In this document: piece after piece, positions 1 through 64,000 of the stretch | Numbering within the stretch: the first letter of the stretch is position 1 | How the letters are laid out: each line of letters starts with the position of its first letter | From: Desulfovibrio sp. | Lineage (GTDB): Bacteria; Desulfobacterota; Desulfovibrionia; Desulfovibrionales; Desulfovibrionaceae | NCBI RefSeq assembly: GCF_014803725.1 | Contig: NZ_JAAVBE010000019.1 | Coordinates: 151,455-215,454 of the forward strand | Direction of reading: 5' to 3' | Length of the DNA: 64,000 nucleotides | Notes under the pieces: model-generated | What the model was told of the DNA's origin: nothing | Database searches by the model: none | Seen by the model: only the letters and a program-made list of their open reading frames with translations | Position numbers and translations under genes: made by a program

Positions 1-1
1 C

Positions 2-748
2 ATTGCGTCCTTCATGGCGCCCATCCTCGCCATGTGGGGCGCCACCGCCGTCATTCCTTCTTTCGGCCTGGGCTGGCGCGCGCTGTTCCTCATCTATGCC
101 TGCGTCTCGCTGCTCGCCATGCTCTGGCTCGGCGCAACGCCCATTGCCGAGGAAAAGGCAGACAAGGTCTCCGGCTTTCGTGAGTGCCTTGTGCTGCTCG
201 GCAAGGGCCTCGTCATTCTCTCTTTCATCGGCATCATGTGCCATGTGGGCATCGACGTGGGCACCAACACCACGGCGCCCCGTATCCTGATGGAGCGCTG
301 CGGCCTCGCCCTTGAGGATGCCGGCATCGCCACGAGCGTCTATTTTATCTTCAGGACCCTGGGCTGCCTTGTGGGCGCTGGCGCACTGCAAAAGATGGCG
401 GCCAGGCTCTTCTTCCTTATCAGTGCGTCCATGCTGGCACTGGGGCTTCTCGGCCTTTTCTTTGTGGATGGCCGCATCGCCATCTACATCTGCATCGGCA
501 TGATTGGCTTTGGCAACAGCAACATCTTTTCCATCATCCTCGCCCAGACGCTTTTGCGTTTGCCTGATGAGGCCAACGAAGTCTCGGGCCTCATGATCAT
601 GGGCCTTTTTGGCGGCACGCTTTTCCCGCTGGCCATGGGATTCGCCAGCGACATGCTGGCCAGCCAGACCGGCGCCATCCTCGTCATGGCGGCGGGGGCC
701 GTCTATCTGCTGTGTTATACGATGGTGATCCGCTCACAAAACGTATAA
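2..748 (+). CDS. MFS sugar transporter (FucP/GluP-like), 5'-truncated by the window edge
   Basis: Frame is open to the window edge. Multiple TM segments; GIMCHVGIDVGTNTTAP and SGLMIMGLFGGT segments resemble Bacteroides fructan-locus MFS permeases. Confidence 0.85.
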   Translation: MASFMAPILAMWGATAVIPSFGLGWRALFLIYACVSLLAMLWLGATPIAEEKADKVSGFRECLVLLGKGLVILSFIGIMCHVGIDVGTNTTAPRILMERCGLALEDAGIATSVYFIFRTLGCLVGAGALQKMAARLFFLISASMLALGLLGLFFVDGRIAIYICIGMIGFGNSNIFSIILAQTLLRLPDEANEVSGLMIMGLFGGTLFPLAMGFASDMLASQTGAILVMAAGAVYLLCYTMVIRSQNV

Positions 749-764
749 AAAGGGAGAGACTGTC

Positions 765-1673
765 ATGCAGATGACCAATGATGACATCGTTGTGGGCATT
801 GGCGAAGCCCTGTGGGACATCCTTCCTGACGGCAAGAAACTTGGCGGAGCGCCGGCCAATTTCGCTTATCACTGCGCCCGTTGCGGCCTCGATTCCTGGG
901 CCGTCAGCGCCATCGGGGAGGACAAGCTCGGCGAGGAGATCGCGGAGCAGTTGAGCGAAAAGAAAGTCAACTATATCATGGAGATGGTCCCCTACCCCAC
1001 CGGTACCGTGCAGGTCGAGCTGTCGCCCACGGGTGTGCCCACCTATGAGATCAAGTCAGGCGTGGCCTGGGACAACCTGCCCTTTACCCCGCGCATCGAG
1101 GAGCTCGCGCGCAAGACCCGCGCCGTCAGCTTTGGCTCGCTGGCGCAGCGCAGCGTGGTGACGCGCAACACCATCGACGCCTTTCTGGACGCCATGCCGC
1201 AGGATAATGACCGCTTCATCGTCTTCGACGTGAACCTGCGGCAGAATTTTTATACGCCGGAATGCCTTGAAAGCTCCATGGAACGCTGCAATATCCTGAA
1301 AATCAATGATGAGGAGCTCATCGCCGTGAGCCGCATGTTCGGCTATCCCGGCATTGATTTGAAAGACAAATGCTGGCTCCTGCTTGGGCGCCATAATCTC
1401 AAGGTGCTGGTGCTCACCTGCGGCGTCAATGGGAGTTATGTCTTTACGCCCGGGCACGTTTCCTTCCTCCCGACGCCGAACGTGCAGGTCGCGGACACCA
1501 TCGGCGCCGGGGATTCCTTCTCTGCGGTCTTTGTTTCGAGCCTGCTCAAAGGCTGTTCGGTGCCCAGGGCGCATCACAATGCGGTGTATTATTCCGCCTT
1601 TGTCTGCACCCAACATGGTGCCATGCCCGAATATCCCGAGAGCCTGAAGGAACAGGTCTCTGTGCTGCCCTGA
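765..1673 (+). CDS. PfkB-family carbohydrate kinase, probable fructokinase
   Basis: GGAPANFA N-terminal PfkB motif and DTIGAGDSF C-terminal motif; RBS AGGGAG upstream. Confidence 0.9.
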   Translation: MQMTNDDIVVGIGEALWDILPDGKKLGGAPANFAYHCARCGLDSWAVSAIGEDKLGEEIAEQLSEKKVNYIMEMVPYPTGTVQVELSPTGVPTYEIKSGVAWDNLPFTPRIEELARKTRAVSFGSLAQRSVVTRNTIDAFLDAMPQDNDRFIVFDVNLRQNFYTPECLESSMERCNILKINDEELIAVSRMFGYPGIDLKDKCWLLLGRHNLKVLVLTCGVNGSYVFTPGHVSFLPTPNVQVADTIGAGDSFSAVFVSSLLKGCSVPRAHHNAVYYSAFVCTQHGAMPEYPESLKEQVSVLP

Positions 1674-1724
1674 CGCGGTGAGCATTTTTGGAGGAGGGGG
1701 GGAAAACGGCCCGACCTCTGCGAG

Positions 1725-1766
1725 GCATAAAGAAAGCCTCCCGCTAGCGGGAGGCTTTCTTTATGC
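1725..1766. terminator. Bidirectional intrinsic terminator (perfect 42-bp palindrome)
   Basis: GCATAAAGAAAGCCTCCCGC-TA-GCGGGAGGCTTTCTTTATGC between convergent genes. Confidence 0.85.
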
Positions 1767-1994
1767 AGAGGGCACGGTATGGGACATTTGGAGCCCGAGC
1801 TTTCAGAGCGTGCAAGGGCGCCGGTACAGGCGAGTCTCCATACAATTTTTTGGGGGCGCCCTGCGGGAAGCCGAAGCGCGATGTGCCGCAAGATAACGGA
1901 GACGGGAAACTCCATTCCGCCATTTTTGTCGGGATGAGGGTGATGTCGCGTTCCGCGCCGCGCCCGGTTGCGGAGCACCAGGCTTTCCTGACTT

Positions 1995-2543
1995 TTATTT
2001 GCCAGTGATCATGCTGCGTACCGTGCCATCGAAACGCAACTCCTCCATCCCCACTTCATGCCGGGCAATGACCGTGCCCACAGCCGTTTTCAGGGTCTTC
2101 AAGTCGCGAACGGTGAGGCGTTCAACATCAAAATCATTTTTCTCGGCAATTTGCAGCAGCGTGAAGGGGCAGCAGGGAAATCCCTGTGAGAGCAGGGTCA
2201 GTTTTTCCGCATCGTCCCGGGTCATCACGCATTCAATGTCCCCATCACGGGAAAACTCATTGCTGATGCTGTGAACGGCGACGCCATATCTGTAGGTGAA
2301 ACGGGTCGAAACGCGCCCCAGCGGCCCCCAGCCATCGGCAACCTTGGCTAGCGCATTCTGGCTGGAATTGACTATGCCCTTGACGAAGCAGACTGCCTGC
2401 TCCAGATCCTGAAGTTTCAGCGGTTCGGCAGAGATGGCGTCGCCAACGGTGTGATAGTTGCCACAGCGCAGCTCAGGAACGATCTTTTCGCCCGCGACGG
2501 AATACCCCTTGATCGATGCGCGTATCCAGAGTGTCTTGGCCAT
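1995..2543 (-). CDS. Hypothetical protein (182 aa)
   Basis: GGAGG RBS upstream of ATG; protein-like composition; no motif recognised. Confidence 0.65.
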   Translation of the reverse strand: MAKTLWIRASIKGYSVAGEKIVPELRCGNYHTVGDAISAEPLKLQDLEQAVCFVKGIVNSSQNALAKVADGWGPLGRVSTRFTYRYGVAVHSISNEFSRDGDIECVMTRDDAEKLTLLSQGFPCCPFTLLQIAEKNDFDVERLTVRDLKTLKTAVGTVIARHEVGMEELRFDGTVRSMITGK

Positions 2544-2807
2544 GCCCGTCCTCCGATTACAGGGTTTGCCCTATTCCCAGCCTATCGTGCCAGAAAATCA
2601 ACTTCAAGCGGTTTTGCCGACGCACGGGTGACTGGCCTGGCTGGCTGTGCCGTTCAAATCCATAGAACATACATCTCTGCCCCGGTCGCGCCACCAGATT
2701 CATCGGCTGGCCCGCAAGAGGTATAAGGCGCTGATAGCGAGTTTTTTGGTTCGTAAACGGGCCGTTTCTCAAGGGGTGAATGCCGGGGCAGGAACAGTCC
2801 CGGCAGC

Positions 2808-2836
2808 TTGCCACGCCGCGCGGCCTGTATTAAAGT
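2808..2836 (+). promoter_or_regulatory. Putative sigma70 promoter
   Basis: TTGCCA-N17-TAAAGT, about 40 nt before ATG 2877. Confidence 0.55.
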
Positions 2837-2876
2837 GCGCCGTCCGCATTCGACATTTCGTCCACAAGGAATCGCC

Positions 2877-4322
2877 ATGCCCGCCCGCGCCATGACTTCC
2901 CTGTTTTCTGCTCCTGTGCGCAAGCCCACGGCCGTCCGCGCGCTGCTCTGCATGCTGGCGCTGGCCCTCTGCGGCTGCCAGTTCCCGTTCGGCGCCAAGC
3001 GCGCTGTCGCGCCCGAGCCCGTAGCCCCGCCGCAGCCTGCCTGCGTGGTGCTGGCGCTGCCGGCCTCGGGCCCTTATGCGGCCATCGCCACCAAAATCAA
3101 GCGCGGCGCCGAGGCCGCCCGGCAGGAACTCACGGGCGCCGGCGCGGCCTTGCGGCTCGAGACCGTCAATACCGAGGCCCCGGACTGGCTGACCACGCTG
3201 GCCGCGCTCCCCCCCTCCTGCGCGGTTGTGGGCGGGCCTTTGCGCGACGCGGCCTACGTACAGGCGCAGAAAGCCGGCGCCCTTGAGCAGCGCGCCTTTT
3301 TCGCCTTCGTGCCGAACCTCAAGTCCGGCGAGGAAGGCGCCCGGGCCTGGCGCTTTTTCCCGAGCCCGCAGGACCAGGTCGACGCCCTCGTGGCCTTTGC
3401 CACGGATGACCTTGGCATCCGCTCCTACGGCACCTTCCACCCGGGCGACGCCTATGCCACGCGCATGACCGGCATCCTCGCGCAAAACCTCGCAAAACGG
3501 CATATCCCGCTGCGCCAGGCCTCCTACAACGCGGCCGACCCGACCTCGTGGAGCGACGCGGCGCAGCCGCTCATCAATCCTGTGGTGGCCGAGGGCAGCT
3601 CGACCCCGGTGCCGCAGACGGAATTTGAAGCGCTCTTCCTGCCCGACTCCTGGAAAAACGTCGACATGATCACCCAGAGCCTGCTCTACAACGGCGAGGA
3701 CCGCCTGGTGCTCCTCGGCACCACCCTCTGGGAGCAGGGCCTTTCGGGCAGGCAGGTGCCGCGCGCGGAAAATTTCGCCCTGGCGGTCTTTCCCGGCGCA
3801 TGGAACGCGCAGCACGCGCCCGGCGCCCTCAAGGGCCAGGGCCATGATTTCTGGACCGCGCTTGGCTATGATTTCGTCAATTTCGCCACGGCGCTCGCCC
3901 TGGAATCGCGCCTCTCCACGCCGCAGATCACGGCCATGGCGCAGCGTGCGGCCACCGCGGTGCGCGGCATGGCGCCCCTCACCTATGATGACGCGGGCGT
4001 GGCCCACCAGAAGCTCTATCTCTTCCAGGTCTCGCCCTCGGGCATGAAGCCCCTCGATGCGGCGCAGTTCCGCGATACGCGCGCGGCCGTGCTCGAGCGC
4101 GCCGCCCTGCGCATGCAGGGCCTCCCCAGCGTGGACGCCCAGGGCAATCCGCTGGTGCCGGGCGCTCCGGGCGCGCCGGCAACGCCCGCGCTTACCACCG
4201 GCGAGCCGGGCGCGCTGCCCGCCGCCACACCCGTCGCCGCGCCCGCGGCAACGCCCGGGGCGCCGGTGCTCGATACCACCCCCCGCCCCTCCTACAAGCT
4301 GCGTCTGCCCGGCAGCCGCTGA
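2877..4322 (+). CDS. LppC/LpoA-like lipoprotein (penicillin-binding protein activator family)
   Basis: Lipobox LALCGC; LALPASGPYA, VVGGPL and LFLPD motifs of the periplasmic-binding LppC fold; Pro/Ala-rich tail; AAGGA RBS. Confidence 0.7.
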   Translation: MPARAMTSLFSAPVRKPTAVRALLCMLALALCGCQFPFGAKRAVAPEPVAPPQPACVVLALPASGPYAAIATKIKRGAEAARQELTGAGAALRLETVNTEAPDWLTTLAALPPSCAVVGGPLRDAAYVQAQKAGALEQRAFFAFVPNLKSGEEGARAWRFFPSPQDQVDALVAFATDDLGIRSYGTFHPGDAYATRMTGILAQNLAKRHIPLRQASYNAADPTSWSDAAQPLINPVVAEGSSTPVPQTEFEALFLPDSWKNVDMITQSLLYNGEDRLVLLGTTLWEQGLSGRQVPRAENFALAVFPGAWNAQHAPGALKGQGHDFWTALGYDFVNFATALALESRLSTPQITAMAQRAATAVRGMAPLTYDDAGVAHQKLYLFQVSPSGMKPLDAAQFRDTRAAVLERAALRMQGLPSVDAQGNPLVPGAPGAPATPALTTGEPGALPAATPVAAPAATPGAPVLDTTPRPSYKLRLPGSR

Positions 4323-4337
4323 TCCAGAGAGGATAGC

Positions 4338-4640
4338 ATGACACAGGAACAGCCGCGGCAGGTGAGCCGCGAAGAAGTGCGCCACATGGCCGAGCTTTCC
4401 CGCCTGGCCGTGACCGAAGAGGAAGAACGCCTGTTCGCGCGCCAGTTCAGCGGCATTCTCGCCCACATGGACCTGCTCTCAAAGGTAAATACGCAAGGCG
4501 TGGAGCCGCTGTACAGCCCGCTCGCCCATGCGGCCGCCACGCGGCCCGACCAAGCCCTGCGCGTGCGCACGCGCGCGGAAGTGCTTGCTAATTCGCCTAA
4601 GCCCAATACCGAATATTTCGTGGTGCCCCGCATCGTGTAG
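4338..4640 (+). CDS. gatC: Asp/Glu-tRNA amidotransferase subunit C
   Basis: EEVRHMAELSRL ... YFVVPRIV; directly upstream of gatA. Confidence 0.95.
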   Translation: MTQEQPRQVSREEVRHMAELSRLAVTEEEERLFARQFSGILAHMDLLSKVNTQGVEPLYSPLAHAAATRPDQALRVRTRAEVLANSPKPNTEYFVVPRIV

Positions 4641-4682
4641 TCTCCCCCTGAAGTATCGCGCCATCTCCCGCAGGACATTTCC

Positions 4683-6164
4683 ATGACGACTGACATCTGC
4701 TCAATGACGCTCACCGAGGCGGCCGCCGCGCTGCAAAAGAAGGAACTCACGGCCCGAGCGGCGGTGCGCGCCTGCCTTGACCGCATCGCGGCCACGGAAC
4801 CCGCTATCGGCGCCCTGCTCCACGTGGATGCGGACGGCGCCCTCGCCCGCGCCGAGGAGCTGGACGCGCAGGGCCCCCGTGCCGACCAGCCCCTGTGGGG
4901 CGTGCCCGTGACCGTCAAGGACGCCCTCTCGACGAAGGGCATCCCCACCACGGCGGCCTCGCGCATCCTCGAAAACTTCGTGCCTTTTTATGACGCCTTC
5001 GTGGTGGAGCGCCTGCGCAAGGCGGGCGCCATCCTGCTCGGCAAGGCCAACATGGACGAGTTCGCCATGGGCTCCTCCACGGAAAATTCCGCCTTCAAGC
5101 CCACCCGCAACCCGTGGAACACGGGCCGCGTGCCCGGGGGCTCGTCCGGCGGCTCGGCCGCCTCCGTGGCCGCGCGCCAGTGCTTCGCCTCCCTGGGCTC
5201 CGATACGGGCGGCTCCATCCGCCAGCCCGCCGCCTTTTGCGGCTGCGTGGGCCTCAAGCCCACCTACGGGCGCGTGTCGCGCTACGGCCTCTTCGCCTTC
5301 GCCTCCTCGCTGGACCAGGTGGGCCCGCTCACGCGCACGGTGGAAGACTGCGGCCGCGTGCTCACGGTCATCGCCGGCCATGACCCGCGCGACACGACTT
5401 CCGAGCCCAAGCCGGACGAGGACTTCACCCTGGCCATACGCCATGCGGGCAAGAGCCTCGCCGGCGTGCGTCTCGGCGTCCCGCGGGACTTTTTCGGCGA
5501 GGGACTGGCAGACGAGGTGCGCGAGGCCTGCGAGGCCGCCCTTGAACGCGCGCGCGAGCTCGGGGCCGAGCTCGTGGACGTGGAGCTGCCCCCTACGGAC
5601 ATCGCCAGCGCCACCTACTACATCATCGCCATGGCCGAGGCGAGCTCCAACCTCGCGCGCTATGACGGCGTGCGCTACGGGCGGCGCGCGCCCGATGTGC
5701 ATACGCTGGACGAGCTCTATGTGGAATCGCGCAGCCAGGGCTTCGGCGAGGAGGTCAAGCGGCGCATCATGCTCGGCTCCTATGTACTCTCCTCGGGCTA
5801 TTATGACGCCTATTTCCGCAAGGCCGCGCAAACGCGCCGCCTCATCCGCGACGCATGGTGCGCCGTGCTCGAGGGCTGCGACGCCATCGCCACGCCCGTG
5901 GCCCCGGTGACGGCCTGGCCGCTGGGGAGCCACGCCACCAACCCGCTCCAGGCCTACCTCATGGACGCCTACACCATCCCGGTCAACCTTGCCGGGCTGC
6001 CCGGCCTGTCGCTGCCCGTGGGCCTTGGCAGTGAAAGCGGGATGCCCGTGGGCCTCCAGCTCATCGGCAAGGCCTTTGACGAGAGCACCTTGTTGCGCGT
6101 GGGGCATGTGGTGGAGCAGGCGCTGCCGCGTATCGGCTCGCCCGGCATCCCCGCCAGTCACTAA
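4683..6164 (+). CDS. gatA: Asp/Glu-tRNA amidotransferase subunit A
   Basis: Amidase signature [21 protein letters not shown]; [19 protein letters not shown]. Confidence 0.97.
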
Positions 6165-6203
6165 GGGCGACCGGCCCCGGTACGGTCGCGCACAGCCCGG
6201 TCA

Positions 6204-6234
6204 GCAAAAAGGCCCCTCGCGGGGGCCTTTTTGC
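6204..6234. terminator. Bidirectional intrinsic terminator
   Basis: GCAAAAAGGCCCC-TCGCG-GGGGCCTTTTTGC between convergent genes. Confidence 0.9.
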
Positions 6235-6271
6235 ACGGGAAGCTGTAACCATCGGCAATAGGGCTGCCGCC

Positions 6272-7555
6272 TCACTGCTTGTGCAGCATGATGTCGAGGA
6301 TGACCTTGTCCGTCTCGCGCATGCCCGTGGAACCGAGGCGCCCGAGGTTGGCGATGCAGGCCTCGATGTCTTCCGAGACGATGCCCTCGTTGCCCGGCAC
6401 GGCCGAGCCTTCCAACGCCAGCATGGCCGCCTGGATGCCCGCGCCCACGGCCGAGGCCACCTTGAGCGCGCAGGAGCTCTTGGCGCCGTCGCAGATCATG
6501 CCCGCCACATTGCCCACCATGTTGCGGACGGTCATTTCCATTTCGCGCAGGCCGCCCCCGAGCAAAAGGGTGATGCCGCAGGCGGCCGCCGTGCCGGCCA
6601 CCATGGCGCCGCAATGGGCGGAGAGGCGCCCCAGGTGGTGCTTGATGTGGATGGCCGTCAAATGGCTCATGATGAGGGCGCGCGCCAGTTCCTCGTCGCT
6701 CTTTTCCAGCCTGATGGCGCAGGCCACCACCGGCATGGTGCAGGTGATGCCCTGGTTGCCGCTGCCGGAATTGCTCATGACCGGCATCATGACGCCGGCC
6801 ATGCGCGCGTCCGCCGCGGCCGCAGTGAGCTTCACGGCGAAGGTGGGCATGTCGTCGGCGAGGATGTGGCGGCGCACCTGCGCGTCCATGTTCTTGCCCA
6901 CGGCGAGGCCGTACTGGCGCGAAAGCCCCTCCTCCGCCACGGTGCGGTTCATGTGCGCGGCCTCGAGAATGAAGGCGATGTTTTCCAGCGGCGTGGTGGT
7001 GGCGAAGTCATGGATGGCCGCGAGGCTCAGCGGCCATTCTTCTTCGGCCGCCGCGCCTTCGGCCGGCTCGGCCCTGCCGGCCGAGAAGACGAGTTCGTCG
7101 TCGCGCCAGACATTGGTAATATTGGCGTGCGAGTCCCTCAGCTCCGCCGCGCCCGTGTGGCCGCCGCCGTGGGCGACCACCTTGCAGTAGAGCAAGAGCT
7201 CGTTGTCGGCCGGCAGGTGGAGCTCCACCTTGCCGTCCGCCAACAGGGCCTTGGCCTGCCTAGCCAGCTCCGGAGAGAGGTCGCGCAGGCATTCCAGCCC
7301 GAGCTCGCTCTTGCCGCCCAAGGCGCCGGCCGCGGCCGCGATGCCGAGGCCCATTTCGCCGGTGCCCGGCACCATGACGCCCATGCCGTTCTTGAGCAGG
7401 TTGGCGCTCACGGCCACGTCGAGCCGCTCTGGCGGCGCGCCCAGAGCCTCGGCGGCGCGCGCCGCCGTCAGGGCCACGGCGATGGGCTCGGTGCAGCCGA
7501 GCGCCGGCACCACCTCGCGGTGGAGCAGGTCGAGAAAGGCCGCGTGATCGCTCAT
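6272..7555 (-). CDS. cyuA: L-cysteine desulfidase (CyuA/YhaM family, serine dehydratase alpha-like)
   Basis: VVPALGCTEP, SNSGSGNQG, GRLSAHCG and ICDGAKSSCALK motifs with conserved Fe-S cysteines. Confidence 0.85.
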   Translation of the reverse strand: MSDHAAFLDLLHREVVPALGCTEPIAVALTAARAAEALGAPPERLDVAVSANLLKNGMGVMVPGTGEMGLGIAAAAGALGGKSELGLECLRDLSPELARQAKALLADGKVELHLPADNELLLYCKVVAHGGGHTGAAELRDSHANITNVWRDDELVFSAGRAEPAEGAAAEEEWPLSLAAIHDFATTTPLENIAFILEAAHMNRTVAEEGLSRQYGLAVGKNMDAQVRRHILADDMPTFAVKLTAAAADARMAGVMMPVMSNSGSGNQGITCTMPVVACAIRLEKSDEELARALIMSHLTAIHIKHHLGRLSAHCGAMVAGTAAACGITLLLGGGLREMEMTVRNMVGNVAGMICDGAKSSCALKVASAVGAGIQAAMLALEGSAVPGNEGIVSEDIEACIANLGRLGSTGMRETDKVILDIMLHKQ

Positions 7556-8754
7556 GCGTCCGCCCCGCCGCTGTGCTGCAGCGGCCCGAGCTGCCCGTGG
7601 CGGTTGAAGGTGCCGTCAAGGATAAGGGTCAGCGCGCCGTCGCCCGTGACGTTGCAGGCCGTGCCGAAGCTGTCCTGCAGGGCGAAGATGGCGATGAGCA
7701 GCGCGACGCCCGTCTGGTCGAAGCCGAGGATGCCGGTGACGATGCCGAGCGAGGCCACCACCGTGCCGCCGGGCACGCCGGGCGCGCCCACGGCGAAGAT
7801 GCCGAGCAGGATGCAGAAGAGCACCATGGTGCCCAGGGACGGCAGGGTGCCGTAGAGGATAAGGCTGATGGTCATCACGAAGAAGGTCTCGGTGAGCACC
7901 GAGCCGCAGAGGTGCACCGTGGCGCCCAAGGGCACCATGAATTCCACCATGGTGCGGCTCAGCACTGGCGAGCGGTGGGCGCATTCGAGCGCCACGGGCA
8001 GGGTGGCGGCGCTGGACATGGTGCCCACGGCCGTGAGGTAGGCGGGCGCGTAGTAGCGGAACACCTGGGACGGGTTGCGCCCGGAGACGATGCCGCCGAT
8101 GCCGTAGAGCACGCCGAGCCAGATGAACTGGCCGATGATGACGAGCACCACCATGGTCACGAAGATGGGCAGATGCCGCGAGAGCGAGCCCTCGTAGGCG
8201 AGCCCCATGAAGGAGAGGCCCACGAAGAAGGGCAGGATGGGGATGAGCACATGCAGCACGAGCCAGCTGATGACCTTTTCAAATTCTTCAAAAAGCGAGG
8301 TCAGCGTCTGTGCGCGCGTCCAGGCGATGCCGAGGCCGAGGAAGAGCGCGGTGATGAGCGCGCTCATGACGCTGAAGAGCGGCGGGATGTCGAGCCGGAA
8401 GACCATTTCCGGCAGCTTGCGCAGCGATTCCGCCTCGGTGGCGATGGAGAGGTGCGGGATGACGAGATAGCCCGAAACCATGGAGAAGAGCGCCGCGCAT
8501 ACCGAGGAGGCGTAGGCCAGCGCCACGGCCGCCACGAGGATCTTGCTCGCGTTCCTGCCGAGGCGCACGATGGCCGGGGTGATGAAGCCCACGATGACGA
8601 GCGGCACGAGGAAGAAGATGATCTGGCCGAGGATGTGGCGCACCGAGACCACCACGTCCATGATGGGCTCGTTGACCACAAAGCCGAGCAGGGCGCCGAT
8701 GACAAGGCCCGCAATCAGCTTGATGATGAGCGAAAGGTCTCCGATCTTTGCCAT
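7552..8754 (-). CDS. Dicarboxylate/amino acid:cation symporter (SstT-like)
   Basis: GTMSSAATLP and QDSFGTACNVTGD DAACS motifs; AGGAGG RBS; 4-nt overlap with cyuA. Confidence 0.88.
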   Translation of the reverse strand: MAKIGDLSLIIKLIAGLVIGALLGFVVNEPIMDVVVSVRHILGQIIFFLVPLVIVGFITPAIVRLGRNASKILVAAVALAYASSVCAALFSMVSGYLVIPHLSIATEAESLRKLPEMVFRLDIPPLFSVMSALITALFLGLGIAWTRAQTLTSLFEEFEKVISWLVLHVLIPILPFFVGLSFMGLAYEGSLSRHLPIFVTMVVLVIIGQFIWLGVLYGIGGIVSGRNPSQVFRYYAPAYLTAVGTMSSAATLPVALECAHRSPVLSRTMVEFMVPLGATVHLCGSVLTETFFVMTISLILYGTLPSLGTMVLFCILLGIFAVGAPGVPGGTVVASLGIVTGILGFDQTGVALLIAIFALQDSFGTACNVTGDGALTLILDGTFNRHGQLGPLQHSGGADA

Positions 8755-8822
8755 GGTCAACCTCCTCATGGCTCGGTCTTGCCCGGCGCCTGTGCCCCCG
8801 CGGCGCACCGGGACGCCCCGCC

Positions 8823-8851
8823 ACTATAGGCGCGAGCGGGCTTGCGCGCAA
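8823..8851 (-). promoter_or_regulatory. Putative sigma70 promoter for the transporter-cyuA operon
   Basis: TTGCGC-N17-TATAGT on the minus strand. Confidence 0.55.
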
Positions 8852-8883
8852 GGAGGTGGGGCCGGGATTTTCCGCCGGGGGCC

Positions 8884-9774
8884 TTATTCGAGGATATAGC
8901 GCATGGGATTGACGGGCACGCCGTTGAGCCGCACCTCATAGTGCAGGTGGGGCCCGGTGGTGCGCCCGGTCATGCCGATATGCCCGAGCACCTCGCCGCG
9001 GCGCACCCATTGGCCCGGCTTGACCGTGGCCCTTTGCAGGTGGGCGTACTTGGTGACGATGCCGCCGCCGTGGTCGATCTCCACGCTGTTGCCGTAGGCG
9101 CCGTCGCGCCCGGCCATGATGACCGTGCCCTCGGCCGGGGCCACGATGGGCGTGCCCATGCGGTTGCTGATGTCGAGCCCCTTGTGGAACTGGCCGCCCC
9201 TGCCGAAGGGCGAGGTGCGCCCCCCGAAACTGGAGGACACGAAGCCCGTCACCGGCCAGATGGAGGGCATGGAGGCGAGGATGTTGCGGTTTTCGCGCAG
9301 CGCGCGCAAAAGATCCTGCTGGCGCACCTCCTCGAGGCGCGTGGCCTCGGAGAGCTGGCCCAGAAAGTCCTGCATCTTGCGCGCGGCGAGCTCCTGCCGG
9401 TGCAGGGGCAGATAGGTGCGCGAAAAATCGCCGGGCCCGTCGCCCACTTCGGCGGGCTCCTTCTCCATGTTCATCATGAGCCTGAGCTTGGAGTCGAAGC
9501 GCTGGATGCGCAAAAGGTCGCGGCTCACCTCGGTGATGCGCTCGGCGAGGTTCACGGTCTGTCGGCGCTGCTCCTCGGCAACGCGCCGGGCCTGGGCCAG
9601 GTCTTCCTCAAGATGGCGTGCGTCCAGCCATTCCTTCCACAGCCAGATATTGCAACCCGCCACCGCAGCGACCAAAAGGCACGCGGCGATGCCGAGCCAG
9701 CCGCGCAGGTAGAGATTGCGGCTGCCGCTGCGGCCTTCCTTGAAGATGACGATATGGTACTTGCCGAAGAGCAT
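8884..9774 (-). CDS. M23 family murein endopeptidase
   Basis: N-terminal TM segment and coiled coil; HKGLD, YAHL and GPHLHYEV zinc motifs. Confidence 0.92.
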   Translation of the reverse strand: MLFGKYHIVIFKEGRSGSRNLYLRGWLGIAACLLVAAVAGCNIWLWKEWLDARHLEEDLAQARRVAEEQRRQTVNLAERITEVSRDLLRIQRFDSKLRLMMNMEKEPAEVGDGPGDFSRTYLPLHRQELAARKMQDFLGQLSEATRLEEVRQQDLLRALRENRNILASMPSIWPVTGFVSSSFGGRTSPFGRGGQFHKGLDISNRMGTPIVAPAEGTVIMAGRDGAYGNSVEIDHGGGIVTKYAHLQRATVKPGQWVRRGEVLGHIGMTGRTTGPHLHYEVRLNGVPVNPMRYILE

Positions 9775-9782
9775 GGGGCGCC

Positions 9783-9811
9783 AGTCTAGAGGGCGCCCGG
9801 CGCCCTGTCAA
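9783..9811 (-). promoter_or_regulatory. Consensus-like sigma70 promoter immediately before the M23 ATG
   Basis: TTGACA-N17-TAGACT; predicted +1 within about 2 nt of ATG 9774. Confidence 0.7.
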
Positions 9812-9900
9812 TCACGCCCCGGCGGGCCGGCGGCAGCTGACAGGCGGGGCGCCCGCGTGTATGCTTGCGGGGCATTTTCACTCCCCACAGGAGGGACACC

Positions 9901-10350
9901 ATGACGCAGCAGGACCCGAAACCGGGCAGCGCGGAAGAGGCCGGCAAGACGGCGCTCGCCGCTTACCTGCCGGAATTTTTCGCCGCTGTCGGCGAATTTC
10001 CCGACCTCAAGGCCGAGCCGGGCCTTTCGGACGAAGACATCGCCGCCCTGGAGCAAAGGCTGGACTTCCGCCTGTCCGAAGGACTCAAGCGGCTCGTCCG
10101 GCAGTGCGCGGCCATCTCCATGAATGGCCTCTCGGTGCGCGCGGCGCACTTCGGGCCCATCGTCATGCCCAGCTCCGAGGCGCTGATCATCGGCGAGCTC
10201 TATCTGCACAATGACGGCGACCGGCTGCTCATGCTCCCCAACGACGAGACCGTCTACTACCTCGAGCAGCGCAACGGCGCCATCACCAAACTCGCGGATT
10301 CTCTGGAGAACTTTTTCAATCAGACGCTGCCGCGCCATCTGTACGGCTAG
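9901..10350 (+). CDS. SMI1/KNR4 (SUKH) family protein
   Basis: GLSDEDIAALEQRLDFRLSEGLKRL SUKH-like N-terminus; AGGAGG RBS; CTGACA-N17-TATGCT promoter at 9837-9865. Confidence 0.7.
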   Translation: MTQQDPKPGSAEEAGKTALAAYLPEFFAAVGEFPDLKAEPGLSDEDIAALEQRLDFRLSEGLKRLVRQCAAISMNGLSVRAAHFGPIVMPSSEALIIGELYLHNDGDRLLMLPNDETVYYLEQRNGAITKLADSLENFFNQTLPRHLYG

Positions 10351-11104
10351 TTTCCGCCGCCTCCCCCGCCGTATCCCGCGTGAGCTGCCAGCGGGTGAGC
10401 CCGCGCAGGATGGAGCGGCGCGCGTCCGGGATGCCGGCGGCGAGCTGCCGCAGGGTGGCCTCCATTTCGCTTCGCGCCGTATGCCCGGCCGACGGGCAGG
10501 CGTTGCGCCACACGGGCAGCCCCCATTGCCGGGCCGCGGCGCTGACATATTTCTTTTCCACGAGCAGGAGCGGCCGTACCAGCGTGAGGCCGCCGCGGAA
10601 AAAGCTCTCGCGCATGGCGAGGCCGTCCACGCGGCCGTTGCGGCAGAGGTTGAGAAAGAAGGTGGTCACGAGGTCGTCGGCCGTGTGGCCGAGGGCGAGG
10701 TGGGTCAGGCGGTAGTCGCGGCAGAGGTCAAAGAGCCGCTTGCGCCGGAGCCACGCGCAGCGGAAGCAGGCCGAGCGCTTGCGGTTACGCTCGGAATGGG
10801 CCTCAGGGCCGTGGTCGGTCAGTTCCAGGTGCCCGGGGATGCCCTCGGCGGCGAGCCACGGCAAAAGCGCCGCATGGGCATCTGGCTCGAAGCCCGGGTT
10901 GCAGTGGAGCGCCATGATCTCGAAGCGGAAGGGCACGATGCCCTGCCGGATCTTCAGGGTCTTCAAGAGCACGAAGCTGTCCACCCCGCCGGAGACGGCC
11001 ACGCCGATGCGGCAGCCCGGGCGCAGCATGCCCGTCTTCTGCATGGCGAGGCCGGCCGCCTTGACGCAGACCTCCTGGGCATAAGTTCGTTTTTCGCGTG
11101 CCAT
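10316..11104 (-). CDS. ttcA: tRNA 2-thiocytidine biosynthesis protein (PP-loop)
   Basis: AVSGGVDS PP-loop, CFRC, LGHTADD, RPL and C-terminal CP motif. Confidence 0.85.
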   Translation of the reverse strand: MAREKRTYAQEVCVKAAGLAMQKTGMLRPGCRIGVAVSGGVDSFVLLKTLKIRQGIVPFRFEIMALHCNPGFEPDAHAALLPWLAAEGIPGHLELTDHGPEAHSERNRKRSACFRCAWLRRKRLFDLCRDYRLTHLALGHTADDLVTTFFLNLCRNGRVDGLAMRESFFRGGLTLVRPLLLVEKKYVSAAARQWGLPVWRNACPSAGHTARSEMEATLRQLAAGIPDARRSILRGLTRWQLTRDTAGEAAETSRTDGAAASD

Positions 11105-11154
11105 GGGGCTCCTGTGGGGGCACACCCGGAGGGCTTTGACCTGCGCCGCGGCGC

Positions 11155-11183
11155 TTGACGGGCGCCCCGCCCTCGTCTAAAGT
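11155..11183 (+). promoter_or_regulatory. Putative sigma70 promoter for rpoZ-dnaJ
   Basis: TTGACG-N17-TAAAGT. Confidence 0.6.
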
Positions 11184-11287
11184 AGCGTGTTTCGGCCGGC
11201 GCACCATGCCCGGCCCTGGGCCGCCCCTTTACAACGCCGTGGGCGGCATTATTTTTCCGGCGCGATCCCGCCGCAAACGGAGGCAGC

Positions 11288-11551
11288 ATGGCCCGCATCA
11301 CCGTGGAAGATTGTCAGGAGCGCGTGGACAACCGTTTCCTGCTCGTGCAGATGGCCATCAAGCGCGTGCGCCAGTACCGTGAGGGCTACGAGCCCTTGCT
11401 GGATTCGCGCAACAAGGAAGTCGTCACCGCGCTGCGCGAGATAGCGGCCGGCAAGATCCTTCCCGACGACAAGTCGCTCTATACGCCGCTTCCGAGCGAT
11501 GGGGAAGCGCCCGCCGCCACTCACGGCGACGAGGCAACTTCCGGGAACTGA
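11288..11551 (+). CDS. rpoZ: RNA polymerase omega subunit
   Basis: MARITVEDC...NRFLLV...ALREIAAG. Confidence 0.97.
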
Positions 11552-11563
11552 CAGCCCGGATGA

Positions 11564-12721
<1,158 letters not shown>

Positions 12722-12750
12722 GACGGCGGCGAAATCCGTGAAGCCATGAG

Positions 12751-12785
12751 AAATGGCGCCCGCATCGTGTGGTGGGGCGCCATTT
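12751..12785. terminator. Intrinsic terminator between dnaJ and GT9
   Basis: AAATGGCGCCC...GGGCGCCATTT followed by a T-tract. Confidence 0.75.
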
Positions 12786-12793
12786 TTTCTTTC

Positions 12794-13918
12794 TTAAAGC
12801 GCGCCCAGCGAGGCCAGCGCCGCGAGCACCTCTTCCACCGAGAGATGCACGAGGGCCGGCTCGGCCCCTGGCGGATACTCAAAACCCAGGTCAAGATAGG
12901 CCCGCTGCCCCTTGGACGGCAAAAGGCTCACGCAGCGCGGCCCCACGGGCCCCCAGCGGCGCGGATTGGTCGCGCCGTGCAGGCCCACGGTGGGCGCGCC
13001 CGTGAGGGCGGCGAGGTGCATGATGCCGGTGTTCACCGAAACCACGGCGTCGGCGCGCGCCAAAAGCCACGCCAGGTCAGGCAGGGTGGTGCGCCCGGCG
13101 AGGGAGTGGACATGCTCCGCGCCGGCCAGCTGCTCGCGAAGAAAGGCGTCGTTGTGTTCGATGTCGGCCGCGCTCCCTGTGAGCCAGACGCTGAAGCCCC
13201 GCGCCGTGAGCTCGCGCGCAAGCCGCGCCCAGTGCGCCGCCGGCCACTCCTTGAGATGGCACTTGTAGCCTGCCGGCCACATATGCAGAAAGGCGTGGCG
13301 CCGCCCGTCGGCCAGCTCCGCGGCCAGCGCCGGCACCGTGTCGGGCAGGCACAGCACGGGCTCGGCGGAAAAGTCCGGCCAGAGGGTTCTCCCAAGAGCG
13401 AGGAAATTCTCCTTTTCATGCTGCTGGCCGCTGTGCGTGGCAACATGGTCATAACCCAGGCCCCGCCATTGCCCGGCCGTGGAAAAGCCCACGGTGAGCC
13501 GGGCCCCGGAGAGGTTGGAGACGATGGCGCCGAGCCGCGCCCATTGGGTGCTGTCGAAGAGAAGGTCATAGCGTCGGCCGCGCAGGTGACGCACGATGGC
13601 GCCCACATGGCGCACATTGAACACGGCCACGGCGTCCGTATCGCCGATGAGCGGCAGCGTCTCGGCATTGCCGGTGGAAACGATGAGCTCGAGCTCAGCC
13701 CCGGGAAGTTGACGTCTGAGGCCCCGCAAAAGCCCGGAGAGCAGCAGGAGGTCGCCGATGGCGCCCAGGCAGATGACGCCCACGCGCTTCGCTTCCGAGG
13801 CCGCGCATGCCCGTGGACGTTCCGCCGCGCGCGCCGCCGCCGTCACCGCCGCCAACGGGATGCCCGCGTACCAGTCCAGCCGGCGCAGGAGCCTGTTGCC
13901 ACGCTCGCCCGCCATCAA
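12794..13918 (-). CDS. Glycosyltransferase family 9 (LPS heptosyltransferase-like)
   Basis: GAIGDLLL, KEWP, VSVNTGIMHLAA and TVGLHG motifs. Confidence 0.88.
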   Translation of the reverse strand: MMAGERGNRLLRRLDWYAGIPLAAVTAAARAAERPRACAASEAKRVGVICLGAIGDLLLLSGLLRGLRRQLPGAELELIVSTGNAETLPLIGDTDAVAVFNVRHVGAIVRHLRGRRYDLLFDSTQWARLGAIVSNLSGARLTVGFSTAGQWRGLGYDHVATHSGQQHEKENFLALGRTLWPDFSAEPVLCLPDTVPALAAELADGRRHAFLHMWPAGYKCHLKEWPAAHWARLARELTARGFSVWLTGSAADIEHNDAFLREQLAGAEHVHSLAGRTTLPDLAWLLARADAVVSVNTGIMHLAALTGAPTVGLHGATNPRRWGPVGPRCVSLLPSKGQRAYLDLGFEYPPGAEPALVHLSVEEVLAALASLGAL

Positions 13919-15315
13919 TAGGCACCGTAGCCGGTCAGAACCACCGGGACGGTTTTCGCCAGTATCCAGAGATCCATCCAGACCGACCAGTTATTGATAT
14001 AGTAGTGGTCAAAGGCCACGCGCTCGGCGTAGGTCGTGTTGTTGCGGCCCGAGATCTGCCACAGGCCCGTGACGCCCGGCCGCACCCGGCGATATTCGTC
14101 ATAGACAGGCCCGTACTTCTTCACTTCCGCGCCCACGATGGGCCTGGGTCCAACGAGGCTCATGTCGCCCAGGGCCACGTTGAGCAGCTGGGGCAGCTCG
14201 TCCAGGCTCGTCTTGCGCAAAAAACGGCCCATGCGGGTGATGCGCGGGTCATGCTTGAGCTTGTGGTCGCGCTCCCACTCGGCCTGAAGTTCCGGATCCC
14301 GCGCGAGCCATTCCTTGAGCTTCGCGTCCGCGTCAGCCACCATGGTGCGGAATTTATAGACATGCATGAGCCGGCCGTTCCGGCCGAGACGCGTCTGCCG
14401 GTACAGCGGGGAGCCGGGGCTGTCCAGCCGGATGAGCAGCGCGAGCACGAGGCCCAGCGGCACGACCAGCGGGGCGAGAAGGATACAGAACAGGATGTCG
14501 ATGGCCCGCTTGACGGCAAGGCGCCGCCAGTCATGCAGGTTTTGGGTGAGCAGGAGCATGGTCACGCCGCTGAGCTCGCAGGGGGTGAGCCAATAGCGGC
14601 GGAAGCCGGCCGAAAGATCCGGCACCACGAGGACCTTGGCAAAATGGCGGCTCACCGCACTGACATAATCCGCGGAAGGCCGCTCCCCCGCCCCGTGCAT
14701 GAGCAGGGCGACCCCGCCGGGCCAGTTCCGGGCGGCGGCGCCGAGCAGGGCATCCACTTCTTCCGGCTCGCCGGAGAGGTCGAGCATGGCCACCGGGCGC
14801 AGGCCGTGTTGCGGGTGGCGCCGCAAATAGTGCCACAGGCGTTTGGCGCGGGCGCCGCTGCCAAGGATGATCAGCGGACTGCTCCACCACGGCAGGCGCG
14901 AGAAAATGCGGATGCACGCGGCGCGCAGCAGGGGCAAGGTCACCAGGGTCGCGGCCCAGCCGCCGAATATGACGAGCCGCGAATACAGGTCGCCCGTCTT
15001 GGAAAGAAAGAGCACGAGCAGGATGAGGGCATAAAGCAGACTGACAAAGAGAAAGACGGCCTTCATCTCCCGGTGGGGGGGGAGGCTGATGCTCCGATAC
15101 AGGCCGAGGGAGCTGCCGAGGAAGGGCGCCACCAAAAGCAGCGGAAAGACCCAATGGTAGAGGGCCGGGTCGAGCCCGCCAAAGGCCGCGCGCGCCATGA
15201 GCAGGGCGAACATGGTGCCGACAAAAGCCGCCAGATCCGACAGAGCGAGCGCAACAGAGCGCACCGGCATTCCGGCGCGCTGCATGATGACAGGTAGCTG
15301 GGAGATCCGGCGCAT
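13915..15315 (-). CDS. wbaP: Undecaprenyl-phosphate sugar phosphotransferase (WbaP/WcaJ family)
   Basis: N-terminal TM segments; [24 protein letters not shown] and [14 protein letters not shown] motifs. Start codon uncertain. Confidence 0.9.
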
Positions 15316-15991
15316 GGCTGCCCTTGGCAAAGATTGTGCGGCTGCCCGCCCCCCACAGGACCTCCCCCGGGCGCGGGCACAGCACTCCCCGGCATGGGCC
15401 TGCCCGTGCCGTGCGTTTTCGCGGAATGCGCGAGAGCCACTATATCAAAGCAGCCCCTGAGCGCAAGCCCGTCCCCTGGCAGGGCGCCATTCGGGTGTGG
15501 GCTCCGCAGGCGGTCGGCCCTGGCACATGACCTCCCGGCACTTTACAGTTACCTTGAACTGCGATCTATCGCCAGCGCCAGACGGGCCCGATTTTTCCCC
15601 TGCGCTGCGACCCCGCGGAGTGGCTGCCGGGGAGTTTTCCCACTCCATCAGCTCAACCGGGTGGCGTGTGTCGGTAAAGTACCCCGATTACTCGGTCCCC
15701 TGTTTTCCGGGCATTTCCCCATGCCCGGCGGAATCGCCATTTCTGCCCCGCAAGCACACAAAGTTTTCCTAAGTCCCCGCGCAATTAAGACTTTTCCTTC
15801 AAACTCCTCTCAGCTATACTGCCGCCATCGCAGGCAACGGCGACGAGTCTGCATACTTGGCCCAAGTCGCAGACAATGGCAGTTTTTAAGCCAAAAAACC
15901 GTATCCGGGCTCCCCTAGTTGACAATTTGTCCTCTGATACAACATTTTGGTAGGGCATGTAATTTGCATTAATTAAAGCCGTGAGGGAAGA

Positions 15992-17155
15992 ATGTTCCAC
16001 GAGCTGCACCACATACGCATCGCCGGCTTGCGGGCCGCGGTGCCTGCCAATGAGATCCGCCTTGAGGACGAGGCCGCCTATTATGGCGGCAGCCTCAAAA
16101 AAGTGGCGCGTATGCGCGCTACTCTCGGGATGGACAGGCGCCGGGTCTGCCCGCCGGATGTGACCGCCTCGGACCTCTGTGCCCATGCGGCCCGGGCGCT
16201 TCTGAACGATATGCCCGGCGTGATCGACAACATTGACGCCCTGGTCTTTGTTTCACAAAGCCCGGACTGGAAGCAGCCCGCCACCGCCTGTGAGCTCCAG
16301 CACAGGCTTGGGCTGCCCACAAGCTGCGCCACCTTTGATGTCAACCAGGGGTGCAGCGGATACGTCTACGGATTATGGATCGCCTCTTCGCTGGTGGGCG
16401 CCGGGGCTGCCCGCCAGGCGCTCCTCCTGGTGGGCGACGCGCACGCGGGAGGGCGAGACCCGCGCAACCGCGTCATGGCCCCCGTTTTTGGCGATGGAGG
16501 GAGTGCGACCCTTCTTGTCCGCGACGAGACCGCCCCTCCCCTGCAATTCGGCTTCGGCACAAACGGGCAGGAATTCGAGACCATCATCACTCCCGGCGGG
16601 CAGGCACGCATCCCGCTGCTGCGCGATGCGGCGGCGAATGCCGTTCTCGCGGAAGACATCCTTGATCCCATGGGCAATCCCTGGCAACTCGGTGATGCCT
16701 GGATGGACGGCGGCGCTGTGTTCAACTTTACCATGGATGTGGTACCGCCGCACATTGAAGCAGCCCTGCACCATGCCTCCCTGTCGACCGACGATATAGC
16801 GATGCTGATCCTGCATCAGGCGAATACCCAGATAGTGCGGACCATTGCCGAAAAGGCCGGGTTCCCACCCGAAAAAGCTCCGGGTGACTCCTTTTCGCGC
16901 TACGGGAACCTCGCCGCGGCGTCCATCCCCGCCGCCTTGTGCGACGCCTTCGGTCATGTCGCGTCCCCGGGGAAGATCCTCATGTGCGGCTATGGCATCG
17001 GCCTTGCCTGGGGCTCCTGCCTATGCGATCTGGAGCACTGGAACTGCTCCCCCACGCTCGACTTCACGCCTGATCCGGACCGTCCCACACGCGCCGCGCG
17101 TGTTGAGCGCTGGCAAAAAATCCTTCGAGGAGAAATTTCACGTCATGACAGCTAG
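15992..17155 (+). CDS. 3-oxoacyl-ACP synthase III-like (FabH family)
   Basis: DVNQGCSGY (catalytic Cys), FGDGG, LHQAN (His) and YGN (Asn) motifs. Confidence 0.88.
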   Translation: MFHELHHIRIAGLRAAVPANEIRLEDEAAYYGGSLKKVARMRATLGMDRRRVCPPDVTASDLCAHAARALLNDMPGVIDNIDALVFVSQSPDWKQPATACELQHRLGLPTSCATFDVNQGCSGYVYGLWIASSLVGAGAARQALLLVGDAHAGGRDPRNRVMAPVFGDGGSATLLVRDETAPPLQFGFGTNGQEFETIITPGGQARIPLLRDAAANAVLAEDILDPMGNPWQLGDAWMDGGAVFNFTMDVVPPHIEAALHHASLSTDDIAMLILHQANTQIVRTIAEKAGFPPEKAPGDSFSRYGNLAAASIPAALCDAFGHVASPGKILMCGYGIGLAWGSCLCDLEHWNCSPTLDFTPDPDRPTRAARVERWQKILRGEISRHDS

Positions 17156-17393
17156 CAGTAACATGATGGCAAGGGCAGAGTTTCTCGCCCAGTTGCAGGA
17201 GATGCTCCAGACTGACGCCGCGCTCACCGAAGACACGGCGCTTATGGAGATGGAGGAGTGGGACTCCCTGGCCTTCATGATCCTCATCGCGTTTTTCGAC
17301 AAGCACTTCGGCAAGCGCGTGACCTTTGACGACCTGAAGAACTGCACAACCCCCGCCGACCTCATCACTCTTGCGGCTGGAGCCATCGCCTGA
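17145..17393 (+). CDS. Acyl carrier protein
   Basis: WDSL phosphopantetheine motif; 82 aa and acidic; overlaps both neighbours. Confidence 0.85.
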   Translation: MTASSNMMARAEFLAQLQEMLQTDAALTEDTALMEMEEWDSLAFMILIAFFDKHFGKRVTFDDLKNCTTPADLITLAAGAIA

Positions 17394-18139
17394 TGTTTTC
17401 GCCAGGGCAGCGCATCCTCGTCACCGGCGCGAGCTCAGGCATCGGCAGGGCCATCGCGCAAAAGTGCGTGGCGCTCGGCGCGACGGTCCTCGCGGTCGGC
17501 CGTGACGCCGGGCGACTCGCCGAGGCAAGGGCCCAAGCCGCCGAGCCGGCCCGCTGGATAAGCCTTGAGCGGGACTTCACCTCGCAGATGGACGCCATCC
17601 CTGCCTGGTTGCGCTCGCTGTCCGCCGAACACGGCAAACTCTTCGGCCTGGCGCATGCGGCCGGAAGCGGTATCATGGACAGCCTGCAGCTGTATGAGCT
17701 CGACAGCGCGCGCGCCTATTTCGACCTCAATTTCCATGTGCCGCTCCTGCTCGCCAAGGGCTTCGCGGATCGCCGGGTGGGTCTGCGCGGGGGCGCGATG
17801 TGTTTTTTGACCTCAGCTTCTGCCGTGTATCCCGAAAAGGGACATCTGCTCTATGGCGCCGCCAAGTCTGCCCTCGCCTGCGCGGCCAAGAGCATGAGCC
17901 AGGAGCTCGCGCCGCGCGGCATCCGGGTGCATTGCCTGGCCCCAGGCATCGTGGAAACGCCCATGGAGGCAGCCGCGGAGGCCATGATGGGGCCGGGCTA
18001 CCGGGAAGAACAGCTTGCCGCCTATCCCCTGGGCTTCGGGCAGCCGGAGGATGTGGCCAACATGGCGGCCTTTCTGCTTTCGGAGCAGGCCCGCTGGATA
18101 ACCGGGCAGAACTTTGTCCTTGCCGGGGGGCGCTACTGA
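17393..18139 (+). CDS. SDR oxidoreductase (FabG-like)
   Basis: TGASSGIG and YGAAK motifs. Confidence 0.9.
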   Translation: MFSPGQRILVTGASSGIGRAIAQKCVALGATVLAVGRDAGRLAEARAQAAEPARWISLERDFTSQMDAIPAWLRSLSAEHGKLFGLAHAAGSGIMDSLQLYELDSARAYFDLNFHVPLLLAKGFADRRVGLRGGAMCFLTSASAVYPEKGHLLYGAAKSALACAAKSMSQELAPRGIRVHCLAPGIVETPMEAAAEAMMGPGYREEQLAAYPLGFGQPEDVANMAAFLLSEQARWITGQNFVLAGGRY

Positions 18140-18140
18140 C

Positions 18141-18797
18141 ATGCCAGGGGTGTTCATTGCCGGCAATTCGGGGGCGGCCCGGGAATGTTACTGGATTTTG
18201 CGCGACCTTCAGGCCGCGTCGCCAGGACTGAGCGCCTATTATGAATTTGGCGGCTTTCTGAGCTGGCGGGGCTATGCGGGCGACCTGAAGGAACTTTCCG
18301 GCTTTTTCCGCGGGCCGCTGGAAGACCATGCCGTCGGCGCAGACGAGCTTTACATCATAGGGGTCGGGGCGCCGCACCTTCGGCGGGACATCTTTCGTCA
18401 CCTCAAGGAACGCGGCGCCAGGCTCATGAACCTCATCCACCCCTGGACGGCCATCTGCCCTTCGGCTGTCATGGGCGAAGGCAATGTGTTCCAGCGGGGC
18501 TGCACCGTTTATGCCAATGCGGTCATCGGCGACGGCAACTATATCAATGGCGCCGCCAATCTTTCGCACGACGCGCGCATCGGCGATTTCAACTTTCTTG
18601 CGCCTTACGCCATCGTGCTCGGCGGGGCGAGCATGGGTGATGGCAACCACCTGGGGCCCCACGCCGTCCTGCTCGAACATGCGCGCATGGGCAGCGGCAA
18701 TTTGCTGACACCAGGCAGCGTGCTCTACAAAGGCTCCGGCGACAATGCGCGCCTTTCCGGCAACCCGGCCCTCAAGATCGGCGCGATGGAGAACTGA
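18141..18797 (+). CDS. Left-handed beta-helix sugar acyltransferase (NeuD/PglD-like)
   Basis: N-terminal Rossmann-like domain, NLIHP, hexapeptide repeats, catalytic SHD and C-terminal GNPA. Confidence 0.85.
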   Translation: MPGVFIAGNSGAARECYWILRDLQAASPGLSAYYEFGGFLSWRGYAGDLKELSGFFRGPLEDHAVGADELYIIGVGAPHLRRDIFRHLKERGARLMNLIHPWTAICPSAVMGEGNVFQRGCTVYANAVIGDGNYINGAANLSHDARIGDFNFLAPYAIVLGGASMGDGNHLGPHAVLLEHARMGSGNLLTPGSVLYKGSGDNARLSGNPALKIGAMEN

Positions 18798-18801
18798 CAC
18801 C

Positions 18802-20178
18802 GTGGCCGCGGACTCCTTGCATATCCTTATCGCCAACAACTACACGATCCGGGGCGGTATCCCCAAGGCCGTGGCCGCACTGGCCAACGCCATGACCGAC
18901 CGCGGGCATCGCGTGACCATTCTGAACCAGCGGCCGGTGCCCCGGCTGCTCTTCCCGCTGTATCGCCTGTGGCGCGCTCTGCGCGACATGAGTTATCCGC
19001 CTGCGCCCGTGCCGGCCCCGCTTCAGGGAACCAGGCCTATCTCCCGGGATTATCCCCTTCGTGAAGGCATCCGTGTGCTCCACTTCCAGTTTACGGACAG
19101 GAACCTTAAGGTCCAGCAGCTGCGCGAGAGGATTCGCCAGCTCGATTCGGATGTCTGCGTGTGCCCGATGGCCGACGGCGCACATCTTGTCTGGGCCGTG
19201 ACCCTGCTCGGTTCGGGCGTGCCCTATGTGTATTCCGAACGCCACAGCCCGCAGACCATCGAAAACGAGTTCTGGAACCGCAAGGGGCGCCTGGCGGCCA
19301 TGAGCGGCGCAGACGCCATCCACCTGCTTCTGCCCTCCTACCTGGACAGCCTGCCGGATTTTTTGCGCGGCCGCGCCCGCGCCATCCCCAACGCCGTGAA
19401 ACTTCCCGGGCGCGCCGCGGACCCGGCGGGTGCGCCCGGCGCCCGGAAAACGCTGCTCTGGCTGGGGCGCCTCCACGAGCCGCTCAAGCAATGCCGCATG
19501 GCCGTGGATGCCTTCGCCCTGATAGCGCAAAAATTTCCGGACTGGGACCTGCACATTGTGGGCGACGGCCCTGATGGCCCCCTCATCCGCGCCCATGCGA
19601 AGCAGGTTGCGGGGCGCCACAATCTTGAAGGCCGGATACAGTTCCTGGGTGAGAGCGGCGATGTGCCCGCCCATTTTACATCAGCACAGGCCTATTGCTT
19701 TTCGTCCAGAACGGAGGGCATGCCCAACGCGTTGCTTGAGGGCATGGCAGCCGGCCTCCCCTGCGTGGCGTTTGCAGGTTGCCCTGGTGTGGCGGATATC
19801 ATCACTCACGGAAAAAACGGCCTTTTGGCGCAAGCCATGGATGCTTCAAGCCTTGCGGGGCAACTGGAACGCCTGCTGGCTGATGCGCCCCTCCGTGAGC
19901 GCCTGGGGGCCGCGGCGCGCGAATCCATGGCCCGCTTCTCCGAAACGGCGGTGTTTGACGCCTGGGAAGGGATGCTGCGCGAAGCGGCGGCCCAAAAAGG
20001 CGCCACCGTCATGGATGCTTTTTCGAGGGAGCCCTTCGCCAGCATGGCGCGCCTGTCCTCCCGGGCGCGCCAGGAATGGGCGTTGCGCGATTTCGGCCAA
20101 CCGCTCTGCGACAGCCTGGCGGGCAGGCTCCGGGAGGCCTGGTATATCTTCAGGTGGCGACTCCAGCAATGGCTATAG
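18802..20178 (+). CDS. Glycosyltransferase family 4
   Basis: SERHSP, LGRL and EGMPNALLE (EX7E) motifs; GTG start inferred. Confidence 0.88.
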   Translation: MAADSLHILIANNYTIRGGIPKAVAALANAMTDRGHRVTILNQRPVPRLLFPLYRLWRALRDMSYPPAPVPAPLQGTRPISRDYPLREGIRVLHFQFTDRNLKVQQLRERIRQLDSDVCVCPMADGAHLVWAVTLLGSGVPYVYSERHSPQTIENEFWNRKGRLAAMSGADAIHLLLPSYLDSLPDFLRGRARAIPNAVKLPGRAADPAGAPGARKTLLWLGRLHEPLKQCRMAVDAFALIAQKFPDWDLHIVGDGPDGPLIRAHAKQVAGRHNLEGRIQFLGESGDVPAHFTSAQAYCFSSRTEGMPNALLEGMAAGLPCVAFAGCPGVADIITHGKNGLLAQAMDASSLAGQLERLLADAPLRERLGAAARESMARFSETAVFDAWEGMLREAAAQKGATVMDAFSREPFASMARLSSRARQEWALRDFGQPLCDSLAGRLREAWYIFRWRLQQWL

Positions 20179-21464
20179 ACAAAAAACTCACCATCGCCAT
20201 TGGCGCATTGACACTCTGCATAGGCAAAGGTGGTACGGAGCGGGTAGCCACTGATCTTGCCCATGAAATGATCCGGCGCGGCCATACTGTCTTCATCCTC
20301 TGCAGGGATTACCACAAGCCGCCGCCCTTCACGCTGGATCCGCGCGCGCAATACATTCATCTGTCCCGCGATTTTTTCCGCGGCAGCCAGAAAGCCATCG
20401 CGGATGTGCGCACCCTCCTCAAATGCAGGGGCACCGATGTCTTCCTTTCCCTCCAGTCAGAATCCACCCACATGCTCTGGGCGCTGGCATGCATGGGAAC
20501 GGGCATTCCCTTTATCTGTTCCGAACGTTCCGATCCGCGTTTCACCGAGGCGGTTTCGTGGAACAGGCCGGGGCGGCATGCGGTTCTCGCGGCTGCCGAT
20601 GCCGTCCATGAGCTTTTGCCAGTGCATATGGAGACAGTACCCGAACAGTGGCGGTGCAAGGTGCGCTTCATTCCCAACGCCTGCCCCGGGACGGCCGCGC
20701 GGGCTGAAAGCCAGGCCGGACTGCACAAAAATCCCGCCATCCTCTTTTTGGGGCGCTTCATCAAGGGGAAACGTGCGGACGCGCTCCTGCGGGCTTTCGC
20801 CCTCCTGGCGCCGGAATTTCCGGGATGGACGCTTTCGCTCGTCGGCGTGGGGCCCGAGCGCGGGCGGCTCCGGCGCCTTGCTGCGTCCCTTGGCGTGGAC
20901 GCGAGGGTGACAGTTCGCCCCTCCCGCGAGAATGTGGCCGAGGATTACGCCGAGGCCAGCATCTACTGCCTCCCGAGCCGGGTCGAAGGCTTTCCCAACA
21001 CCGTTGTGGAGGCCATGGCGGCCGGGTTACCCGTGGTCGGGATCGCAGACTGCCCGGCCATGACTTCACTGGTGCATCACGGCGAGAACGGCGTGCTTGC
21101 GCCGGATGCCACCCCGGAAAGCCTTGCCGATACCCTGCGCCCCCTCATGTCCTCCGCCCGGGTGCGCGAGGCAATGGGGGAAAAATCGTTGGAGCTGTGC
21201 CAACGGCTTTACGAACGGCGCGCCGTATTTGACCAGTGGGAAAATTTCTTTCGTGAAATGGCCGCAAGCAAGGGACATACGGTCATGGACGGGTATGCTG
21301 CCGAGCCTTTCGCCAGCATGGCGCGCCTTTCCTCGGCTGCGCGCCGGGAGTGGCTGTTTCGCAACTTTGGACAACCCATGCCCTACAGCATCCAATGGTG
21401 GAAAGAACGCGCCGCCTGGTTCTGGCGCAATCTGCTTGGCAAATGCCGCCGCATTAAAAACTGA
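20169..21464 (+). CDS. Glycosyltransferase family 4 (paralog of the upstream gene)
   Basis: GGTERV, SERSDP, LGRF and EGFPNTVVE motifs. Confidence 0.88.
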   Translation: MAIDKKLTIAIGALTLCIGKGGTERVATDLAHEMIRRGHTVFILCRDYHKPPPFTLDPRAQYIHLSRDFFRGSQKAIADVRTLLKCRGTDVFLSLQSESTHMLWALACMGTGIPFICSERSDPRFTEAVSWNRPGRHAVLAAADAVHELLPVHMETVPEQWRCKVRFIPNACPGTAARAESQAGLHKNPAILFLGRFIKGKRADALLRAFALLAPEFPGWTLSLVGVGPERGRLRRLAASLGVDARVTVRPSRENVAEDYAEASIYCLPSRVEGFPNTVVEAMAAGLPVVGIADCPAMTSLVHHGENGVLAPDATPESLADTLRPLMSSARVREAMGEKSLELCQRLYERRAVFDQWENFFREMAASKGHTVMDGYAAEPFASMARLSSAARREWLFRNFGQPMPYSIQWWKERAAWFWRNLLGKCRRIKN

Positions 21465-21492
21465 TGACCACCGAGCAAAGAGAGAACCCCAG

Positions 21493-23172
21493 ATGACCGC
21501 CGGCCCGCTTTTTCGCAATGACGATGTCGCCTATGACACGGACATGTCCTGTTTTCCCCGCTTTTGCGATATTTTTCATCGGCGCGGCTATCGCCAGCTG
21601 CACGCCGTGACCCTGCGTGGCCTCTGCAACTATGCGCACAGGCATAACGGCAAATATTGCGTGTATGCGGACAGGCCCACACTTTCCCTTCTCTCCAATG
21701 ACCTCATCCGCTCCCTGTCCGAACCGTACCGTTTGGAAAACAACGAGGCGCTGGTGCGCTATCTGGCCGAAAGCCCGGATGACATCGCTCTGCACGGGCT
21801 TTACCATACCAATTATGCGGCCATGGAGTATGAGGAACAACTGACGGAAATGGAGCGGGGGCTGCGCCTCCTGCAGGAGCTTTTCCCGGGCAAGAATATC
21901 CGTTTTTTCGTCCCCCCCTTCAATAAAAGCAATGCTGCGACAAGACGCGCCGCCAACGTCCTCGGCCTGCGGGTGCTTGGTGACGAAGGCGTACATCTGG
22001 AAGAGCGGCTGGCAACGTTGACGCTGGAACCGGGCATCTGGTACCGATACCATCATCACCGTTTTTATCCTGGGAGTACGTTTGACACATTTCCGCTGAG
22101 CCTCGAACGGCTGGAAACCGCACTCGCGTCAGGGGGGCAGGGGGACGCGGCAACACCGTTGCCCATGCCTTCTTTCGACTACGAAGGGGACATCAGGCTG
22201 CTCAAGCGCCTCGTGGCACAACATGAGGCGCAGCCGTGGTTTGTGAGCACTGCCGAAAACCGGCTTAACCGCCGGGAACTCCAGTTGGCCATGGGCTGGA
22301 TATACGCCCATCTGGAACATGACGCCCCCATCTTTGAACTGGGATGCGGCAGCGGCAACAATCTCGTCTGGCTCGCCACAAGGGGCTATACCGCGCTCGG
22401 CGGCAGCGATGTGGACAACAAGGCCCTTGCCGTTGCCAAGGGCATGGCGGATTCGCTGGACGCGGACTGGAACCTCATGCGCGGCAGCCTTCTCGAACCA
22501 GAGCATGTTCCCGGCGGGCAGGCCCTGATCATGGCGATCAACTGCGCGATCTATCATGCGGACTTTGTCCTGTCCGACTTTCTCCAGGCCTGCGCGGGTA
22601 GGCTCAGGCGGGGAGGATGCGTCCTCATCGATCAGGTGGACGCATCGTTCAACGGCAATCCGCGCAACAGGTGGTATTCCCCCCAATGGGAACTGCCTGA
22701 GAGCGAAAGGACGAAACCTTCGGAATACCGCAGCCCACGGCTGGGGATGCTCCAGGTGGCGCAAAGCGCCGCCAAGGCCGGTTTCGAGATCGTGGCTGCC
22801 CTCCCATCCCTGCAGGAGGTGCCCCGTTGCGTCTATGTTTTCGCGCATCGGTGTGGCATGGTGCCCGCTCGGCGCCCGCTGCCCGTCCTTCCCCTGCCGG
22901 AAAGCATGGTCCAGCCCGCCATTGAGACCCTCTTCCACTCCGGTCTGTTCGACTGGGACTGGTACCGTAAAACCTATGTACGCGGCCCCGAAATCATGGA
23001 CCCCCTGGAACACTTTGTCCGTTTCGGCGCCACCAAGGGCTACCGCCCCAACCCCGACTTTGATCCCGCGCTCTATCGCCGCAGGTATATGAGCATTGCC
23101 GACCCCACAAATCCTTTGCTGCACGCGCTGATGACGGGACGGGCGCAGCCTGCGCGCCAGGGGACGGACTAA
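21493..23172 (+). CDS. Fusion: polysaccharide deacetylase-like (NodB/DUF2334-like) + SAM methyltransferase + FD-W-Y repeat module
   Basis: FRNDD, ALHGLYH and FFVPPFN deacetylase motifs; FELGCGSG SAM motif; C-terminal LFDWDWY...DPLEHF...G..P.PDFD. Confidence 0.7.
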   Translation: MTAGPLFRNDDVAYDTDMSCFPRFCDIFHRRGYRQLHAVTLRGLCNYAHRHNGKYCVYADRPTLSLLSNDLIRSLSEPYRLENNEALVRYLAESPDDIALHGLYHTNYAAMEYEEQLTEMERGLRLLQELFPGKNIRFFVPPFNKSNAATRRAANVLGLRVLGDEGVHLEERLATLTLEPGIWYRYHHHRFYPGSTFDTFPLSLERLETALASGGQGDAATPLPMPSFDYEGDIRLLKRLVAQHEAQPWFVSTAENRLNRRELQLAMGWIYAHLEHDAPIFELGCGSGNNLVWLATRGYTALGGSDVDNKALAVAKGMADSLDADWNLMRGSLLEPEHVPGGQALIMAINCAIYHADFVLSDFLQACAGRLRRGGCVLIDQVDASFNGNPRNRWYSPQWELPESERTKPSEYRSPRLGMLQVAQSAAKAGFEIVAALPSLQEVPRCVYVFAHRCGMVPARRPLPVLPLPESMVQPAIETLFHSGLFDWDWYRKTYVRGPEIMDPLEHFVRFGATKGYRPNPDFDPALYRRRYMSIADPTNPLLHALMTGRAQPARQGTD

Positions 23173-23261
23173 AGCCCACGCTGCCGTGGTGGGGCTCTGC
23201 CCTTCGCGGGGCCTTGAGTGACGCGAACACGATGGCGCCAAGCGACCAGGATGGAAAATAC

Positions 23262-24446
23262 ATGGACGCAAAAAAAATCAATAACATCTTCACGAAGTTA
23301 CGTATACACGCCCAATTCCTCAACCGGGAGTTCGCATATTTCCTGCCACTTGTGCGGCAAAAAGGCTGGCGCTGGACATGGCGCCATGCGAAGCTCTGCC
23401 GTCACGTGTATCTTCCCTGGCTCAAGAAAAAGCTCGCCTCCACAAGCAAGGGCTTTGACCGGGAGTTCTACATCGCCAAATACGTCCGTGGGCCCCTGCT
23501 CATTGATCCGCTGGAACACTACGTGCGCCGGGGCATGTATTACGGGCTGAAACCCAACGCCGCCTTTGATCCTTACCGATATCCTCCTTCCAACATGCAT
23601 CCGGGCGACCGGCGAGCCCCCCTTCTTCACCACATCCTCGCCCAGGAAAAGGGCGTCACGCTCCTGCCGTATCCCCTTGCGGCTTACAGGCCCGGCGTCG
23701 CCGAGAAGTGCACACGTGTCCATAATTTTTTTATCACCTGCTCAAAAAGCGGGCTGCGTTTCCCGCCCGGAAAAAAAATTCTCGATTTCGGCTGCGGGGA
23801 CGGACACATGGTCGTGGCCCTGCGCGCGTTTGGCTTCGATGCCTATGGCTACGACCTTGAGCCACGGATCGCGCCCCAATATGCGCCATTCAGGGAATTT
23901 TTCCGTGATGGAATGGGGGCCGTTGACGCTGAGCGGGGCCACGCCGGAGTCTCCAACTATCAGCTTAAGTCCGGCAAGTGGCATCTCCCCTACCCGAGCG
24001 ATACTTTTGACATAGTTTTTTCGCAGCAGGTTATCGAGCATGTGTTCGACCTAGACATCGCATTTGCGGAAATGGCGCGAGTGCTCAAGCCAGGGGGGAT
24101 ATCGCTGCATGTCTATCCTCCGAAGAATTGCTTCATGGAGCGCCATGTCCACGTTCCCTTGGGGCACCGCCTTCACTTCAGGTGGTACTTCTATCTCTGG
24201 TTCTTGCTCTCGAAAAACAACTCGATAAAAGGAGACACGGCATTCGATCGCGCAAGCCATGCCTATGACTTCGTTGATACGGCGACATGCTACACCTATA
24301 ATAATGATATGAAGAAGCTTGCTGCAAAATATTTTTCAGAAGTGCGGCTTATCTGCTCATACCCGCCTCCTGTGCCTTTCAACCCCTTCCTGATGTTTTA
24401 TAATCGTATTTTTCCGCATACCATGTTGCTCGCCTGCCGCAAATGA
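23262..24446 (+). CDS. SAM-dependent methyltransferase with an N-terminal FD-x-Y repeat module
   Basis: ILDFGCGDG, DTFDIVFSQQVIEHV and LKPGG motifs. Start uncertain (23232 or 23262). Confidence 0.8.
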   Translation: MDAKKINNIFTKLRIHAQFLNREFAYFLPLVRQKGWRWTWRHAKLCRHVYLPWLKKKLASTSKGFDREFYIAKYVRGPLLIDPLEHYVRRGMYYGLKPNAAFDPYRYPPSNMHPGDRRAPLLHHILAQEKGVTLLPYPLAAYRPGVAEKCTRVHNFFITCSKSGLRFPPGKKILDFGCGDGHMVVALRAFGFDAYGYDLEPRIAPQYAPFREFFRDGMGAVDAERGHAGVSNYQLKSGKWHLPYPSDTFDIVFSQQVIEHVFDLDIAFAEMARVLKPGGISLHVYPPKNCFMERHVHVPLGHRLHFRWYFYLWFLLSKNNSIKGDTAFDRASHAYDFVDTATCYTYNNDMKKLAAKYFSEVRLICSYPPPVPFNPFLMFYNRIFPHTMLLACRK

Positions 24447-24490
24447 TTACTTACTGAGGCTTGTGCCTTCTAACTCATGTGGGGAGATGA

Positions 24491-26566
24491 ATGGGACGTC
24501 TGTTGCTTTATACCGATCTGGGCCCCTCACGGGCATGGCTTTTCGCAGCCCTTCTTGCCAACCGGGAACGGCTTGCCGCCCGTGGTATGGTCTTTGCGCC
24601 CTTCGACAACGCGTATAACGATCTCATCCCCTCTCATCGCCATCTCTGGCCCTATTTCCCTCAGGATACGTTCAGCGCCCTGCAGGAGCAGCATTTCACC
24701 ACCATTGCGGAAGAACTCGGGAAAAACAAGGACGTGCTGTGCCTTATCCCGACCTTTTCGGAGACAGCCCATGCGAAAGCCTGGGAGGCGCTGAAGGAAC
24801 GCGTCGATTTTTCGCAGCATGAAGTGAAGGCGTTGACCATCGTGGGGCGCCCTTCACTTCTTCTTGAATACCATTGGCGTGAGTGGAAGGGCTCGTATTT
24901 CGCAGGGCTCGAAGAATATTATAAGGACATGGTTTCCCTGTGCGGTCAGCTCCCTGACCTGCTCACCGGCATGGAGAGCCGTTTTGGCGCCGCGGGCCAC
25001 CGCCTTGTGGCGGATACGTCGGCGCCCACGGAGGCCGTGGCCAATCTCCCGCTCCTGGATGTGGTCGCCGATTTCCTCGGGCATGCCCCGCTTGAGGCCC
25101 CCTTGGGGACTCCATATTCGTCGCTCTTCCTCCATTCGCATGCGGCGAGGCGCCTTGCCTGGGTTCCCAGTGTCGCCTATAACGCATGGCCGCCTATCGA
25201 TGATGCCAAGCTCATGGCGTCACTTCAGGCCTTGGACGCCGGACGCGCCAACGATGTCATGACCCCGGAGGATGTCAAGGCCATGTACCTGGAGCAGTGC
25301 GGGCCAGCAACGACTCGCCTCGAAACAATGCTTGCGCTGCCGCAAGGCTCGCTCGGCATTCCCCCCTGGTTTTCCGAAACCTCTGTTGCAGACAGGTTCG
25401 CGACGCCGGACGCGGCCAGCATAAGAGCCTTCGCCCGCGAGCTTGAGCCGGAAACGCGGCGTGCGCTGCTTGCCAGGCTGCATAACGACGAAGTCCTCCT
25501 CAACGAGGATCAGCGGGCTCTCTACACCGTGCTGAGCGAGGATGCGCCTGCGGAATTTCGCCAGGTGGGCGAACCGGAGGAACCTGCCCTCCTCACGGTA
25601 TTGACCATGGCCTATAACCAGGAAAAATATATCGCGCAATGCATGGATAGCGTTCTGGAGCAAAAAACGGAATTTCCCGTCCAGCATATCGTTCTCGACC
25701 ACTGTTCAGAGGACGCTACCCCGGCGATCATTGCCGAGTACGCGGCAAAGCACCCTTCTATCCGCCCCGTCTTGCTGGCAAAGCACATTCCCTACGAAAA
25801 CACGTGGGGCCTGCTTTCACGTTGCCGGACAAAATACGCTGCGCTGTGCGACGGCGATGACTACTTTACAGAGCCGACCAAGCTCCAGAAACAGGTGGAC
25901 TTCCTCGAGGAGAACCCCGATTGCGCCCTCTGTTTTCATCCCGTGCTGGCGGTTTTTGAGGACAAGAAGTATCCCCCCTTTGTTCATCCGCCGCAGCATA
26001 TGCTCCCGCGGGGCCTCCGCAAGAAGTATTATCTGGCCGACATGCTCAACGGCAACCTCATCCAGACCAACTCCGTGGTCTACCGCTGGCGTTTCCGCGA
26101 GGGGCTCCCGGACTGGTTCCGCCCCGACCTTTGTCCGGGCGATTGGTACTGGCACCTCCTTCATGCGGAGACCGGCAAGATCGGCTTCATTCCGGAAATC
26201 ATGTCCGTCTACAGACGCCATTCTGCCTCCTACTATGCCGATTCCTTCATTTCCCATGTGAATTTGCGCCGCCAGCACGGTATGGAGGAGTTGGAGACCT
26301 ATGCGGCCATGAACGCGCACTTCAAGAACAGGTATTTTCGCGCCTTTTCCACCTTGGCCAATGGCGTCTTCGCAGACTTTCTTGAAATTCAGGCCAGGGA
26401 CGGCACCTCGAACCTTCTGGACGAGGCCAGCAAAAAATATCCTGAGTTCACGCTCAACTTTTTGAAAAACCTGAAAAAACTGAAAGCGGAATCCAGATCT
26501 CCCCAGCCTGGGGGCCCGACGGGCACAGAAGCGCCCTTTGGCGGTATCGGCAAAACTCCTCTGTAA
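24491..26566 (+). CDS. Glycosyltransferase family 2 with an N-terminal degenerate sulfotransferase-like domain
   Basis: C-terminal MAYNQEKYI, DHCSED, CDGDDY and GDW motifs; N-terminal ALLANRERLAARGMVFAP. Confidence 0.8.
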   Translation: MGRLLLYTDLGPSRAWLFAALLANRERLAARGMVFAPFDNAYNDLIPSHRHLWPYFPQDTFSALQEQHFTTIAEELGKNKDVLCLIPTFSETAHAKAWEALKERVDFSQHEVKALTIVGRPSLLLEYHWREWKGSYFAGLEEYYKDMVSLCGQLPDLLTGMESRFGAAGHRLVADTSAPTEAVANLPLLDVVADFLGHAPLEAPLGTPYSSLFLHSHAARRLAWVPSVAYNAWPPIDDAKLMASLQALDAGRANDVMTPEDVKAMYLEQCGPATTRLETMLALPQGSLGIPPWFSETSVADRFATPDAASIRAFARELEPETRRALLARLHNDEVLLNEDQRALYTVLSEDAPAEFRQVGEPEEPALLTVLTMAYNQEKYIAQCMDSVLEQKTEFPVQHIVLDHCSEDATPAIIAEYAAKHPSIRPVLLAKHIPYENTWGLLSRCRTKYAALCDGDDYFTEPTKLQKQVDFLEENPDCALCFHPVLAVFEDKKYPPFVHPPQHMLPRGLRKKYYLADMLNGNLIQTNSVVYRWRFREGLPDWFRPDLCPGDWYWHLLHAETGKIGFIPEIMSVYRRHSASYYADSFISHVNLRRQHGMEELETYAAMNAHFKNRYFRAFSTLANGVFADFLEIQARDGTSNLLDEASKKYPEFTLNFLKNLKKLKAESRSPQPGGPTGTEAPFGGIGKTPL

Positions 26567-26580
26567 AGAATCTTCCACCC

Positions 26581-27720
26581 ATGGACACCATTGATTTTCT
26601 TGTCCTCGCTGCGCACGGCACCGGAATCCATGCCTTCCACACCTATGCGAACATGCTGCCCGGCATCAGTTGTCTTTCGCATGGCATCAGCGAGAAGGCG
26701 ATTAGGGAATTCCTCCGAAACCCAGGACACACCGCCAAGGGGCTCATCCTCGATACCCCGGCCCTGGACGAGGGCTTCCTGGACGCGATCCTCGCACGCT
26801 GCAGCCCGCAATGCACGCTGGTCGTCCTGAGCCGCGACCCTCTGGAGCGCCTCAAAAGCGTCGTCAACACTCACGTTCTTTGGTGGGCTGAAGCAACAGC
26901 GGGAGTCTTCGACCGCCCAGGGCACGCGACCAAGCTCTATGGGTGCGCCGATGTGAAAACCATGACGGAAACACTGCTCGACGCGCCAAACATGAACACG
27001 AGCTGGAAACTCCTGCCCCTGGTGGCGCCCCGAATGCACAACTTCCTTGTTTTCGACATCCGGGAGCTTTACCCTGAAAATGCGGAAAGAAGCCTGCTTT
27101 CTCTCCTCGCCCTGTTGGAAAAGGGAAAGCTCCCCCAAGGGAGCATCCCCGGTTTTTCCATACCGCGATCGTTGGTGTACAGGAAAGAAAACAGCTTTGT
27201 CCGTTTTATAAAAAAACTTCGTCTGCGTCATGGCGATGCCTGGTTCGCCATTAAGCCATGTCCATATGAATTTTGCTCTTCCTACGGGCTGGAGCAGGAC
27301 ATCGTCCTGCTCCGCGACCCGGCTGACTATGGCTTTTCACTGGGCGACTACGAGGGCGAGCTGGCATTTGTGCTTTGTGAGTACGACCACCACTCGCGCA
27401 CCAATGCGATGAATATTGTTCGTCAAAGGCTGGAACAGGAGCCGGAACTTCTTCTTGACTATTGTGCGGATATTTCACGCAGGCATGCGTTCGCCCAGAA
27501 ACTGGCAGACTGCGTGGCCCTGACCAATGATGGCCTGCTGGACTTCGCCCGCTCGGATCGGCAGTTCGGCTCCGCGCTCCGACAGTTCTTCCAGAATCAT
27601 GAGCATTGCCTTACAGCCTGCGGCCGAGACGCTTCCTCTTCTTGGCAAGCCACGCAAGACTTTTCCACAGCGCTGGCCTCGATCCTTGCCGCTGGGGCGG
27701 GCGCCACGCCCGGGGACTGA
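26581..27720 (+). CDS. Sulfotransferase-fold protein (DUF2972-like); candidate phosphoramidate transferase
   Basis: N-terminal LAAHGTG loop; VVLSRDPLERLKSVVN resembles the 3'-phosphate-binding motif of sulfotransferases. Confidence 0.5.
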   Translation: MDTIDFLVLAAHGTGIHAFHTYANMLPGISCLSHGISEKAIREFLRNPGHTAKGLILDTPALDEGFLDAILARCSPQCTLVVLSRDPLERLKSVVNTHVLWWAEATAGVFDRPGHATKLYGCADVKTMTETLLDAPNMNTSWKLLPLVAPRMHNFLVFDIRELYPENAERSLLSLLALLEKGKLPQGSIPGFSIPRSLVYRKENSFVRFIKKLRLRHGDAWFAIKPCPYEFCSSYGLEQDIVLLRDPADYGFSLGDYEGELAFVLCEYDHHSRTNAMNIVRQRLEQEPELLLDYCADISRRHAFAQKLADCVALTNDGLLDFARSDRQFGSALRQFFQNHEHCLTACGRDASSSWQATQDFSTALASILAAGAGATPGD

Positions 27721-27724
27721 CACG

Positions 27725-29359
27725 ATGCAGGATACACCTATATATGGGCTCCCAGATCTGCAGGTGGCGCTCTCGTCACTTCCTCCTGACGTTTTCGTCG
27801 TAGCCTTCTACATCTCCACCACAAGCGTATCACAGGACATCTGGATGAACCCCCTGGCGGCGCGTATGCGCGCCGCAGGCTACCTGTCCCTGGCGATTTG
27901 CACCCCGAAAAATGTGGACAAGATCCGGCTTGAGGCCGATCTTACCGCGGTGCTCGCGGAAACCGATCTCTCCCCACTCACCAGAATCAATGCCATCATC
28001 ATATCCGATATGGATACACGTAATGCGATATACCCGCTAACCGCAAAGATACTTGGCTGTATACACGCGTTCAGCGTGGCGAATGATGACCTGCCCTGGT
28101 CCACGGCCGAATCGGCAGGCCTGGACGGCTGGATGGTGCCCTTTCCTCTGAGCGCAGACACAAAGGCCGGCATCAGCAAGCTCTGGTCCGGCTTCACCAC
28201 TCCGGCAGGGACACGGCGTAGTGGCAACTTTCATATCATTCCCGTGGGCTATCCCGGTCTCGCCGTTCTCGCTGAGCGCCTGCGCACCACCAGGTCCGTC
28301 CCGGACGCCATCGTCTATGCGCCCGTGGGCCGCAGCGCCTATCCGGATTCCGGGGGCAACCGGCTCAGGCGCTACGGCGTCCGCACGGTGAGGACGCTTC
28401 TCAGCAGCTTCCCCGACTACCGCGTGATTTTCCGCCCTTACAAACTTGACCTGGATTCCCCCGAGGTCCGGGAGATATGCGCGGCTTTTGCCGGCGAGCC
28501 CCGCTTTCTCCTTGACACGGCCCGAGAACGGCATTTTTCCTTCGCCCGCGGTGCCCTGCTTGTGACTGACCTGTCCCATATCGCCTGGTCTTTCGCATTT
28601 TCAACCCTCCGTCCGGCGATCTATTTCCAGCCTTGGGCACTGCCTCCGCACCCGTCGGCCACGAGTTCGCCCAAAGGGCCGACGAACTCACGCGGGCGAG
28701 GGGAGAACACGCGGCAAGCCTTCGTGCCATGGGAATGCGGGTTCCGGGCCACTTCCTTTACCGGCTTGACAAGTGCTGCCAAGGAGTGCCTGGAAAAAAG
28801 GGACTTTTGGGAAAAAGCTCTCCGTGACCGGCGTGAAAGGCTGACAATGCCTTTTGATACCGCCCTTGACGATATTGTTGGCTTCATCCGCGACTTCGTG
28901 GAGGACAAGCCACGCCCGGACTGGCTCACCATCCAGCGTGACGGCGCCGTTGTCCAAAGCGAAGCGGAACTTGTCCAGCGCATGCTGCAGCAGCCCAGGG
29001 AGGCGCTCCCCAACATTTCCGCCAGCGCGCTCATGTGCCACAGTCCGCTCAGTCCGTTGCTGACGGCCCTTGCGTTGCACTCCGGCCATGAACTCATCCC
29101 CGAGGCAGGGTTCTATTTCCGTGAGGCAATTGAACGCGCCGCCAGCCACCTGCTGAGGAAGGAGTTTTCCTGTCGCTCGTATAAAGATGTGGATGTGCAT
29201 GACATCCGGACACTCTATTCCCTGGCTATCCTGGAAATGTTAAAAAAGAAGGATGCAGACGGACTCGCACTGGCGCAAGCCCTCCTGGAGCGCCTGGATG
29301 CTTTTTGCCAGAGGGACGCCCCGGATGTCCAAACGGCGTTCCTCCTGCCGGGGGGATAA
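27725..29359 (+). CDS. CDP-polyol phosphotransferase-like (TagF/GT-B) protein
   Basis: GYPG, IVYAP, VIFRPY and LLVTDLSHIAWSFAFSTLRPAIYF match the TagF-type motif order. Confidence 0.55.
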   Translation: MQDTPIYGLPDLQVALSSLPPDVFVVAFYISTTSVSQDIWMNPLAARMRAAGYLSLAICTPKNVDKIRLEADLTAVLAETDLSPLTRINAIIISDMDTRNAIYPLTAKILGCIHAFSVANDDLPWSTAESAGLDGWMVPFPLSADTKAGISKLWSGFTTPAGTRRSGNFHIIPVGYPGLAVLAERLRTTRSVPDAIVYAPVGRSAYPDSGGNRLRRYGVRTVRTLLSSFPDYRVIFRPYKLDLDSPEVREICAAFAGEPRFLLDTARERHFSFARGALLVTDLSHIAWSFAFSTLRPAIYFQPWALPPHPSATSSPKGPTNSRGRGENTRQAFVPWECGFRATSFTGLTSAAKECLEKRDFWEKALRDRRERLTMPFDTALDDIVGFIRDFVEDKPRPDWLTIQRDGAVVQSEAELVQRMLQQPREALPNISASALMCHSPLSPLLTALALHSGHELIPEAGFYFREAIERAASHLLRKEFSCRSYKDVDVHDIRTLYSLAILEMLKKKDADGLALAQALLERLDAFCQRDAPDVQTAFLLPGG

Positions 29360-29493
29360 AAGAAACCGCATGACTCTGCTGGGGGCATGCCCCGCGGGCT
29401 GTCATGGGCTTTGGCACACCCCCCCTGGCTGGAGCGCCAGCGGCCCGCGGCCCGGTGCATCGCCCTAGCATCCGCCACGCCAGGGAGAAATAT

Positions 29494-29522
29494 TTGCAAA
29501 TTATTCCACAGCATGCTATGAA
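29494..29522 (+). promoter_or_regulatory. Putative extended -10 sigma70 promoter for the phosphoramidate operon
   Basis: TTGCAA-N17-TATGAA with TG at -15/-14, in an AT-rich gap. Confidence 0.5.
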
Positions 29523-29660
29523 TAAAAAATATCGGCAGCCCTTACGCGCGCTTCCCCCTCCAGAGCAATGCCTGCAAATCCCTCAATACCGGAGCAAATC
29601 CGGCAAAGCCCACTGAAGAGGCCCCTCGGAAAACGCCGTGCAAAGGACGTCCCCCCCGAG

Positions 29661-32039
29661 ATGAGCGCCACCCCCTTCACCTTTTCCTCCAAGGCCGACA
29701 CTCTGGCCGCGCTCTCCCGCTGGCCGGAACTCAACATCCCCACGGTGTTCGCCTTCACCGTGGCGGAGTGGCGCGCCGATGCCGGGGCGGTGCATGCCGG
29801 GGCCGTGGCCGCGCTTGGGACTGCCCCGGGCCTGCGCGCGGCCGTGCGCTCCTCCTGCCGGCGGGAGGATTCGGCGGCCTGTTCCGGCGCCGGCGCCTTC
29901 CTTTCGCGCCTTGATGTGCCGCTGGACGACGACGACGCCTTTGTCGATGCGGTCGAACAGGTCATCGCCTCCTATGGCGGGGCAGCCCCGGACGACCAGG
30001 TGCTCGTGCAGCCCATGATCCGCGAGCCGGCCGTCACCGGGGTCATCATGACCCGCGCCCTTGCCGACGGCGCGCCCTGGTATGTCATCAACTATGACGA
30101 CGAATCCGGCAAGACCGACACCGTCACCGGCGGCACCCATGTGGGCAAGACGGTCTATGTCTACCGCGAGGCACGGGAAGGCGATTTCGACTCCCCGCGG
30201 CTCGCCGCCTTCGTGGGGCTGGCGCGCCGGCTTGAGGCCCTGTGCGGTACGGACGCGCTGGATATCGAGTTTTGCCTCGATGCGGAAAATACCCTTCATC
30301 TGCTTCAGGTGCGGCCCATCTGCGCCGGGAGCCAATGGCCGGACTCCATCCCCGCGGCGCGCATCGGGCGCGTGGCCGAATTCGTGGCCGACCGCACCGG
30401 CCCGTGCCCCGGGCTTTTCGGGCAGCGCTCCATCCTCGGGGTGATGCCGGACTGGAACCCGGCGGAAATGATCGGCATCCTCCCCCGGCCGCTGGCCGCC
30501 TCCCTCTACCGCAACCTTATCACGAGCCGCGTCTGGGCCAAGGCGCGGGAGCGCATGGGCTATCGCACGCTGCCGCCCACCGAGCTCATGCCGCTCATCT
30601 TCGGGCGCCCCTACATCGATGTGCGCGCGAGCTTCAATTCCTTCCTGCCGGCGGGGCTCGACGCCGGCACATGCGAAATCCTCGTCAACGCGTGGCTGGA
30701 ACGACTGGAGGCCAACCCGCAGTTTCATGACAAGATCGAGTTTGAGATTGCCCAGACCGCTCTCGACTTCAACTTCGACGCCGCGCTGGACGCGCGCTAT
30801 CCCGGGCTGCTCTCGGCGCGCCGCCGGGAGGAGTTTCGCGCCGCCCTCACCCGCCTGACGGCAGCCTGCCTCGATCTTTCCCCCGCGGGCACTCTGGCCG
30901 GCGCGATGGACGCCGTGGCCGAACTGCGCGGGCGCCAGGCGGCGCGGCCCTTCGTCAGCGCCGCCGAGCCCGGGCGCCTCGAAGACCTCCCGCCCCTCTT
31001 GGCCGAATGCCGCAAGTACGGCACCCTCCCCTTCTCCATCCTGGCGCGGCATGCCTTCATCGCCGAAAGCCTGTTGCGCTCGGCCGTGACGGCCGGCGCG
31101 CTTGCGCCTGAGCGCGTGCAGACGTTCAAGGCCACGGTGCGCACCATCTCCGGCGAGCTCTCGCGCGAATTTCAGGATGTCTGCGAAGGCCGGCGCGACG
31201 CCGCGGCCTTCATGCGCAAATACGGGCACCTGCGGCCCGGCAGCTATGACATCCTTTCGCCCCGCTACCTTGACCGGCCGCAAATCTTCGGGGAGGGCGG
31301 CCGCCCACAACGCCCGAGACCCGGCGCGCCCTTTGCGCTCACCCCGGCCGAACGCGCGAGCCTCGAGACCCTGCTGCGCGGAGCCGGGCTCGGCGTCAGC
31401 CCCGAAGAACTGCTGGAATATGCGCGCCGGGCCATCGCCGGCCGCGAGCACGCCAAGTTCATCTTCAGCCGCAATCTTTCGGACGCGCTGGAGATCATCG
31501 CCTTTTTCGGCGAGCGCGCCGGTTTTGACCGCGAAGCGGCCTCCTTTTTCGAAATCCAGCCTCTGCTCGACTGGACGGTCAGCGCGCAACCCGAAACGCC
31601 CCAGGAGCATTTCGGCCGCCTCGTCGCGGCCAACCGCGAGCTTCTGGCCCGCGCCTCCGGGCTCAAGCTCGGCTACCTTATCCGCTCGGTGCGCGACGTG
31701 TATGTGGCCCCGCAGCACCGCGCCGCGCCCAATTTCGTGGGCACGGGCGAAGCGCTGGCCCCGGTGGCGCGCCTTTTTGCCGGCAGCCCCTGCGATGTGG
31801 ACCTCACGGGCAAGATCGTCTGCATCGAAAATGCCGACCCGGGCTTTGACTGGATCTTCACCCGCCATATCGCGGGCCTCGTGACGCGCTTCGGCGGGGC
31901 CAATTCGCATATGGCCATCCGCTGCGCGGAATACGGGCTGCCGGCGGCCATCGGCACGGGCGAAAGGCTGTTCGACATGGCACAGGCGGCGGAGACGCTC
32001 TATATCAAGCCGGCGGCGGCCATCCTGGAGGCGCGCTGA
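29661..32039 (+). CDS. PEP-synthase-like L-glutamine kinase (Cj1418 homolog)
   Basis: N-terminal ATP-grasp (VRSS, VLVQPM, DIEF, LLQVRP), central MPDWNPAEMIG, C-terminal phospho-His domain (DPGFDWIF, GGANSHMAIRCAEYGLPAAIG). Confidence 0.85.
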   Translation: MSATPFTFSSKADTLAALSRWPELNIPTVFAFTVAEWRADAGAVHAGAVAALGTAPGLRAAVRSSCRREDSAACSGAGAFLSRLDVPLDDDDAFVDAVEQVIASYGGAAPDDQVLVQPMIREPAVTGVIMTRALADGAPWYVINYDDESGKTDTVTGGTHVGKTVYVYREAREGDFDSPRLAAFVGLARRLEALCGTDALDIEFCLDAENTLHLLQVRPICAGSQWPDSIPAARIGRVAEFVADRTGPCPGLFGQRSILGVMPDWNPAEMIGILPRPLAASLYRNLITSRVWAKARERMGYRTLPPTELMPLIFGRPYIDVRASFNSFLPAGLDAGTCEILVNAWLERLEANPQFHDKIEFEIAQTALDFNFDAALDARYPGLLSARRREEFRAALTRLTAACLDLSPAGTLAGAMDAVAELRGRQAARPFVSAAEPGRLEDLPPLLAECRKYGTLPFSILARHAFIAESLLRSAVTAGALAPERVQTFKATVRTISGELSREFQDVCEGRRDAAAFMRKYGHLRPGSYDILSPRYLDRPQIFGEGGRPQRPRPGAPFALTPAERASLETLLRGAGLGVSPEELLEYARRAIAGREHAKFIFSRNLSDALEIIAFFGERAGFDREAASFFEIQPLLDWTVSAQPETPQEHFGRLVAANRELLARASGLKLGYLIRSVRDVYVAPQHRAAPNFVGTGEALAPVARLFAGSPCDVDLTGKIVCIENADPGFDWIFTRHIAGLVTRFGGANSHMAIRCAEYGLPAAIGTGERLFDMAQAAETLYIKPAAAILEAR

Positions 32040-32683
32040 TGCTCGGCATCACCATGCGCGTCATGCGCCACACCTATTCCGGGGGCGCCGTGGAGGAACG
32101 CGACGCCCTTGCGCGGGACTGGCCCCGCTTTCTCCGCCAGGTGTTTCCGCAGGAGCCGGTCCTCTATCTCCCCAATATGGGCGCGGAAATCACGGGCTTC
32201 GCCGCGGGCGCCGGGCTCACCGGGCTCATTTTTTCGGGCGGGGAGGACTGGGGCCTCGTGCCGGAACGCGACGCCACGGAGGCCGCGCTCTTCGCCTGGG
32301 CGCGGGAGGCCGGGCTGCCGGTTTTCGGCGTGTGCCGGGGCGCGCAGGCCATCAACCTGCTCATGGGCGGCCGGCTCACAGGCTGCGACGGGCATGTGGC
32401 TGTGCGGCATGCGGTGGAGCTGGCGCGCCCCGTTGCCGGGAGCCCGCGCCATGAGGTCAATTCCTTCCATGCTCAGGGCATACTCCGGGGGGGGCTGGCC
32501 CCGGGCCTCGAAGCCCTCGCCCTGGCCCCGGACGGCACAGTGGAGGCCTTCACCAGCGCGGACGGCCGCATCGCCGCCGTCATGTGGCACCCCGAACGCG
32601 AAGCGCAGCCGGCGCCTCTGGACACGGCGCTTCTGCGCGCATGCCTGGGCCGAGGTTTCGGCGAGACAGCAGGAGAACGATGA
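32039..32683 (+). CDS. Class I glutamine amidotransferase-like gamma-glutamyl-CDP-amidate hydrolase (Cj1417 homolog)
   Basis: GVCRGAQ nucleophile elbow, VNSFH and WHPE motifs; coupled to both neighbours. Confidence 0.82.
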
Positions 32684-33465
32684 CCATGAACGACGGTACG
32701 GCGGCCGTCATCCTCGCCGCGGGCCGCGGCTCGCGGATGCGGGAGCTCACGGCCGAGCGGCCCAAGTGCCTTGTGGAGCTCGCCGGCCGCCCCCTCCTCC
32801 ACTGGCAGCTCGACGCCCTGCGCGGCGCCGGCATCCGGCGCATCCTCGTGGTGCGCGGCTATGCCGCCCAGTGCCTCGCCGGCGACTTCGCCACCACGGA
32901 GAATCCGCGCTGGGCCGAGACCAACATGGTCGCCTCCCTGCTGTGCGCGGGCGCCTTCGCGCGCGAGTTCTTCGCCAGGGGGGGCAAGCGGCTCGTCGTC
33001 TCCTATTCCGACATCGTGTACCACCCCGACCATGTTCGCAGGCTGCTCACCGCCACGGAAGACATGGCCATCACCTACGATACGGAATGGGAAGCCCTCT
33101 GGAAGCTGCGTTTTGAAGACGTGCTCTCGGATGCCGAGACCTTCCGGCAGGAGGGGGGCATCCTGCGCGAGATCGGCGGCAGGGCGGCCACGCTCGAAGA
33201 GATCCACGGGCAGTACATGGGCCTGCTCTCCTTCTCGCGCGCCGGCTGGGAGCGCCTGGAGGCAGCATGCGCCGCCCTTGGCCCCGAGGCCGTGGACAAG
33301 CTGGACATGACGGGCCTGCTGCGCCTTTTGCTCGCGCAAAATATCGCCATCGAGGCCGTGCCCGTGGCCGGCCGCTGGTGCGAGGCCGACAGCGGCACGG
33401 ACCTCAAGACCTATGAAGAGGCGCTCGCACGGGGCGCCTGGTCGCATGACTGGCGGCAGTGGTAG
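32680..33465 (+). CDS. CTP:phosphoglutamine cytidylyltransferase-like (Cj1416 homolog, LicC family)
   Basis: [20 protein letters not shown] and GQYMGL motifs. Confidence 0.82.
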
Positions 33466-33509
33466 CTGCGGCCACACTGATACTCGAATAACCGCAACGC
33501 TAGGCGGCG

Positions 33510-33548
33510 TTCTCCCTGTTTCGGCGGAGGCGCCGGAACACGGGAGAA
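33510..33548 (+). promoter_or_regulatory. Long hairpin sequestering the RBS of the methyltransferase
   Basis: TTCTCCC-TGTTTCGGCG-(GAGG)-CGCCGGAACA-C-GGGAGAA, 3 nt before ATG 33552. Confidence 0.55.
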
Positions 33549-33551
33549 GCT

Positions 33552-34304
33552 ATGACGGTTGAATGGGATTACACGGCACTGGCGGATGCGTACCTGAAAC
33601 GCCCCGACTATTCCCCGGCCGCGCTCACGGCGCTGTTCCGTATCGCCTGCCTCAAGCCGGGCGACAAGGTGTGCGACATCGGCGCCGGCGTGGCTCACCT
33701 CACCCTGCCGCTGGCGGCCTATGGCTGCGAGGTGGATGCGGTGGAGCCCAATGACGCCATGCGGGCCAACGGCATGAAACGTACGGCCGACCTCGCCACC
33801 GTCCACTGGAGCAAGGGTACCGGCGAGGCCACGGGGCGCCCTGCCGGCGTTTATGATTTCGTGACCTTCGGCTCCTCGTTCAATGTCTGCGACCGGCAGG
33901 CGGCGCTGCGCGAAAGCCACCGCCTGCTCAAGCCGGGCGGGTATTTCGCCTGCCTCTGGAACCACAGGGACCTGGACGACCCGGTGCAAAAAGCCATCGA
34001 GACCATCATCCGCGAGAGCATCCCGGGCTATGGCTACGGCACCCGGCGCGAGGACCAGTCGGCGGTCATCACCGCCTCCGGGCTTTTTGAGGATCTGGTG
34101 AGGGTGGAAGGCGCCACCGTGCAGACGCAGAGCGTCGACGATGCCATCGAGGCCTGGCGCTCGCACGCCACGCTCCAGCGCCAGGCGGGCGAAGCCTTCG
34201 GCCCCATCGTGGACAAGCTGGCCGCCCATCTGCGCTCGCTGGGCACCGATACCCTCCACATCCCTTACACCACACGCGCCTGGATCGCGCGCCGCAAGGA
34301 CTGA
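33552..34304 (+). CDS. SAM-dependent methyltransferase (Cj1419-like, phosphoramidate O-methylation candidate)
   Basis: EWDYTALADAYLKRPDYS N-terminus, DIGAG and VEPNDAM motifs; embedded in the phosphoramidate cluster. Confidence 0.75.
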   Translation: MTVEWDYTALADAYLKRPDYSPAALTALFRIACLKPGDKVCDIGAGVAHLTLPLAAYGCEVDAVEPNDAMRANGMKRTADLATVHWSKGTGEATGRPAGVYDFVTFGSSFNVCDRQAALRESHRLLKPGGYFACLWNHRDLDDPVQKAIETIIRESIPGYGYGTRREDQSAVITASGLFEDLVRVEGATVQTQSVDDAIEAWRSHATLQRQAGEAFGPIVDKLAAHLRSLGTDTLHIPYTTRAWIARRKD

Positions 34305-34305
34305 A

Positions 34306-34824
34306 ATGCAAACTTCCCGGAAAAATGGCCGCGTGTTCTGGATCACCGGCCTTTCCGGCGCCGGCAAGACCACCCTGGCCCGGGCGCTCCAGCAGGCGCT
34401 CCCGGGCTCGCTCCGGCTGGACGGCGACGAACTGCGCGAAGCCCTGGGCGCCAGCGGCCAGGGCTTCGACGCGGAGAGCCGCCGGCGCCTGGCCCTGAGC
34501 TATGCGCGGCTGGCCGGCCTTCTGGCGCGGCAGGGGGCCACGGTCATCGTGGCCACCATTTCGCTCTTCCACGAGCTCCACGCCTGGAACCGCGCCAACC
34601 TGCCCGGCTATGTGGAGATATTCCTGGACGTGCCGGAGGCTGTGCGCCGCGGGCGCGACCCCAAGGGCCTGTATGCCGGCAATGTGCGCCATATGGCCGG
34701 AGGCGAGGTCAAGGCGGAACTGCCGCTTGCCCCGCACCTGCGCCTCACGGGCGGCGAAAGCCTTGAGGACGCGCTGGCGCTCGTGCTGGAGCTTGCGGCA
34801 GAGCCCGCGGCGCGCAACGACTGA
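34306..34824 (+). CDS. APS-kinase-like cytidine diphosphoramidate 3'-kinase (Cj1415 homolog)
   Basis: WITGLSGAGKTT P-loop, LDGDELR and RDPKGLY motifs; context favours Cj1415 over CysC. Confidence 0.8.
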   Translation: MQTSRKNGRVFWITGLSGAGKTTLARALQQALPGSLRLDGDELREALGASGQGFDAESRRRLALSYARLAGLLARQGATVIVATISLFHELHAWNRANLPGYVEIFLDVPEAVRRGRDPKGLYAGNVRHMAGGEVKAELPLAPHLRLTGGESLEDALALVLELAAEPAARND

Positions 34825-34983
34825 CGCTTCCGCCCCCTGGCGCCCGGCCTCTCCCGTTCGCCGCGCTCCGCCCCGGCTTGCCAAGGCCGCGCCTCTCTGC
34901 CACTATGCGGGCATTGGGGAGCCCCGGTCGCCGGCGCCCGGCATGCGTCCGCAGGCCCTCCCCCCTTGCTGAACGGAGCGGCC

Positions 34984-36213
34984 ATGGCCTTTCGATTCTC
35001 CCCCCTCTTCGGCGGCACCATGGTGGTCGCCGGCACGGCCATCGGCGCGGGCATGCTCGGCCTGCCCATGATCTCCGCGGGCATGTGGTACTCGTGGTCC
35101 ATGGTGGTGCTTTTCGGCTCCTGGTTTTTCATGTTCCGCTCAAGCCAGGCCCTGCTTGAGGTCAACCTGCACTTCCAGCCGGGCGACAGTTTCCACACCC
35201 TCGTGCGCGAGCTGCTGGGCCCCGCGTGGAGCGCCGTCAACGGCCTTTCCGTGGCCTTCGTGCTCTATATCCTCGTCTACGCCTATGTGAGCGGCGGCGG
35301 CTCGGTGGTGCAGCACGCGCTCACGCCCGTGCTGGGGAGCGAGCCCCCGCGCCTGCTCACGAGCCTCATCTTCTCGCTGCTGCTGGCGGCCTGCATCTGG
35401 TGGAGCTCCCGCGCGGTGGACCGCTTCTCCATCGTGCTCATGGGCGGCATGGTCTTGGCGCTGCTCTTTTCCATGAGCGGCATGTTCCGGCACCTCCGGC
35501 TCGACGTGCTGCTGGACGCAGGCGGCGCGGGGGGCGAGGCCATCTTCATCTGGGGCGCGCTCTCCACCTATCTCACCTCCTTCTGCTTCCACGCGTCGGT
35601 GCCGAGCCTCGTCAAGTATCTCGGCAAGGACGGCCGCGGCATCAACGCCTGCCTCAGGTACGGCACCATCATCGCGCTGGCCTGCTATTTCGCGTGGATC
35701 ACCGCCTCGGACGGCGTCATCCCGCGCGAGGGCTTCAAGGCGGTCATCGCACAGGGCGGCAACGTGGGCGACCTGCTCGCCGCCGCCGGCCACAACCTCG
35801 GTAGCGGCCTCGTGCTCAGCCTGCTGGAGGCCTTTTCGCTGCTCGCCGTGGCGACATCCTTCCTGGGCGCCGGGCTCGGGCTCTTCGACTACATGGCCGA
35901 CCTCTGCAATTTTGACGACAGCCGCCTCGGCCGCACCAAGACCCTGCTCGTGACCTTCGTGCCGCCCATGGCCTGCGGCCTCCTGTGGCCGGACGGCTTT
36001 CTCGCGGCCATCGGCTGGGCCGGCCTCGCGGCTTCGGTGTGGTCGGTCATCGTGCCGGCGCTGCTGCTGCGCGCGTGCCGGCGGCGCTTCAGCCCGGGCG
36101 GATACACTGCGCCGGGCGGTGCGCTGCTCACGCCGCTGCTGCTCTGTTACGGCATCCTCGTGGCCGTGTGCCATACGCTCTTTGTGTTTCAGCTCCTGCC
36201 CATGTATGATTGA
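34984..36213 (+). CDS. Aromatic amino acid permease (Mtr/TnaB/TyrP family)
   Basis: GTAIGAGMLGLP, SFCFHASVPSL and VATSFLG motifs. Confidence 0.9.
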   Translation: MAFRFSPLFGGTMVVAGTAIGAGMLGLPMISAGMWYSWSMVVLFGSWFFMFRSSQALLEVNLHFQPGDSFHTLVRELLGPAWSAVNGLSVAFVLYILVYAYVSGGGSVVQHALTPVLGSEPPRLLTSLIFSLLLAACIWWSSRAVDRFSIVLMGGMVLALLFSMSGMFRHLRLDVLLDAGGAGGEAIFIWGALSTYLTSFCFHASVPSLVKYLGKDGRGINACLRYGTIIALACYFAWITASDGVIPREGFKAVIAQGGNVGDLLAAAGHNLGSGLVLSLLEAFSLLAVATSFLGAGLGLFDYMADLCNFDDSRLGRTKTLLVTFVPPMACGLLWPDGFLAAIGWAGLAASVWSVIVPALLLRACRRRFSPGGYTAPGGALLTPLLLCYGILVAVCHTLFVFQLLPMYD

Positions 36214-36256
36214 CCCGCGGGGCGGAAGAGCTCCGCAGCCGCAAGCGGGGAAGGAC

Positions 36257-37102
36257 ATGGACGACCCTCACGCGCCCCACATAGCCCGATCTTCAGCCTC
36301 TCCCGGCGCGGCCCCGCCCCGCCCCGGCGACGTGGCGACCGCCCGCTTCGTGCTGGCGGCGCAGTTGCGCCTCCTGGAGCGCGCCCTCGCCGCGTGGCCG
36401 CGCCGGGAAGCGGCCCTGCTGGACGTGAACTGCGGCACGGGCGCGGTGCTGCCCTTTCTCTGGGGCTGCGGCTTTGAGGTGGACGCGGTGGAGGCCGACC
36501 CGGCCTCCCGGGCGCGCGCGCAAACACGCTGCCCCGCGGCCACGGTCATGGCCGGCAGGGACGACGGCCTGCCCGTGGAGGACGACGCCTACGACTGGGT
36601 GCTCCTCCACCTGCGGGAGCCAAGGCGCCTCGCCGCCGCCCTTGCCGAAGCGCGGCGCGTGGCCCGGCGCGGCTTTGCCGTCACTTTCTGGAACCGCCAC
36701 TCCCTCGCCGGGCTCTGCGCGCGCGTGGCGCACACGCGCCTCCCCGGGCACGTCACCACCTGGTGGGAGGTGCGCGGGGCCCTGCGCCGCATGGAGGGCG
36801 CCCCCGCGCCCGGCAATACGGCGAGCCTGGGCACGCTGGCCGGGCCTGTGAACACCTGGCGCGCGAAAAGCCCCCTCGCGCCGGGGAGCCGCCTCGTCAC
36901 GGCGCTCCCGGTGGGGGCGTGGACGGTGTTCCGCTGTACGCTCGGGCCCGCGGGCGGCGTCACTCCGCTGGCCCTGCGTCTCGGCGCCCGTTTCGGGCGC
37001 GGCATGGATGAGCGCCTTTCCGCGCCGGAGCCGGTGCTGGAGTGCGGGCGCAAACCGCTCACCTCCTGCGCCCCGGGCGGGAGGGACGAAGGAGGGGCAT
37101 GA
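36257..37102 (+). CDS. Methyltransferase-fold protein
   Basis: LLDVNCGTG and DDAYDWV motifs; AAGGA RBS. Confidence 0.65.
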   Translation: MDDPHAPHIARSSASPGAAPPRPGDVATARFVLAAQLRLLERALAAWPRREAALLDVNCGTGAVLPFLWGCGFEVDAVEADPASRARAQTRCPAATVMAGRDDGLPVEDDAYDWVLLHLREPRRLAAALAEARRVARRGFAVTFWNRHSLAGLCARVAHTRLPGHVTTWWEVRGALRRMEGAPAPGNTASLGTLAGPVNTWRAKSPLAPGSRLVTALPVGAWTVFRCTLGPAGGVTPLALRLGARFGRGMDERLSAPEPVLECGRKPLTSCAPGGRDEGGA

Positions 37103-38223
37103 TGCCCGCATTCCTCTCGGGCCTCGCGGCCAAGGCCCGCGCGCACAAGCTCGTCACCCTGCTCGCCGTGCTGCTGCTCGTGGGCGCCCTCGGCGCGGGC
37201 GGCTATTTTGGCTGGCGCACCTGGCAATATCGCCAGACCAGCGAATACGCCGTGGAACAGCTCAAGGCGGCGCTCACGCCGCCCAATACGGAAGAGCTCG
37301 CCAAGCGGGTGGACTTCCGCACGCTGTTCGCGGAGCTTTCGCGCGCCGTGGCCGGGGCCTTTCCCTTTTACAAGGCCGGCCCTGACCAGGAACATGTGCT
37401 GAGCCAGCAGTTGCAGACCGCCCTTCTGCGGCGCCTGCGCGAAAAGGACGCGGGCCCCGCCAAGGGGGAGGAGCCGGACGCCGCGGCCAAGCTGCGGCAG
37501 CCGCTGGTGCTCTTTCCGCCGGATTTTCTCGCGCAGCTCCCGGCCGGGCTCACGCTTATGGAAACGAAGGGCGACACCGCGCGCATCAGGACCGAGATCA
37601 CGCACCCCCAGCTCCAGGTCGCCTTCCCGCTGGAATTTGAGCTTCGGCGCGGGCCGGACGGCTGGATGGTGCGCCACCTCGTGAATGCCGCCGAGGTGGC
37701 CGGCATCCTGCGCGCGGCCCTTGTCACGCGGCAAAAGGCCACGGCGGATATCGTCCTTGCCAAGAACGAGGCCACGCTGAAGCGCATGGAGAGCATCCTG
37801 CCCATCCAGGGCTGCGAGGCCGAGGCCGGCCTGCTCTCCGACGGGGAGACCCTGCTGCTCATGGTGCTCATGCGCGGGCAGAACCAGGGCGGCATCCAGG
37901 TGAACAACATGGACCTCGACACCACCATCTACGGCGCCCACGGCGAGCCCGTGCTCACGCGGCACCTCAACGCGGCGGAGCCCGTCTATCCCGGCGCGGC
38001 CTTCAGCCACCGCTGGAGCATCGAGCTCGACGCGCAAAGCCCGGAGGGGCAGGCCGTGCTCGGCGGCATTCCCCTCACCTGCCGCCCGGTGTGGCGCACC
38101 ATGGGCCTTTCGAGCGCGGAAGTGCTGCATGTGGCCGACACGGCGGACTTGACGCAAAAATGCGAGATCCCGGGGCACGATCACCCCGTGGGCTTCTGCA
38201 AACTGCCGATTTTTCAGGAATAA
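37099..38223 (+). CDS. Membrane-anchored periplasmic hypothetical protein
   Basis: Single N-terminal TM segment; GGAGG RBS; overlaps the upstream stop codon. Confidence 0.7.
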   Translation: MMPAFLSGLAAKARAHKLVTLLAVLLLVGALGAGGYFGWRTWQYRQTSEYAVEQLKAALTPPNTEELAKRVDFRTLFAELSRAVAGAFPFYKAGPDQEHVLSQQLQTALLRRLREKDAGPAKGEEPDAAAKLRQPLVLFPPDFLAQLPAGLTLMETKGDTARIRTEITHPQLQVAFPLEFELRRGPDGWMVRHLVNAAEVAGILRAALVTRQKATADIVLAKNEATLKRMESILPIQGCEAEAGLLSDGETLLLMVLMRGQNQGGIQVNNMDLDTTIYGAHGEPVLTRHLNAAEPVYPGAAFSHRWSIELDAQSPEGQAVLGGIPLTCRPVWRTMGLSSAEVLHVADTADLTQKCEIPGHDHPVGFCKLPIFQE

Positions 38224-38259
38224 CGGGAGAGGAGCCGACGCGGCGCGCTGAAGTGCCCG

Positions 38260-39426
38260 TCAGGCGCCGCGCTCTTTCTTCCACGCGGCATACGCGCGCA
38301 TGACCCCGGCCAAGTGCCGGGGCACCACCACGGCCTCGCTGAAGTGCGCGAGCACATTGCGCCGCGCCATGCGGGCCTGCGGCGCGGGTTCGCCGTCGCG
38401 CGGGCGCGCCTCAAGCGCCGCCAGCACGGCGGCCGGGGCATCGTTGGCCGGAAATTCCAGCATGTTGACGCCGGGGCGCAAAAAATTTGCCGTTTCCGGC
38501 CGCGCCATGAGCAGGGCCTCGCAGCTCATGGCCTCCAGCATGGCCCGCTCGGCCGCGTCGCCCTGCCCGGGGCAGACCACGAGCGAGGACGCGGCCAGAA
38601 GATCCCGATAGCGCCCGAAGGGCAGCGAAGCATGCGCCGCAAAGCGCGGTCGGCAGCCGTCCGCCCAGGTGTTCGCCGCGGCTTCCAGCGCCTCCCGAAG
38701 GCGGCTGTTTTCCGTCAGCATGACCGCATGGCACGCGGGGAGCGACCGCAGCACGGCGTGCGCGAGGCGCAGCAAGGTGGCAAGCGGCGCCCCGTCGAGG
38801 CCGGTGGCGTCGAGGGTGAGCAGTGGGCCGTCCGGCGGGGCTTCGTGCCCCTCGAACCACGGGCGCGCGGCCGCGCGCGAAAAAAGCTCCGTATCCACGC
38901 AGGGTTCGGTGAGGCTTAGGGCCTCCCGTAGGGGGCTCGGGAAGAGGCGCCGCTGCCGCTCGCTCATGGCGAAGCAGAGGTCGGCCTGCAAAAAGAGCGC
39001 GCTTTGCAGGATGGTCCAGGCCCGGCGCGCCTCCCCGGGCAGGAGGGCGAAGTTTTTGAGCCCGGTTTCCGCATAGCCCGCGAGAAAGGCACCGGGAAAG
39101 GCCTGCGGCGCGAACAGGGCCGCGCCCCCGGCCAGCGTGGCGAAGATGATGTCCGGCGTGCCCCAGGACTCGCGCAGGGAGGTGAGGGAACGCAGCCCCC
39201 AGGAACCGCGCCTGACGGTCTCCTCCCACAGGGCGGGCACTTCCGGGGCCACCTCGCCGAAGAGCGGGGCGTTTTTCAGGCGCACCCGCCGCACACCGGG
39301 GAGCGCGAAGTCCTTGCGCTGCCGGTTGGAGGCGAAGAGCACCTCGTTTTCCGGCGCGGCCGCAAGCTCGCGCGCCAGCGGCCCGAGATCGCCGGGGAAA
39401 TAGTTGCTGATGAAGAGGATGCGCAT
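38260..39426 (-). CDS. Glycosyltransferase family 4, adhesin-linked type (alternative GTG start at 39510)
   Basis: MRILFISNYFPG N-terminus; GT-B features; RAMLEAMSCEALL. Confidence 0.75.
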   Translation of the reverse strand: MRILFISNYFPGDLGPLARELAAAPENEVLFASNRQRKDFALPGVRRVRLKNAPLFGEVAPEVPALWEETVRRGSWGLRSLTSLRESWGTPDIIFATLAGGAALFAPQAFPGAFLAGYAETGLKNFALLPGEARRAWTILQSALFLQADLCFAMSERQRRLFPSPLREALSLTEPCVDTELFSRAAARPWFEGHEAPPDGPLLTLDATGLDGAPLATLLRLAHAVLRSLPACHAVMLTENSRLREALEAAANTWADGCRPRFAAHASLPFGRYRDLLAASSLVVCPGQGDAAERAMLEAMSCEALLMARPETANFLRPGVNMLEFPANDAPAAVLAALEARPRDGEPAPQARMARRNVLAHFSEAVVVPRHLAGVMRAYAAWKKERGA

Positions 39427-39437
39427 GGGGATATGAG

Positions 39438-39473
39438 GGCGGCGCCCGGAAGGGCGCCGCCGTTTTTTTTTTT
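39438..39473 (+). terminator. GC hairpin plus T11 tract, oriented antisense to both flanking genes
   Basis: GGCGGCGCCC-GGAA-GGGCGCCGCC-G-T11. Confidence 0.6.
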
Positions 39474-39512
39474 GAGGTGCCGGGGCGCGGTGCCCCGTGT
39501 GCCTGTACACTC

Positions 39513-42500
39513 TTAGCCGTTGCTCAACACGATATTCTGCGCGGCCTGCTCGCCGGCATCAGTGCCGCCGGTGCTGTCCACGGTCAGCGTGGTTTCGAGT
39601 GAGACGCCATCCCCATTTTCATAGGTAGTGGTTTTGTCGTTGCCCTCGACCTTGTGCCACTGGTCGCCCAGGATGAGCTTGTTGCCTTCCACGCTGAAGC
39701 CATACTTGGCGGCAAGGGCGTCCATGTTCTGCAGGCTCGTATCCACGCCCCTGATCATCACCTCCACGTCATTGACCATGGGCATCTGGTCGTCATGGCC
39801 CTCGCCATTCCTGTTCTGCCAGTTGCCTATCATGTCCGCCAACGTGTGCTGGGTCCCGGTGCCGTCCGAGAGCAGGAAGTCGATGCCCGTTCCACCGTCC
39901 ACGAGGTAGTCATCGGCGTCATAAACGATGAGGTCGTTGCCGCTTCCGCCGAAGAGGCTATCCTTGCCCGCGCCGCCGTCCAGGAAGTCGTTGCCCGAGC
40001 CGCCGAAGAGGAGGTCATCCCCCGCGCCGCCAATGAGCGTGTCGTCGCCGGAACCGCCGATGAGGATGTCATCGTCATTGCCGCCGTCCAGGTGGTCATT
40101 GCCGCCCGCGCCGTGGAGAAGGTCGCTGCCGGAAAGGCCGTAGAGGGTGTCGTCACCGCCCGCGCCCTTTTCGAGATCCTGCTCGGCAGCCTCGAGGTTC
40201 TTCGCAATAGTATGCAGCTCGTCAGCCGTCTTTCCCGCCAGCTCCTCAGCGTTGGCAGTGAGGTCCTTGTCCCGGCTGACTTCAAGAAGGTCGCGCAGTT
40301 GTCCCTTCGCCGCATCGGTGCCGTCCCCGTCGCCCATCATGACATCGGTGCCGTTGGTGCCGAAGAGCAGGTCATTGCCCGCGAGACCGTGTACATTGCT
40401 GTGGGTGTCCTCCGCCTTGTTCGTCTGCATGTTGGCGGCGATTTCATCGGCATGCGTCTTTACCTCGTCAATGCCGTAGCCATTGGCCGCAAGCGCGCCG
40501 ATGAAGGCGGCAGCATCGCCGAAGAGGATATTGTCCGCGGCGTCTCCCTTCGGGGTGCTTTTGCCGTTCTTGTCATAGGCCGCGTCGATGAAGACATACT
40601 TGTCGCCAACCTTATGCGGGTCAAGATTGGTCTCAAGGCGGAGATGGACGCCGTCCTTTTCATATTCAAACGTCTTGCCGCCGTCCTTTGTCGTCCAGCG
40701 GTCGTCAACGGTCATGATGTGGCTCTTGCCGTCAATGACCACGCCGTACGACGCCAGGGACGCGAGGCTCGTGATGCCCAGGTTTTCCACATGGGTGGTA
40801 TGCAGGGAAGTGATGAGCACCTCCACCCCGGCCACCATCGGCTTGTCTTTGCCGCCCTCAATCATTTCCGCAAGGGTTGGTGCGTCCTTGCCGCCCGCCA
40901 GCAGGATGTCGATACCGTCGCCGCCGTGGATGATCAGGTCGTTCTGGTCGTAAACGATGATGTCATTGCCGGAGCCGCCGAACAGCATGTCCTTGTCCGT
41001 ATAGCCGTCCACCGGCTTGCCGTTGCCGTCCAGGTAGTCGTCACCGCCGCCGCCGAAGAGGATGTCGTTGCCGACGCCGCCATAAAGCGCGTCATTACCC
41101 TGCTCGCCCTTCTCCATTGCGTTCATAAGCGCATTCAGCTCTTCGGGCGACTTATCGAGCAACGCGTCCCGAACCTGCTCAAAGGCAGCCTTGTTGGCGC
41201 CGGTGACGCCCTTGTTCTGGCCCAGGCTGTTCACGCCGTTCCCGATATTCTCCTTCCCGGTTCCGATACCTTCCTTGAAGGCCACGTCGAGACCAAGGCC
41301 ATCGAGCAGCTCCCCGAGGGGACTGTCCTCCCCGTTGTCCAGGCCGTCGCCCAGCATCAGGTCGTTGCCGCCCTTGCCGTACATGAGGTCATTGCGTTCA
41401 TGGCCGCGCAGCAGGTCATACGCATTGTCAAACAGCACGGTGTTGGAATCGGTTCCCCAGTCGGTTTCGTAATAGCCGGTTTCCACATTGTGGAAGCGCT
41501 CAAGGTCGCTCGGGTTGGACATGTCGATGTTTTTAACCAGACTCGCCGTGTCGCCGTCCGCATCCTTGACCTTGAATGTCACATTGAAGTCGGCCTTGGT
41601 GTTCTCACCCTTCTTCGCAAACTCGTAGAACTGCTTGATGGTCCAGGTGCCGTCCTGATTGAGGCTGCCTTCAAACAGGGTGACGGTCTGCCCGTGCAGA
41701 TCAAATGTCGCCGTGACGGTGGTTGGGGTAGATGTCAGCTGTGCCACATATTCCCCCGCATCAGGGCCGGTGAGGATGTTGAATTCCTTCAGCTCGGCTT
41801 GGCTCCAGTCCCAGGTGATGGCATTCTCTGTCGCTTGGCCGTCCGCCCCGAAATCAACGTCAACCTGGCCCTTGTATTCCTGCGCGGTGTGGGTGAAGCC
41901 CAGCGACTTGATGCCGAAGGCGGAGGCCGTATGGTGCACAGAATCGGGGGCAGCGGAAATGATCACCTTGGTGTAGCCGTCCGGCACGGCGATATGTATC
42001 TTGCCAGAGGCATCGAGATCCTTGGAGCTTATCTCCACCATCTTGACCAGGCTGTCATCATTGTTGTTCTTGGGCGTGAGATAGAAGCAGATGAGCGCCT
42101 TTTCGCCTGCTCCGAGACCACCGAACTCGATATTCGTACCGTAATAAATGGTGCCTTCGGTGTTTTCAAAGACCAGCGCTTCGGAGTGCTTCGCATCCGG
42201 CATGCTCAAGCCGTTTTGATCGTAATTTCCTCCCCACGTCCCGACGGTCAGGCCATTCTCCCCCATCGCCAGTATCTTGTCGGCTTTGGACGCACCCCCG
42301 TTATATGCATTATTGATATCCTTTGAGTAATCCACCGTGTACCCGTTCTCGGTAAAGGTGTATTCCACAAAGGTGGGAATGATCTGGATGCCGCCATAGG
42401 TGCCCATATAGGCGTTGGCAGTCGGGAGATAACTGGCATAATTCCCGGGGTGCTCGGGATCAAATATGGGATGATTGCCAGAGCTTCCCATAACATACTT

Positions 42501-44372
42501 GAAGTCCCAGCCCTGATCTTCGAAGTACTTCGCAGACGAGGTGAGGCTGTTTGGGGTGTTGAATTGCAGGAAGGCGACATCGTCCCTGCTGTCCACGCCG
42601 GCGAGCTCATAGGGCGCGTCTCTTATGCTCGGTCCGTCGTCCTCAATGGTGATGGACACGTTGTTGTTTGTGGCCGTGCTTCCGCCCTTGTCCGTGCCCG
42701 TCACGGCGATGCCGGTGATGCTGATGGAGTCGCTGTCCACAGCATGGCCGGCGGGGTCAGTCATGCTCGCCGTCATGGACACCGTGCCATCGGGCTTGAC
42801 CTCGCCGATGGTCACCGTCAGGGTCACGCCGTCACCATTGATGCCGACCAGCGTATCCGTGCCCTGTCCCGTCCATGTGAAGTTGTTATTGGCTGCTCCT
42901 TCAACCGTGATGGCCTGGTCGGCCGCAAAAACCACCGTCGTCACGTCCTGCGGCCCGTCGAAGAGGTCGGCGGACTTCTGCTCGCTCGCTACCTTCTCGC
43001 CCGCGGCGTCCCCATCCTTGAGCGTGAACGCGATGCCCGTGGCTTTGGGGCCTTCCGAACCGGGATCGACCGGCTTAAGCGGCGTGTTCACAAGGTCAAT
43101 GGTCAGCGTGTTGCTGGTGACATCGCCGTCCGCGTCCTTCACCTGGTAGTGGAAGACCTCGTCCTCCACGCCCTCGGGCAGCACGGCCTTCCCGTTGTCA
43201 TCTTTGAACCCATCCTTGAGCGCGTAAGTATAGCTGCCGTCCGGCTGGATGGTCAGGGTGCCGTACGTGCCCTCCACCGTGGCGCCGAGGGCATTGCCGT
43301 CGGCGTCCGTCAGCGTGAGCGAGCCGGTCATCCAGCCGTCCGCGCCGGCAGTGTCATTGGCGAGCAGGTTGCCCGTGACCTCGGTCTTCCCGCCCTCGGC
43401 GAGGGTGTTGGTGTCGGCCACGCTCGCGGCCACATCGTCCCGGATGATGATGGTGATGCTGCTGGAGGCGGCATCGCCGTCCGTGTCGCGCACGGTGAGC
43501 GGCAGGGAGTGGGCGATGTGGTCCTGCCCGGGCTGGCCGTGCTCCTGCGTGGCTTCAGTGAGGGTATAGGTGTAGGTGAGGCGCCCGGTGGCGGGGTCAT
43601 AGGCGAAGTTGTGGAAATAGCCCTCGTCGGTGTGGAACTCGGGCTTGCCAACCATCTGGCCGTTCTGCCAGATAACCTGGCCGCCGATCTCGATGCTGGC
43701 GAGCCCGTCGGGGGCGGAGACGCGCATGGCGCCGTTGACCGAGACGGAATCGCCGTCACGCAGGCCGCCCTCGCTCACCAGGCGCACGTCGCCGGGGGGC
43801 ACGATGCCCGCATTGCCGGGCTCGCCGCCGTCCGGGACGCCCGGGATGCCGGGGATGCCCGGGGTGCCGGGAGGCACGGGCGTGGGATCTTCGGGCGTGA
43901 GGGTGACGGGATTGTTGCCGCCGTCGTCATCGTGGGTGTAGCCCACGGCATTGGGGTGGTCCTCCCACTCGAAAGCGCGGGAGAAGCCCCAGTCAAGGCC
44001 GTCGAGATGCTGGATGCCGCCGGTGAGGGCGGAATCGCCCCACTCGTGGAAGCGCGCGCCGTTGGCGACGGTGCCCGTGCCGGGGCCGGCTGCCGGCATG
44101 AGGTCGGGCTCGTTCATGGCCTCGAAAAAGTCCGCCGCGGCCACTTCGGTGCCGTCGATATTGAACGAGGGCAGGTTGTCGCCGTTGTATTCCTGATAAA
44201 AGCCCTCGAGCTGGAGCCGTGAGCCGTCCTGAAAGCTGATGTTCAGGTTGTCGCCGTCGCGGGCGAGGGTGGCGTCCGAGGTGGGGAAGTCGAAGACGAA
44301 ACGGGCGTCGGGCGCGCACTGGACGGACTCTGAAGCACCGGCGGCGGGCTTGGCGAGGCGGATGTCGGCCAT
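39513..44372 (-). CDS. Large T1SS-secreted RTX adhesin (LapA/BapA-like), 1619 aa
   Basis: N-terminal retention-like domain with PAAG; VCBS/cadherin-like repeats (G.YGTLTIQPDGSYTY, DADGD); multiple GGxGxD nonapeptides; no Sec signal. Confidence 0.9.
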   Translation of the reverse strand: MADIRLAKPAAGASESVQCAPDARFVFDFPTSDATLARDGDNLNISFQDGSRLQLEGFYQEYNGDNLPSFNIDGTEVAAADFFEAMNEPDLMPAAGPGTGTVANGARFHEWGDSALTGGIQHLDGLDWGFSRAFEWEDHPNAVGYTHDDDGGNNPVTLTPEDPTPVPPGTPGIPGIPGVPDGGEPGNAGIVPPGDVRLVSEGGLRDGDSVSVNGAMRVSAPDGLASIEIGGQVIWQNGQMVGKPEFHTDEGYFHNFAYDPATGRLTYTYTLTEATQEHGQPGQDHIAHSLPLTVRDTDGDAASSSITIIIRDDVAASVADTNTLAEGGKTEVTGNLLANDTAGADGWMTGSLTLTDADGNALGATVEGTYGTLTIQPDGSYTYALKDGFKDDNGKAVLPEGVEDEVFHYQVKDADGDVTSNTLTIDLVNTPLKPVDPGSEGPKATGIAFTLKDGDAAGEKVASEQKSADLFDGPQDVTTVVFAADQAITVEGAANNNFTWTGQGTDTLVGINGDGVTLTVTIGEVKPDGTVSMTASMTDPAGHAVDSDSISITGIAVTGTDKGGSTATNNNVSITIEDDGPSIRDAPYELAGVDSRDDVAFLQFNTPNSLTSSAKYFEDQGWDFKYVMGSSGNHPIFDPEHPGNYASYLPTANAYMGTYGGIQIIPTFVEYTFTENGYTVDYSKDINNAYNGGASKADKILAMGENGLTVGTWGGNYDQNGLSMPDAKHSEALVFENTEGTIYYGTNIEFGGLGAGEKALICFYLTPKNNNDDSLVKMVEISSKDLDASGKIHIAVPDGYTKVIISAAPDSVHHTASAFGIKSLGFTHTAQEYKGQVDVDFGADGQATENAITWDWSQAELKEFNILTGPDAGEYVAQLTSTPTTVTATFDLHGQTVTLFEGSLNQDGTWTIKQFYEFAKKGENTKADFNVTFKVKDADGDTASLVKNIDMSNPSDLERFHNVETGYYETDWGTDSNTVLFDNAYDLLRGHERNDLMYGKGGNDLMLGDGLDNGEDSPLGELLDGLGLDVAFKEGIGTGKENIGNGVNSLGQNKGVTGANKAAFEQVRDALLDKSPEELNALMNAMEKGEQGNDALYGGVGNDILFGGGGDDYLDGNGKPVDGYTDKDMLFGGSGNDIIVYDQNDLIIHGGDGIDILLAGGKDAPTLAEMIEGGKDKPMVAGVEVLITSLHTTHVENLGITSLASLASYGVVIDGKSHIMTVDDRWTTKDGGKTFEYEKDGVHLRLETNLDPHKVGDKYVFIDAAYDKNGKSTPKGDAADNILFGDAAAFIGALAANGYGIDEVKTHADEIAANMQTNKAEDTHSNVHGLAGNDLLFGTNGTDVMMGDGDGTDAAKGQLRDLLEVSRDKDLTANAEELAGKTADELHTIAKNLEAAEQDLEKGAGGDDTLYGLSGSDLLHGAGGNDHLDGGNDDDILIGGSGDDTLIGGAGDDLLFGGSGNDFLDGGAGKDSLFGGSGNDLIVYDADDYLVDGGTGIDFLLSDGTGTQHTLADMIGNWQNRNGEGHDDQMPMVNDVEVMIRGVDTSLQNMDALAAKYGFSVEGNKLILGDQWHKVEGNDKTTTYENGDGVSLETTLTVDSTGGTDAGEQAAQNIVLSNG

Positions 44373-44920
44373 GATTTGTCCCCTTTCTGGTTCTTTTTAA
44401 TGATTCGGTTGCGGTGTATTGGTTATGGGAGCGTCCTTTCCTTTTTCCTGCGGGCACGGGGCCAAAACAGAAAGCCCCGAAAACGCCGCAAAAGCGCTGT
44501 CTCAGGGCGGTGGAGCATTGCCATCGGGCACGCGAAACGCCGCGCCCATGCCACACGGGCGCTTGGACTCGGGAGAGGGAGAAGGAGTGGAGGGAGCGAG
44601 CATTTTCCGTTCCTGCCGTGACCGTTGAGAAGCGACGGACCCGCGCGGGCGAAACATCACCGCAAGCGGGCATTCCGGCGGGGCGCGCCCCCATGCGGGG
44701 CCGGCGTGGCCGGAACATCGCCAATACAGTCGAGCTCCAGGGTCGGCAGGAACTCTTCCGAAAGATGGCTTCGGATGGCCCCATGGTAGGCGCTTCGGCA
44801 AAAATGTCAAGCGGGCGCAGCCCCGCGGCCGGGGCAAAAATGGCTTTTCTCCCGCCGTGGTCTGTGGCATACTCCCTGCGCCGCCCCCTTTTCGGGGCGC
44901 CCAAACGCAAGGAGCCGCCA

Positions 44921-45682
44921 ATGCCGGGCCGCAGCCGTTCCATCCATCTCTCGCTCCATATCCACAAAACGCCCGAGGCCATGGCGGAGCGCGCCGCCCA
45001 CATCTTCGCCGCGGCCTGCGAGGAGGCCGTGAGCGAGCGCGGCGTCTTTCGCATCGCCCTTTCCGGCGGCCAGACGCCGGTCGCGCTCTTCCAGCTGCTC
45101 GCCAAGAGCGACTGGGCCGACCGCCTGCCCTGGGACAAGATGGTCTTTTTCTGGGTGGATGAGCGTTGCGTGGGGCCCGACCACCCCGAAAGCAATTACG
45201 GTATGGCCCGGCGCGAGCTTCTGGCCCACGTGCCGGCTACCCACTTCTACCGCATGCGCGGCGAGGCCGACCCGGTGGAGGCGGCAAGCCGCTACGAGGC
45301 GCAGATCCGCGAGGATTTCGGCCTTGCGGAGGGGCAGCTGCCGCGCTTTGACTTCATCCTGCTTGGCATGGGCGCGGACGGGCACACGGCCTCCATCTTC
45401 CCCGGCTCGCCGCTTCTGGGCGTGAAAAAGCCGGAGGAAAAGCGGCGCCTCGTGGCCGATGTGTATGTGCCGGAACGCAAGGCCGACCGCATCACCCTGA
45501 CGCTGCCGGTCATCAACAACGCGCGGCTCTGCATGTTCCTCGTGGCCGGGGCGGAAAAGCACGCCGCCCTCGCGGACGCGCTCAACCTGCTCACCGAGCC
45601 GGTGCTGCCCGCCCAGCGCGTGCGCCCGCGCGTAGGCGACCTCATCTGGATCGTGGACGAGGCCGCGGCCCTGGGCCGCTGA
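44921..45682 (+). CDS. pgl: 6-phosphogluconolactonase
   Basis: IALSGGQTP, DERCV, SNY, LLGMGADGHTASIFP and RITLT motifs; GGAG RBS. Confidence 0.93.
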   Translation: MPGRSRSIHLSLHIHKTPEAMAERAAHIFAAACEEAVSERGVFRIALSGGQTPVALFQLLAKSDWADRLPWDKMVFFWVDERCVGPDHPESNYGMARRELLAHVPATHFYRMRGEADPVEAASRYEAQIREDFGLAEGQLPRFDFILLGMGADGHTASIFPGSPLLGVKKPEEKRRLVADVYVPERKADRITLTLPVINNARLCMFLVAGAEKHAALADALNLLTEPVLPAQRVRPRVGDLIWIVDEAAALGR

Positions 45683-45727
45683 GCCCGCCAGAGGGGACGG
45701 CCCCGCGCCCCTGCACCTGAACCTGCC

Positions 45728-47599
45728 ATGACAGCCAACGCCAACCTTGAGGCCCGCCTCCACGCCGTTCTGGACCAGCTCCCGGGCGGCGTCTGCGCTC
45801 CGGGCTGGCGCCTGCTCTACGCCAATGCCGGCCTGCGCGCGCTTTTGGGCATCGGCGCGAAGCTCACGGGCGCGACGGATGCGGCAGGCAGCCCGCCGGC
45901 AGAAGCCCTCGCCACCTGGCTCGGCCAGGGCGCCCTTGAGGGCTTCGACGGCCACGGCGATGCCCGCGAGGACGCGAAACAGCGCGGGCGCCTCCTGTTC
46001 CGGCACGGGGGCGGCTCCACCTACCTTCTCCACTGGTGGGAGGCGGGCGCCCCGGACGAAGCGGGCAGCGAGGAAGGCAACGGCGAAGCGGACACCGGAG
46101 ACGGGAGCGGCGGCAGCCACGCGGCCCTGCGCTGCTTCACCGTGCAGGAGCTGCCGCCCGGCGGCCTCGAGCAGGCGGCCAGCCACTCCTTGCGCGAGCT
46201 CGACAATGTGCTGGAATCCATCCATGACGGCATCTGGGTCATCGACGGCCAGGGCGTGACCCGGCGCATCAACCGCGCCATGGAGCGCATCGCCGGCATC
46301 CGCGCCTGCGAGGTGGTGGGCCGCCACGTGAGCGAGCCTTTGCGCGAGGGCCGCTTCAAGACCTGCGTCACCCTGCGCGCGCTGGAAACGCGGCATACGG
46401 TGACGCTCTTCGACGACTATTCCAACGGCAAGCGCTGCCTCAACACGAGCACGCCCATCTTTGACGCGGACGGCAAGGTCTGGCGCGTCATCGCGGCCAT
46501 CCGCGACATCACGGAGCTTGAGAACCTCCAGACCAAGCTCTCCAACCTTGAGGTGGAGGCGCTGGCCTACCGCCTGCGCGCCCAGGGGCTGGAGGGCGAG
46601 ACGGCGAGCGGGCTGCTCGGCCAGAGCCTGCTCGTCCAGCGCGTGCGCCAGGACATCGCCAAGGCCGCGCAGGCCGAGGCCGTGACGCTCATCCTCGGCG
46701 AGACGGGCACCGGCAAGTCGCTGGCGGCGAAGCTCATCCACGACATGAGCGCCCGCGCGGACAAGCCCTTCGTGGCCGTCAACTGCGGCGCCATCCCGCC
46801 GGCGCTCATGGAATCGGAGATCTTCGGCTACGAGGGCGGCGCCTTCACGGGCGCGGCGCGCGGCGGCAAGCGCGGCATGCTGGAGCTGGCCCAGGGGGGC
46901 ACCCTGCTCCTCGACGAGATCGGCGAGCTCTCGCTGCCCATGCAGGCCAAGCTCCTGCACGTGCTGGACGGCCAGCCCATCTACCGCGTGGGCGGCACCC
47001 AGCCCATCACGGCCGACGCGCGCCTCATCGCGGCCACCAACAAGCCGCTGGACCGCATGGTGGCCGAGGGGCGCTTCCGCGAAGATCTCTTTTACCGCCT
47101 GCGCGTGCTCTGCGTGGAGATGCCCCCCTTACGCGAGCGGCGGGACGACATCCTCCTGCTCGCCTGGCACTTCCTGCGCAAGATCGGCCAGGAGACCGGC
47201 ACCACCAAGAGGCTTGACCCGCGCACCGAGCAGATCTTCCTCGCCTACGGCTGGCCGGGCAATGTGCGCGAGCTCCAGAGCGTCATCCAGTCCCTGCTCA
47301 CGCTCTGCGAGCGGCAGAACATCCTCCCCGGCGACCTGCCCTCCTACATGCGCGAGGCCGCCGAGGAACTGCCCGAGCCGGCGGCGCCCCGCGAATCCAT
47401 GACTTCCGCGGTGGAGCGCCTCGAGCGGGACATGCTCTCCTCTGCCCTCGCCGAGACGGGCAGCACCTACAAGGCCGCGCGGCGCCTTGGCATCAGCCAG
47501 TCTTCGGTGGTGCGCAAGGCGAAGAAATACGGGCTGCACACCGCCGGCGCGCCGGGCTGGACCGAACGCATCGCCGCCGCGCCCGGCAGGGAGAAATGA
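45728..47599 (+). CDS. Sigma54-dependent enhancer-binding protein (PAS-AAA+-HTH, TyrR-like)
   Basis: PAS domain, GETGTGKS Walker A, intact GAFTGA, LLLDEIGE, WPGNVREL and C-terminal HTH. Confidence 0.92.
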   Translation: MTANANLEARLHAVLDQLPGGVCAPGWRLLYANAGLRALLGIGAKLTGATDAAGSPPAEALATWLGQGALEGFDGHGDAREDAKQRGRLLFRHGGGSTYLLHWWEAGAPDEAGSEEGNGEADTGDGSGGSHAALRCFTVQELPPGGLEQAASHSLRELDNVLESIHDGIWVIDGQGVTRRINRAMERIAGIRACEVVGRHVSEPLREGRFKTCVTLRALETRHTVTLFDDYSNGKRCLNTSTPIFDADGKVWRVIAAIRDITELENLQTKLSNLEVEALAYRLRAQGLEGETASGLLGQSLLVQRVRQDIAKAAQAEAVTLILGETGTGKSLAAKLIHDMSARADKPFVAVNCGAIPPALMESEIFGYEGGAFTGAARGGKRGMLELAQGGTLLLDEIGELSLPMQAKLLHVLDGQPIYRVGGTQPITADARLIAATNKPLDRMVAEGRFREDLFYRLRVLCVEMPPLRERRDDILLLAWHFLRKIGQETGTTKRLDPRTEQIFLAYGWPGNVRELQSVIQSLLTLCERQNILPGDLPSYMREAAEELPEPAAPRESMTSAVERLERDMLSSALAETGSTYKAARRLGISQSSVVRKAKKYGLHTAGAPGWTERIAAAPGREK

Positions 47600-48207
47600 T
47601 GGAAGAACTCACCGTCGGCCGGCTCGTGGGCCTCGCCATCAAGCTCTATGCGCTCATGACGCCGCCCGCCGTGCTCAGCGCCTTCATTTCGCACATGCGC
47701 GGCCACACCAAGCGCGAGAAATATCTCGTGGCCTGCAAGGCCTCGCTCGCCATCTTCATCGTGGGCGAGGTGCTGCTGGTCTTCGGCTCCAGCCTTTTCG
47801 GGCTCTTCGGCTTCACGCTGGACGCCTTCCGCATCGGCGTGGGGCTGTTGCTCTTTCTCACGGCCATTTCCCTCATGAACGACGACGACACGGCCCCGCC
47901 CGTGCAGCGCGGCGCGGACATCAGCGTGGTGCCGCTGGCCATCCCGCTGGGCATGGGCCCCTCGGCCATCGGCGCGGTCATGGTGCTGGGCGCCCAGTCC
48001 ACCGGGGCGCACGATTTGCTCGTGGATACCTTCTGCCTGCTTCTGGCCTCCATCTGGATGGCGGCGCTGCTCTGCCTCGCTGACCCGGTGCAACGGCTCA
48101 TCGGGCGCACGGGCATCGCGGTCATGGCAAAGCTGACCGCGCTTCTGCTCTCGGCCATCGCGGCGCAGGTGATCTTCACGGGCATCCAGGGCTTTCTTCG
48201 GCAGTAA
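47596..48207 (+). CDS. MarC family membrane protein
   Basis: FGFTLDAFRIG and ISVVPLAIPLGMGP motifs. Confidence 0.9.
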   Translation: MMEELTVGRLVGLAIKLYALMTPPAVLSAFISHMRGHTKREKYLVACKASLAIFIVGEVLLVFGSSLFGLFGFTLDAFRIGVGLLLFLTAISLMNDDDTAPPVQRGADISVVPLAIPLGMGPSAIGAVMVLGAQSTGAHDLLVDTFCLLLASIWMAALLCLADPVQRLIGRTGIAVMAKLTALLLSAIAAQVIFTGIQGFLRQ

Positions 48208-48246
48208 AGAGGCCCCCAGGGGTCAAGCACAAAGGACACACACGGC

Positions 48247-48849
48247 ATGGACGGCCTTATCAGCGATGTGGTGGGGACCAGCATCAAGCTCTACGCGCTC
48301 ATGACGCCCCCCGCGGTGCTCAGCGCCTTTCTCGGCCACACGCGCGACTACGACGCGCGCAAGAAGCACGTGACCGCGCTCAAGACCTCCACGGCCATCT
48401 TCGTCATCGGCGTGGTGCTCTACCTCTTCGGCTCCAGCCTGTTCGAGCTTTTCGGCTTCACGCTGGACGCCTTCCGCATCGGCTCGGGCGTGTTGCTCAT
48501 GCTCACGGCCATCGCCCTCATGCGCGACGACGGCGAGACCGACCATGTCCACACCGACGGCGACATCAGCGTGGTGCCGCTGGCCATCCCGCTGGGCATG
48601 GGGCCGGCCTCCATCGGCGCGGTGATGGTCATGGGCGCCTCGGCCAGGAGCTCGCACGAGCTCACACTCGGCGTGTTTTCGCTGCTTTTGGCCGCGTTCG
48701 GCATGTTCCTGCTCCTGCGCATGGCGACCCTGGTGGGGCGGGTGCTTCGCGCCACGGGCATCGCGGTGCTCGCCAAGCTCACCGGGCTTTTGCTCGCGGC
48801 CATCGCGGCGCAGGTCATCTTTACGGGAGTGCGCGGCTTTCTCGGATAA
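48247..48849 (+). CDS. MarC family membrane protein (tandem paralog)
   Basis: Same motifs as the upstream copy. Confidence 0.9.
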   Translation: MDGLISDVVGTSIKLYALMTPPAVLSAFLGHTRDYDARKKHVTALKTSTAIFVIGVVLYLFGSSLFELFGFTLDAFRIGSGVLLMLTAIALMRDDGETDHVHTDGDISVVPLAIPLGMGPASIGAVMVMGASARSSHELTLGVFSLLLAAFGMFLLLRMATLVGRVLRATGIAVLAKLTGLLLAAIAAQVIFTGVRGFLG

Positions 48850-48858
48850 GGAGCCCAC

Positions 48859-50334
48859 ATGAGCCAAGGCACCGACAACCATGCCCCGGCAAGGGGCAAC
48901 GCGCACGACAGCGGCCTCAGGCTCGTGTTCGTCAGCAGTGTCATCCTTGTCCTGACGCTGCTGTTCTTCGTCTTCCTCATCCACACCACCATGCATGTGG
49001 CCGAGGAGTATCAGGCCACCACCGACGCCATGGAGGACTACATCTCCTGGGAAAACGCGGGCCAGCGCGTGCGCCGCGGCTCGGACTATCTCACCGAGCA
49101 GGTGCGCCTCTTCGTGCAGACCCTCGACAAGGACTATGCCGACCGCTATTTTGAAGAGCTCGATTCCACCCAGAGCCGCGAAAAGGCGCTGGAAAAGCTC
49201 GCCGGCGAGCATGTGCGCGCGGGCGACCACAACTGCATCCACACCGGCGTCGACCTCTCCAACGCCCTCACCTTCCGCGAGATCTACGCCATCCGCCTCG
49301 CCGCCGAGGGCGCGCACCTCGACCTTTCGGAATTTCCGGCCAAGGTGCGCGAGGCGCGCCTGAACGCCGACGACCGCTACCTCTCCCCGGCGGACAAGGT
49401 GCGCCATGCGCGCGAACTGGTCTATGACCGCAAGTACCGCGAGGCCAAGCAGGAGATCTTCAACGCGGTCACGCACTTCCAGGAGGAAGTGCTCGCGAGA
49501 GCCCACGAGGCGCAGGAGAAGAGCACCGCCGAGCTCGGCATGGTGCTGGCGCGCCAGCGCCTTTCCCTCGTGGGGCTCGGGCTGCTCGGGGTGCTCACCT
49601 TCGCCATGGTCATCCTGCTCGTCATCCGGCCGCTCCGGCTCTTTGACCGCTGCATCCGCGAGGGCCGGCCGCTGGCGCCTGCCGGGGCGCGCGAGTTCCG
49701 CGAGCTGGCCGGCACCTATAACGAGATGTTCGCCCTCCAGCAGCAGCAGGACAGGATGCTGCGCCACAAGGCCGAGCACGACCCGCTCACCGACCTGCTC
49801 AACAGGAGCGCCTTCGACGGCCTGCGCAGCCTGTTCAACAGCGAGGGGCACCCCGTGGGCCTCATCCTCATCGACGTGGACCGCTTCAAGGAAGTCAACG
49901 ACACCCACGGCCACGAAACGGGCGACGCGGCCCTCAGGCGCGTGGCCGGGCTTTTGCGCACGGCCTTTCGCGCCGATGACTTCTGCATCCGCCTGGGCGG
50001 CGACGAATTCGCGGTCATCATCTCCGACCGCGCCCCGGGCATCGAGCGCGTCATCGCCGACAAGATCGCGGCCATCAACGATATTCTGGGCCAGCCCGAG
50101 GACGGGGTGCCCGCGCTTTCCATCAGCGTGGGGGTGGCCTTCTCCCGCCAGGGTTTCCCCGACAGCCTCTACGGCGACGCGGACAGCGCCCTCTATCACG
50201 TCAAGGAGAGCGGCCGCCGGGGCTGCGCCTTTTTTGATGCCATGAGCGCCCGGGCGGCGCAGTCCGCCCGTTCCCAGCGCCTGCGCGAGCCCGCGGGCGA
50301 CACCCCCGAGCGCCAGGCGCGGCGCCGGGACTGA
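48859..50334 (+). CDS. Membrane-bound diguanylate cyclase
   Basis: Two TM segments flanking a periplasmic domain, HAMP-like linker, intact GGDEF and RxxD I-site (RADD). Confidence 0.9.
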   Translation: MSQGTDNHAPARGNAHDSGLRLVFVSSVILVLTLLFFVFLIHTTMHVAEEYQATTDAMEDYISWENAGQRVRRGSDYLTEQVRLFVQTLDKDYADRYFEELDSTQSREKALEKLAGEHVRAGDHNCIHTGVDLSNALTFREIYAIRLAAEGAHLDLSEFPAKVREARLNADDRYLSPADKVRHARELVYDRKYREAKQEIFNAVTHFQEEVLARAHEAQEKSTAELGMVLARQRLSLVGLGLLGVLTFAMVILLVIRPLRLFDRCIREGRPLAPAGAREFRELAGTYNEMFALQQQQDRMLRHKAEHDPLTDLLNRSAFDGLRSLFNSEGHPVGLILIDVDRFKEVNDTHGHETGDAALRRVAGLLRTAFRADDFCIRLGGDEFAVIISDRAPGIERVIADKIAAINDILGQPEDGVPALSISVGVAFSRQGFPDSLYGDADSALYHVKESGRRGCAFFDAMSARAAQSARSQRLREPAGDTPERQARRRD

Positions 50335-50344
50335 CGGAGGCCCC

Positions 50345-51661
50345 ATGCAGCTGCTCGAACGCCTGTTTCATCTCAGCGAAAACGGTACCACCGTGAAAAC
50401 GGAATGCCTGGCCGGGCTCACCACCTTCATGGCCATGTGCTACATCCTCTTCGTGGTGCCGGGCATGCTGGCCGACGCCGGCATCCCCGTGGCCGAGACC
50501 GCGCCCGCCGTGGTCTGGGTGACCGTGCTCGCCACGCTCGCCATGGGGCTGTGGGCCGGCTTTCCCGTGGCCGTGGCGCCGGGCCTCGGCATCTCGGCCT
50601 TTTTCGCCTACTATGTGTGCGGGCCCGCGGGCTACACCTGGCAGACGGGCCTCGGCGCGGTGTTCATCTCGGGCGTCATCTTCCTGTTGCTCACGGTGAC
50701 GCGCCTTCGGCAGATGATCATCGACGCGGTGCCCATGGACTTGAAATACGCCATCGTGGTGGGCATCGGCGCCTTCATCGCCTTCATCGGCATGAAGAAT
50801 TGCGGCATGGTGGTGGCCTCGCCCTCCACCTTCGTGACCCTGGGCGACCTTAGCCAGCCCGCCACCCTGCTGGCCGTGGCCGGCATCTTCCTCATCGGGG
50901 CGCTCATGGCCCTGCGCGTCACGGGCGCCATGATCATCGGCATCCTCGCCGTGACAGTGGCCGGCATGGCCCTCGGGGTGACACCCGCGCCCTCGGCGGC
51001 CACCTTCTCACAGGGCACGGGCGCGCTCTTCCCAAGCGGCCTCTTCCTTCAGATGGATCTTCCGGGCGCGCTCTCCCACGGGCTCTTTTCCATCATCTTC
51101 ACGCTCACCATGGTGGACCTTTTCGACAACATGGGCGTCCTCATCGGGCTTGCGCAAAAGGCGGGCTTCATGCAGCCGGACGGCCATATCCGCGGGCTTG
51201 ACCGCGCCCTGATGACGGATTCCTGCGCCACCATGGCGAGCGCGCTCCTCGGCACCACCACGGCCACGAGCTACCTCGAATGCGCCGCGGGCGTGGCCGC
51301 GGGCGGGCGCACCGGGCTCACGGCAGTGGTCATCGCAGCGCTCTTTTTGCTCTCGCTCTTCCTTATGCCGCTGGTGAGCCTCGTGCCCGCCTTCGCCACG
51401 GCACCCGTGCTCATCATCGTGGGCGCGCTCATGATGCAGGAGGTCGGCCGCATCCGTTTCAATGACTTCACCGTGGCGCTGCCCGCCTTCCTGACCATCA
51501 TCTCCATGCCGCTGACCTTCAATATCGCCACGGGCTTCGGCTTCGGCTTCGTGAGTTTCGTGGGCCTCAAGGCCCTCACCGGGCGCTTCCGGGACGTGCA
51601 GCCCGTCATGTGCGCCATCGCGGTCTGCTTCGCCGTCAATTTCGCCCTCAGGCTCCAGTAG
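50345..51661 (+). CDS. NCS2 family purine permease (AzgA-like)
   Basis: AGLTTFMAMCYI, APGLG, GTTTATSYLECAAG and GGRTGL motifs. Confidence 0.9.
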   Translation: MQLLERLFHLSENGTTVKTECLAGLTTFMAMCYILFVVPGMLADAGIPVAETAPAVVWVTVLATLAMGLWAGFPVAVAPGLGISAFFAYYVCGPAGYTWQTGLGAVFISGVIFLLLTVTRLRQMIIDAVPMDLKYAIVVGIGAFIAFIGMKNCGMVVASPSTFVTLGDLSQPATLLAVAGIFLIGALMALRVTGAMIIGILAVTVAGMALGVTPAPSAATFSQGTGALFPSGLFLQMDLPGALSHGLFSIIFTLTMVDLFDNMGVLIGLAQKAGFMQPDGHIRGLDRALMTDSCATMASALLGTTTATSYLECAAGVAAGGRTGLTAVVIAALFLLSLFLMPLVSLVPAFATAPVLIIVGALMMQEVGRIRFNDFTVALPAFLTIISMPLTFNIATGFGFGFVSFVGLKALTGRFRDVQPVMCAIAVCFAVNFALRLQ

Positions 51662-51702
51662 GGCGCGGGCACCGCTTTTCAGTATCAAGGGGGGACTCCA
51701 TC

Positions 51703-53121
51703 ATGGACAGCAACGCCGCGGGGAGCGGCACGGGCGGCCGCGCCGGCCGCGAGATGCTCGGGAGCCGCCTCGGCTTTCTCCTGCTTTCGGCGGGCTGCGC
51801 CATAGGGCTCGGCAACGTGTGGCGCTTCCCCTTCATCACCGGGGCCTTTGGCGGCGCCATCTTCGTGCTCGTCTATATCTTCTTCCTCTTCGCCATCCTG
51901 CCCATCATGATCATGGAATTCGCCGTCGGCCGCGCCTCGCGCCTCAACATGGGCCTCGCCCTGAAAAAGCTCGCGCCCGAGGGCACCTCGTGGCACCGCT
52001 TCGGCTGGGTGGCGCTTGTGGGGAGCTACCTGCTCATGATGTTTTACACCACGGTCACGGGCTGGATGCTCTCCTATTGCTGGTTCGAGGTGTCGGGCTC
52101 GCTCGCCGGGCTCACGCCCGAGGGCGTGGGGGCCTTCTTTAACGGCGCCCTCGGCGACGCGGCCACCCAGGTCATCGGCATGAGCGTGGCCGTGGCGCTC
52201 GGCTTCGCCGTGTGCGCCATGGGCGTGCGCAGGGGCGTGGAGCGCGTGGTCAAGGGCATGATGCTCGGGCTCCTGCTCATCCTCGTGGTGCTCGTCGTCC
52301 GCGCCCTGCTTTTGCCCGACGCCGGGAGCGGCGTGCGCTTCTACCTCATGCCGGACCTGGAGAAATTCCGCGAGGTGGGCTTTTTCAATGTCTGCAACGC
52401 GGCCATGGGGCAGGCCTTTTTCGCGCTTTCCGTGGGCATCGGCTCCATGACCATCTTCGGGAGCTACCAGCCCAAGGACCGCTCGCTCACCGGCGAAGCC
52501 CTGTGGATCATGGGTCTCGACACCATGGTGGGCCTCATGGCCGGGCTCATCATCTTCCCGGCGTGCTTCTCCTTCGGCGTGGCGCCGGGTTCCGGCCCGG
52601 GCCTCGTCTTCGTGACCCTGCCCAATATTTTCGAGCACATGGAGGGCGGCCGCCTCTGGGGCACGCTGTTCTTCATCTTCCTCGCCTTCGCCTCGCTCTC
52701 CACGGTCATCGCGGTGTTCGAGAACATCATCTCCTACAGCGTGGACGTGTGGGGCATGCCGCGCAAGCGCGCCACCGCGCTTCACGCCTGCGTGATGTGG
52801 CTGCTCTCGCTGCCGTGCGCGCTGGGCTTCAACCTGCTCTCCGGCATCCAGCCCCTGGGCGCGGGGAGCACCATCCTCGATTTCGAGGATTTTCTCGTCA
52901 GCAACAATGTGCTCCCGCTGGGCGGCCTCCTCTTCCTCTTTTTCTGCTGCTGGCGCCGCGGCTGGGGCTGGAACAACTTCATCGGCGAAGCCGACCAGGG
53001 CCAGGGCCTGAAATTCCCGCGCTGCCTGCGCTTCTACCTGACGTGGCTTTTGCCGTGCCTCATCCTCATCCTCTTCGTGGCCGGCTACGCCGACAGATTT
53101 TACGCCATCAACCCCAACTGA
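51703..53121 (+). CDS. Sodium-dependent transporter (NSS/SNF family)
   Basis: GCAIGLGNVWRFP, QAFFALSVG and GPGLVF motifs. Confidence 0.92.
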   Translation: MDSNAAGSGTGGRAGREMLGSRLGFLLLSAGCAIGLGNVWRFPFITGAFGGAIFVLVYIFFLFAILPIMIMEFAVGRASRLNMGLALKKLAPEGTSWHRFGWVALVGSYLLMMFYTTVTGWMLSYCWFEVSGSLAGLTPEGVGAFFNGALGDAATQVIGMSVAVALGFAVCAMGVRRGVERVVKGMMLGLLLILVVLVVRALLLPDAGSGVRFYLMPDLEKFREVGFFNVCNAAMGQAFFALSVGIGSMTIFGSYQPKDRSLTGEALWIMGLDTMVGLMAGLIIFPACFSFGVAPGSGPGLVFVTLPNIFEHMEGGRLWGTLFFIFLAFASLSTVIAVFENIISYSVDVWGMPRKRATALHACVMWLLSLPCALGFNLLSGIQPLGAGSTILDFEDFLVSNNVLPLGGLLFLFFCCWRRGWGWNNFIGEADQGQGLKFPRCLRFYLTWLLPCLILILFVAGYADRFYAINPN

Positions 53122-53132
53122 AGGAGAGCGAC

Positions 53133-54074
53133 ATGCGCATCGTCCTTATGGAAAACCTCGGCTGCTCCCCCGAGCTTGTGGAAGAAAATGCCGCCAGGCT
53201 GCGCGCCCTGGGGCATGAGTTCACCAGCTTTGAGAAAACCACCGACGCGGAGCGGCTCAAGGCCGAGACGCGGGACGCGGATGTCCTCATGCTCGCCAAT
53301 ATGCCGCTCCCGGCCGAAGTGCTGGCGGCTGCGCCGGACGTGAAGTTCATCGACGTGGCCTTCACCGGGGTGGACCATATCCCGGTGGCGGACGCGCGAA
53401 AGCGCGGCATCGCCATTTCCAACGCCTCGGGCTATGCCGACGAGTCCGTGGCAGAGCTTTGCATCAGCCTCATGATCCAGCTCTTGCGCCACCTGGGCGA
53501 GGCCGAGCGCCGCGTGCGCGAAGGGGGCACCAAGGCGGGCCTTGGCGCCAATTTGCTCCAGGGCAAGACCGTGGGCATCATCGGCGCGGGCGCCATCGGC
53601 AAGCGGCTGGCCGCGCTCTGCAAGGCCTTCGGCTGCACGGTGCTGGCCCACAACCGCCGCCCGGTCGCCGACCCGGCCATCGACGAAAGCGTGAGCCTTG
53701 ACGAACTTTTGCGCCGCTCGGACATCGTTTCGCTCCATTGCCCGCTCACGCCCGAGACCAAGGGGCTTATCGGCGCGCCGCAACTTGCCATGATGAAGAA
53801 GACCGCCCTGCTCATCAACACCGCGCGCGGCCCGGTGGTGGACAACAAGGCCCTCGCGGAGGCGCTCAACGCCGGCACCATCGCTGGCGCGGCCTGCGAC
53901 GTGTTCGACATGGAGCCGCCGCTGCCGCCCGACTATCCGCTCCTGCACTGCAAGCACATCATCCTGACGCCGCATCTCGCCTTCTATTCGCAGGAATCGC
54001 TGGAGGAGCGGGCCAAGATCGCCTTCGCCAACCTCTTCGCATGGCTCGACGGCAAGCAGGCCAACAAGATCTAG
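53133..54074 (+). CDS. D-isomer-specific 2-hydroxyacid dehydrogenase
   Basis: FTGVDH, GIIGAGAIG, LHCPL, INTARG, DVFDME and TPHLA motifs. Confidence 0.92.
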   Translation: MRIVLMENLGCSPELVEENAARLRALGHEFTSFEKTTDAERLKAETRDADVLMLANMPLPAEVLAAAPDVKFIDVAFTGVDHIPVADARKRGIAISNASGYADESVAELCISLMIQLLRHLGEAERRVREGGTKAGLGANLLQGKTVGIIGAGAIGKRLAALCKAFGCTVLAHNRRPVADPAIDESVSLDELLRRSDIVSLHCPLTPETKGLIGAPQLAMMKKTALLINTARGPVVDNKALAEALNAGTIAGAACDVFDMEPPLPPDYPLLHCKHIILTPHLAFYSQESLEERAKIAFANLFAWLDGKQANKI

Positions 54075-54144
54075 CTTCTCCTCCCTCACAGGCGTGGCCG
54101 GGAAAAGCCGGCCACGCCTGCCAGAACTCCGCAAGGGAATCGTC

Positions 54145-55296
54145 ATGTTCCGTTTCTTCCTCGTGCTTGCGCTCGTCCTCTTCCAGCCGCTCGCCCCGCG
54201 GGCCGAGACAGACCTGAAGCGGCAACTGGAAACTCTGACGGCAAAGATGCCCGCTACCGTCGGGGTGGCGGTCATCATCGACGGCACGGAGACTGTCACG
54301 GTCAACAATGACCAGCGCTTCCCGCTCATGAGCGTGTTCAAGTTCCATCAGGCCCTGGCGCTGGCCGACCGGATGGCGGCACAGGGCATGCCGCTGGAAA
54401 CGGAAATTTGGGTCACAAAAAGGGACTTGCCCCAAAATACCTGGAGTCCTTTGCGAGACGCACGCCCGGAGGGAAACTTCGCCATCCCTGTTGAGGAACT
54501 CCTCCGCCTCACGCTCCAAGAGTCGGACAACAATGCCTGCGACATCCTCTTCGACCGCATCTGTTCGGTGAAAGACACCGAGGCTTATATCCACGGACTC
54601 GGCATCCGTGACTGCGCCATCAGCGCCACCGAGGCCGACATGCACGCCGACCTCACACGCTGCCGCGATAACTGGACAACACCGCTCGCCATGGCGCGCC
54701 TTTTGGAGCGCTTCCTCACGGAGAACATCCTGCCGGCGGCGCAGCATGACTTCATCAAGGCCACCATGATTGGCTGCACCACTGGCGCGAACCGGCTGGC
54801 CCGTCCGCTGGCCGGGACGGGCGCCAGTCTGGGCCACAAAACCGGCACCAGCGACCGGGACCCCGACGGGCGCCTTATGGCCCTCAATGACGCGGGCTTT
54901 GTCCTTTTGCCTGACGGGCGCCACTATGTCATCGCCGTGTTCATCAAGGACTCGTGGGCTTCCGACGCCGAGACCGAGGCGATGATTGCCGAAATTTCCT
55001 CCTGCGTGTACCGGCACATCAACAGTTTGCCCCCCTGCCCACAGCGCAGCGCCGACCAGCTGGCAAGCCCTGAAATTTCAAAACTTATTTTTTCTAGAAT
55101 TATCAATACCCTGCGCGAAAAATCCCGCAGGCCTGTCCCGTGCAGCCCTCACCCCTTGCTGACAAAAAGCCTTTCGCCTGTTAGGCTTGCGATGAAAAGC
55201 ACATACCCTTGCGTTAAAAAACCTGCGAATCCGCCACCGCATCCATTTGCGGCAGGGAGGGCCTGGCATCATGGGTTTTGGGCGACAACTCTATGA
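54145..55296 (+). CDS. Class A beta-lactamase, subclass A2 (CepA/CfxA/PER-like), with an atypical C-terminal tail
   Basis: Signal peptide; SVFK (54331), SDN (54523), ExxMH (E166-equivalent) and KTG (54838). Confidence 0.88.
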   Translation: MFRFFLVLALVLFQPLAPRAETDLKRQLETLTAKMPATVGVAVIIDGTETVTVNNDQRFPLMSVFKFHQALALADRMAAQGMPLETEIWVTKRDLPQNTWSPLRDARPEGNFAIPVEELLRLTLQESDNNACDILFDRICSVKDTEAYIHGLGIRDCAISATEADMHADLTRCRDNWTTPLAMARLLERFLTENILPAAQHDFIKATMIGCTTGANRLARPLAGTGASLGHKTGTSDRDPDGRLMALNDAGFVLLPDGRHYVIAVFIKDSWASDAETEAMIAEISSCVYRHINSLPPCPQRSADQLASPEISKLIFSRIINTLREKSRRPVPCSPHPLLTKSLSPVRLAMKSTYPCVKKPANPPPHPFAAGRAWHHGFWATTL

Positions 55297-56533
55297 ATTT
55301 CTCCTTGCCGGCAGCGCGGCCTATGCCCGCTGGGATTTTGAAGTCTCCACCTCCATCCTGAAAAACCGCAAGAAGCTGCTCCTCGTTCTTGCGCTGGCCG
55401 CGCCCATCTTTCTCTGCTGCATCGCGGAGGCGTATGACCCGCATGAGATCCTTGGCGGGCACGCCGCCTATGCCCCGGCCTTCTACACGCTGCCCATCTT
55501 CCTCGCGGCCATCGGCGTGGGCGTGGCCGCCGGGCTCATCACCGGCTGCATCGGCGCCGGCGGCGGCTTCATCATCACGCCCGCGCTCATGGCCGTGGGC
55601 GTCAAGGGCATTTTGGCCGTGGGCACGGACCTCTTCCATATTTTCGCCAAGGCCATCATGGGGACGGCCATCCACAGGAAGCTCGGCAATGTCTCCATGA
55701 GCCTTGCCTTCAGCTTCCTGGCCGGCTCCATTCTGGGCACCTTCATCGGGGGGGCTCTCAACAAGGGCCTCTATGACCTCAATCCCCTGCTCTCCGACCT
55801 TTTCATCAGCTCGATCTATGCGGTTTTGCTCGGCTTCCTCGGCTTTTACGCCCTGACGGACTATTTGCGCTGCCGCCGGACGGCGCCCTCGCAGCAGGCA
55901 GAAAGCGCGGCGGAAAACACCGGCCTCACCGGCATCGCGCGGCGAATGCAGGCCATCATCCTGCCGCCCATGATCCCCTTTGACGGCCACGCCACCCCGG
56001 GCGGCAGGCGCATCTCCGCATGGATCGTCGCCGGCGGCGGCGTGTTTGTGGGTTTTCTCGCGGCCATCATGGGCGTGGGCGGCGGCTTCGTCACCTTCCC
56101 CATGTTCGTCTATGTGTTCGGTGTGTCGTCCATGACCACCGTGGGCACGGATATTTTCCAGATCATCTTCACCGCTGGCTTCGCGGCCGTGGGGCAGTAC
56201 GCCGTTTACGGCTATGTGTTTTACACGCTCGCCATCGGCATGCTCCTGGGCTCGCTTTTGGGCATCCAGGTGGGCGCGCTCACCACCTCGGTGGTCAAGG
56301 CGAACCAGATCAAGGGTTTTTACGCCGTCTCCATCATCGCGGGCTTCATCAACCGCGCCGCCACACTGCCAAAGAAGCTGGTAGAGCTGGAGTTCCTGAG
56401 CCTCCCGGGCGCCCTCGTCAACGGCATCGAGGCCGTGGGCAATGTGGTGTTCTGGGCGGTGGTGGCCTTTTTCGGCCTGTGGGTATGCAGCAAGTTCTTC
56501 CTGAACATGGGCAAACTGCGGGGGGATGCGTGA
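55271..56533 (+). CDS. TauE/SafE family sulfite exporter, long type
   Basis: ITGCIGAGGGFIITP and IMGVGGGF duplicated TauE motifs; AGGGAGG RBS. Confidence 0.88.
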   Translation: MGFGRQLYEFLLAGSAAYARWDFEVSTSILKNRKKLLLVLALAAPIFLCCIAEAYDPHEILGGHAAYAPAFYTLPIFLAAIGVGVAAGLITGCIGAGGGFIITPALMAVGVKGILAVGTDLFHIFAKAIMGTAIHRKLGNVSMSLAFSFLAGSILGTFIGGALNKGLYDLNPLLSDLFISSIYAVLLGFLGFYALTDYLRCRRTAPSQQAESAAENTGLTGIARRMQAIILPPMIPFDGHATPGGRRISAWIVAGGGVFVGFLAAIMGVGGGFVTFPMFVYVFGVSSMTTVGTDIFQIIFTAGFAAVGQYAVYGYVFYTLAIGMLLGSLLGIQVGALTTSVVKANQIKGFYAVSIIAGFINRAATLPKKLVELEFLSLPGALVNGIEAVGNVVFWAVVAFFGLWVCSKFFLNMGKLRGDA

Positions 56534-57261
56534 TGGCCGGCATTGTGAGAAACAAAAAGCCTTTCCTGAAAGGGACCGCCCTGCTCGGCAGCTTTGCCGT
56601 GCTGTTCTGGCTCATCCTGACGCCGCTTTTGCCGGGCGAACACGGGCAGCGCCTCACGGGGCTGCAGTACGCGGACAAGACTTTCAACGAACTGTCCAAG
56701 GGTTCTTCCTATTTTATACCGGCCGTGCGGGAGGATATAGTGCCGCTCATGGGCAGCGTGGTCAGCCTGCGGGTGACGCTGCAAAGGCCCGGGCTCGCGC
56801 CGCTCGCCCAAAGCCTGCTCGCGGGTGCCGGGGCATCCCCGGTGGAGGCGCAGGGCGCGACACTCGCCTTCACGGGCGATCTCGGCCGTATCCTGCTGGC
56901 GGCCACGGACGACGCGGACCTCCTTTACCGCAATGACGGACAGGCCGTGAGCGACAGGAGCGGCGGCGCGCCCGCGCTCGAAGTGGCCTCCGCGTGGTGG
57001 TATCTGCTCAAGCCCTGCATCCAGGAACTGCAAAAGCAGCAGCGCGTGGCCGACGCCAAGGCCGTGGATCAGGTGCTCACCCGCGCCATCGAGCCGGGCA
57101 ACAACTTCTACGGCATCGAGCCCGCGGACATGTCCGCGCATATCCTGCTCGTCTGCGGGCTTCTGGCCTTTTATGTGCTCTATACGCTCTGGTACGGCTT
57201 CGGCATCTACGAGATTTTTGAAGGGCTCGGCCTGGTGGCCGCGGGGCATAAAGAAAACTGA
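56533..57261 (+). CDS. Membrane protein partner of the long TauE
   Basis: TGATG coupling; N- and C-terminal TM segments around a periplasmic domain. Confidence 0.8.
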   Translation: MAGIVRNKKPFLKGTALLGSFAVLFWLILTPLLPGEHGQRLTGLQYADKTFNELSKGSSYFIPAVREDIVPLMGSVVSLRVTLQRPGLAPLAQSLLAGAGASPVEAQGATLAFTGDLGRILLAATDDADLLYRNDGQAVSDRSGGAPALEVASAWWYLLKPCIQELQKQQRVADAKAVDQVLTRAIEPGNNFYGIEPADMSAHILLVCGLLAFYVLYTLWYGFGIYEIFEGLGLVAAGHKEN

Positions 57262-57285
57262 GCGGTCCGCCGGCGCCGCGCACGT

Positions 57286-57315
57286 GAAAGGGCCGCCCCA
57301 AGGGACGGCCCTTTC
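57286..57315. terminator. Bidirectional terminator
   Basis: GAAAGGGCCG...CGGCCCTTTC between convergent genes. Confidence 0.8.
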
Positions 57316-57343
57316 TGTATATCTGTGCCGAAAACCTGAGATA

Positions 57344-57880
57344 TTACAGGCGCTCGTTATGGCTGGCGCCGCGCATGGTCTGCGAAAAACCGAAGGCAAC
57401 GGCCGTTTCGCCAGGGTTCAGGGCCTGCACGCCCGCAGCGCTGGGCACGCTGCACGAATGGGCTTCCATGTTGCACTGCGCGCCCGCGGGGGCGGCGGCC
57501 AGGGCATCCGAAAAAGCCGCCGGGGCCTGCGTGGCGTCCTCCTGCGCCGCGGTGGCCGGCGCAAGGGGCGCCGGAGCGGTCTGCGGAGCCGCGGCCCTTT
57601 GCTCGATGCGGGGCGTCATCGCGGCATGCCCGGCGGCGACCGACTGCTGCCCGAGCAGGGCGGGCGTCAGGAACAGCGCCAATACGGCAAGAGCGGCGCC
57701 GAGGGTATATCTCCGCAGCCTGCGCGACGCGTCGTTGCTCTTAAACATGGCGCCCTCCCGGCGTGCGTGCTTGCGGTCAATGGCTTCCAGAGTGAGATCG
57801 GTATTCATGGCGGGAGCGGCGAGAAAAGCCCTTCTCCCGGTATCCATCGTGGTGGCACTGTATGCAGCGTCCATGCGCAT
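57344..57880 (-). CDS. Hypothetical exported Ala/Pro-rich protein (alternative start 57748)
   Basis: AAGGAG RBS at 57880 and GGGAGG RBS at 57748; hydrophobic signal-like segment; CNMEAHSC. Confidence 0.55.
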   Translation of the reverse strand: MRMDAAYSATTMDTGRRAFLAAPAMNTDLTLEAIDRKHARREGAMFKSNDASRRLRRYTLGAALAVLALFLTPALLGQQSVAAGHAAMTPRIEQRAAAPQTAPAPLAPATAAQEDATQAPAAFSDALAAAPAGAQCNMEAHSCSVPSAAGVQALNPGETAVAFGFSQTMRGASHNERL

Positions 57881-57906
57881 GGGGTGCTCCTTTATATCAC
57901 GGCCGT

Positions 57907-58113
57907 CTACGGGCGGCCGGAAAGTGAAAGATCCGAAGGCAGAAGGCCGGTGCGACGCTGGCGGAAGCGGTTGCGGCTCACGCTGCGCGCGGACAGGGCC
58001 ACAGCCTGGCGCCGGTCACGCAGCACATAATAGAGCGACGTGAGCCCGAGAAAGCCGGCTATAAAAAAAATGCTCACCTGTATAAAAATCATACAAAACA
58101 CAAAGCTGCTCAT
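57907..58113 (-). CDS. Small single-TM hypothetical protein (68 aa)
   Basis: GGAGG RBS; one hydrophobic helix followed by an Arg-rich tail; lies downstream of a sigma54 promoter. Confidence 0.55.
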   Translation of the reverse strand: MSSFVFCMIFIQVSIFFIAGFLGLTSLYYVLRDRRQAVALSARSVSRNRFRQRRTGLLPSDLSLSGRP

Positions 58114-58249
58114 GATATTTCCTCCAACCATGCCGGTTTGTGCGGCCCGGGGCTTGCCTCTTCCCTCTTGCCCCCGGCCGGCCGGCCTGTTTCCCTGTAT
58201 AATTTTTTGCCCGGCGCGGGGAAATTTTCACCCGCGGTATACAGGATAA

Positions 58250-58266
58250 AGCATAGGCCGTGCCAA
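58250..58266 (-). promoter_or_regulatory. Sigma54 (-24/-12) promoter
   Basis: TTGGCACGGCCTATGCT: GG-N10-GC with a TGGCACG consensus half. Confidence 0.72.
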
Positions 58267-58340
58267 GAGGCCAGGGGGAGGGGCAAAAGGAAAAATCGCG
58301 CCTTGCCGGCGCCCGCACTGTCCCCGACGTGGCCCCGAAC

Positions 58341-58356
58341 TGGCATGGATAGTGCA
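58341..58356 (+). promoter_or_regulatory. Sigma54 (-24/-12) promoter
   Basis: TGGCATGGATAGTGCA: GG-N10-GC. Confidence 0.68.
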
Positions 58357-58498
58357 CATGGGTTTGCGCAAAACTCGCTCGCTTTCCGCGCCCCCATGCG
58401 GCCCTTGCCTCCGCGTGGGCGAGCGTGCGCGCCTGCGCGCAACTGGCCGCGGAAGGCCGCCAACCCCGCCGCCGGGCGGGCTCTTTGTTGGAGGGGAA

Positions 58499-59362
58499 AT
58501 GCGCTTCTCATTCCTCGGTCTTGGCAATATGGGCGCGCCGCTGGCGCGGAATATCCTGCTCGCGGGCGAAGAGCTCACCGTCTTCACGCGCCGCCCCGAA
58601 TGCGCCGCCGCCTTCGCCGCGGAGGGCGCCACAGTGGCGACGAGCGTGCAGGAACTCGCCCACTGCGACGTGCTTTGCACCTGCCTGCCCCTGCCCGAGC
58701 ATGTGCGCGAGGCCGTGCTGGGCGCGAACGGCACGGGAGAGGGCCTGTATGCGGCCATGGGCCCGGGCAGCATCCATCTCGAGTTCAGCACCATCGACCC
58801 GGCCACGGCCAACAGCCTCGCCGCGGCGGCCGGGGCCAAGGGCGTGGCCTATGTGCAGGCCACGGTGGGAAAAACGCCGCAGATGGCCATGAAGCGCGAG
58901 GAGCCGCTGTTCGTGGGCGGGAACAGGGCTGCGGTAGGCACGCTCTGGCCCCTGCTCGAAAAGATCGGCCAGCCGCATGACGTGGAAAACGTGGACGCGG
59001 CCTGTGCAGTGAAGCTTTTGAGCAACATGATCGGCATGGCGAACCTGGCCGTGCTCGCCGAGGGTTTGCGCATCGGGCAGGCCGCGGGCATGAAACCTGA
59101 CGCCCTGCTGCCCCTTTTGCAGGATACCGGCGCCCGCAGCTTCCAGATGGATGTGCGCGGCCCATGGATGGCGGCCGATGATTTCAGCCCGCGCTTCGCC
59201 GTGGACCTCGCCGCCAAGGATCTGCGTCTTGGCTGCGCCATGGCCCGGGCCTGGGGCTTTAAGCCGCGCCTCACCGAGGATGCCCTCGGCATGTTCAAAA
59301 AAGCACAGGCCGAGGGCCTGGGCGGCGAGGACGCCTGCGCCGTGTTCAAGGCTGCGAATTAA
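58499..59362 (+). CDS. NAD(P)-dependent beta-hydroxyacid dehydrogenase (3-HIBADH family; DHPS dehydrogenase/sulfolactaldehyde reductase-like)
   Basis: GLGNMG, catalytic KLLSN and FAVDLAAKDL motifs; substrate inferred from context only. Confidence 0.8.
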   Translation: MRFSFLGLGNMGAPLARNILLAGEELTVFTRRPECAAAFAAEGATVATSVQELAHCDVLCTCLPLPEHVREAVLGANGTGEGLYAAMGPGSIHLEFSTIDPATANSLAAAAGAKGVAYVQATVGKTPQMAMKREEPLFVGGNRAAVGTLWPLLEKIGQPHDVENVDAACAVKLLSNMIGMANLAVLAEGLRIGQAAGMKPDALLPLLQDTGARSFQMDVRGPWMAADDFSPRFAVDLAAKDLRLGCAMARAWGFKPRLTEDALGMFKKAQAEGLGGEDACAVFKAAN

Positions 59363-59475
59363 AAAAGAAGAAGAGACCCCTCCCCGGCATCACGCACATA
59401 ACGGCGCTTCCCGCTAGCCGCCTCATGAGGGGCTGTCCGGGGGGCGGCCGTGTTTTCACGCGCGTTGAGGCATCC

Positions 59476-60219
59476 ATGACTCTCCTGCTCTTTCTCTATT
59501 TCAACACCATCTGGTTTATTGGCGGCCTGCTCACAGGGCTGACTTCCTTCGGGGGCAATCTCTTCGCCATCCCCTTGCTCACCCTCGCCATGCCCGCGCG
59601 GGAGGCCATCCTGTTCGGCTGCCTGAGTGGCGCGGCCATCCTGCTCGGGCTCGGTTTCGTCTACCGCCGGGATATCCGCTGGCGGGAAACAGTGTGCCTC
59701 GGGCTGGCGGGCCTTCCCGGTGTGCCCCTCGGCAACGCCTTTCTCAACCACGCGGGCCCGCGCCTGCTCCTGCTGGCCGCCGGCGCGAGCCTTGTACTTT
59801 TTCTCCTCTGGCAGTTCCTTTCCGGGCGGCTCCATGTGGCACAGGCGCCCCTCGCCCGCTGGTGGAGCGCGCCCTTCGGCTTTCTTTCGGGCATCATGAT
59901 GAGCGCCGTGGGCATGGGCGGCCCGCCCCTCGTGCTCTATGCCTACCTTCGCCACTGGAGCAAGGAGAACACCATCGGCGGCGCCAATCTCGCCGCCTTC
60001 ATCACCATGCTCGGCGTCTTGCCGGCGCAGTGGGCGGCCGGGCTGTATACCCCGGAGATCCTGCGCGACGGCCTGTTGGGGGGCCTGTTCGGCATTCTCG
60101 GCATCGTGGCCAGCGTGCCCATCGTGCGCAAGGTCGATGCCCTGCTCTTCCGGCGCCTGCTTTTGCTCATGATCGCGCTCTCGGCCGTCATGCTGCTCGT
60201 GCGCGGCCTTGCCGCCTGA
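59476..60219 (+). CDS. TauE/SafE family sulfite exporter, short type
   Basis: GLTSFGGNLFAIP and VGMGGPPLVLY motifs; about 8 TM segments. Confidence 0.85.
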   Translation: MTLLLFLYFNTIWFIGGLLTGLTSFGGNLFAIPLLTLAMPAREAILFGCLSGAAILLGLGFVYRRDIRWRETVCLGLAGLPGVPLGNAFLNHAGPRLLLLAAGASLVLFLLWQFLSGRLHVAQAPLARWWSAPFGFLSGIMMSAVGMGGPPLVLYAYLRHWSKENTIGGANLAAFITMLGVLPAQWAAGLYTPEILRDGLLGGLFGILGIVASVPIVRKVDALLFRRLLLLMIALSAVMLLVRGLAA

Positions 60220-60393
60220 GGGGCCGGCCCTCCCCATCCGGCGCACTGTTGCAGAAAAACTGTTGTAAAAATGCACTACAGGAAATAACATAGGGGAATA
60301 TAAGGATATTCACAAAATTTTGTGTTTTTTTGCCATCCACCCCCTGTGGATTTGCGGCCCACTTTCGGTGAATTTTCTGCATACTCCCTGAAA

Positions 60394-60406
60394 AATCAAC
60401 AAGTTA
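60394..60406 (+). promoter_or_regulatory. IHF-binding site
   Basis: AATCAACAAGTTA is an exact WATCAANNNNTTR match just upstream of a -24/-12 promoter. Confidence 0.7.
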
Positions 60407-60412
60407 TCCTCT

Positions 60413-60428
60413 TGGCATGGCTGATGCT
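60413..60428 (+). promoter_or_regulatory. Sigma54 promoter of the glycyl radical operon
   Basis: TGGCATGGCTGATGCT: GG-N10-GC. The implied +1 near 60439 makes 60510 the likely start codon. Confidence 0.75.
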
Positions 60429-60509
60429 TAGAGGAGGCGCATGGGCGTTTTCTCACAAGCGCCCGGGATGTTCGTATTCAGAGATGATACTGCTGAGGAG
60501 AAAGCCATT

Positions 60510-62981
60510 ATGAGCCAGTGCAGCTGCATGTCGCCGCAGGAAGAACGCGTCATCAACAAGAACGTCAACCGCGAGGGCCGCGAGCGCATCTACAAGATCC
60601 TTGAGCGCAACCAGTTCACCCTCCCGCATGTGGATGTGGAGCGGGCCAAGTATTTCACCGAGTCCATGCGCGAGACCGAGGGCGAGCTGCTCACCCTGCG
60701 CTGGGCCAAGGCGCTCAAGAACGTGGCCGAGAAGATCACGGTCTGGATCACGCCCGACCAGCTGCTCGCCGGCCGCGTGGGCAAGCTCGGCCGTTACGGC
60801 ATCCTCTATCCCGAAATCGACGGCGACTTTTACCGCGAAGTGCTCGCCGACCTCGAGCACCGCGACAAGAGCCCCTTCCAGATTTCCAAGGAAGACATCA
60901 AGACGGTCATGGAAGACATCGCCCCCTACTGGGAGGGCAAGACCTACCACGAACACCTCAACCGCGTGCTCCCCGCCGACATCCGCAACGTCACCTACCA
61001 TGACGAACGCGGCCTGAAGTCCAAGTTCGTGGTCAGCGAGACCTCCTCTTACCGCTCGGCCCTCCAGTGGGTGCCGGATTACGAGAAGGTCATCACCAAG
61101 GGCATGCTCGCCATCCAGCAGGAGGCCAAGGACAAGCTCGCCACCCTCGACCTCAACAATTCGGTCGACCTGTGGGAGAAAAAGCCCTTCCTCGAAGCCA
61201 TGATCATCGTCTGCGACGCCATCATGATCTGGGCGCGCCGCCACGCCGACCTCGCCCGCAACATGGCCGCCAACGAGACCGACCCCAAGCGCAAGCAGGA
61301 ACTGCTCGAGATCGCCGAGGTCTGCGACCGCGTGCCCGCCTATCCGGCGCGCACCTTCCGCGAGGCCGTGCAGAGCCAGTGGTTCGTGCAGATGTTCTCG
61401 CGGCTGGAGCAGAAGGCCAGCGCCATCATCTCCAACGGCCGCATGGACCAGTACCTCTATCCCTTCTACAAGAAGGACATCGAGGAAGGCCGCCTCACCC
61501 GGGAGCAGGCCAAGGAGCTGCTGGAGTGCATGTGGGTGGACATGGCCCAGTTCATCGACCTCTACATCAACCCCACGGGCGTGGAATTCCAGGAAGGCTA
61601 CGCCCATTGGGAGGCCGTGACCATCGGCGGGCAGACCCGCGAAGGCGAGGACGCCACCAACGACCTCACCTACCTCTTCCTTGAGTCCAAGCGCGAGTTC
61701 CCGCTCAACTATCCCGACCTCGCCGCGCGCATCCACTCCCGTTCGCCCGAGCGCTTCCTCTATGAAGTGGCGCTGACCGTGAAGGACGGCTCCGGCTTCC
61801 CCAAGCTCATCAACGACGAGGAAGTGGTCTTCCTGAACACGGTCAAGGGCTGCCCGATGGACGAGGCGCTCGACTACGCCGTTTCCGGCTGCACCGAGAC
61901 GCGCATGCCCAACCGCGACACCTACACCTCGGGCTGCGTGTATGTGAACTTCGCCACGGCGCTCGAGATGACGCTCTATAACGGCCGCATGCTCCACTAC
62001 GGCGACGAGCTCATCGGCGTGGAGACCGGCGACCCGCTGGAATTCAAGACCTGGGAAGAGTTCTACGACGCCTACAAGACCCAGCACCTGAACCTCTTGC
62101 GCAAGGCCTTCCAGCAGCAGCATGTGGTGGACCGCCTGCGGCCCCAGCACTTCGCGGCGCCCTTCTCCTCCGTGCTGCACGACCTGTGCATGGAGAACAT
62201 GCTCGACCTGCACACCGAGAAGATCCCGGGCGGCGTGGACTACTCCTACTTCGAGTTCCTGGGCTACGGCACCGTGGTGGACTCGCTCGCGGCCATCAAG
62301 AAGCTCGTGTTCGATGACAAGAAGCTGACCCTCAAGGAAGTCATCGACGCCTGCAAGGCAGACTTCAAGGGCTACGAGCCCATCCGCGAGATGCTGCGCA
62401 ACGCCCCCTGCTACGGCAACAACGACCCCTATGCCGACAGCATCGCCAAGGATGTTGACCGCTTCACCCAGGTGGAGGCGGAAAAGAGCACCCGCGAGCG
62501 CGGCGTCCATGTGGACGTGCGCTATGTGCCCATCACCTCGCATGTGCCCTTCGGCAAGGTGGTCTCGGCCACGCCCAACGGCCGCCACGCCTGGACCGCC
62601 CTTTCCGACGGCTCCTCGGCCTCGCACGGCGCGGACAAGAACGGCCCCACCGCCGTCCTGCTCTCCAACTATCATTCCAAGAACTACGGCATGACCAACC
62701 GCGCCTCGCGCCTCCTGAACATCAAGCTCTCGCCCAAGTGCGTGGAGGGCGACGAGGGCACGGAAAAGATCATCAACCTCATCAGGACCTGGTGCGACCT
62801 CAAACTGTGGCACCTGCAGTTCAACATCGTCAACCGGCAGACCCTGCTCAACGCCCAGAAGGAGCCGGACAACTACCGCAGCCTGCTCGTGCGCATCGCC
62901 GGCTACAGCGCCTACTTCTGCGATCTCTCCCGCGATCTGCAGAACGACATCATCGACCGCACCGAGCACAGCGCCTTCTAG
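60510..62981 (+). CDS. Glycyl radical C-S lyase of the IslA/HpsG clade (probably DHPS sulfite-lyase HpsG-like)
   Basis: RIAGYS (Gly798), SGCTETR (Cys461/Glu463), RSALQ (Arg182/Gln186), EGYAHWEAV and RYVPITSH (Arg671). Confidence 0.85.
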
Positions 62982-62994
62982 TCCTCCCAACAGC

Positions 62995-63023
62995 CGGGGG
63001 GAGGTTCGCCTCCCCCCGCTTTT
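62995..63023 (+). terminator. 10-bp hairpin with UUCG loop and short U-tract between the GRE and its activase
   Basis: CGGGGGGAGG-TTCG-CCTCCCCCCG-CTTTT. Confidence 0.7.
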
Positions 63024-63090
63024 GCGCCCTGCGGATTGCCGGCCCGGCAGCTCCCGGGGCGCCCCTTCGTTCAATCTGTGGAGCCCGAGC

Positions 63091-63987
63091 ATGAACGACG
63101 CGCAAACTACCGGCATCGTCTTCAATATCCAGAAATTCAGCGTCCATGACGGCAAGGGCATCCGCACCCTGGTCTTCCTCAAGGGCTGCCCCCTGCGCTG
63201 CCGCTGGTGCAGCAACCCGGAATCGCAGCGCCACGAGCCCGAGCACGCCTTCAACCCCATGCGCTGCCTCACGGCCGAGGTGTGCGGGCGCTGCGTCAAT
63301 GCCTGCAAAAGCGGCGCGCTCACCCTGAAGAACGGGCTCATCGCCTTTGACCCGCGCGCCTGCGAGCAGTGTTTCGCCTGCGCGGACGCCTGCCCCTCGG
63401 GCTCGCAGAGCGTCTACGGCGAGCGCATGACCGTGGACGCCGTGCTCAACAAGGTGGAGGAAGACGGCGTTTTCTACAACCGCTCGGGCGGCGGCCTCAC
63501 TCTCTCCGGCGGCGAGGCCCTGGCCCAGCCCGACTTCGCCCTGGCCCTGCTGCGCGAGGCCAGGCGGCGCCGCATCAAGACAACCATCGAGACCTGCGGC
63601 TATTACCCGTATGAACGCCTCGCCGAAGCCTGCGCCTCGCTGGATGCGCTCATCTTCGACATCAAGTGTTTCGACCCCGCGCTGCACAAGAAGTTCACCG
63701 GCGTGGACAACGCGCGCATCCTCGACAATTTCCGCCGCGTCTGCGAGGACTTCCCCCTCTTGCCCATCCGGGCGCGCACCCCGGTGATCCCGGGCTTCAA
63801 CGACAATGAGGCCGAGATCCAGGCCATCCGGGAATTCGTGCCCCGCCGCCCCAATGTGGAATACGAGCTTTTGACCTATCACCGCATGGGCCAGCCCAAG
63901 TACGGCTATCTCGGCCGCATCTACGAGATGGAAGGCGCCAACCTCGTGGAGGACATCATGCGCCGCCTGCGCGACATCGCGCAGTAA
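63091..63987 (+). CDS. Glycyl radical activating enzyme (radical SAM with 2x[4Fe-4S] insertion)
   Basis: CPLRCRWC motif, ferredoxin motifs CGRCVNAC and CEQCFACADACP, and GGEAL. Confidence 0.95.
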   Translation: MNDAQTTGIVFNIQKFSVHDGKGIRTLVFLKGCPLRCRWCSNPESQRHEPEHAFNPMRCLTAEVCGRCVNACKSGALTLKNGLIAFDPRACEQCFACADACPSGSQSVYGERMTVDAVLNKVEEDGVFYNRSGGGLTLSGGEALAQPDFALALLREARRRRIKTTIETCGYYPYERLAEACASLDALIFDIKCFDPALHKKFTGVDNARILDNFRRVCEDFPLLPIRARTPVIPGFNDNEAEIQAIREFVPRRPNVEYELLTYHRMGQPKYGYLGRIYEMEGANLVEDIMRRLRDIAQ

Positions 63988-64000
63988 ACACCCTTTCCCT

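Follow-up and report, generated by a model that had tools for sequence, protein, structure and literature searches.

A putative phosphoramidate transferase with a predicted sulfotransferase-like core, encoded beside MeOPN donor-synthesis genes in a Desulfovibrio-type genome

The gene located at positions 26581-27720 of the stretch of Desulfovibrio sp. DNA analysed here (64,000 nucleotides, referred to as the window) probably encodes a transferase that puts phosphoramidate on a cell-surface glycan. This functional inference draws on results computed in this work: the presence and conservation of the gene, a predicted fold with equivalent motifs, remote homology to MeOPN transferases, and synteny. 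The coordinates of the gene, of its segments and of the neighbouring genes are presented in Table 1.

Table 1. Features of the target gene and of the surrounding locus, in window coordinates
Feature	Position	Strand	Basis or remark
Target gene; predicted phosphoramidate (MeOPN-type) transferase, sulfotransferase-like core	26581..27720	+	ORF, family, AF2, Foldseek, NF058596-matching relatives
A10-A-H12-G-T-G15 loop, strand 1/helix 1; 5'-PSB equivalent	26608..26625	+	AF2, 3-OST-3A alignment, conservation
D58, end of core strand 52-57; candidate general base	26752..26754	+	Conservation, 3-OST-3A alignment
R85-D-P-L-E-R-L-K-S93, 3'-PB type motif, strand-to-helix junction	26833..26859	+	Conservation, 3-OST-3A alignment
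N96-T-H-V-L-W-W102, family-specific helix segment immediately following the 3'-PB motif	26866..26886	+	Conservation
F158-D-I-R-E-L-Y-P165, end of fifth core strand and start of next helix	27052..27075	+	AF2 strand 154-159, helix 165-179
Beta-rich insertion, residues 201-272	27181..27396	+	AF2 strands 213-217, 220-228, 241-245, 261-268; conservation
C-terminal helical domain, residues 273-373, weakly DUF2972-like	27397..27699	+	AF2 helices; DUF2972 matches of relatives
Upstream gene; N-terminal domain of about 360 residues and GT2 glycosyltransferase	24491..26566	+	Glycos_transf_2 at residues 369-516
Partner gene, 544 residues	27725..29359	+	Starts 4 nt after the target stop codon; conserved beside family members
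Cj1418-type L-glutamine kinase homologue	29661..32039	+	NCBIfam PRK05849, E 7.7e-255
Cj1417-type gamma-glutamyl-CDP-amidate hydrolase homologue	32039..32683	+	NF045546, E 4e-24, below family cut-off; Peptidase_C26
Cj1416-type cytidylyltransferase homologue	32680..33465	+	NTP_transf_3; likely start ATG 32680
SAM-dependent methyltransferase, conserved in the operon	33552..34304	+	Methyltransf_11/25
Cj1415-type kinase homologue, APS-kinase fold	34306..34824	+	PRK05541, 130.9 bits (cut-off 127); APS_kinase

Predicted fold and conserved motifs

The translated protein consists of 379 residues and has no predicted membrane segment. Its AF2 model, calculated from a 40-sequence alignment, has a pLDDT of 94.7 and a pTM of 0.91; a model obtained from only 5 homologues, with a pLDDT of 45, was discarded. 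The retained model predicts an α/β sulfotransferase fold, as had been proposed in the first-pass annotation of this DNA. The first 15 PDB neighbours found by Foldseek are all PAPS sulfotransferases, with probabilities of 0.87-0.99 and E values of about 1e-2, and the sulfotransferase neighbours include TPST, 3-OST-1/-5, NDST1, SULTs and the bacterial structure 3rnl. Sulfotransferases are also on top in the viral-protein library BFVD (E 1e-3, probability 1.0). The structural likeness is remote, with E values from 1e-2 to 1e-3, TM values of 0.26-0.47 and an rmsd of 5-8 Å.

The sequence fragments AAHGTG and RDPLERLKS, which the same annotation had assigned to the positions of the 5'-PSB and 3'-PB motifs of PAPS-dependent sulfotransferases, contain the residues described, and their location in the model and in a profile alignment agrees with this assignment. 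In the model, HGTG belongs to the loop that joins strand 4-9 to helix 13-25, and RDP terminates strand 74-84, immediately ahead of helix 87-106. Among PDB entries, the profile of the N-terminal domain matches heparan sulfate 3-O-sulfotransferase 3A best (3-OST-3A, 1t8t, E 0.04). In this alignment 'asHgsG' falls on 'GVKKGG' of the 5'-PSB loop and 'RDPlerLkS' on 'RDPVTRAIS' of the 3'-PB, in the same order. His12 pairs with the KK of 3-OST-3A, and a histidine occupies the position of the catalytic 5'-PSB Lys/Arg across the whole target family; Asp58 pairs with the glutamate of the 'MEKTPSY' segment. The target has no match among the Pfam sulfotransferase models. Over the 3'-PB region, its relatives reach E 0.14 with Sulfotransfer_1 and E 0.014 with Sulfotransfer_2, both sub-threshold, and hhalign comparison of the N-terminal domain profile with a Sulfotransfer_3-like protein of lineage L013 pairs the 3'-PB motifs at an E value, 0.21, that is not significant.

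The target family comprises 38 representatives among 1.84 billion proteins. In an alignment of 33 sequences with 17-53% identity to the target, Arg85 and Pro87 are invariant, and His12, Asp86, Ser93, Asn96 and Pro228 are at least 90% conserved. A 26-sequence alignment of the N-terminal domain (A6) has His12, Arg85, Pro87 and Asn96 invariant, and Asp58 is invariant among the closer relatives (alignment A1) and at least 90% conserved in alignment A4. Judged from the aligned sequences, the conservation of the motifs is above chance. The most conserved stretch of the family, SVxNTHxxWW, was used as a search pattern, and the segment Asn96-Trp102 may contact the nucleotide or the transferred group. 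At Phe158-Pro165 the family consensus is DIxDLxP, which we take to resemble the 'YEDL..dP' segment of sulfotransferases. The beta-rich insertion has conserved residues Asn204, Phe206, Cys227 and Pro228, and is probably part of an acceptor-binding cap.

With the 33-sequence profile, a word-indexed search for homologues gave no further members. Pattern scans for the family found one locus in genome contigs and one in metagenome contigs, and the search of sequencing runs returned only two, both of gut metagenome DNA, holding 5-8% of the sampled words. The assignment as a P-loop kinase was rejected, since the Walker A motif GxxxxGK[ST] does not occur in the target sequence; kinases are found only lower in the fold lists, with probabilities up to about 0.5.

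Relation to the Campylobacter MeOPN transferases

The NCBIfam model NF058596, 'O-methyl phosphoramidate transferase' (Cj1421/Cj1422/CJJ81176_1420 type), matches 20 of the 33 relatives with a best E value of 2e-17, in agreement with the link to Cj1421/Cj1422 suggested in the first-pass annotation. The tabulated relatives score 12-47 bits on this model, for which the curated cut-off is 600 bits. Even at E 10, the target matches none of the Pfam and NCBIfam models, and the same was found for a relative 50% identical to it (P0002). The relatives that match NF058596 are recognized by the target's own profile with E values from 1e-54 to 1e-82, for example, 4.7e-82 for P0006 and 2.8e-56 for P0012. 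Remote homology to the C-terminal section of NF058596 (positions 243-596, about 350 residues) would therefore hold for the target transitively.

Residues 4-361 of P0006 correspond to NF058596 positions 241-583, and residues 6-346 of P0012 to positions 243-575. The matching relatives are thus covered from end to end, and only by profile positions of about 243-583. The alignments of the family start at profile positions 241-243 and, on the protein side, among residues 1-12, and the N-terminal section of about 240 residues is absent. This section is nearly identical between Cj1421 and Cj1422 (PMC5808241). By these profile comparisons, the target is remotely related to the known MeOPN transferase family and is shorter at its N-terminus, and the earlier label of an orphan protein has to be abandoned, as the relatives that match NF058596 connect it to a known family.

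The first-pass annotation also described a DUF2972 region with a similar RDP motif in the Campylobacter enzymes. Sub-threshold matches to DUF2972 (Pfam PF11186) were found in three relatives and none in the target. Residues 322-377 of P0015 correspond weakly to positions 140-196 of the 199 in the model (E 0.0085), and residues 291-366 of P0020, also weakly, to positions 119-194 (E 0.046). These matches fall in the C-terminal helical domain, and the RDP motif maps upstream, near NF058596 position 325. The RDP motif precedes the Pfam model and is not inside it.

The function of the Campylobacter enzymes is known from genetics: MeOPN is lost from the capsule in cj1421/cj1422 and cjj81176_1420/1435 mutants (PMC11800397, PMC3907429). 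The enzymes set which capsule sugar carries MeOPN, and CDP-phosphoramidate 3'-phosphate is named as the likely donor (PMC11800397). Transfer and methylation, the last MeOPN steps, were biochemically undefined as of June 2026, with no transferase assayed in vitro; the other steps of the pathway were worked out by the group behind that report (PMC13276843).

Donor-synthesis genes and the partner gene

Homologues of all four genes Cj1415-Cj1418 are located 1.9-7 kb downstream of the target in the same orientation. The ORF of the Cj1418-type gene opens at 29568, and its likely start is the ATG at 29661. The Cj1416-type gene is kept in all related operons, and the Cj1415-type kinase, as a homologue, would add the 3'-phosphate to cytidine diphosphoramidate. 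The operon methyltransferase has orthologues in L001, L008, L013 and L015, and is a candidate for the O-methylase of the phosphoramidate. The methyltransferase domain fused to the relative P0025 is not that of the operon; it weakly resembles window positions 23214-24446 (E 1e-5), and the fusion is therefore weak evidence. The GT2 gene upstream of the target ends 14 nt before it, is syntenic in L001, L005 and L007, and probably builds the acceptor glycan. Its N-terminal domain had no match in the PDB. No paralogy was found when the target was compared with its neighbours (the N-terminal domain of the GT2 protein, the partner and the deacetylase-methyltransferase).

The co-occurrence of the family with Cj1418 homologues had been named as a check on the assignment. 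In six of the seven informative lineages (window/L001, L005, L008, L014, L015 and L017; members 21-50% identical to the target), a family member is encoded no more than a few kb from Cj1418/1417/1416/1415 homologues, and this linkage persists where the other cluster genes differ. The exception is P0012 (L011), which sits apart from any donor-synthesis operon. Genes for glycosyltransferases are numerous at the window locus and at most related ones. Genes of the canonical Sulfotransfer_3 type are found near other donor-synthesis operons, in L013 and L015. In the search for Cj1418 homologues, none of the 120 closest matches listed, all at least 49% identical, comes from Campylobacter, and in other anaerobes the search detected more than 5000 Cj1418-like proteins.

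The target had been proposed as the missing transferase that completes the pathway. The fold, the NF058596 matches and the synteny support this proposal, but the partner gene could complete the pathway as well, and its product is the main rival candidate. Partner homologues of about 520 residues adjoin family members in L001, L005, L007, L008 and L015, with the gene order flipped in some of them, and the partner is linked to the donor operon almost as tightly as the target family. In a Fibrobacterota genome, a protein of 1326 residues with two partner-like repeats is encoded directly after a Cj1415-type gene, and no member of the target family is found within 10 kb of this operon. The partner-like repeats have invariant His, Asp and Arg residues in common, and the partner motifs VGYP, YAP and LVTD.SH presumably resemble those of CDP-glycerol glycerophosphotransferases. 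These features would fit a scheme where the partner transfers phosphoramidate from the CDP-based donor and the target is an accessory protein that binds the 3'-phosphonucleotide or the acceptor, or where both act only as a complex. We consider this scheme unlikely. The partner has no match among the Pfam and NCBIfam models, and searches of PDB sequences with two partner profiles gave no meaningful match. The partner also has no match to NF058596, including the N-terminal part of about 240 residues, and no similarity to the genetically validated transferases. It is missing in L017, though a family member follows the operon there. In addition, the scheme leaves the 3'-phosphate of the donor unexplained, while the target retains an invariant 3'-PB motif. 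A plasmid collection contained no match for the partner or for P0006.

Proposed reaction and comparison with known enzymes

We propose the following scheme, in which the identity of donor and acceptor, the residues involved in catalysis and the relative timing of methylation and transfer are inferred. The Cj1418-, Cj1417-, Cj1416- and Cj1415-type enzymes would produce 3'-phospho-cytidine 5'-diphosphoramidate, and the target, acting as a cytoplasmic group transferase, would hold this donor as a sulfotransferase holds PAPS. Arg85 and Ser93 at the strand-helix junction would grip the 3'-phosphate, and the His12-Gly-Thr-Gly loop after strand 1, with His12 replacing the PAPS lysine, would grip the 5'-diphosphoramidate. 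A conserved acid or base (candidates are Asp58, His12 and His98) might activate a sugar hydroxyl for attack on the terminal phosphorus, and the leaving group would be cytidine 3',5'-bisphosphate, which corresponds to PAP. The acceptor site would be formed by the beta-rich insertion together with the DUF2972-like C-terminal helical domain. The operon methyltransferase would O-methylate the phosphoramidate before or after its transfer to the surface glycan. A sulfotransferase-like transferase would explain why the donor carries a 3'-phosphate and why ATP is spent on 3'-phosphorylation.

The host reduces sulfate and has abundant APS. This, together with the predicted fold, the intact R..S pattern of the 3'-PB motif and the Sulfotransfer_3-type genes of L013 and L015, might suggest that the target is a true PAPS-dependent sulfotransferase acting on the same glycan, and that its proximity to the phosphoramidate genes is the ordinary clustering of polysaccharide loci. 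However, the replacement of the 5'-PSB Lys/Arg by His is family-wide, the target lacks a Pfam sulfotransferase match, the relatives are significant on the MeOPN transferase model and not on sulfotransferase models, and the linkage to the Cj1418-1415-type genes holds across lineages whose other cluster genes differ; this makes such an enzyme very improbable. Equally improbable is another use of the 3'-phosphonucleotide, with a lipid or protein acceptor or in binding or recycling of cytidine 3',5'-bisphosphate: the conserved motifs argue only for nucleotide binding and the L011 member lies outside any glycan cluster, but glycosyltransferases are abundant at the window locus and most related loci, and the homologous Campylobacter enzymes determine the sugar that bears MeOPN (PMC11800397).

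Transfer of phosphoramidate to a surface glycan by the target itself remains the preferred reading, and it can be extended tentatively. All MeOPN transferases, including Cj1421/Cj1422, might be repurposed sulfotransferases, in which the 3'-PB reads the 3'-phosphate installed by Cj1415 and a His loop stands for the PAPS lysine, with the Desulfovibrionaceae and some other anaerobes pairing a minimal stand-alone catalytic module, in a two-component system, with a hitherto undescribed protein of about 520 residues (the partner) in place of the Campylobacter N-terminal domain. This extension is possible rather than probable; if it were true, phosphoramidate-decorated surface glycans would be a frequent feature of gut sulfate reducers. 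One publication describes MeOPN as known only from Campylobacter (PMC6429109), and we found no literature report of MeOPN in Desulfovibrio. The full donor operon with a transferase homologue in a gut Desulfovibrio-type genome, and the more than 5000 Cj1418-like proteins, suggest a wider distribution of this decoration, or of a related one, than has been assumed.

Like PAPS sulfotransferases, the target has a core of five strands interleaved with helices. Its N-terminal strand-loop-helix occupies the place of the 5'-PSB, and its 3'-PB motif, RDPxxRxxS, has the same spacing of 8 residues from R to S. It differs from them in the 5'-PSB, where the sulfotransferases have Lys/Arg (PKxGTT or PRSGTT type) and the target has His in AAHGTG, and in two additional parts, the beta-rich insertion and a C-terminal domain of about 100 residues made of helices. 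With the expected donor, 3'-phospho-CDP-amidate, a phosphoryl-type group would be moved, in contrast to the sulfuryl group of the PAPS enzymes. The CDP-glycerol glycerophosphotransferases (TagF/TagB type), which transfer a phospho-group from a CDP-activated donor onto a glycan hydroxyl, are a mechanistic analogue only, as no sequence or structure evidence ties the target or the partner to them.

The closest known systems are the Campylobacter MeOPN transferases Cj1421, Cj1422, CJJ81176_1420 and CJJ81176_1435, which have a C-terminal Pfam DUF2972. These enzymes consist of 600 residues, while the target of 379 residues is a single module, and a homologue of this size may suit expression and assay better. 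A phase-variable poly-G/C tract is typical of the C. jejuni members; the target has none, and its sole homopolymer of at least 6 bases is an A7 at 27210. Unlike in Campylobacter, a conserved partner of about 520 residues is located beside the transferase, and the host is a gut Desulfovibrio-type bacterium. As with the Campylobacter enzymes, however, the family members adjoin Cj1415-Cj1418-type donor genes and a SAM methyltransferase, and the same reaction is expected for the target.

The candidate gene and its family

The gene of the putative phosphoramidate transferase is the sixth in a long, tightly spaced run on one strand, counted from the first GT4 gene at 18745. It is preceded by two GT4 genes, a deacetylase-methyltransferase, a methyltransferase and a GT2 gene, the last of which ends 14 nt before its start, and the next gene begins 4 nt after its stop codon. 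The translated sequence contains A10-A-H12-G-T-G15 and R85-D-P-L-E-R-L-K-S93, exactly at the positions stated in the first-pass annotation.

A word-indexed search returned only four homologues, all from uncultured Desulfovibrio, with 46-53% identity. The profile of the protein matched 38 of 1.84 billion representative proteins at E <= 1e-3 (26 at E <= 1e-30), which marks the family as real but rare. In an alignment of 33 sequences, with 17-53% identity to the Desulfovibrio protein, R85 and P87 are invariant, and H12, D86, S93, N96 and P228 reach 90% conservation or more, giving the consensus HG(S/T)G ... RDPLxRLxSVxNTHxxWW. This conservation identifies the HGTG and RDP motifs as a hallmark of the family and not as chance strings.

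Features of the window and of the predicted model of the candidate transferase
Feature	Position	Strand	Remarks
FabH-like ketosynthase, short-chain reductase and hexapeptide acyltransferase genes	15992-18797		ahead of glycosyltransferases
GT2 N-terminal domain	24491-25570		~360 aa
Candidate transferase ORF	26581-27720	+	379 aa
Neighbouring protein	27725-29359	+	544 aa
Donor-synthesis operon	29568-34824	+	predicted
Cj1418-type glutamine kinase homologue	downstream of candidate	+	PRK05849, E 7.7e-255
Cj1417-type hydrolase	downstream of candidate	+	
Cj1416-type cytidylyltransferase	downstream of candidate	+	
SAM methyltransferase	downstream of candidate	+	
Cj1415-type kinase	downstream of candidate	+	PRK05541
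GT4-like gene	38260-39510	-	
RTX protein	39513-44372	-	1619 aa
Model core	aa 1-180		five strands alternating with helices (AF2)
Model beta-rich insertion	aa 200-270		AF2
Model helical C-terminal domain	aa 273-373		AF2

Predicted fold

The AF2 prediction failed with 5 sequences (pLDDT 45) and reached pLDDT 94.7 and pTM 0.91 with 40. When this model was compared with the PDB by Foldseek, ranks 1-15 were without exception PAPS-dependent sulfotransferases, including a Schistosoma sulfotransferase, TPST, 3-OST-1, 3-OST-5, NDST1, SULT7A1 and the bacterial S4 and 3rnl. The probabilities of these matches are 0.87-0.99, but the E-values are only 1e-2 to 1e-1, with TM 0.26-0.47 and rmsd 5-16 Å. In a viral predicted-structure library, sulfotransferases are the best four matches and seven of the top ten (E about 1e-3, probability 1.0). 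Nucleotide kinases appear only at lower ranks of both lists.

The best PDB match to the N-terminal-domain profile of the family is heparan sulfate 3-O-sulfotransferase 3A (E 0.04), in which GVKKGG lies opposite 'asHgsG' and RDPVTRAIS opposite 'RDPlerLkS'. In sulfotransferases the first of these segments is established as the loop that binds the 5'-phosphosulfate and the second as the motif that binds the 3'-phosphate. The same region gives sub-threshold Pfam matches in two relatives, Sulfotransfer_1 in P0012 (residues 6-105) and Sulfotransfer_2 in P0024 (residues 34-109). Because these individually weak lines of fold and sequence evidence agree, a predicted sulfotransferase-like core, remote in its likeness, is well supported. 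The sulfotransferase fold proposed earlier stands in this remote sense; however, a defining feature of sulfotransferases, the Lys or Arg of the 5'-phosphosulfate-binding loop, is replaced by His throughout the family. No statement of this predicted fold was found in the searchable literature.

Genomic linkage and the neighbouring protein

The expected co-occurrence with the Cj1418-type operon was observed in several lineages. A family member lies within a few kb of the operon in the window and the L001 lineage, and likewise in L005 (where the operon starts at the contig end), L008 (P0006, 33% identity), L014 (P0025, the Cj1418-type gene starting ~350 bp downstream), L015 (P0015, directly after the operon kinase) and L017 (P0034, 21% identity, directly after a methyltransferase). 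The exception is P0012 (L011), with no operon within 10 kb; four other family loci are too short to judge. Two operons retrieved via Cj1418 homologues, from Fibrobacterota and Desulfonatronum, have no family member. More than 5000 proteins match the Cj1418-type protein of the window (E <= 1e-10), compared with 38 family representatives, so that the pathway is completed in several ways, of which the family is just one.

P0025 (L014 1568-3748) is a fusion protein in which the family part is joined by a C-terminal class I SAM methyltransferase domain and a repeat rich in Ser, Glu, Lys and Asp; the methyltransferase domain is not of the operon type and weakly resembles the product of window 23214-24446 (E 1e-5). 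Close to the operon of Desulfonatronum parangueonense, a 369-residue protein (L013 17691-18803, minus strand; Sulfotransfer_3, E 1e-4) combines SMSRTGTS, which looks like a canonical sulfotransferase loop, with a 3'-phosphate-binding motif, RSPLDMLAS. Either the fold was recruited here a second time, independently, or this protein may be a true sulfotransferase. A 562-residue gene at the cluster edge of L015 (1-325) combines Sulfotransfer_3 and Methyltransf_24 (TylF-like) domains.

The main rival explanation assigns the transfer step to the neighbouring protein, either as the enzyme itself or as a co-subunit. Its homologues (32-60% identity, ~500-550 residues elsewhere) adjoin family members in L001, L005, L007, L008 and L015, upstream or downstream. 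The neighbouring protein has no match among family models or solved structures. H93, D113, R216 and P217, numbered within a 300-residue aligned segment starting at residue 22, are invariant even in distant repeats. Two such repeats occur in a Fibrobacterota protein of 1326 residues (L012 15612-19592, CP064986; residues 872-1010, blastp E 4e-15), which has no Pfam match and is encoded directly after the Cj1415-type kinase, with no family gene within 10 kb. However, the neighbouring protein is absent from L017, where P0034 is present.

The G+C content is 54-60% in window 23214-29359 (methyltransferase, GT2, candidate and neighbouring protein) versus 67-71% in the donor-synthesis operon, and this composition suggests that the locus is a mosaic, its acceptor-specific part having been gained in a separate event. 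The N-terminal domain of the GT2 protein has no family or structure match and is poorly conserved even in syntenic homologues (26% identity to that of L005). The ketosynthase, reductase and acyltransferase genes, found likewise in L001, hint that the glycan contains an N-acylated sugar. The RTX protein, which has cadherin/Ig-like domains besides its calcium-binding repeats, could be an adhesin that is secreted; the GT4-like gene follows it on the same strand. In L001, a related Desulfovibrio locus, an extra 277-residue methyltransferase (16584-17417), absent from the window, lies between the cytidylyltransferase and a 250-residue methyltransferase; the two would parallel Cj1419 and Cj1420 of Campylobacter.

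Relation to the Campylobacter transferases

The candidate itself has no match in Pfam or NCBIfam, and none of the window proteins compared (25 with Pfam; 15 of these, from 18745 to 38223, also with NCBIfam) scores with DUF2972 or NF058596. It had been regarded as an orphan, a status that is lost since 20 of 33 relatives match NF058596, 'O-methyl phosphoramidate transferase' (CJJ81176_1420 family; best E 2e-17). The same relatives match the candidate's own profile with E 1e-54 to 1e-82, making its predicted homology to these transferases transitive but solid. The family name has genetic backing, as capsule MeOPN is lost in cj1421/cj1422 and cjj81176_1420/1435 mutants (PMC11800397, PMC3907429).

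The relatives align over their full length (P0006 residues 4-361, P0012 residues 6-346), yet only from profile position 241 or 243 to ~583 of 596; P0020 residues 7-101 align to positions 243-340. The family is therefore the counterpart of the C-terminal ~350 residues of the Campylobacter enzymes and lacks their N-terminal ~240 residues, which are nearly identical in Cj1421 and Cj1422 (PMC5808241). Its start corresponds to the position, following residue 244 in one Campylobacter MeOPN transferase, at which a 'transmembrane domain' has been reported (PMC5808241); this segment may be a hydrophobic first beta-strand of the DFIVLAAHG type and not a membrane helix. The RDP motif had been placed in DUF2972, but the weak DUF2972 matches (P0015 residues 322-377, positions 140-196 of 199; P0020 residues 291-366, positions 119-194) cover the C-terminal helical domain and leave it outside.

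From the sequences and the model we infer that the candidate would take up 3'-phospho-cytidine 5'-diphosphoramidate in the way that PAPS is bound by sulfotransferases. The 3'-phosphate would be held by R85 and S93, which would give a rationale for the Cj1415 step, and the diphosphoramidate by the HGTG loop. A sugar hydroxyl would attack the terminal phosphorus in line, with cytidine 3',5'-bisphosphate as leaving group. The variable beta-rich and helical parts would select the acceptor, and the O-methyl group would come from the operon methyltransferase, added either ahead of the transfer or after it. The remoteness of the predicted similarities, the missing loop Lys and N-terminal domain, and a second linked gene without explanation, that of the neighbouring protein, count against this assignment.

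The enzymology of MeOPN transferases is still described as unclear (PMC13276843), and the candidate is of most use in offering a tractable way into this question. It represents a shortened and highly divergent form of the MeOPN transferases from a new group of hosts; the system as such is not of a new kind.

Follow-up and report, generated by a model that had tools for sequence, protein, structure and literature searches.

A Desulfovibrio operon homologous to the O-methyl phosphoramidate genes of Campylobacter jejuni, with candidate transferases and a glycan locus directly upstream

In the window, the whole 64,000-nucleotide stretch of Desulfovibrio sp. DNA analysed here, five plus-strand genes at 29661-34824 (g1 to g5, Table 1) quite probably constitute, judging from their sequences, an operon that supplies, like its C. 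jejuni counterpart, an activated donor of phosphoramidate, with transfer to a glycan encoded next to it. The assignment to a pathway of the type that makes O-methyl phosphoramidate (MeOPN), a rare sugar decoration with a P-N bond, is strong and builds on homology, reciprocal best matches, catalytic motifs, gene order and co-occurrence over many taxa.

Table 1 Features of the predicted phosphoramidate region and its surroundings.
Feature	Coordinates	Strand	Description
Glycan-assembly locus	12794..26566		Pfam: GT9 heptosyltransferase, Bac_transf initiating transferase, FabH-like, SDR, hexapeptide acyltransferase, two GT4, deacetylase-methyltransferase, methyltransferase, GT2
w_379	26581..27720	+	379 aa, candidate phosphoramidate transferase, remote homologue of the Campylobacter/Helicobacter MeOPN-transferase catalytic core (Cj1421/1422, CJJ81176_1420 family)
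w_545	27722..29359	+	545 aa, TagF-like (CDP-alcohol-type) phosphotransferase, GT-B fold; second candidate transferase
Intergenic region 5' of g1	29360..29660	+	301 nt, AT-rich patch, candidate promoter
g1	29661..32039	+	792 aa, L-glutamine kinase homologue (Cj1418 family)
g2	32039..32683	+	214 aa, gamma-glutamyl-CDP-amidate hydrolase homologue (Cj1417-like class I amidotransferase/Peptidase_C26)
g3	32680..33465	+	261 aa (259 aa if start 32686), CTP:phosphoglutamine cytidylyltransferase homologue (Cj1416-like)
g4	33552..34304	+	250 aa, SAM-dependent methyltransferase, Cj1419-like, also Cj1420-like
g5	34306..34824	+	172 aa, cytidine diphosphoramidate 3'-kinase homologue (Cj1415-like, APS-kinase fold)

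The open reading frames and independent public gene calls on an identical contig concur on all five genes, in agreement with a sequence-only reading that had described them as contiguous and mostly overlapping or abutting, with domains that Pfam likewise gives for each of them. The g1 and g2 genes have 1 nt in common (TGATG), g2 and g3 overlap by 4 nt (ATGA) and g4 is separated from g5 by 1 nt; the exception is the 86-nt gap between g3 and g4, which carries a GGGAGAA Shine-Dalgarno sequence. The GC3 of the operon (0.81-0.87) fits real coding sequence. An alternative g1 start, the ATG at 29568, finds no support in the N-termini of homologues.

The same reading had credited the five genes with a promoter of their own. 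This was not confirmed, as a scan of 29200-35100 for the sigma-70 consensus returned zero sites and only the AT-patched gap in front of g1 is left as a candidate. Every upstream glycan gene is on the same strand, so read-through into the operon is possible. The empty scan also fits an intact operon that stays silent or is turned off in normal conditions, cryptic or phase-variable, in which case phosphoramidate would not be displayed. Homopolymers point the same way (G8 in g2, G7 in g3 and a C7 tract 4 nt before the g1 ATG; the tracts listed for the intergenic region are C7 at 29419-29425 and 29651-29657), and of 13 Campylobacter strains carrying orthologues of cj1416-1418, 4 lacked a MeOPN signal (PMC3907429), so gene presence does not imply the signal, a point that also counts against the main reading. 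We nevertheless regard a silent operon as unlikely, because all five reading frames are intact with native-like codon composition, and because close relatives at 66-97% identity carry full-length copies, which argues for purifying selection.

The C. jejuni genes cj1415c-cj1422c of the NCTC 11168 capsule locus were compared by way of the MeOPN locus of strain GP013 (L038), which NCBIfam validated with 330.7 bits for the gamma-glutamyl-CDP-amidate hydrolase equivalog and 407 bits for the O-methyl phosphoramidate transferase family; PMC11800397 and PMC3907429 describe what Cj1415-1418 and Cj1421/1422 do. The same five enzyme families are present at full length: each operon protein is homologous over its whole length to one protein of the C. 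jejuni MeOPN set (31-45% identity), and the reverse search from C. jejuni returned unique best matches, which bears out the earlier claim that this is the enzyme set of Cj1415-1420. Both loci have the order kinase, hydrolase, cytidylyltransferase, 3'-kinase, both share the kinase's catalytic His and the motifs of the amidotransferase, and both have a transferase of the same family, in the window a candidate one, just upstream, all within a glycan locus. C. jejuni, however, has two methyltransferases upstream of the kinase, whereas this high-GC Desulfovibrionaceae gut bacterium has a single one between the cytidylyltransferase and the 3'-kinase, and the lower number counts against the main reading, as does the possibility, at identities of 31-45%, that substrate specificity has changed.

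Among cultured Desulfovibrionaceae, the five gene types are contiguous on one strand in Desulfovibrio sulfodismutans CP045504.1 (L125) and in a Nitratidesulfovibrio sp. (L126), with kinases 57% and 50% identical to g1, respectively. The two share the order kinase, hydrolase, cytidylyltransferase, 3'-kinase, and the methyltransferase of Nitratidesulfovibrio follows the 3'-kinase.

The g1 protein (Pfam: PEP-utilizers mobile domain and PPDK_N) is 32% identical to Cj1418 over 784 aa (E 3e-141) and scores 847.2 bits on the Cj1418 family model NF004508 (cut-off 501; 1173 bits for the C. jejuni protein). His750, within GGANSHMAIR, is predicted to be its phosphohistidine and lines up with His737 of the C. 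jejuni protein. Generic Pfam domains and the source names of homologues could suggest unrelated housekeeping genes, namely a PEP synthase or pyruvate phosphate dikinase, a GMP-synthase-like amidotransferase, a sugar nucleotidyltransferase, UbiE and CysC. We consider this reading effectively refuted, since g1 passes none of the NCBIfam PEP-synthase equivalogs (at most 37.6 bits against cut-offs of 598-1063), the PEP/pyruvate-binding C-terminal domain PEP-utilizers_C was not found in it by Pfam, and synteny kept over bacteria and archaea together with translational coupling argues for one pathway. That automatic annotation would miss this pathway, as had been foreseen, is apparent from homologues named 'pyruvate, phosphate dikinase', 'PEP-utilizing enzyme' and 'hypothetical protein'; even the NCBIfam models bear the titles 'hypothetical protein' and 'adenylyl-sulfate kinase'.

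The g2 protein (Peptidase_C26/GATase class I) is 31% identical to Cj1417 over 197 aa (E 2e-24) and shares GxCRGAQ and WH(P/I)ERE (Cys/His/Glu) with the C. jejuni hydrolase. Its top NCBIfam family is the Cj1417 model NF045546, but its 85.8 bits are far under the equivalog cut-off of 250, which speaks against the main reading. The g3 protein (NTP_transf_3) matches Cj1416 over its full length (34% identity over 248 aa, E 7e-53), and PDB nucleotidyltransferases align to its N-terminal ~57 aa only. The g4 protein (Methyltransf_11/25) is 45% identical to the Cj1419-like protein over 251 aa (E 4e-70) and 33% to the Cj1420-like one. The g5 protein (APS_kinase) is 35% identical to Cj1415 over 165 aa and passes the Cj1415 family model NF004041 with 130.9 bits, just 4 bits above the cut-off of 127, a narrow margin that likewise counts against the main reading (C. 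jejuni protein: 290.6 bits).

The sequence-only reading had called the pathway at 29661-34824 complete, but the transfer step lies outside these coordinates, with candidate transferases upstream at 26581-29359. No Pfam or NCBIfam model matches w_379, and the curated MeOPN-transferase model is silent at E <= 0.01. It is nevertheless matched at E 9e-9 by an HMM built from Campylobacter and Helicobacter proteins only, and hhalign relates its family to that of the MeOPN transferases (99.6%, E 1e-23, 343 columns); the w_379 family is tiny, with 38 representatives in 1.84 billion. Compared with C. jejuni it is very divergent and consists of a core of ~380 aa, devoid of the N-terminal ~200 aa, which, like the silence of the curated model, counts against the main reading. 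The second candidate, w_545, is an extra TagF-like protein relative to C. jejuni; its start is uncertain (504 aa in the public call), and locus L001 has three paralogues of it ahead of the kinase gene. With the TagF/TarF CDP-glycerol:poly(glycerophosphate) glycerophosphotransferases (PF04464; PDB 3L7I) it has the GT-B fold in common, TagF being the best PDB match to its AF2 model (pLDDT 87, E 2.6e-10), yet it is under every Pfam threshold. It aligns in hhalign with a cluster-embedded Glyphos_transf protein of Helicobacter (97.5%, E 5e-12); Helicobacter proteins of this kind inside MeOPN-type clusters share an LVTDxS...TLRP block with it, and by eye the RxHP of the Helicobacter protein corresponds to FRPY in w_545. 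Since a CDP-glycerol synthesis gene is absent nearby, phosphoramidate would be the sole CDP-linked donor encoded locally.

The APS-kinase fold of g5 could also indicate sulfation, with g5 producing PAPS as a true APS kinase and the transferase upstream acting as a glycan sulfotransferase. Sulfotransferases are the top matches of a low-confidence w_379 model (E 0.015-0.07), the relatives of the host are sulfate reducers that make APS, and Sulfotransfer_1 or _3 proteins (Pfam) stand ahead of the operon in D. sulfodismutans and Nitratidesulfovibrio, where the w_379/w_545 pair is absent; D. sulfodismutans also has a PHP phosphoesterase there. We find this reading very improbable, because g5 is under the apsK equivalog TIGR00455 (97.5 bits, cut-off 138.7) and over the Cj1415-family cut-off, and has TISLFHE in place of the canonical LISPYR: T-I-S-L/M-F is common to g5 and cluster-associated kinases, while canonical APS kinases have ISP(Y/F). 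Moreover, the glutamine kinase, hydrolase and cytidylyltransferase sharing its operon have no sulfation role, and g4 is 1 nt away. The resemblance to the PAPS pathway is accounted for equally well by the phosphoramidate reading, in which an enzyme with the APS-kinase fold adds the 3'-phosphate to a donor of the nucleoside 5'-diphospho-X type used by sulfotransferase-like enzymes (RDP...S motif), except that the nucleotide is cytidine and phosphoramidate would be moved instead of sulfate.

The glycan acceptor is probably supplied by the adjacent locus, which includes five glycosyltransferases and an initiating sugar transferase; the genes at 21-29.4 kb have a lower GC3 (0.65-0.70) than the operon. 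Unlike in C. jejuni, kps capsule export genes were not seen among the scanned subset of window genes, nor were wzx/wzy or ligase genes, which counts against the main reading. Even with the donor pathway as proposed, the end product could be other than MeOPN on a surface polysaccharide: it might be an unmethylated phosphoramide, might modify lipid A, core or protein, or might be a small P-N metabolite. Phosphoramide is chemically reported on the LOS of Xanthomonas campestris and the LPS of Shewanella MR-4 (PMC8042644, PMC3210612), the nearby GT9 heptosyltransferase hints at LPS core, the methylation and transfer steps are not yet settled in C. jejuni itself (PMC12409886), and a g4-like methyltransferase occurs within 8 kb in only 38 of the ~120 kinase-bearing loci among the matches listed. 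Such an outcome appears unlikely, as g4 is the best conserved of the five and lies inside the operon, and as the neighbours are overwhelmingly glycan enzymes, with NRPS/PKS or other small-molecule machinery absent.

On the MeOPN-type assignment, g3 would convert L-glutamine phosphate and CTP to CDP-L-glutamine, from which g2 would release glutamate and cytidine diphosphoramidate. Phosphorylation of the 3'-OH by g5 would yield 3'-phospho-CDP-amidate, a PAPS-like donor, g4 would be the source of the O-methyl group, and w_379 and/or w_545 may then attach the (methyl)phosphoramidate at the hydroxyl of a sugar. The glycan would come from the neighbouring glycosyltransferase locus, probably as LPS or another surface polysaccharide, and the MeOPN product would be displayed on it.

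The rarity implied by the sequence-only reading was overstated. One AT-biased motif scan matched at least 120 species, bacteria and archaea, including Helicobacter, Pelagibacter, Prochlorococcus, Shewanella, Leptospira, DPANN archaea and Methanosarcinales, and among the matches listed, 89 of the ~120 kinase-bearing 8-kb loci have a hydrolase homologue, mostly directly 3' of the kinase, and equally many a cytidylyltransferase homologue. Borg elements of Methanoperedens carry Cj1418/1417/1416-type genes in a glycan-decoration region, predicted from structure or homology (bioRxiv 10.1101/2024.11.05.622173); these differ in being archaeal and extrachromosomal, with a PEP-mutase fusion and phosphonate genes, and a 3'-kinase and methyltransferase are not reported for them. 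The gene set is very widespread and not peculiar to sulfate reducers, and with the Desulfovibrio operon another member joins a known system.

The reference for the comparison was the MeOPN locus of Campylobacter jejuni strain GP013 (MeOPN, O-methyl phosphoramidate, being the P-N sugar decoration of Campylobacter), which was taken from a motif scan of species-representative genomes. In this locus a gene of the MeOPN transferase family, two methyltransferase genes (267 and 253 aa) and a 779-aa kinase gene are followed in the same direction by genes for a 200-aa amidotransferase, a 253-aa nucleotidyltransferase and a 170-aa APS-kinase-like protein, an arrangement that corresponds to cj1422/1421-1420-1419-1418-1417-1416-1415. 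The NCBIfam scores of these proteins are 1173 bits for the kinase (NF004508), 330.7 bits against a cut-off of 250 for the hydrolase (NF045546, “gamma-glutamyl-CDP-amidate hydrolase”), 290.6 bits for the 3'-kinase (NF004041) and 407 bits for the partial upstream gene (NF058596, “O-methyl phosphoramidate transferase”). The BLAST and HMM comparison with the Cj1415-Cj1420 set, which the sequence-only reading had proposed, resulted in five full-length homologues, here named g1 to g5, and when the C. jejuni proteins were searched against the open reading frames of the window the unique matches were exactly these five. Both loci have the order kinase, hydrolase, cytidylyltransferase and 3'-kinase, and the sole difference in order is the insertion of the methyltransferase gene g4 before the 3'-kinase gene.

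Features of the window in and around the operon, with BLASTP matches to C. jejuni proteins
Feature	Position	Strand	Size	C. jejuni match	Identity	E value
w_379, candidate transferase	26581-27720		379 aa			
w_545, candidate transferase	27722-29359		~545 aa			
C7 tract	29419-29425					
C7 tract, 4 nt upstream of g1 ATG	29651-29657					
g1, L-glutamine kinase homologue	29661-32039	+	792 aa	Cj1418	32% over 784 aa	3e-141
g2, gamma-glutamyl-CDP-amidate hydrolase homologue	32039-32683	+	214 aa	Cj1417	31% over 197 aa	2e-24
G8 tract in g2	32487-32494					
g3, CTP:phosphoglutamine cytidylyltransferase homologue	32680/32686-33465	+	261/259 aa	Cj1416	34% over 248 aa	7e-53
G7 tract in g3	32978-32984					
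g4, SAM methyltransferase	33552-34304	+	250 aa	Cj1419-like	45% over 251 aa	4e-70
g4, second match				Cj1420-like	33%	2e-42
g5, 3'-kinase homologue	34306-34824	+	172 aa	Cj1415	35% over 165 aa	4e-32
Trp/Tyr-family permease	34966-36213					
Second SAM methyltransferase (in ORF 36119-37102)	36254-37102			Cj1420-like	26% over 131 aa	9e-6
GT4-type glycosyltransferase	38260-39510					
RTX-repeat protein	39513-44372	-	1618 aa			

The ORF listing, the GC content by codon position and independent public gene calls on the identical contig all agree on the five plus-strand genes. At the junctions, g1 and g2 have 1 nt in common (TGATG) and g2 and g3 have 4 nt in common (ATGA); g4 begins after 86 nt that contain the ribosome-binding site GGGAGAA, and a single nucleotide separates g4 from g5. 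The earlier reading that the genes mostly overlap or abut is thus correct. Pfam likewise returned the domain types that had been named from the sequence. The claim that the operon has its own promoter could not be confirmed: g1 is preceded by a 301-nt intergenic region in which a consensus scan found no sigma-70-like site, and the genes upstream lie on the same strand. An RNA “viral metagenome” run contained 12% of the words, and the other runs that matched were gut metagenome contigs. Of the 14 long homopolymer tracts of the window, four lie within the 5.2-kb operon or immediately ahead of it, and judged from their sequence these may possibly be slipped-strand switches.

The kinase g1 scores 847.2 bits on NF004508, the equivalog model of the Cj1418 family, against a cut-off of 501 and over residues 4-783 of 792. 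The motif GGANSHMAIR is identical in g1 and the C. jejuni kinase, and His750 of g1 aligns with His737 of Cj1418, which we take to be the phosphocarrier histidine of the C-terminal swivel domain. g1 was ruled out as a PEP synthase or pyruvate phosphate dikinase: its score on the best PEP-synthase model is 37.6 bits where the cut-off is 883, its Pfam matches are limited to the mobile domain and a PPDK_N fragment, and the C-terminal PEP/pyruvate-binding domain is absent. The best NCBIfam family of g2 is the Cj1417 model NF045546, with a score of 85.8 bits that is far under the cut-off of 250. g2 retains GxCRGAQ and WH(P/I)ERE, which contain the nucleophilic cysteine and the His-Glu motifs of the amidotransferase, and the position of the hydrolase gene directly 3' of the kinase gene is conserved in the 8-kb loci of the motif scan. 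No curated NCBIfam model exists for the Cj1416 family; the alignment of g3 covers 248 of the 253 residues of Cj1416 and thus extends through the C-terminal half, to which generic nucleotidyltransferases show no similarity.

On NF004041, the model of the Cj1415 family, g5 scores 130.9 bits and clears the cut-off of 127 by a narrow margin. It is very unlikely to be a true APS kinase (CysC), for it scores 97.5 bits on the apsK model TIGR00455, under the cut-off of 138.7, and does not have the ISP(Y/F)R motif. At this position g5 carries TISLFHE where the canonical APS kinase has LISPYR, and T-I-S-L/M-F is common to g5, Cj1415 and some 40 cluster-linked kinases, as against ISP(Y/F) in genuine APS kinases. 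Sequence searches of the PDB found no solved homologue of Cj1415-1418 closer than generic family members. When the C. jejuni methyltransferases were searched against the window ORFs, g4 was present as a single copy. A second SAM methyltransferase gene, with weak similarity to the Cj1420-like protein, lies two genes downstream of the operon and is separated from it by a permease gene of the Trp/Tyr family.

The sequence-only reading had called the pathway complete, which holds for the donor genes at 29661-34824 and does not hold for the transfer step, the candidates for which, w_379 and w_545, are situated upstream of that interval. w_379 matches no Pfam or NCBIfam model, and the curated MeOPN transferase models (NF058596 and DUF2972) miss it. 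An HMM built from Campylobacter and Helicobacter MeOPN transferase homologues alone matches w_379 with E 9e-9, and profile-profile comparison of the very small w_379 family with the Campylobacter family gave 99.6% probability and E 1e-23 over 343 columns, about the whole length. Two family members match DUF2972 weakly, and the alignments reveal an N-terminal HG(S/T)G and the motif (L/V)xRDP(I/L)xR(L/I)K(S/T)xxN common to both families. The relationship is seen by profiles only, as w_379 and the C. jejuni transferase show no significant match when compared directly by BLAST (E 0.13), and the N-terminal ~200 residues of the Campylobacter and Helicobacter transferases have no counterpart in the window. 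From these profiles w_379 is a predicted remote homologue of the Campylobacter MeOPN transferase, restricted to its core. The AF2 model of w_379, built on five sequences only, is of low confidence (pLDDT 45), and its top nine Foldseek matches are all sulfotransferases at non-significant E values of 0.015-0.07; a profile search of the PDB gave E ~1 to heparan sulfate 3-O-sulfotransferase, at the RDP motif.

For w_545 no Pfam match was found even at E <= 5. It aligns by hhalign (97.5%) with a Helicobacter Glyphos_transf protein (PF04464) from an MeOPN-type cluster, and AF2 predicts its structure with confidence (pLDDT 87), the teichoic-acid polymerase TagF being the best PDB fold (Foldseek E 2.6e-10, TM 0.43-0.54). 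On the related metagenomic contig L001 (10001-15115), w_545 has three paralogues in tandem (533, 548 and 518 aa) that stand between glycosyltransferase genes and the kinase gene; after them come a DUF4365 protein and one of 382 aa without a Pfam domain.

In the pathway that we propose from these comparisons, g1 would N-phosphorylate L-glutamine at the expense of ATP, g3 would form CDP-L-glutamine, g2 would hydrolyse it to cytidine diphosphoramidate, and g5 would phosphorylate the latter at the 3' position. Methylation would fall to g4 and transfer to the sugar to w_379 and/or w_545, two steps that are undefined in C. jejuni too (PMC12409886). The assignment of g1-g5 to the donor pathway is strong, and we consider it very probably correct. 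That MeOPN is displayed on a surface glycan is plausible and the somewhat favoured outcome; we are cautious here because the MeOPN signal was absent in four of 13 Campylobacter strains carrying the genes (PMC3907429). Taken together, the operon belongs to a known kind of system, and its transferase complement is divergent.

Upstream of w_379, Pfam identifies a GT2 gene, two genes with methyltransferase domains, two GT4 genes, an acyl-modification set, an initiating Bac_transf gene and a GT9 heptosyltransferase gene. Since these upstream genes are rich in glycosyltransferases, the operon forms the end of a glycan-assembly locus. The scanned parts of the window contained no kps, wzx/wzy or ligase genes, and the nearby GT9 heptosyltransferase hints at LPS as the acceptor. 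GC3 is 0.65-0.70 for the genes at 21097-29359 compared to 0.81-0.87 in the operon, and their overall GC content is also below that of the operon; in both measures they lie below the rest of the window as well, which suggests a mosaic history in which the transferase and modification genes were acquired separately from the operon. Further downstream, a minus-strand gene encodes what is probably a secreted adhesin, with RTX calcium-binding repeats, cadherin-like domains and Big_9 domains, and a GT4-type glycosyltransferase gene adjoins it.

The distribution of the module was analyzed with the invariant kinase motif MPDWNPAE, back-translated with A/T-biased wobble positions and scanned against the species-representative genome collection. 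At least 120 species carry the motif, and the matches listed include Campylobacter, Helicobacter, Arcobacteraceae, Pelagibacter (SAR11), Prochlorococcus, SAR86, Shewanella, Vibrio, Legionella (Legionella tunisiensis), Leptospira (Leptospira alexanderi), Fusobacterium, Faecalibacterium, Bacteroidales and CPR bacteria, and among the archaea DPANN (Woese- and Pacearchaeota) and Methanosarcinales. Within 8-kb tiles of the loci listed, from the at least 120 that exist, the hydrolase is present in 89, the cytidylyltransferase in 89, a g4-type methyltransferase in 38 and the 3'-kinase in 42. A protein search with the kinase returned 2785 clusters at E <= 1e-5, an unquantified share of which may be other PEP-utilizing enzymes; the best 120 of these have 49-97% identity and include several Desulfovibrionaceae genera, Lentisphaerae, Fibrobacterota and Alphaproteobacteria. 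The same five-gene operon as in the window is found in the cultured Desulfovibrio sulfodismutans (CP045504.1, at about 2,957,063-2,962,316) and in Nitratidesulfovibrio sp. HK-II. The operon is thus taxonomically not very special.

The open literature gives a narrower account. A 2019 review knows MeOPN sugars only from Campylobacter (PMC6429109), and a 2022 review labels the glutamine kinase “C. jejuni-specific” (PMC9561416). Within the searchable literature an MeOPN-type cluster outside Campylobacter is inferred only in a preprint on Borgs (bioRxiv 10.1101/2024.11.05.622173), and unmethylated phosphoramide is chemically documented in Xanthomonas LOS and Shewanella LPS (PMC8042644, PMC3210612). 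No paper in the searchable literature connects MeOPN with Desulfovibrio; subscription-only primary enzymology papers may comment on the distribution. The breadth of the module, from SAR11 to DPANN archaea, far exceeds what the open literature describes.

With respect to the transfer step, the 3'-phospho-CDP-amidate donor resembles PAPS, and the RDP...S motif common to the core of the Cj1421 family and w_379 is like the 3'-phosphate-binding motif of sulfotransferases. In D. sulfodismutans (L125, 5681-9788) two Sulfotransfer_1 proteins of ~560 aa and a PHP phosphoesterase precede the operon, and in Nitratidesulfovibrio (L126, 8503-9909) a Sulfotransfer_3-like protein does so. These neighbours could be phosphoramidate transferases of the sulfotransferase fold acting on the PAPS-like donor, and the PHP phosphoesterase of D. 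sulfodismutans could recycle the 3',5'-bisphosphate by-product. When w_379 or the Campylobacter transferases were compared with the Sulfotransfer proteins of these two loci by HMM and hhalign, the RDP..S motif alone aligned, with no significance; because there is no significant profile link, sulfotransferase-like transferases are still put forward as a hypothesis.

A second route, using CDP-amidate directly, would fit the rarity of the 3'-kinase beside TagF-like genes, a weak trend: the 3'-kinase is present in two of 14 loci with TagF-like neighbours compared to 40 of the 106 others, in 8-kb tiles that cut off many clusters. In Helicobacter (L005 of Helicobacter sp. SUG33, at 4431-5875 and 44-1531, and also L053, L058 and L070) TagF-like Glyphos_transf genes precede the kinase gene or are inserted between those of the hydrolase and the cytidylyltransferase. 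In L005 the internal TagF-like gene is split into ORFs of 166 and 315 aa, and there are runs of glycine codons (GGGG in the protein). By analogy with the C. jejuni MeOPN transferases this suggests that the Helicobacter genes may undergo poly-G phase variation.

A joint reading of these observations, which we offer tentatively and with considerable doubt, is that P-N glycan decoration is widespread and almost entirely unrecognised, is encoded by bacteria and archaea of hundreds of species, and employs two transferase types that are both present in the window. It would extend over gut Desulfovibrio, Helicobacter, SAR11, Prochlorococcus, Leptospira and DPANN archaea. The first type, comprising the Cj1421 family, w_379 and the Sulfotransfer neighbours of the Desulfovibrionaceae, would use 3'-phospho-CDP-amidate made by a Cj1415-type kinase; the second, comprising w_545 and the TagF-like neighbours in Helicobacter, SAR86, Vibrio and Opitutales, would use CDP-amidate as an analogue of CDP-glycerol.

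In C. jejuni MeOPN serves phages as a receptor and has an effect on the interaction with the host. With a gut Desulfovibrio that has the full donor pathway as well as candidate transferases, the range of P-N glycan chemistry would come to include a common group of commensals or pathobionts. The labels “pyruvate phosphate dikinase” and “cysC” are misleading, the latter inviting wrong conclusions about sulfur metabolism in sulfate reducers, and the pathway assignment would correct both. The step from phosphoramidate to sugar is unsolved in C. jejuni (PMC12409886), and the neighbourhoods with the MeOPN-transferase core, TagF-like, sulfotransferase-domain and PHP phosphatase genes are leads on it. 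The prediction is testable for gut and environmental Desulfovibrionaceae, and since the cultured D. sulfodismutans and Nitratidesulfovibrio carry the operon, NMR can test it directly.

Follow-up and report, generated by a model that had tools for sequence, protein, structure and literature searches.

The stretch of DNA analyzed here (64,000 nucleotides, referred to as the window) very probably carries the 5′ half of an hps locus for the respiration of (2S)-2,3-dihydroxypropanesulfonate (DHPS) in a gut Desulfovibrio, with the glycyl radical enzyme (GRE) HpsG and its activase HpsH under sigma54 control. HpsG and HpsH form an oxygen-sensitive pair, and DHPS is a plant-derived sulfonate. HpsG converts DHPS to sulfite and hydroxyacetone, favoring DHPS about 100-fold over isethionate, on which it is itself weakly active. 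This DHPS sulfite-lyase has already been described, and judged by its sequence the window carries an ordinary additional copy from an uncultured gut Desulfovibrio; the unsettled genes are limited to the accessories, namely a DhpA-like dehydrogenase, a TauE permease and a 68-aa membrane protein. The first-pass annotation had favored DHPS over isethionate and sigma54 control, which is supported by the HpsG clade, by a BwHpsK-like binding protein and by a promoter kept across HpsG loci. With small corrections, all the features that it listed (GRE, activase, TauE, 3-HIBADH-family dehydrogenase, three GG-N10-GC elements and an IHF site) were confirmed in the sequence:

57907–58113, minus strand: 68-aa predicted membrane protein, divergent from the dehydrogenase (gene call on the identical contig)
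58195–58212, no strand: AT-rich block CTGTATAATTTTTTGCCC, candidate activator site (UAS) common to the divergent promoters (conservation)
58250–58265, minus strand: sigma54-type promoter TGGCACGGCCTATGCT, directed toward the 68-aa gene (GG-N10-GC; one mismatch to TGGCAC-N5-TTGCW)
58341–58356, plus strand: sigma54-type promoter TGGCATGGATAGTGCA, about 143 nt 5′ of the dehydrogenase start (GG-N10-GC)
58499–59362, plus strand: beta-hydroxyacid (3-HIBADH family) dehydrogenase, 287 aa, DhpA-like (Pfam NAD_binding_2 and NAD_binding_11)
59476–60219, plus strand: TauE/SafE-family (TSUP) anion permease, 247 aa (Pfam PF01925, 82 bits)
60245–60281, no strand: AT-rich candidate activator-site block 1 ACTGTTGCAGAAAAACTGTTGTAAAAATGCACTACAG, aligning with a block conserved in other HpsG loci, TTGTTGCAAAAAAACA
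60318–60336, no strand: AT-rich candidate activator-site block 2 TTTTGTGTTTTTTTGCCAT, aligning with the conserved TTGTTGTTTTTTTGCAACA block
60394–60406, plus strand: exact IHF core consensus AATCAACAAGTTA, 7 nt 5′ of the −24 element (consensus match)
60413–60428, plus strand: sigma54-type promoter of hpsGH TGGCATGGCTGATGCT (GG-N10-GC; conserved position)
60510–62981, plus strand: hpsG, (2S)-DHPS sulfolyase, glycyl radical enzyme, 823 aa (6LON match, NF048011, clade 100/100)
62995–63023, plus strand: perfect 10-bp GC hairpin CGGGGGGAGG-TTCG-CCTCCCCCCG followed by C-TTTT, in the hpsG/hpsH gap (sequence reading)
63091–63987, plus strand: hpsH, radical-SAM activating enzyme of HpsG, 298 aa (NF048010 and motifs)

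The GRE open reading frame spans 60441–62981. ATG 60510 is almost certainly the true hpsG start, because alignments to PDB and NCBIfam entries start at that codon, a Shine-Dalgarno sequence (GAGGAG) lies just upstream, and ATG 60441 falls at the predicted transcription start. Compared with solved structures, the enzyme scored 1601 bits against 6LON, 1247 against IseG and 1177 against IslA, with identities of 81%, 65% and 62%, respectively; 6LON was checked and is HpsG of Bilophila wadsworthia with DHPS bound. Against the NCBIfam HpsG equivalog NF048011 it reached 1514 bits (cutoff 1000). In a neighbor-joining tree with IslA and HpsG, a comparison that the first-pass annotation had proposed, it grouped with 6LON in the HpsG clade and outside IslA/IseG, each of the two bipartitions being recovered in 100/100 bootstraps. 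The HpsG clade is tight, identity running continuously from 79 to 100%. We conclude on these alignments that the window GRE is the orthologue of B. wadsworthia HpsG, a (2S)-DHPS sulfolyase.

An alignment of active-site residues, likewise proposed earlier, showed that the catalytic and sulfonate-binding residues all equal those of 6LON: the sulfonate triad Arg182/Gln186/Arg671, catalytic Cys461 and Glu463, and radical Gly798. By homology, HpsH with S-adenosylmethionine would generate the glycyl radical on Gly798, Arg182, Gln186 and Arg671 would hold the sulfonate of DHPS, and Cys461 and Glu463 would cut the C–S bond to release sulfite and hydroxyacetone. Established physiology suggests that the sulfite would then be reduced to H2S by dissimilatory sulfite reductase respiration. 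The five motif differences from IslA that the first-pass annotation listed all hold when compared with the IslA structure 7KQ3 (RSSIQ/RSALQ, QKTGTT/QKASAI, GAFN/VEFQ, CIEIR/CTETR and VPFTSH/VPITSH), and the HpsG-type segments do not vary among 46 members of the clade. The sole pocket-segment difference from Bilophila HpsG is at 6LON position 359, where Asn is replaced by Val, a change common to the whole Desulfovibrio sub-clade.

This Val, and the fact that the B. wadsworthia locus is without the extra dehydrogenase and TauE genes, would be compatible with action on a different C3 sulfonate, possibly a new one, as had been raised before. We regard such a substrate as quite unlikely, because apart from position 359 the enzyme carries HpsG pocket segments; the triad and catalytic residues are identical to those of the DHPS-bound enzyme, the high identity and the continuity of the clade speak against it, and the binding protein of the neighboring transporter is closely related to BwHpsK. 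An isethionate sulfite-lyase (IslA/IseG) serving taurine/isethionate respiration is more improbable still, for although the C–S-cleaving GRE group, 62–65% identity, the Arg/Gln/Arg triad and Cys-x-Glu are in common and HpsG has its weak isethionate activity, the window GRE lies outside that clade, the five discriminating segments are all of the HpsG type, the enzyme passes the HpsG equivalog, and the neighboring binding protein matches the S-DHPS binder and not the isethionate binder.

The activase open reading frame covers 63022–63987, with the actual start at ATG 63091. HpsH carries CX3CX2C at residues 33–40, plus an additional ferredoxin-like Cys cluster region, and scored 471 bits against the NCBIfam HpsH equivalog NF048010 (cutoff 430). 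The hairpin in the hpsG/hpsH gap was not reported by the terminator scan because its T-run is short; it could possibly act as a partial terminator or as a transcript stabilizer. As a separate observation on the NCBIfam entries, the HpsG model is titled '(2S)-3-sulfopropanediol dehydratase', which does not fit the published sulfolyase chemistry; we treated this as a naming issue.

A public contig matches the final 13.5 kb of the window identically (13,491 nt) and extends past its end. On this contig, hpsH is followed by an amidohydrolase gene (Amidohydro_2), a TRAP transporter DctPQM of the HpsKLM type and a Sigma54_activat gene, a gene order that recurs across HpsG loci. The DctP protein scored 505 bits against the S-DHPS-binding BwHpsK (24GG/24GH) versus 143 bits against an isethionate binder. 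The sigma54 activator, located about 4 kb past the window end, has a PAS-AAA+-HTH architecture and a GSFSGA loop resembling GAFSGA of DVU2827, and it most likely serves the sigma54 promoters of the window. The amidohydrolase gene is itself preceded by a similar UAS pair and a GG-N10-GC element.

The locus thus described has the orthologous GRE, the cognate activase and the HpsKLM-type importer in common with hpsGHKLM of B. wadsworthia (6LON), and in both the sigma54 −24/−12 element lies at an equal distance 5′ of hpsG. It differs by the additional upstream DhpA-like dehydrogenase, TauE and 68-aa genes with their own sigma54 promoters, and by the amidohydrolase gene, which is downstream and co-directional here, whereas it is upstream and opposite in Bilophila. 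The IseG/IslA loci (5YMR, 7KQ3; the D. vulgaris DVU2827 regulon) share the enzyme group and mechanism type, as well as a common design, in which a sigma54 activator (loop G[AS]FSGA) and an amidohydrolase-family gene accompany TRAP, GRE and activase. Members of the DVU2827 regulon, which has sigma54 promoters, are a TRAP system, an amidohydrolase and a 'PFL' with its activase, and a 2015 prediction for the paralogous IseG locus gave an equal design (sigma54, activator, amidohydrolase, TRAP, GRE). Their enzymes, in contrast, form the separate clade with the segments RSSIQ, QKTGT[IT], GAFN and VPFTSH, and those loci have an isethionate-type binding protein and a C2 substrate, whereas that of the window would be C3.

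By count alone, GG-N10-GC matches show no excess in the window (25 found versus 37.6 expected). Comparative evidence indicates that the three sigma54-type promoters, which the first-pass annotation had pointed out, are real conserved elements beyond chance, because each is conserved in orthologous loci while flanks and spacers vary. L004 and L055, the two closest loci, retain the −24 and −12 elements of TGGCACGGCCTATGCT with a varying spacer; in both, TGGCATGGATAGTGCA is kept as TGGCATGGATGGTGCA, at an equal distance from the gene. The hpsG element is position-conserved in about 45 related loci, B. wadsworthia included: in practically every HpsG-clade locus whose upstream sequence is long enough, TGGCAY-N5-[AC]TGCW occurs 78–134 nt (mostly 80–105) 5′ of the hpsG start. 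In the window, the predicted transcription start is near 60439, giving a 5′ UTR of about 70 nt. The only RNA runs were metatranscriptome contigs of related strains, and one contig spans the promoter. The conserved motifs suggest that sigma54 promoters would serve hpsGH, the dehydrogenase–TauE pair, the divergent 68-aa gene and the amidohydrolase–hpsKLM genes.

Conserved motifs further suggest that an activator, probably sensing DHPS, would open these promoters from AT-rich sites about 100–190 nt upstream. Blocks 1 and 2 together contain one direct repeat and one inverted repeat, the block 2 arm GTTTTTTTGC being 90% complementary to 60251–60260. The CTGTATAATTTTTTGCCC block resembles the TTGTG-W7-GC blocks 5′ of hpsG and is kept in L001, L004 and L055 within a poorly conserved spacer, which makes it a candidate activator site. 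IHF might assist the activator. In D. vulgaris, the sigma54 promoter of orp2 has a functional IHF site at −43. The exact IHF site noted previously is present and is the only match to WATCAANNNNTTR in the 64 kb, but it is a weaker observation, with 0.41 matches expected and at least one in 34/100 shuffles. A WATCAR-N4-TTR-like motif occurs at an equal offset (−19/−20) in 24/40 HpsG loci, and an IHF-like motif of at least 8/9 in 20/40, versus 24% of control windows; the core is not present at the B. wadsworthia HpsG locus, and conservation across HpsG loci is only partial and weak.

Homologues of the dehydrogenase are recurrent in HpsG loci, and the window enzyme is predicted to be a DHPS/sulfolactaldehyde oxidoreductase with an NADP-type motif. 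It shares the 3-HIBADH fold family, the catalytic Lys and the neighboring Asn with DhpA (Desulfovibrio sp. DF1) and YihU (E. coli), being likened to DhpA by family and not by its sequence, and like them it fits a DHPS setting, since it lies in a DHPS locus; it differs from them in its NADP-type, not NAD-type, cofactor motif. The HpsG-linked dehydrogenases have [T/S/N]-Arg where NAD-type YihU, 9K2J and the enzymes of loci L047 and L050 have Asp. At the YihU sulfonate contacts, Asn174 and Ser178 are replaced by Ser and Gly. The protein fails the GarR and YihU equivalog cutoffs (YihU, 117 versus 348 bits); among PDB entries it matches 9K2J best (307 bits; YihU, 94 bits), and for this closest solved relative we found no published function. 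An earlier suggestion that it epimerizes DHPS is unsupported, as DhpA and YihU act at C3, interconverting DHPS and sulfolactaldehyde, and the known DHPS-racemizing enzymes HpsO/HpsP belong to other families.

DhpA performs exactly the oxidation that would open an oxidative branch, from DHPS via sulfolactaldehyde, SlaB and SuyAB to pyruvate and sulfite, in which DHPS would be both electron donor and acceptor source. DhpA belongs to COG2084. Compared with YihU and GarR, the 9K2J group, which is encoded next to a sulfonate ABC transporter at L047 and L050, is far nearer to the window enzyme. This role is possible, though we consider it rather unlikely: the genes checked in the window and extended contig included neither SlaB nor SuyAB, and the Arg-containing motif suggests NADP(H) and a reductive role, which speaks mildly against it. 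A reductive role could also mean that the enzyme turns hydroxyacetone, which HpsG produces, into 1,2-propanediol, serving either detoxification or the disposal of electrons. The NADP-type motif suits a reductase, in many loci the gene shares its regulation or transcript with hpsGH, and B. wadsworthia, whose hpsGHKLM locus as described is without such a gene, excretes hydroxyacetone unused. We find this doubtful, since the substrates of the family, 3-hydroxy acids and semialdehydes, have an anionic anchor, the invariant Lys/Arg-rich loops of the sub-family (GKTP, GARSFQMDVRGP) suggest an anionic substrate, and such use of reductant would presumably compete with sulfite respiration. As the weakest parts of the proposed mechanism, the dehydrogenase may interconvert DHPS and 3-sulfolactaldehyde with NADP(H), and TauE may move sulfite or a sulfonate across the membrane.

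TauE occurs at the corresponding position only in L004 and L055. The 113-nt gap between the dehydrogenase and TauE genes contains no sigma54 motif, and a related strain is without 96 nt of it; TauE is probably co-transcribed with the dehydrogenase. The 68-aa protein has no Pfam match and is kept, at 72–80%, only in the same two loci. The N-terminal half of its translation is hydrophobic, and its gene is the probable target of the minus-strand sigma54 promoter.

Our analysis supports the first-pass annotation's reading of positions 58250-63987 as a sigma54-controlled region for glycyl-radical desulfonation, acting on 2,3-dihydroxypropanesulfonate (DHPS) rather than isethionate. The features listed for it (a glycyl radical enzyme, or GRE, with its activase, a TauE protein, a dehydrogenase, three promoters and a candidate IHF site) were confirmed, and they point to an hpsGH DHPS-sulfolyase locus with a sigma54/activator design. 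The window is about 65% G+C, and its last 13,491 nt recur unchanged in L001, a 111-kb metagenome contig; gene calls on this contig, converted to window positions, gave the coordinates below. Among genome records, the nearest are MAGs of uncultured gut Desulfovibrio, whose HpsG identities are 99% and 96%.

Genes of the region, as called on the identical contig
57907-58113, minus strand: 68-aa ORF, predicted membrane protein
58499-59362, plus strand: dehydrogenase, 287 aa
59476-60219, plus strand: TauE protein, 247 aa
60510-62981, plus strand: glycyl radical enzyme, 823 aa
63091-63987, plus strand: activase, 298 aa

Longer mechanical ORFs begin at 60441 for the GRE and at 63022 for the activase. 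These are unlikely to be the real starts, because alignments to PDB and NCBIfam entries start only at the later Met and a good Shine-Dalgarno sequence precedes both later starts, and, for the GRE, because the predicted transcription start falls on ATG 60441. The gap between hpsG and hpsH holds a GC hairpin (62995-63023) with a perfect 10-bp stem, a TTCG loop and a short run of Ts, which may set the GRE:activase transcript ratio. An Rfam scan of 57000-64000 gave a best E-value of 0.49, far under all gathering scores, and generic terminator and sigma70 scans added nothing.

As judged from its sequence, the GRE is HpsG, the (2S)-DHPS sulfolyase, and it would release sulfite and hydroxyacetone from (S)-DHPS. 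Comparison with all solved structures gave 6LON as the best match by far (1601 bits), followed by the isethionate lyases IseG (5YMR, 1247 bits) and IslA (7KQ3, 1177 bits). According to a 2026 review, 6LON is Bilophila wadsworthia HpsG with DHPS bound, and its key residues are Arg183, Gln187, Arg672, Cys462 and Glu464. The sulfonate triad aligns to Arg182, Gln186 and Arg671 of the window GRE, and the catalytic Cys-x-Glu loop, CTETR, is the same in both enzymes (Cys461/Glu463 in the window GRE). When the C-terminus was tested for the glycyl radical motif R-[VI]-x-G-[FWY], we found RIAGYS, in which Gly798 corresponds to Gly799 of 6LON. The GRE passes the NCBIfam HpsG equivalog NF048011 (1514 bits, cutoff 1000), and the activase, in which CX3CX2C is present, passes the HpsH equivalog NF048010 (471 bits, cutoff 430). 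The product name of the NCBIfam HpsG model is 'dehydratase' and the literature calls the enzyme a sulfolyase; the literature is followed here.

We then aligned 79 full-length GREs, from 80 related loci of species-representative genomes, with the three structures. The window GRE shares 81% identity with HpsG, compared with 65% for IseG and 62% for IslA. It belongs to a set of 46 aligned GREs (79-100% identity) that carry the segments RSALQ, QKASAI, xEFQ, CTE[TA]R and RYVPITSH, from which a single member, a Mailhella sequence, departs in two segments. The 28 IslA/IseG-type enzymes read RS[SC][IL]Q, QKTGT[ITV], GA[FI]N and RxVPFTSH instead. Both groups were recovered in 100 of 100 neighbor-joining bootstraps, and the phylogeny that had been proposed as a check thus places the window GRE with HpsG, apart from IslA/IseG. 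All the motif differences from IslA given in the first-pass annotation proved correct, and in each of them the window GRE shows the HpsG state. The HpsG-type pocket segments RSALQ, QKASAI, xEFQ and VPITSH are all present in the window GRE; Val for Asn at 359 is its sole deviation from 6LON within the compared segments, common to 27 Desulfovibrio-type loci and typical of a Desulfovibrio sub-clade.

An isethionate sulfite-lyase of the IslA/IseG type would share the sulfonate chemistry, yet the window GRE falls outside the 100/100 IslA/IseG clade and differs from it at all four of RSSIQ, QKTGT[IT], GAFN and VPFTSH. The DHPS dehydratase HpfG is rejected by its equivalog, NF048009 (461 bits vs a cutoff of 1000). 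Elsewhere in the window, an 823-aa ORF (29568-32039, plus strand) that was considered as another GRE encodes a PRK05849-type protein in a glycosyltransferase-rich polysaccharide cluster. Several GRE clades lie between HpsG and IslA (loci L045, L046 and L051; L047, L049, L050 and L054; and L053, with the GRE at about 10001-12470 in most of them). These enzymes are 68-73% identical to the window enzyme and retain the Arg/Gln/Arg triad, and their pockets read, for example, QRTGGV with S[DA]FY, or QK[SA]SA[IV] with NEFN.

The promoters were sought window-wide with the pattern TGGCAC-N5-TTGCW, allowing up to 2 mismatches. Matches are not enriched in the window (25 seen vs 37.6 expected), and the argument therefore rests on position and conservation, which hold. 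Three GG(-24)/GC(-12) sites show exact spacing, with 1-2 mismatches to the pattern.

Candidate regulatory elements
58265-58250, minus strand, and 58341-58356, plus strand: back-to-back sigma54 elements between the 68-aa gene and the dehydrogenase gene
60245-60281 and 60318-60336: AT-rich candidate activator blocks, from the alignment of 23 upstream regions
60413-60428, plus strand: hpsG -24/-12 element, from the upstream alignment
L001 13603-13618, 13681-13696 and 13929-13944: sigma54-like promoter and activator-site (UAS) pair of the amidohydrolase gene

Virtually all HpsG-clade loci whose upstream sequence is long enough have TGGCAY-N5-[AC]TGCW as their best GG-N10-GC element before hpsG, 78-134 nt (mostly 80-105) ahead of the hpsG start; it is kept in about 45 loci, B. 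wadsworthia included, and the spacers vary. In an alignment of 23 upstream regions, conservation was confined to four blocks: the -24/-12 element, the Shine-Dalgarno sequence and two AT-rich sites of the TTGTTGC-A7-CAACA type, whose counterparts here hold mutually complementary arms. The back-to-back pair is conserved in the two closest related loci inside an otherwise divergent spacer, along with the block CTGTATAATTTTTTG. Its minus-strand member (58250-58265) is a well-conserved divergent promoter ahead of the 68-aa gene, a gene found in those two loci only. A 95-aa ORF over the divergent promoter (58110-58397) and a 178-aa ORF (57344-57880) are not conserved and may be spurious. So sharply conserved a promoter/UAS architecture is usable in regulon prediction.

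An exact WATCAANNNNTTR occurs once in the 64 kb, as AATCAACAAGTTA at 60394-60406, with 0.41 expected. Its core lies between the activator blocks and the promoter and ends 7 nt ahead of the -24 element, roughly -40 from the predicted transcription start; this placement is comparable to that at the sigma54 promoter of D. vulgaris orp2, where a functional IHF site lies at -43. The best WATCAR-N4-TTR match has this same offset (-19/-20) in 24 of 40 HpsG loci, and matches of at least 8/9 occur in only 20 of the 40, compared to 24% of control windows from the same AT-rich regions. The region upstream of B. wadsworthia hpsG has no good WATCAR-N4-TTR match. An IHF site at 60394-60406 is thus plausible but unproven.

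The likely partner of these promoters lies about 4 kb beyond the window end, where a PAS + Sigma54_activat + HTH activator with a GSFSGA loop is encoded; it is syntenic in most HpsG loci. A second activator, encoded within the window (45728-47599, GAFTGA), was rejected as the regulator, being only 36% identical to the syntenic one and not syntenic with HpsG loci. This plus-strand gene encodes PAS, AAA+ and HTH domains, has PrdR as its best NCBIfam match, under the cutoff, and is followed by two MarC genes and genes for a GGDEF protein, a xanthine/uracil-family permease, an SNF transporter and a D-2-hydroxyacid dehydrogenase.

Past hpsH, the order on L001 is an Amidohydro_2 gene, DctP/DctQ/DctM, the activator, DUF4037, TPR and DUF4125. 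The DctP protein scores 505 bits to 24GG/24GH, the apo and S-DHPS-bound forms of BwHpsK, vs 143 bits to an isethionate-binding DctP. The B. wadsworthia locus has been described as hpsGHKLM and as DHPS-induced. In a synteny table built by tblastn over all fetched loci, the recurrent neighbours of HpsG are HpsH, the activator, the amidohydrolase and the TRAP genes, and in many cases also the DUF4037/TPR/DUF4125 trio. In L001 the trio (19406-21729) stands behind the sigma54 activator, as it does in many HpsG loci. The amidohydrolase gene (L001 14028-14867) begins about 540 nt beyond the window end and adjoins both HpsG-type and IslA-type GREs, at 53-94% identity; the only solved relative of its product is 3IRS (BB4693), an uncharacterised protein from structural genomics. 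The 550-nt gap before it holds the same TTGTGC-W6-GC block pair, and AGGCATGAATCCTGCT lies about 85 nt ahead of its start codon.

This sigma54/activator/amidohydrolase design is shared with the D. vulgaris operon DVU2822-2825, which we take to be the IseG locus. The design has a precedent: for this 'PFL' operon, with DVU2827 (GAFSGA) and its orthologues as regulator, Kazakov et al. 2015 had already predicted an amidohydrolase gene together with sigma54 promoters and activator sites. On the comparative evidence, the sigma54/activator design is typical of sulfonate-GRE loci in Desulfovibrionales.

The GRE itself is already known, in that curated models recognise it, and understanding of the core chemistry is unchanged. 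The hpsGH genes of Desulfovibrio and Mailhella already appear in MAG surveys. The locus would add one more gut Desulfovibrio able to turn diet-derived sulfoquinovose/DHPS into H2S via HpsGH, a route for which Bilophila would not be the sole relevant H2S producer, as such surveys had indicated before. The comparison also yields a list of conserved, unexplained accessory genes in sulfonate-GRE loci: a DhpA-like NADP-type dehydrogenase, the amidohydrolase and DUF4037-TPR-DUF4125.

The dehydrogenase belongs to the 3-HIBADH family (Pfam NAD_binding_2 and NAD_binding_11) and stays under the equivalog cutoffs of GarR (135 vs 397 bits) and YihU (NF012005, 117 vs 348 bits). Its best solved relative is 9K2J (307 bits, about 55% identity), with YihU at 94 bits. 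9K2J is deposited only as '3-hydroxyisobutyrate dehydrogenase', and a literature search on it found no relevant paper. It is 79-80% identical to the dehydrogenases of L047 and L050, two loci of the intermediate GRE clades. Behind the L050 GRE lie genes for an SDR, an SsuA-type ABC transporter and the 9K2J relative; the annotation of these neighbours is not decisive. The arrangement recalls the neighbourhood of DhpA from Desulfovibrio sp. DF1. This member of COG2084 shares 27% identity with YihU and uses NAD+ to oxidise DHPS to sulfolactaldehyde. Homologues of the window dehydrogenase (45-66% identity) occur in many HpsG loci, either in the operon, 54-212 nt behind hpsH, hpsM, the activator or DUF4125, or as lone genes with a sigma54-like element ahead of them. 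This recurrence makes a functional link between the dehydrogenase and DHPS metabolism well supported.

Within the dehydrogenase family, the Lys aligned with the catalytic Lys171 of YihU is invariant and the following Asn is also kept. The sulfonate contacts of YihU, Asn174 and Ser178, are replaced by Ser and Gly in 22 of 22 members examined, and the family has invariant loops of its own, GKTP and DTGARSFQMDVRGP. YihU, 9K2J, L047 and L050 have the NAD-type Asp, the latter three beside sulfonate ABC transporters. In place of this NAD-specifying Asp, HpsG-linked members carry [T/S/N]-Arg (FTRRP at window residues 29-33), a motif for NADP(H) in other beta-hydroxyacid dehydrogenases, which suggests that the HpsG-linked enzymes use NADP(H). 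We regard the window enzyme as a predicted DHPS/sulfolactaldehyde oxidoreductase that may serve in the oxidative or in the reductive direction.

A bolder reading, which we consider improbable, is that the HpsG-linked DhpA-like sub-family, which has the NADP-type motif, lies within hps operons or shares their sigma54 control in many Desulfovibrionaceae and is paired with TauE here, represents an undescribed step of anaerobic DHPS respiration, possibly an NADPH-dependent funnel from sulfolactaldehyde to DHPS. If this were true, HpsG could also drain other C3 sulfonates, and the amidohydrolase and DUF4037-TPR-DUF4125 genes, conserved to the same degree, would be further parts of the pathway. Among the genes checked in the window and the extended contig, none was recognised as SlaB or SuyAB of an oxidative branch. 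The earlier suggestion that the dehydrogenase might epimerise DHPS is unlikely, because it would require C2 chemistry, which is carried out on DHPS by HpsO/HpsP, proteins of other families.

The TauE protein matches PF01925 with 82.3 bits (cutoff 32.6); the 'sulfite exporter' label of that family does not fix its substrate. In the synteny table, TauE occupies this position only in the two closest loci. Upstream of the region, 54145-55296 and 55271-57261 (both plus strand) hold a class A beta-lactamase-family gene (PF13354), then genes for a 420-aa TauE-family protein and a 242-aa protein of no family; this trio also occurs in one of the two closest loci (L004), further away. At 39513-44372 (minus strand), a 1619-aa protein with many GGxGxD (RTX-type) repeats is encoded, and a public MAG contig breaks inside it at about 43052.

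Among public runs, near-identical sequence occurs mainly in gut metagenomes. Related-strain contigs over hpsG, hpsH and parts of the dehydrogenase/TauE region came from three RNA-type runs; these are assembled metatranscriptome contigs, which show neither transcript starts nor strand and could in part derive from DNA. In one gut metagenome run (X1), a related strain has an 11-nt insertion (TGGCCCCAAAC) at window position 58329, just upstream of the dehydrogenase promoter, and a 96-nt deletion in the dehydrogenase-TauE spacer (window 59364-59461).
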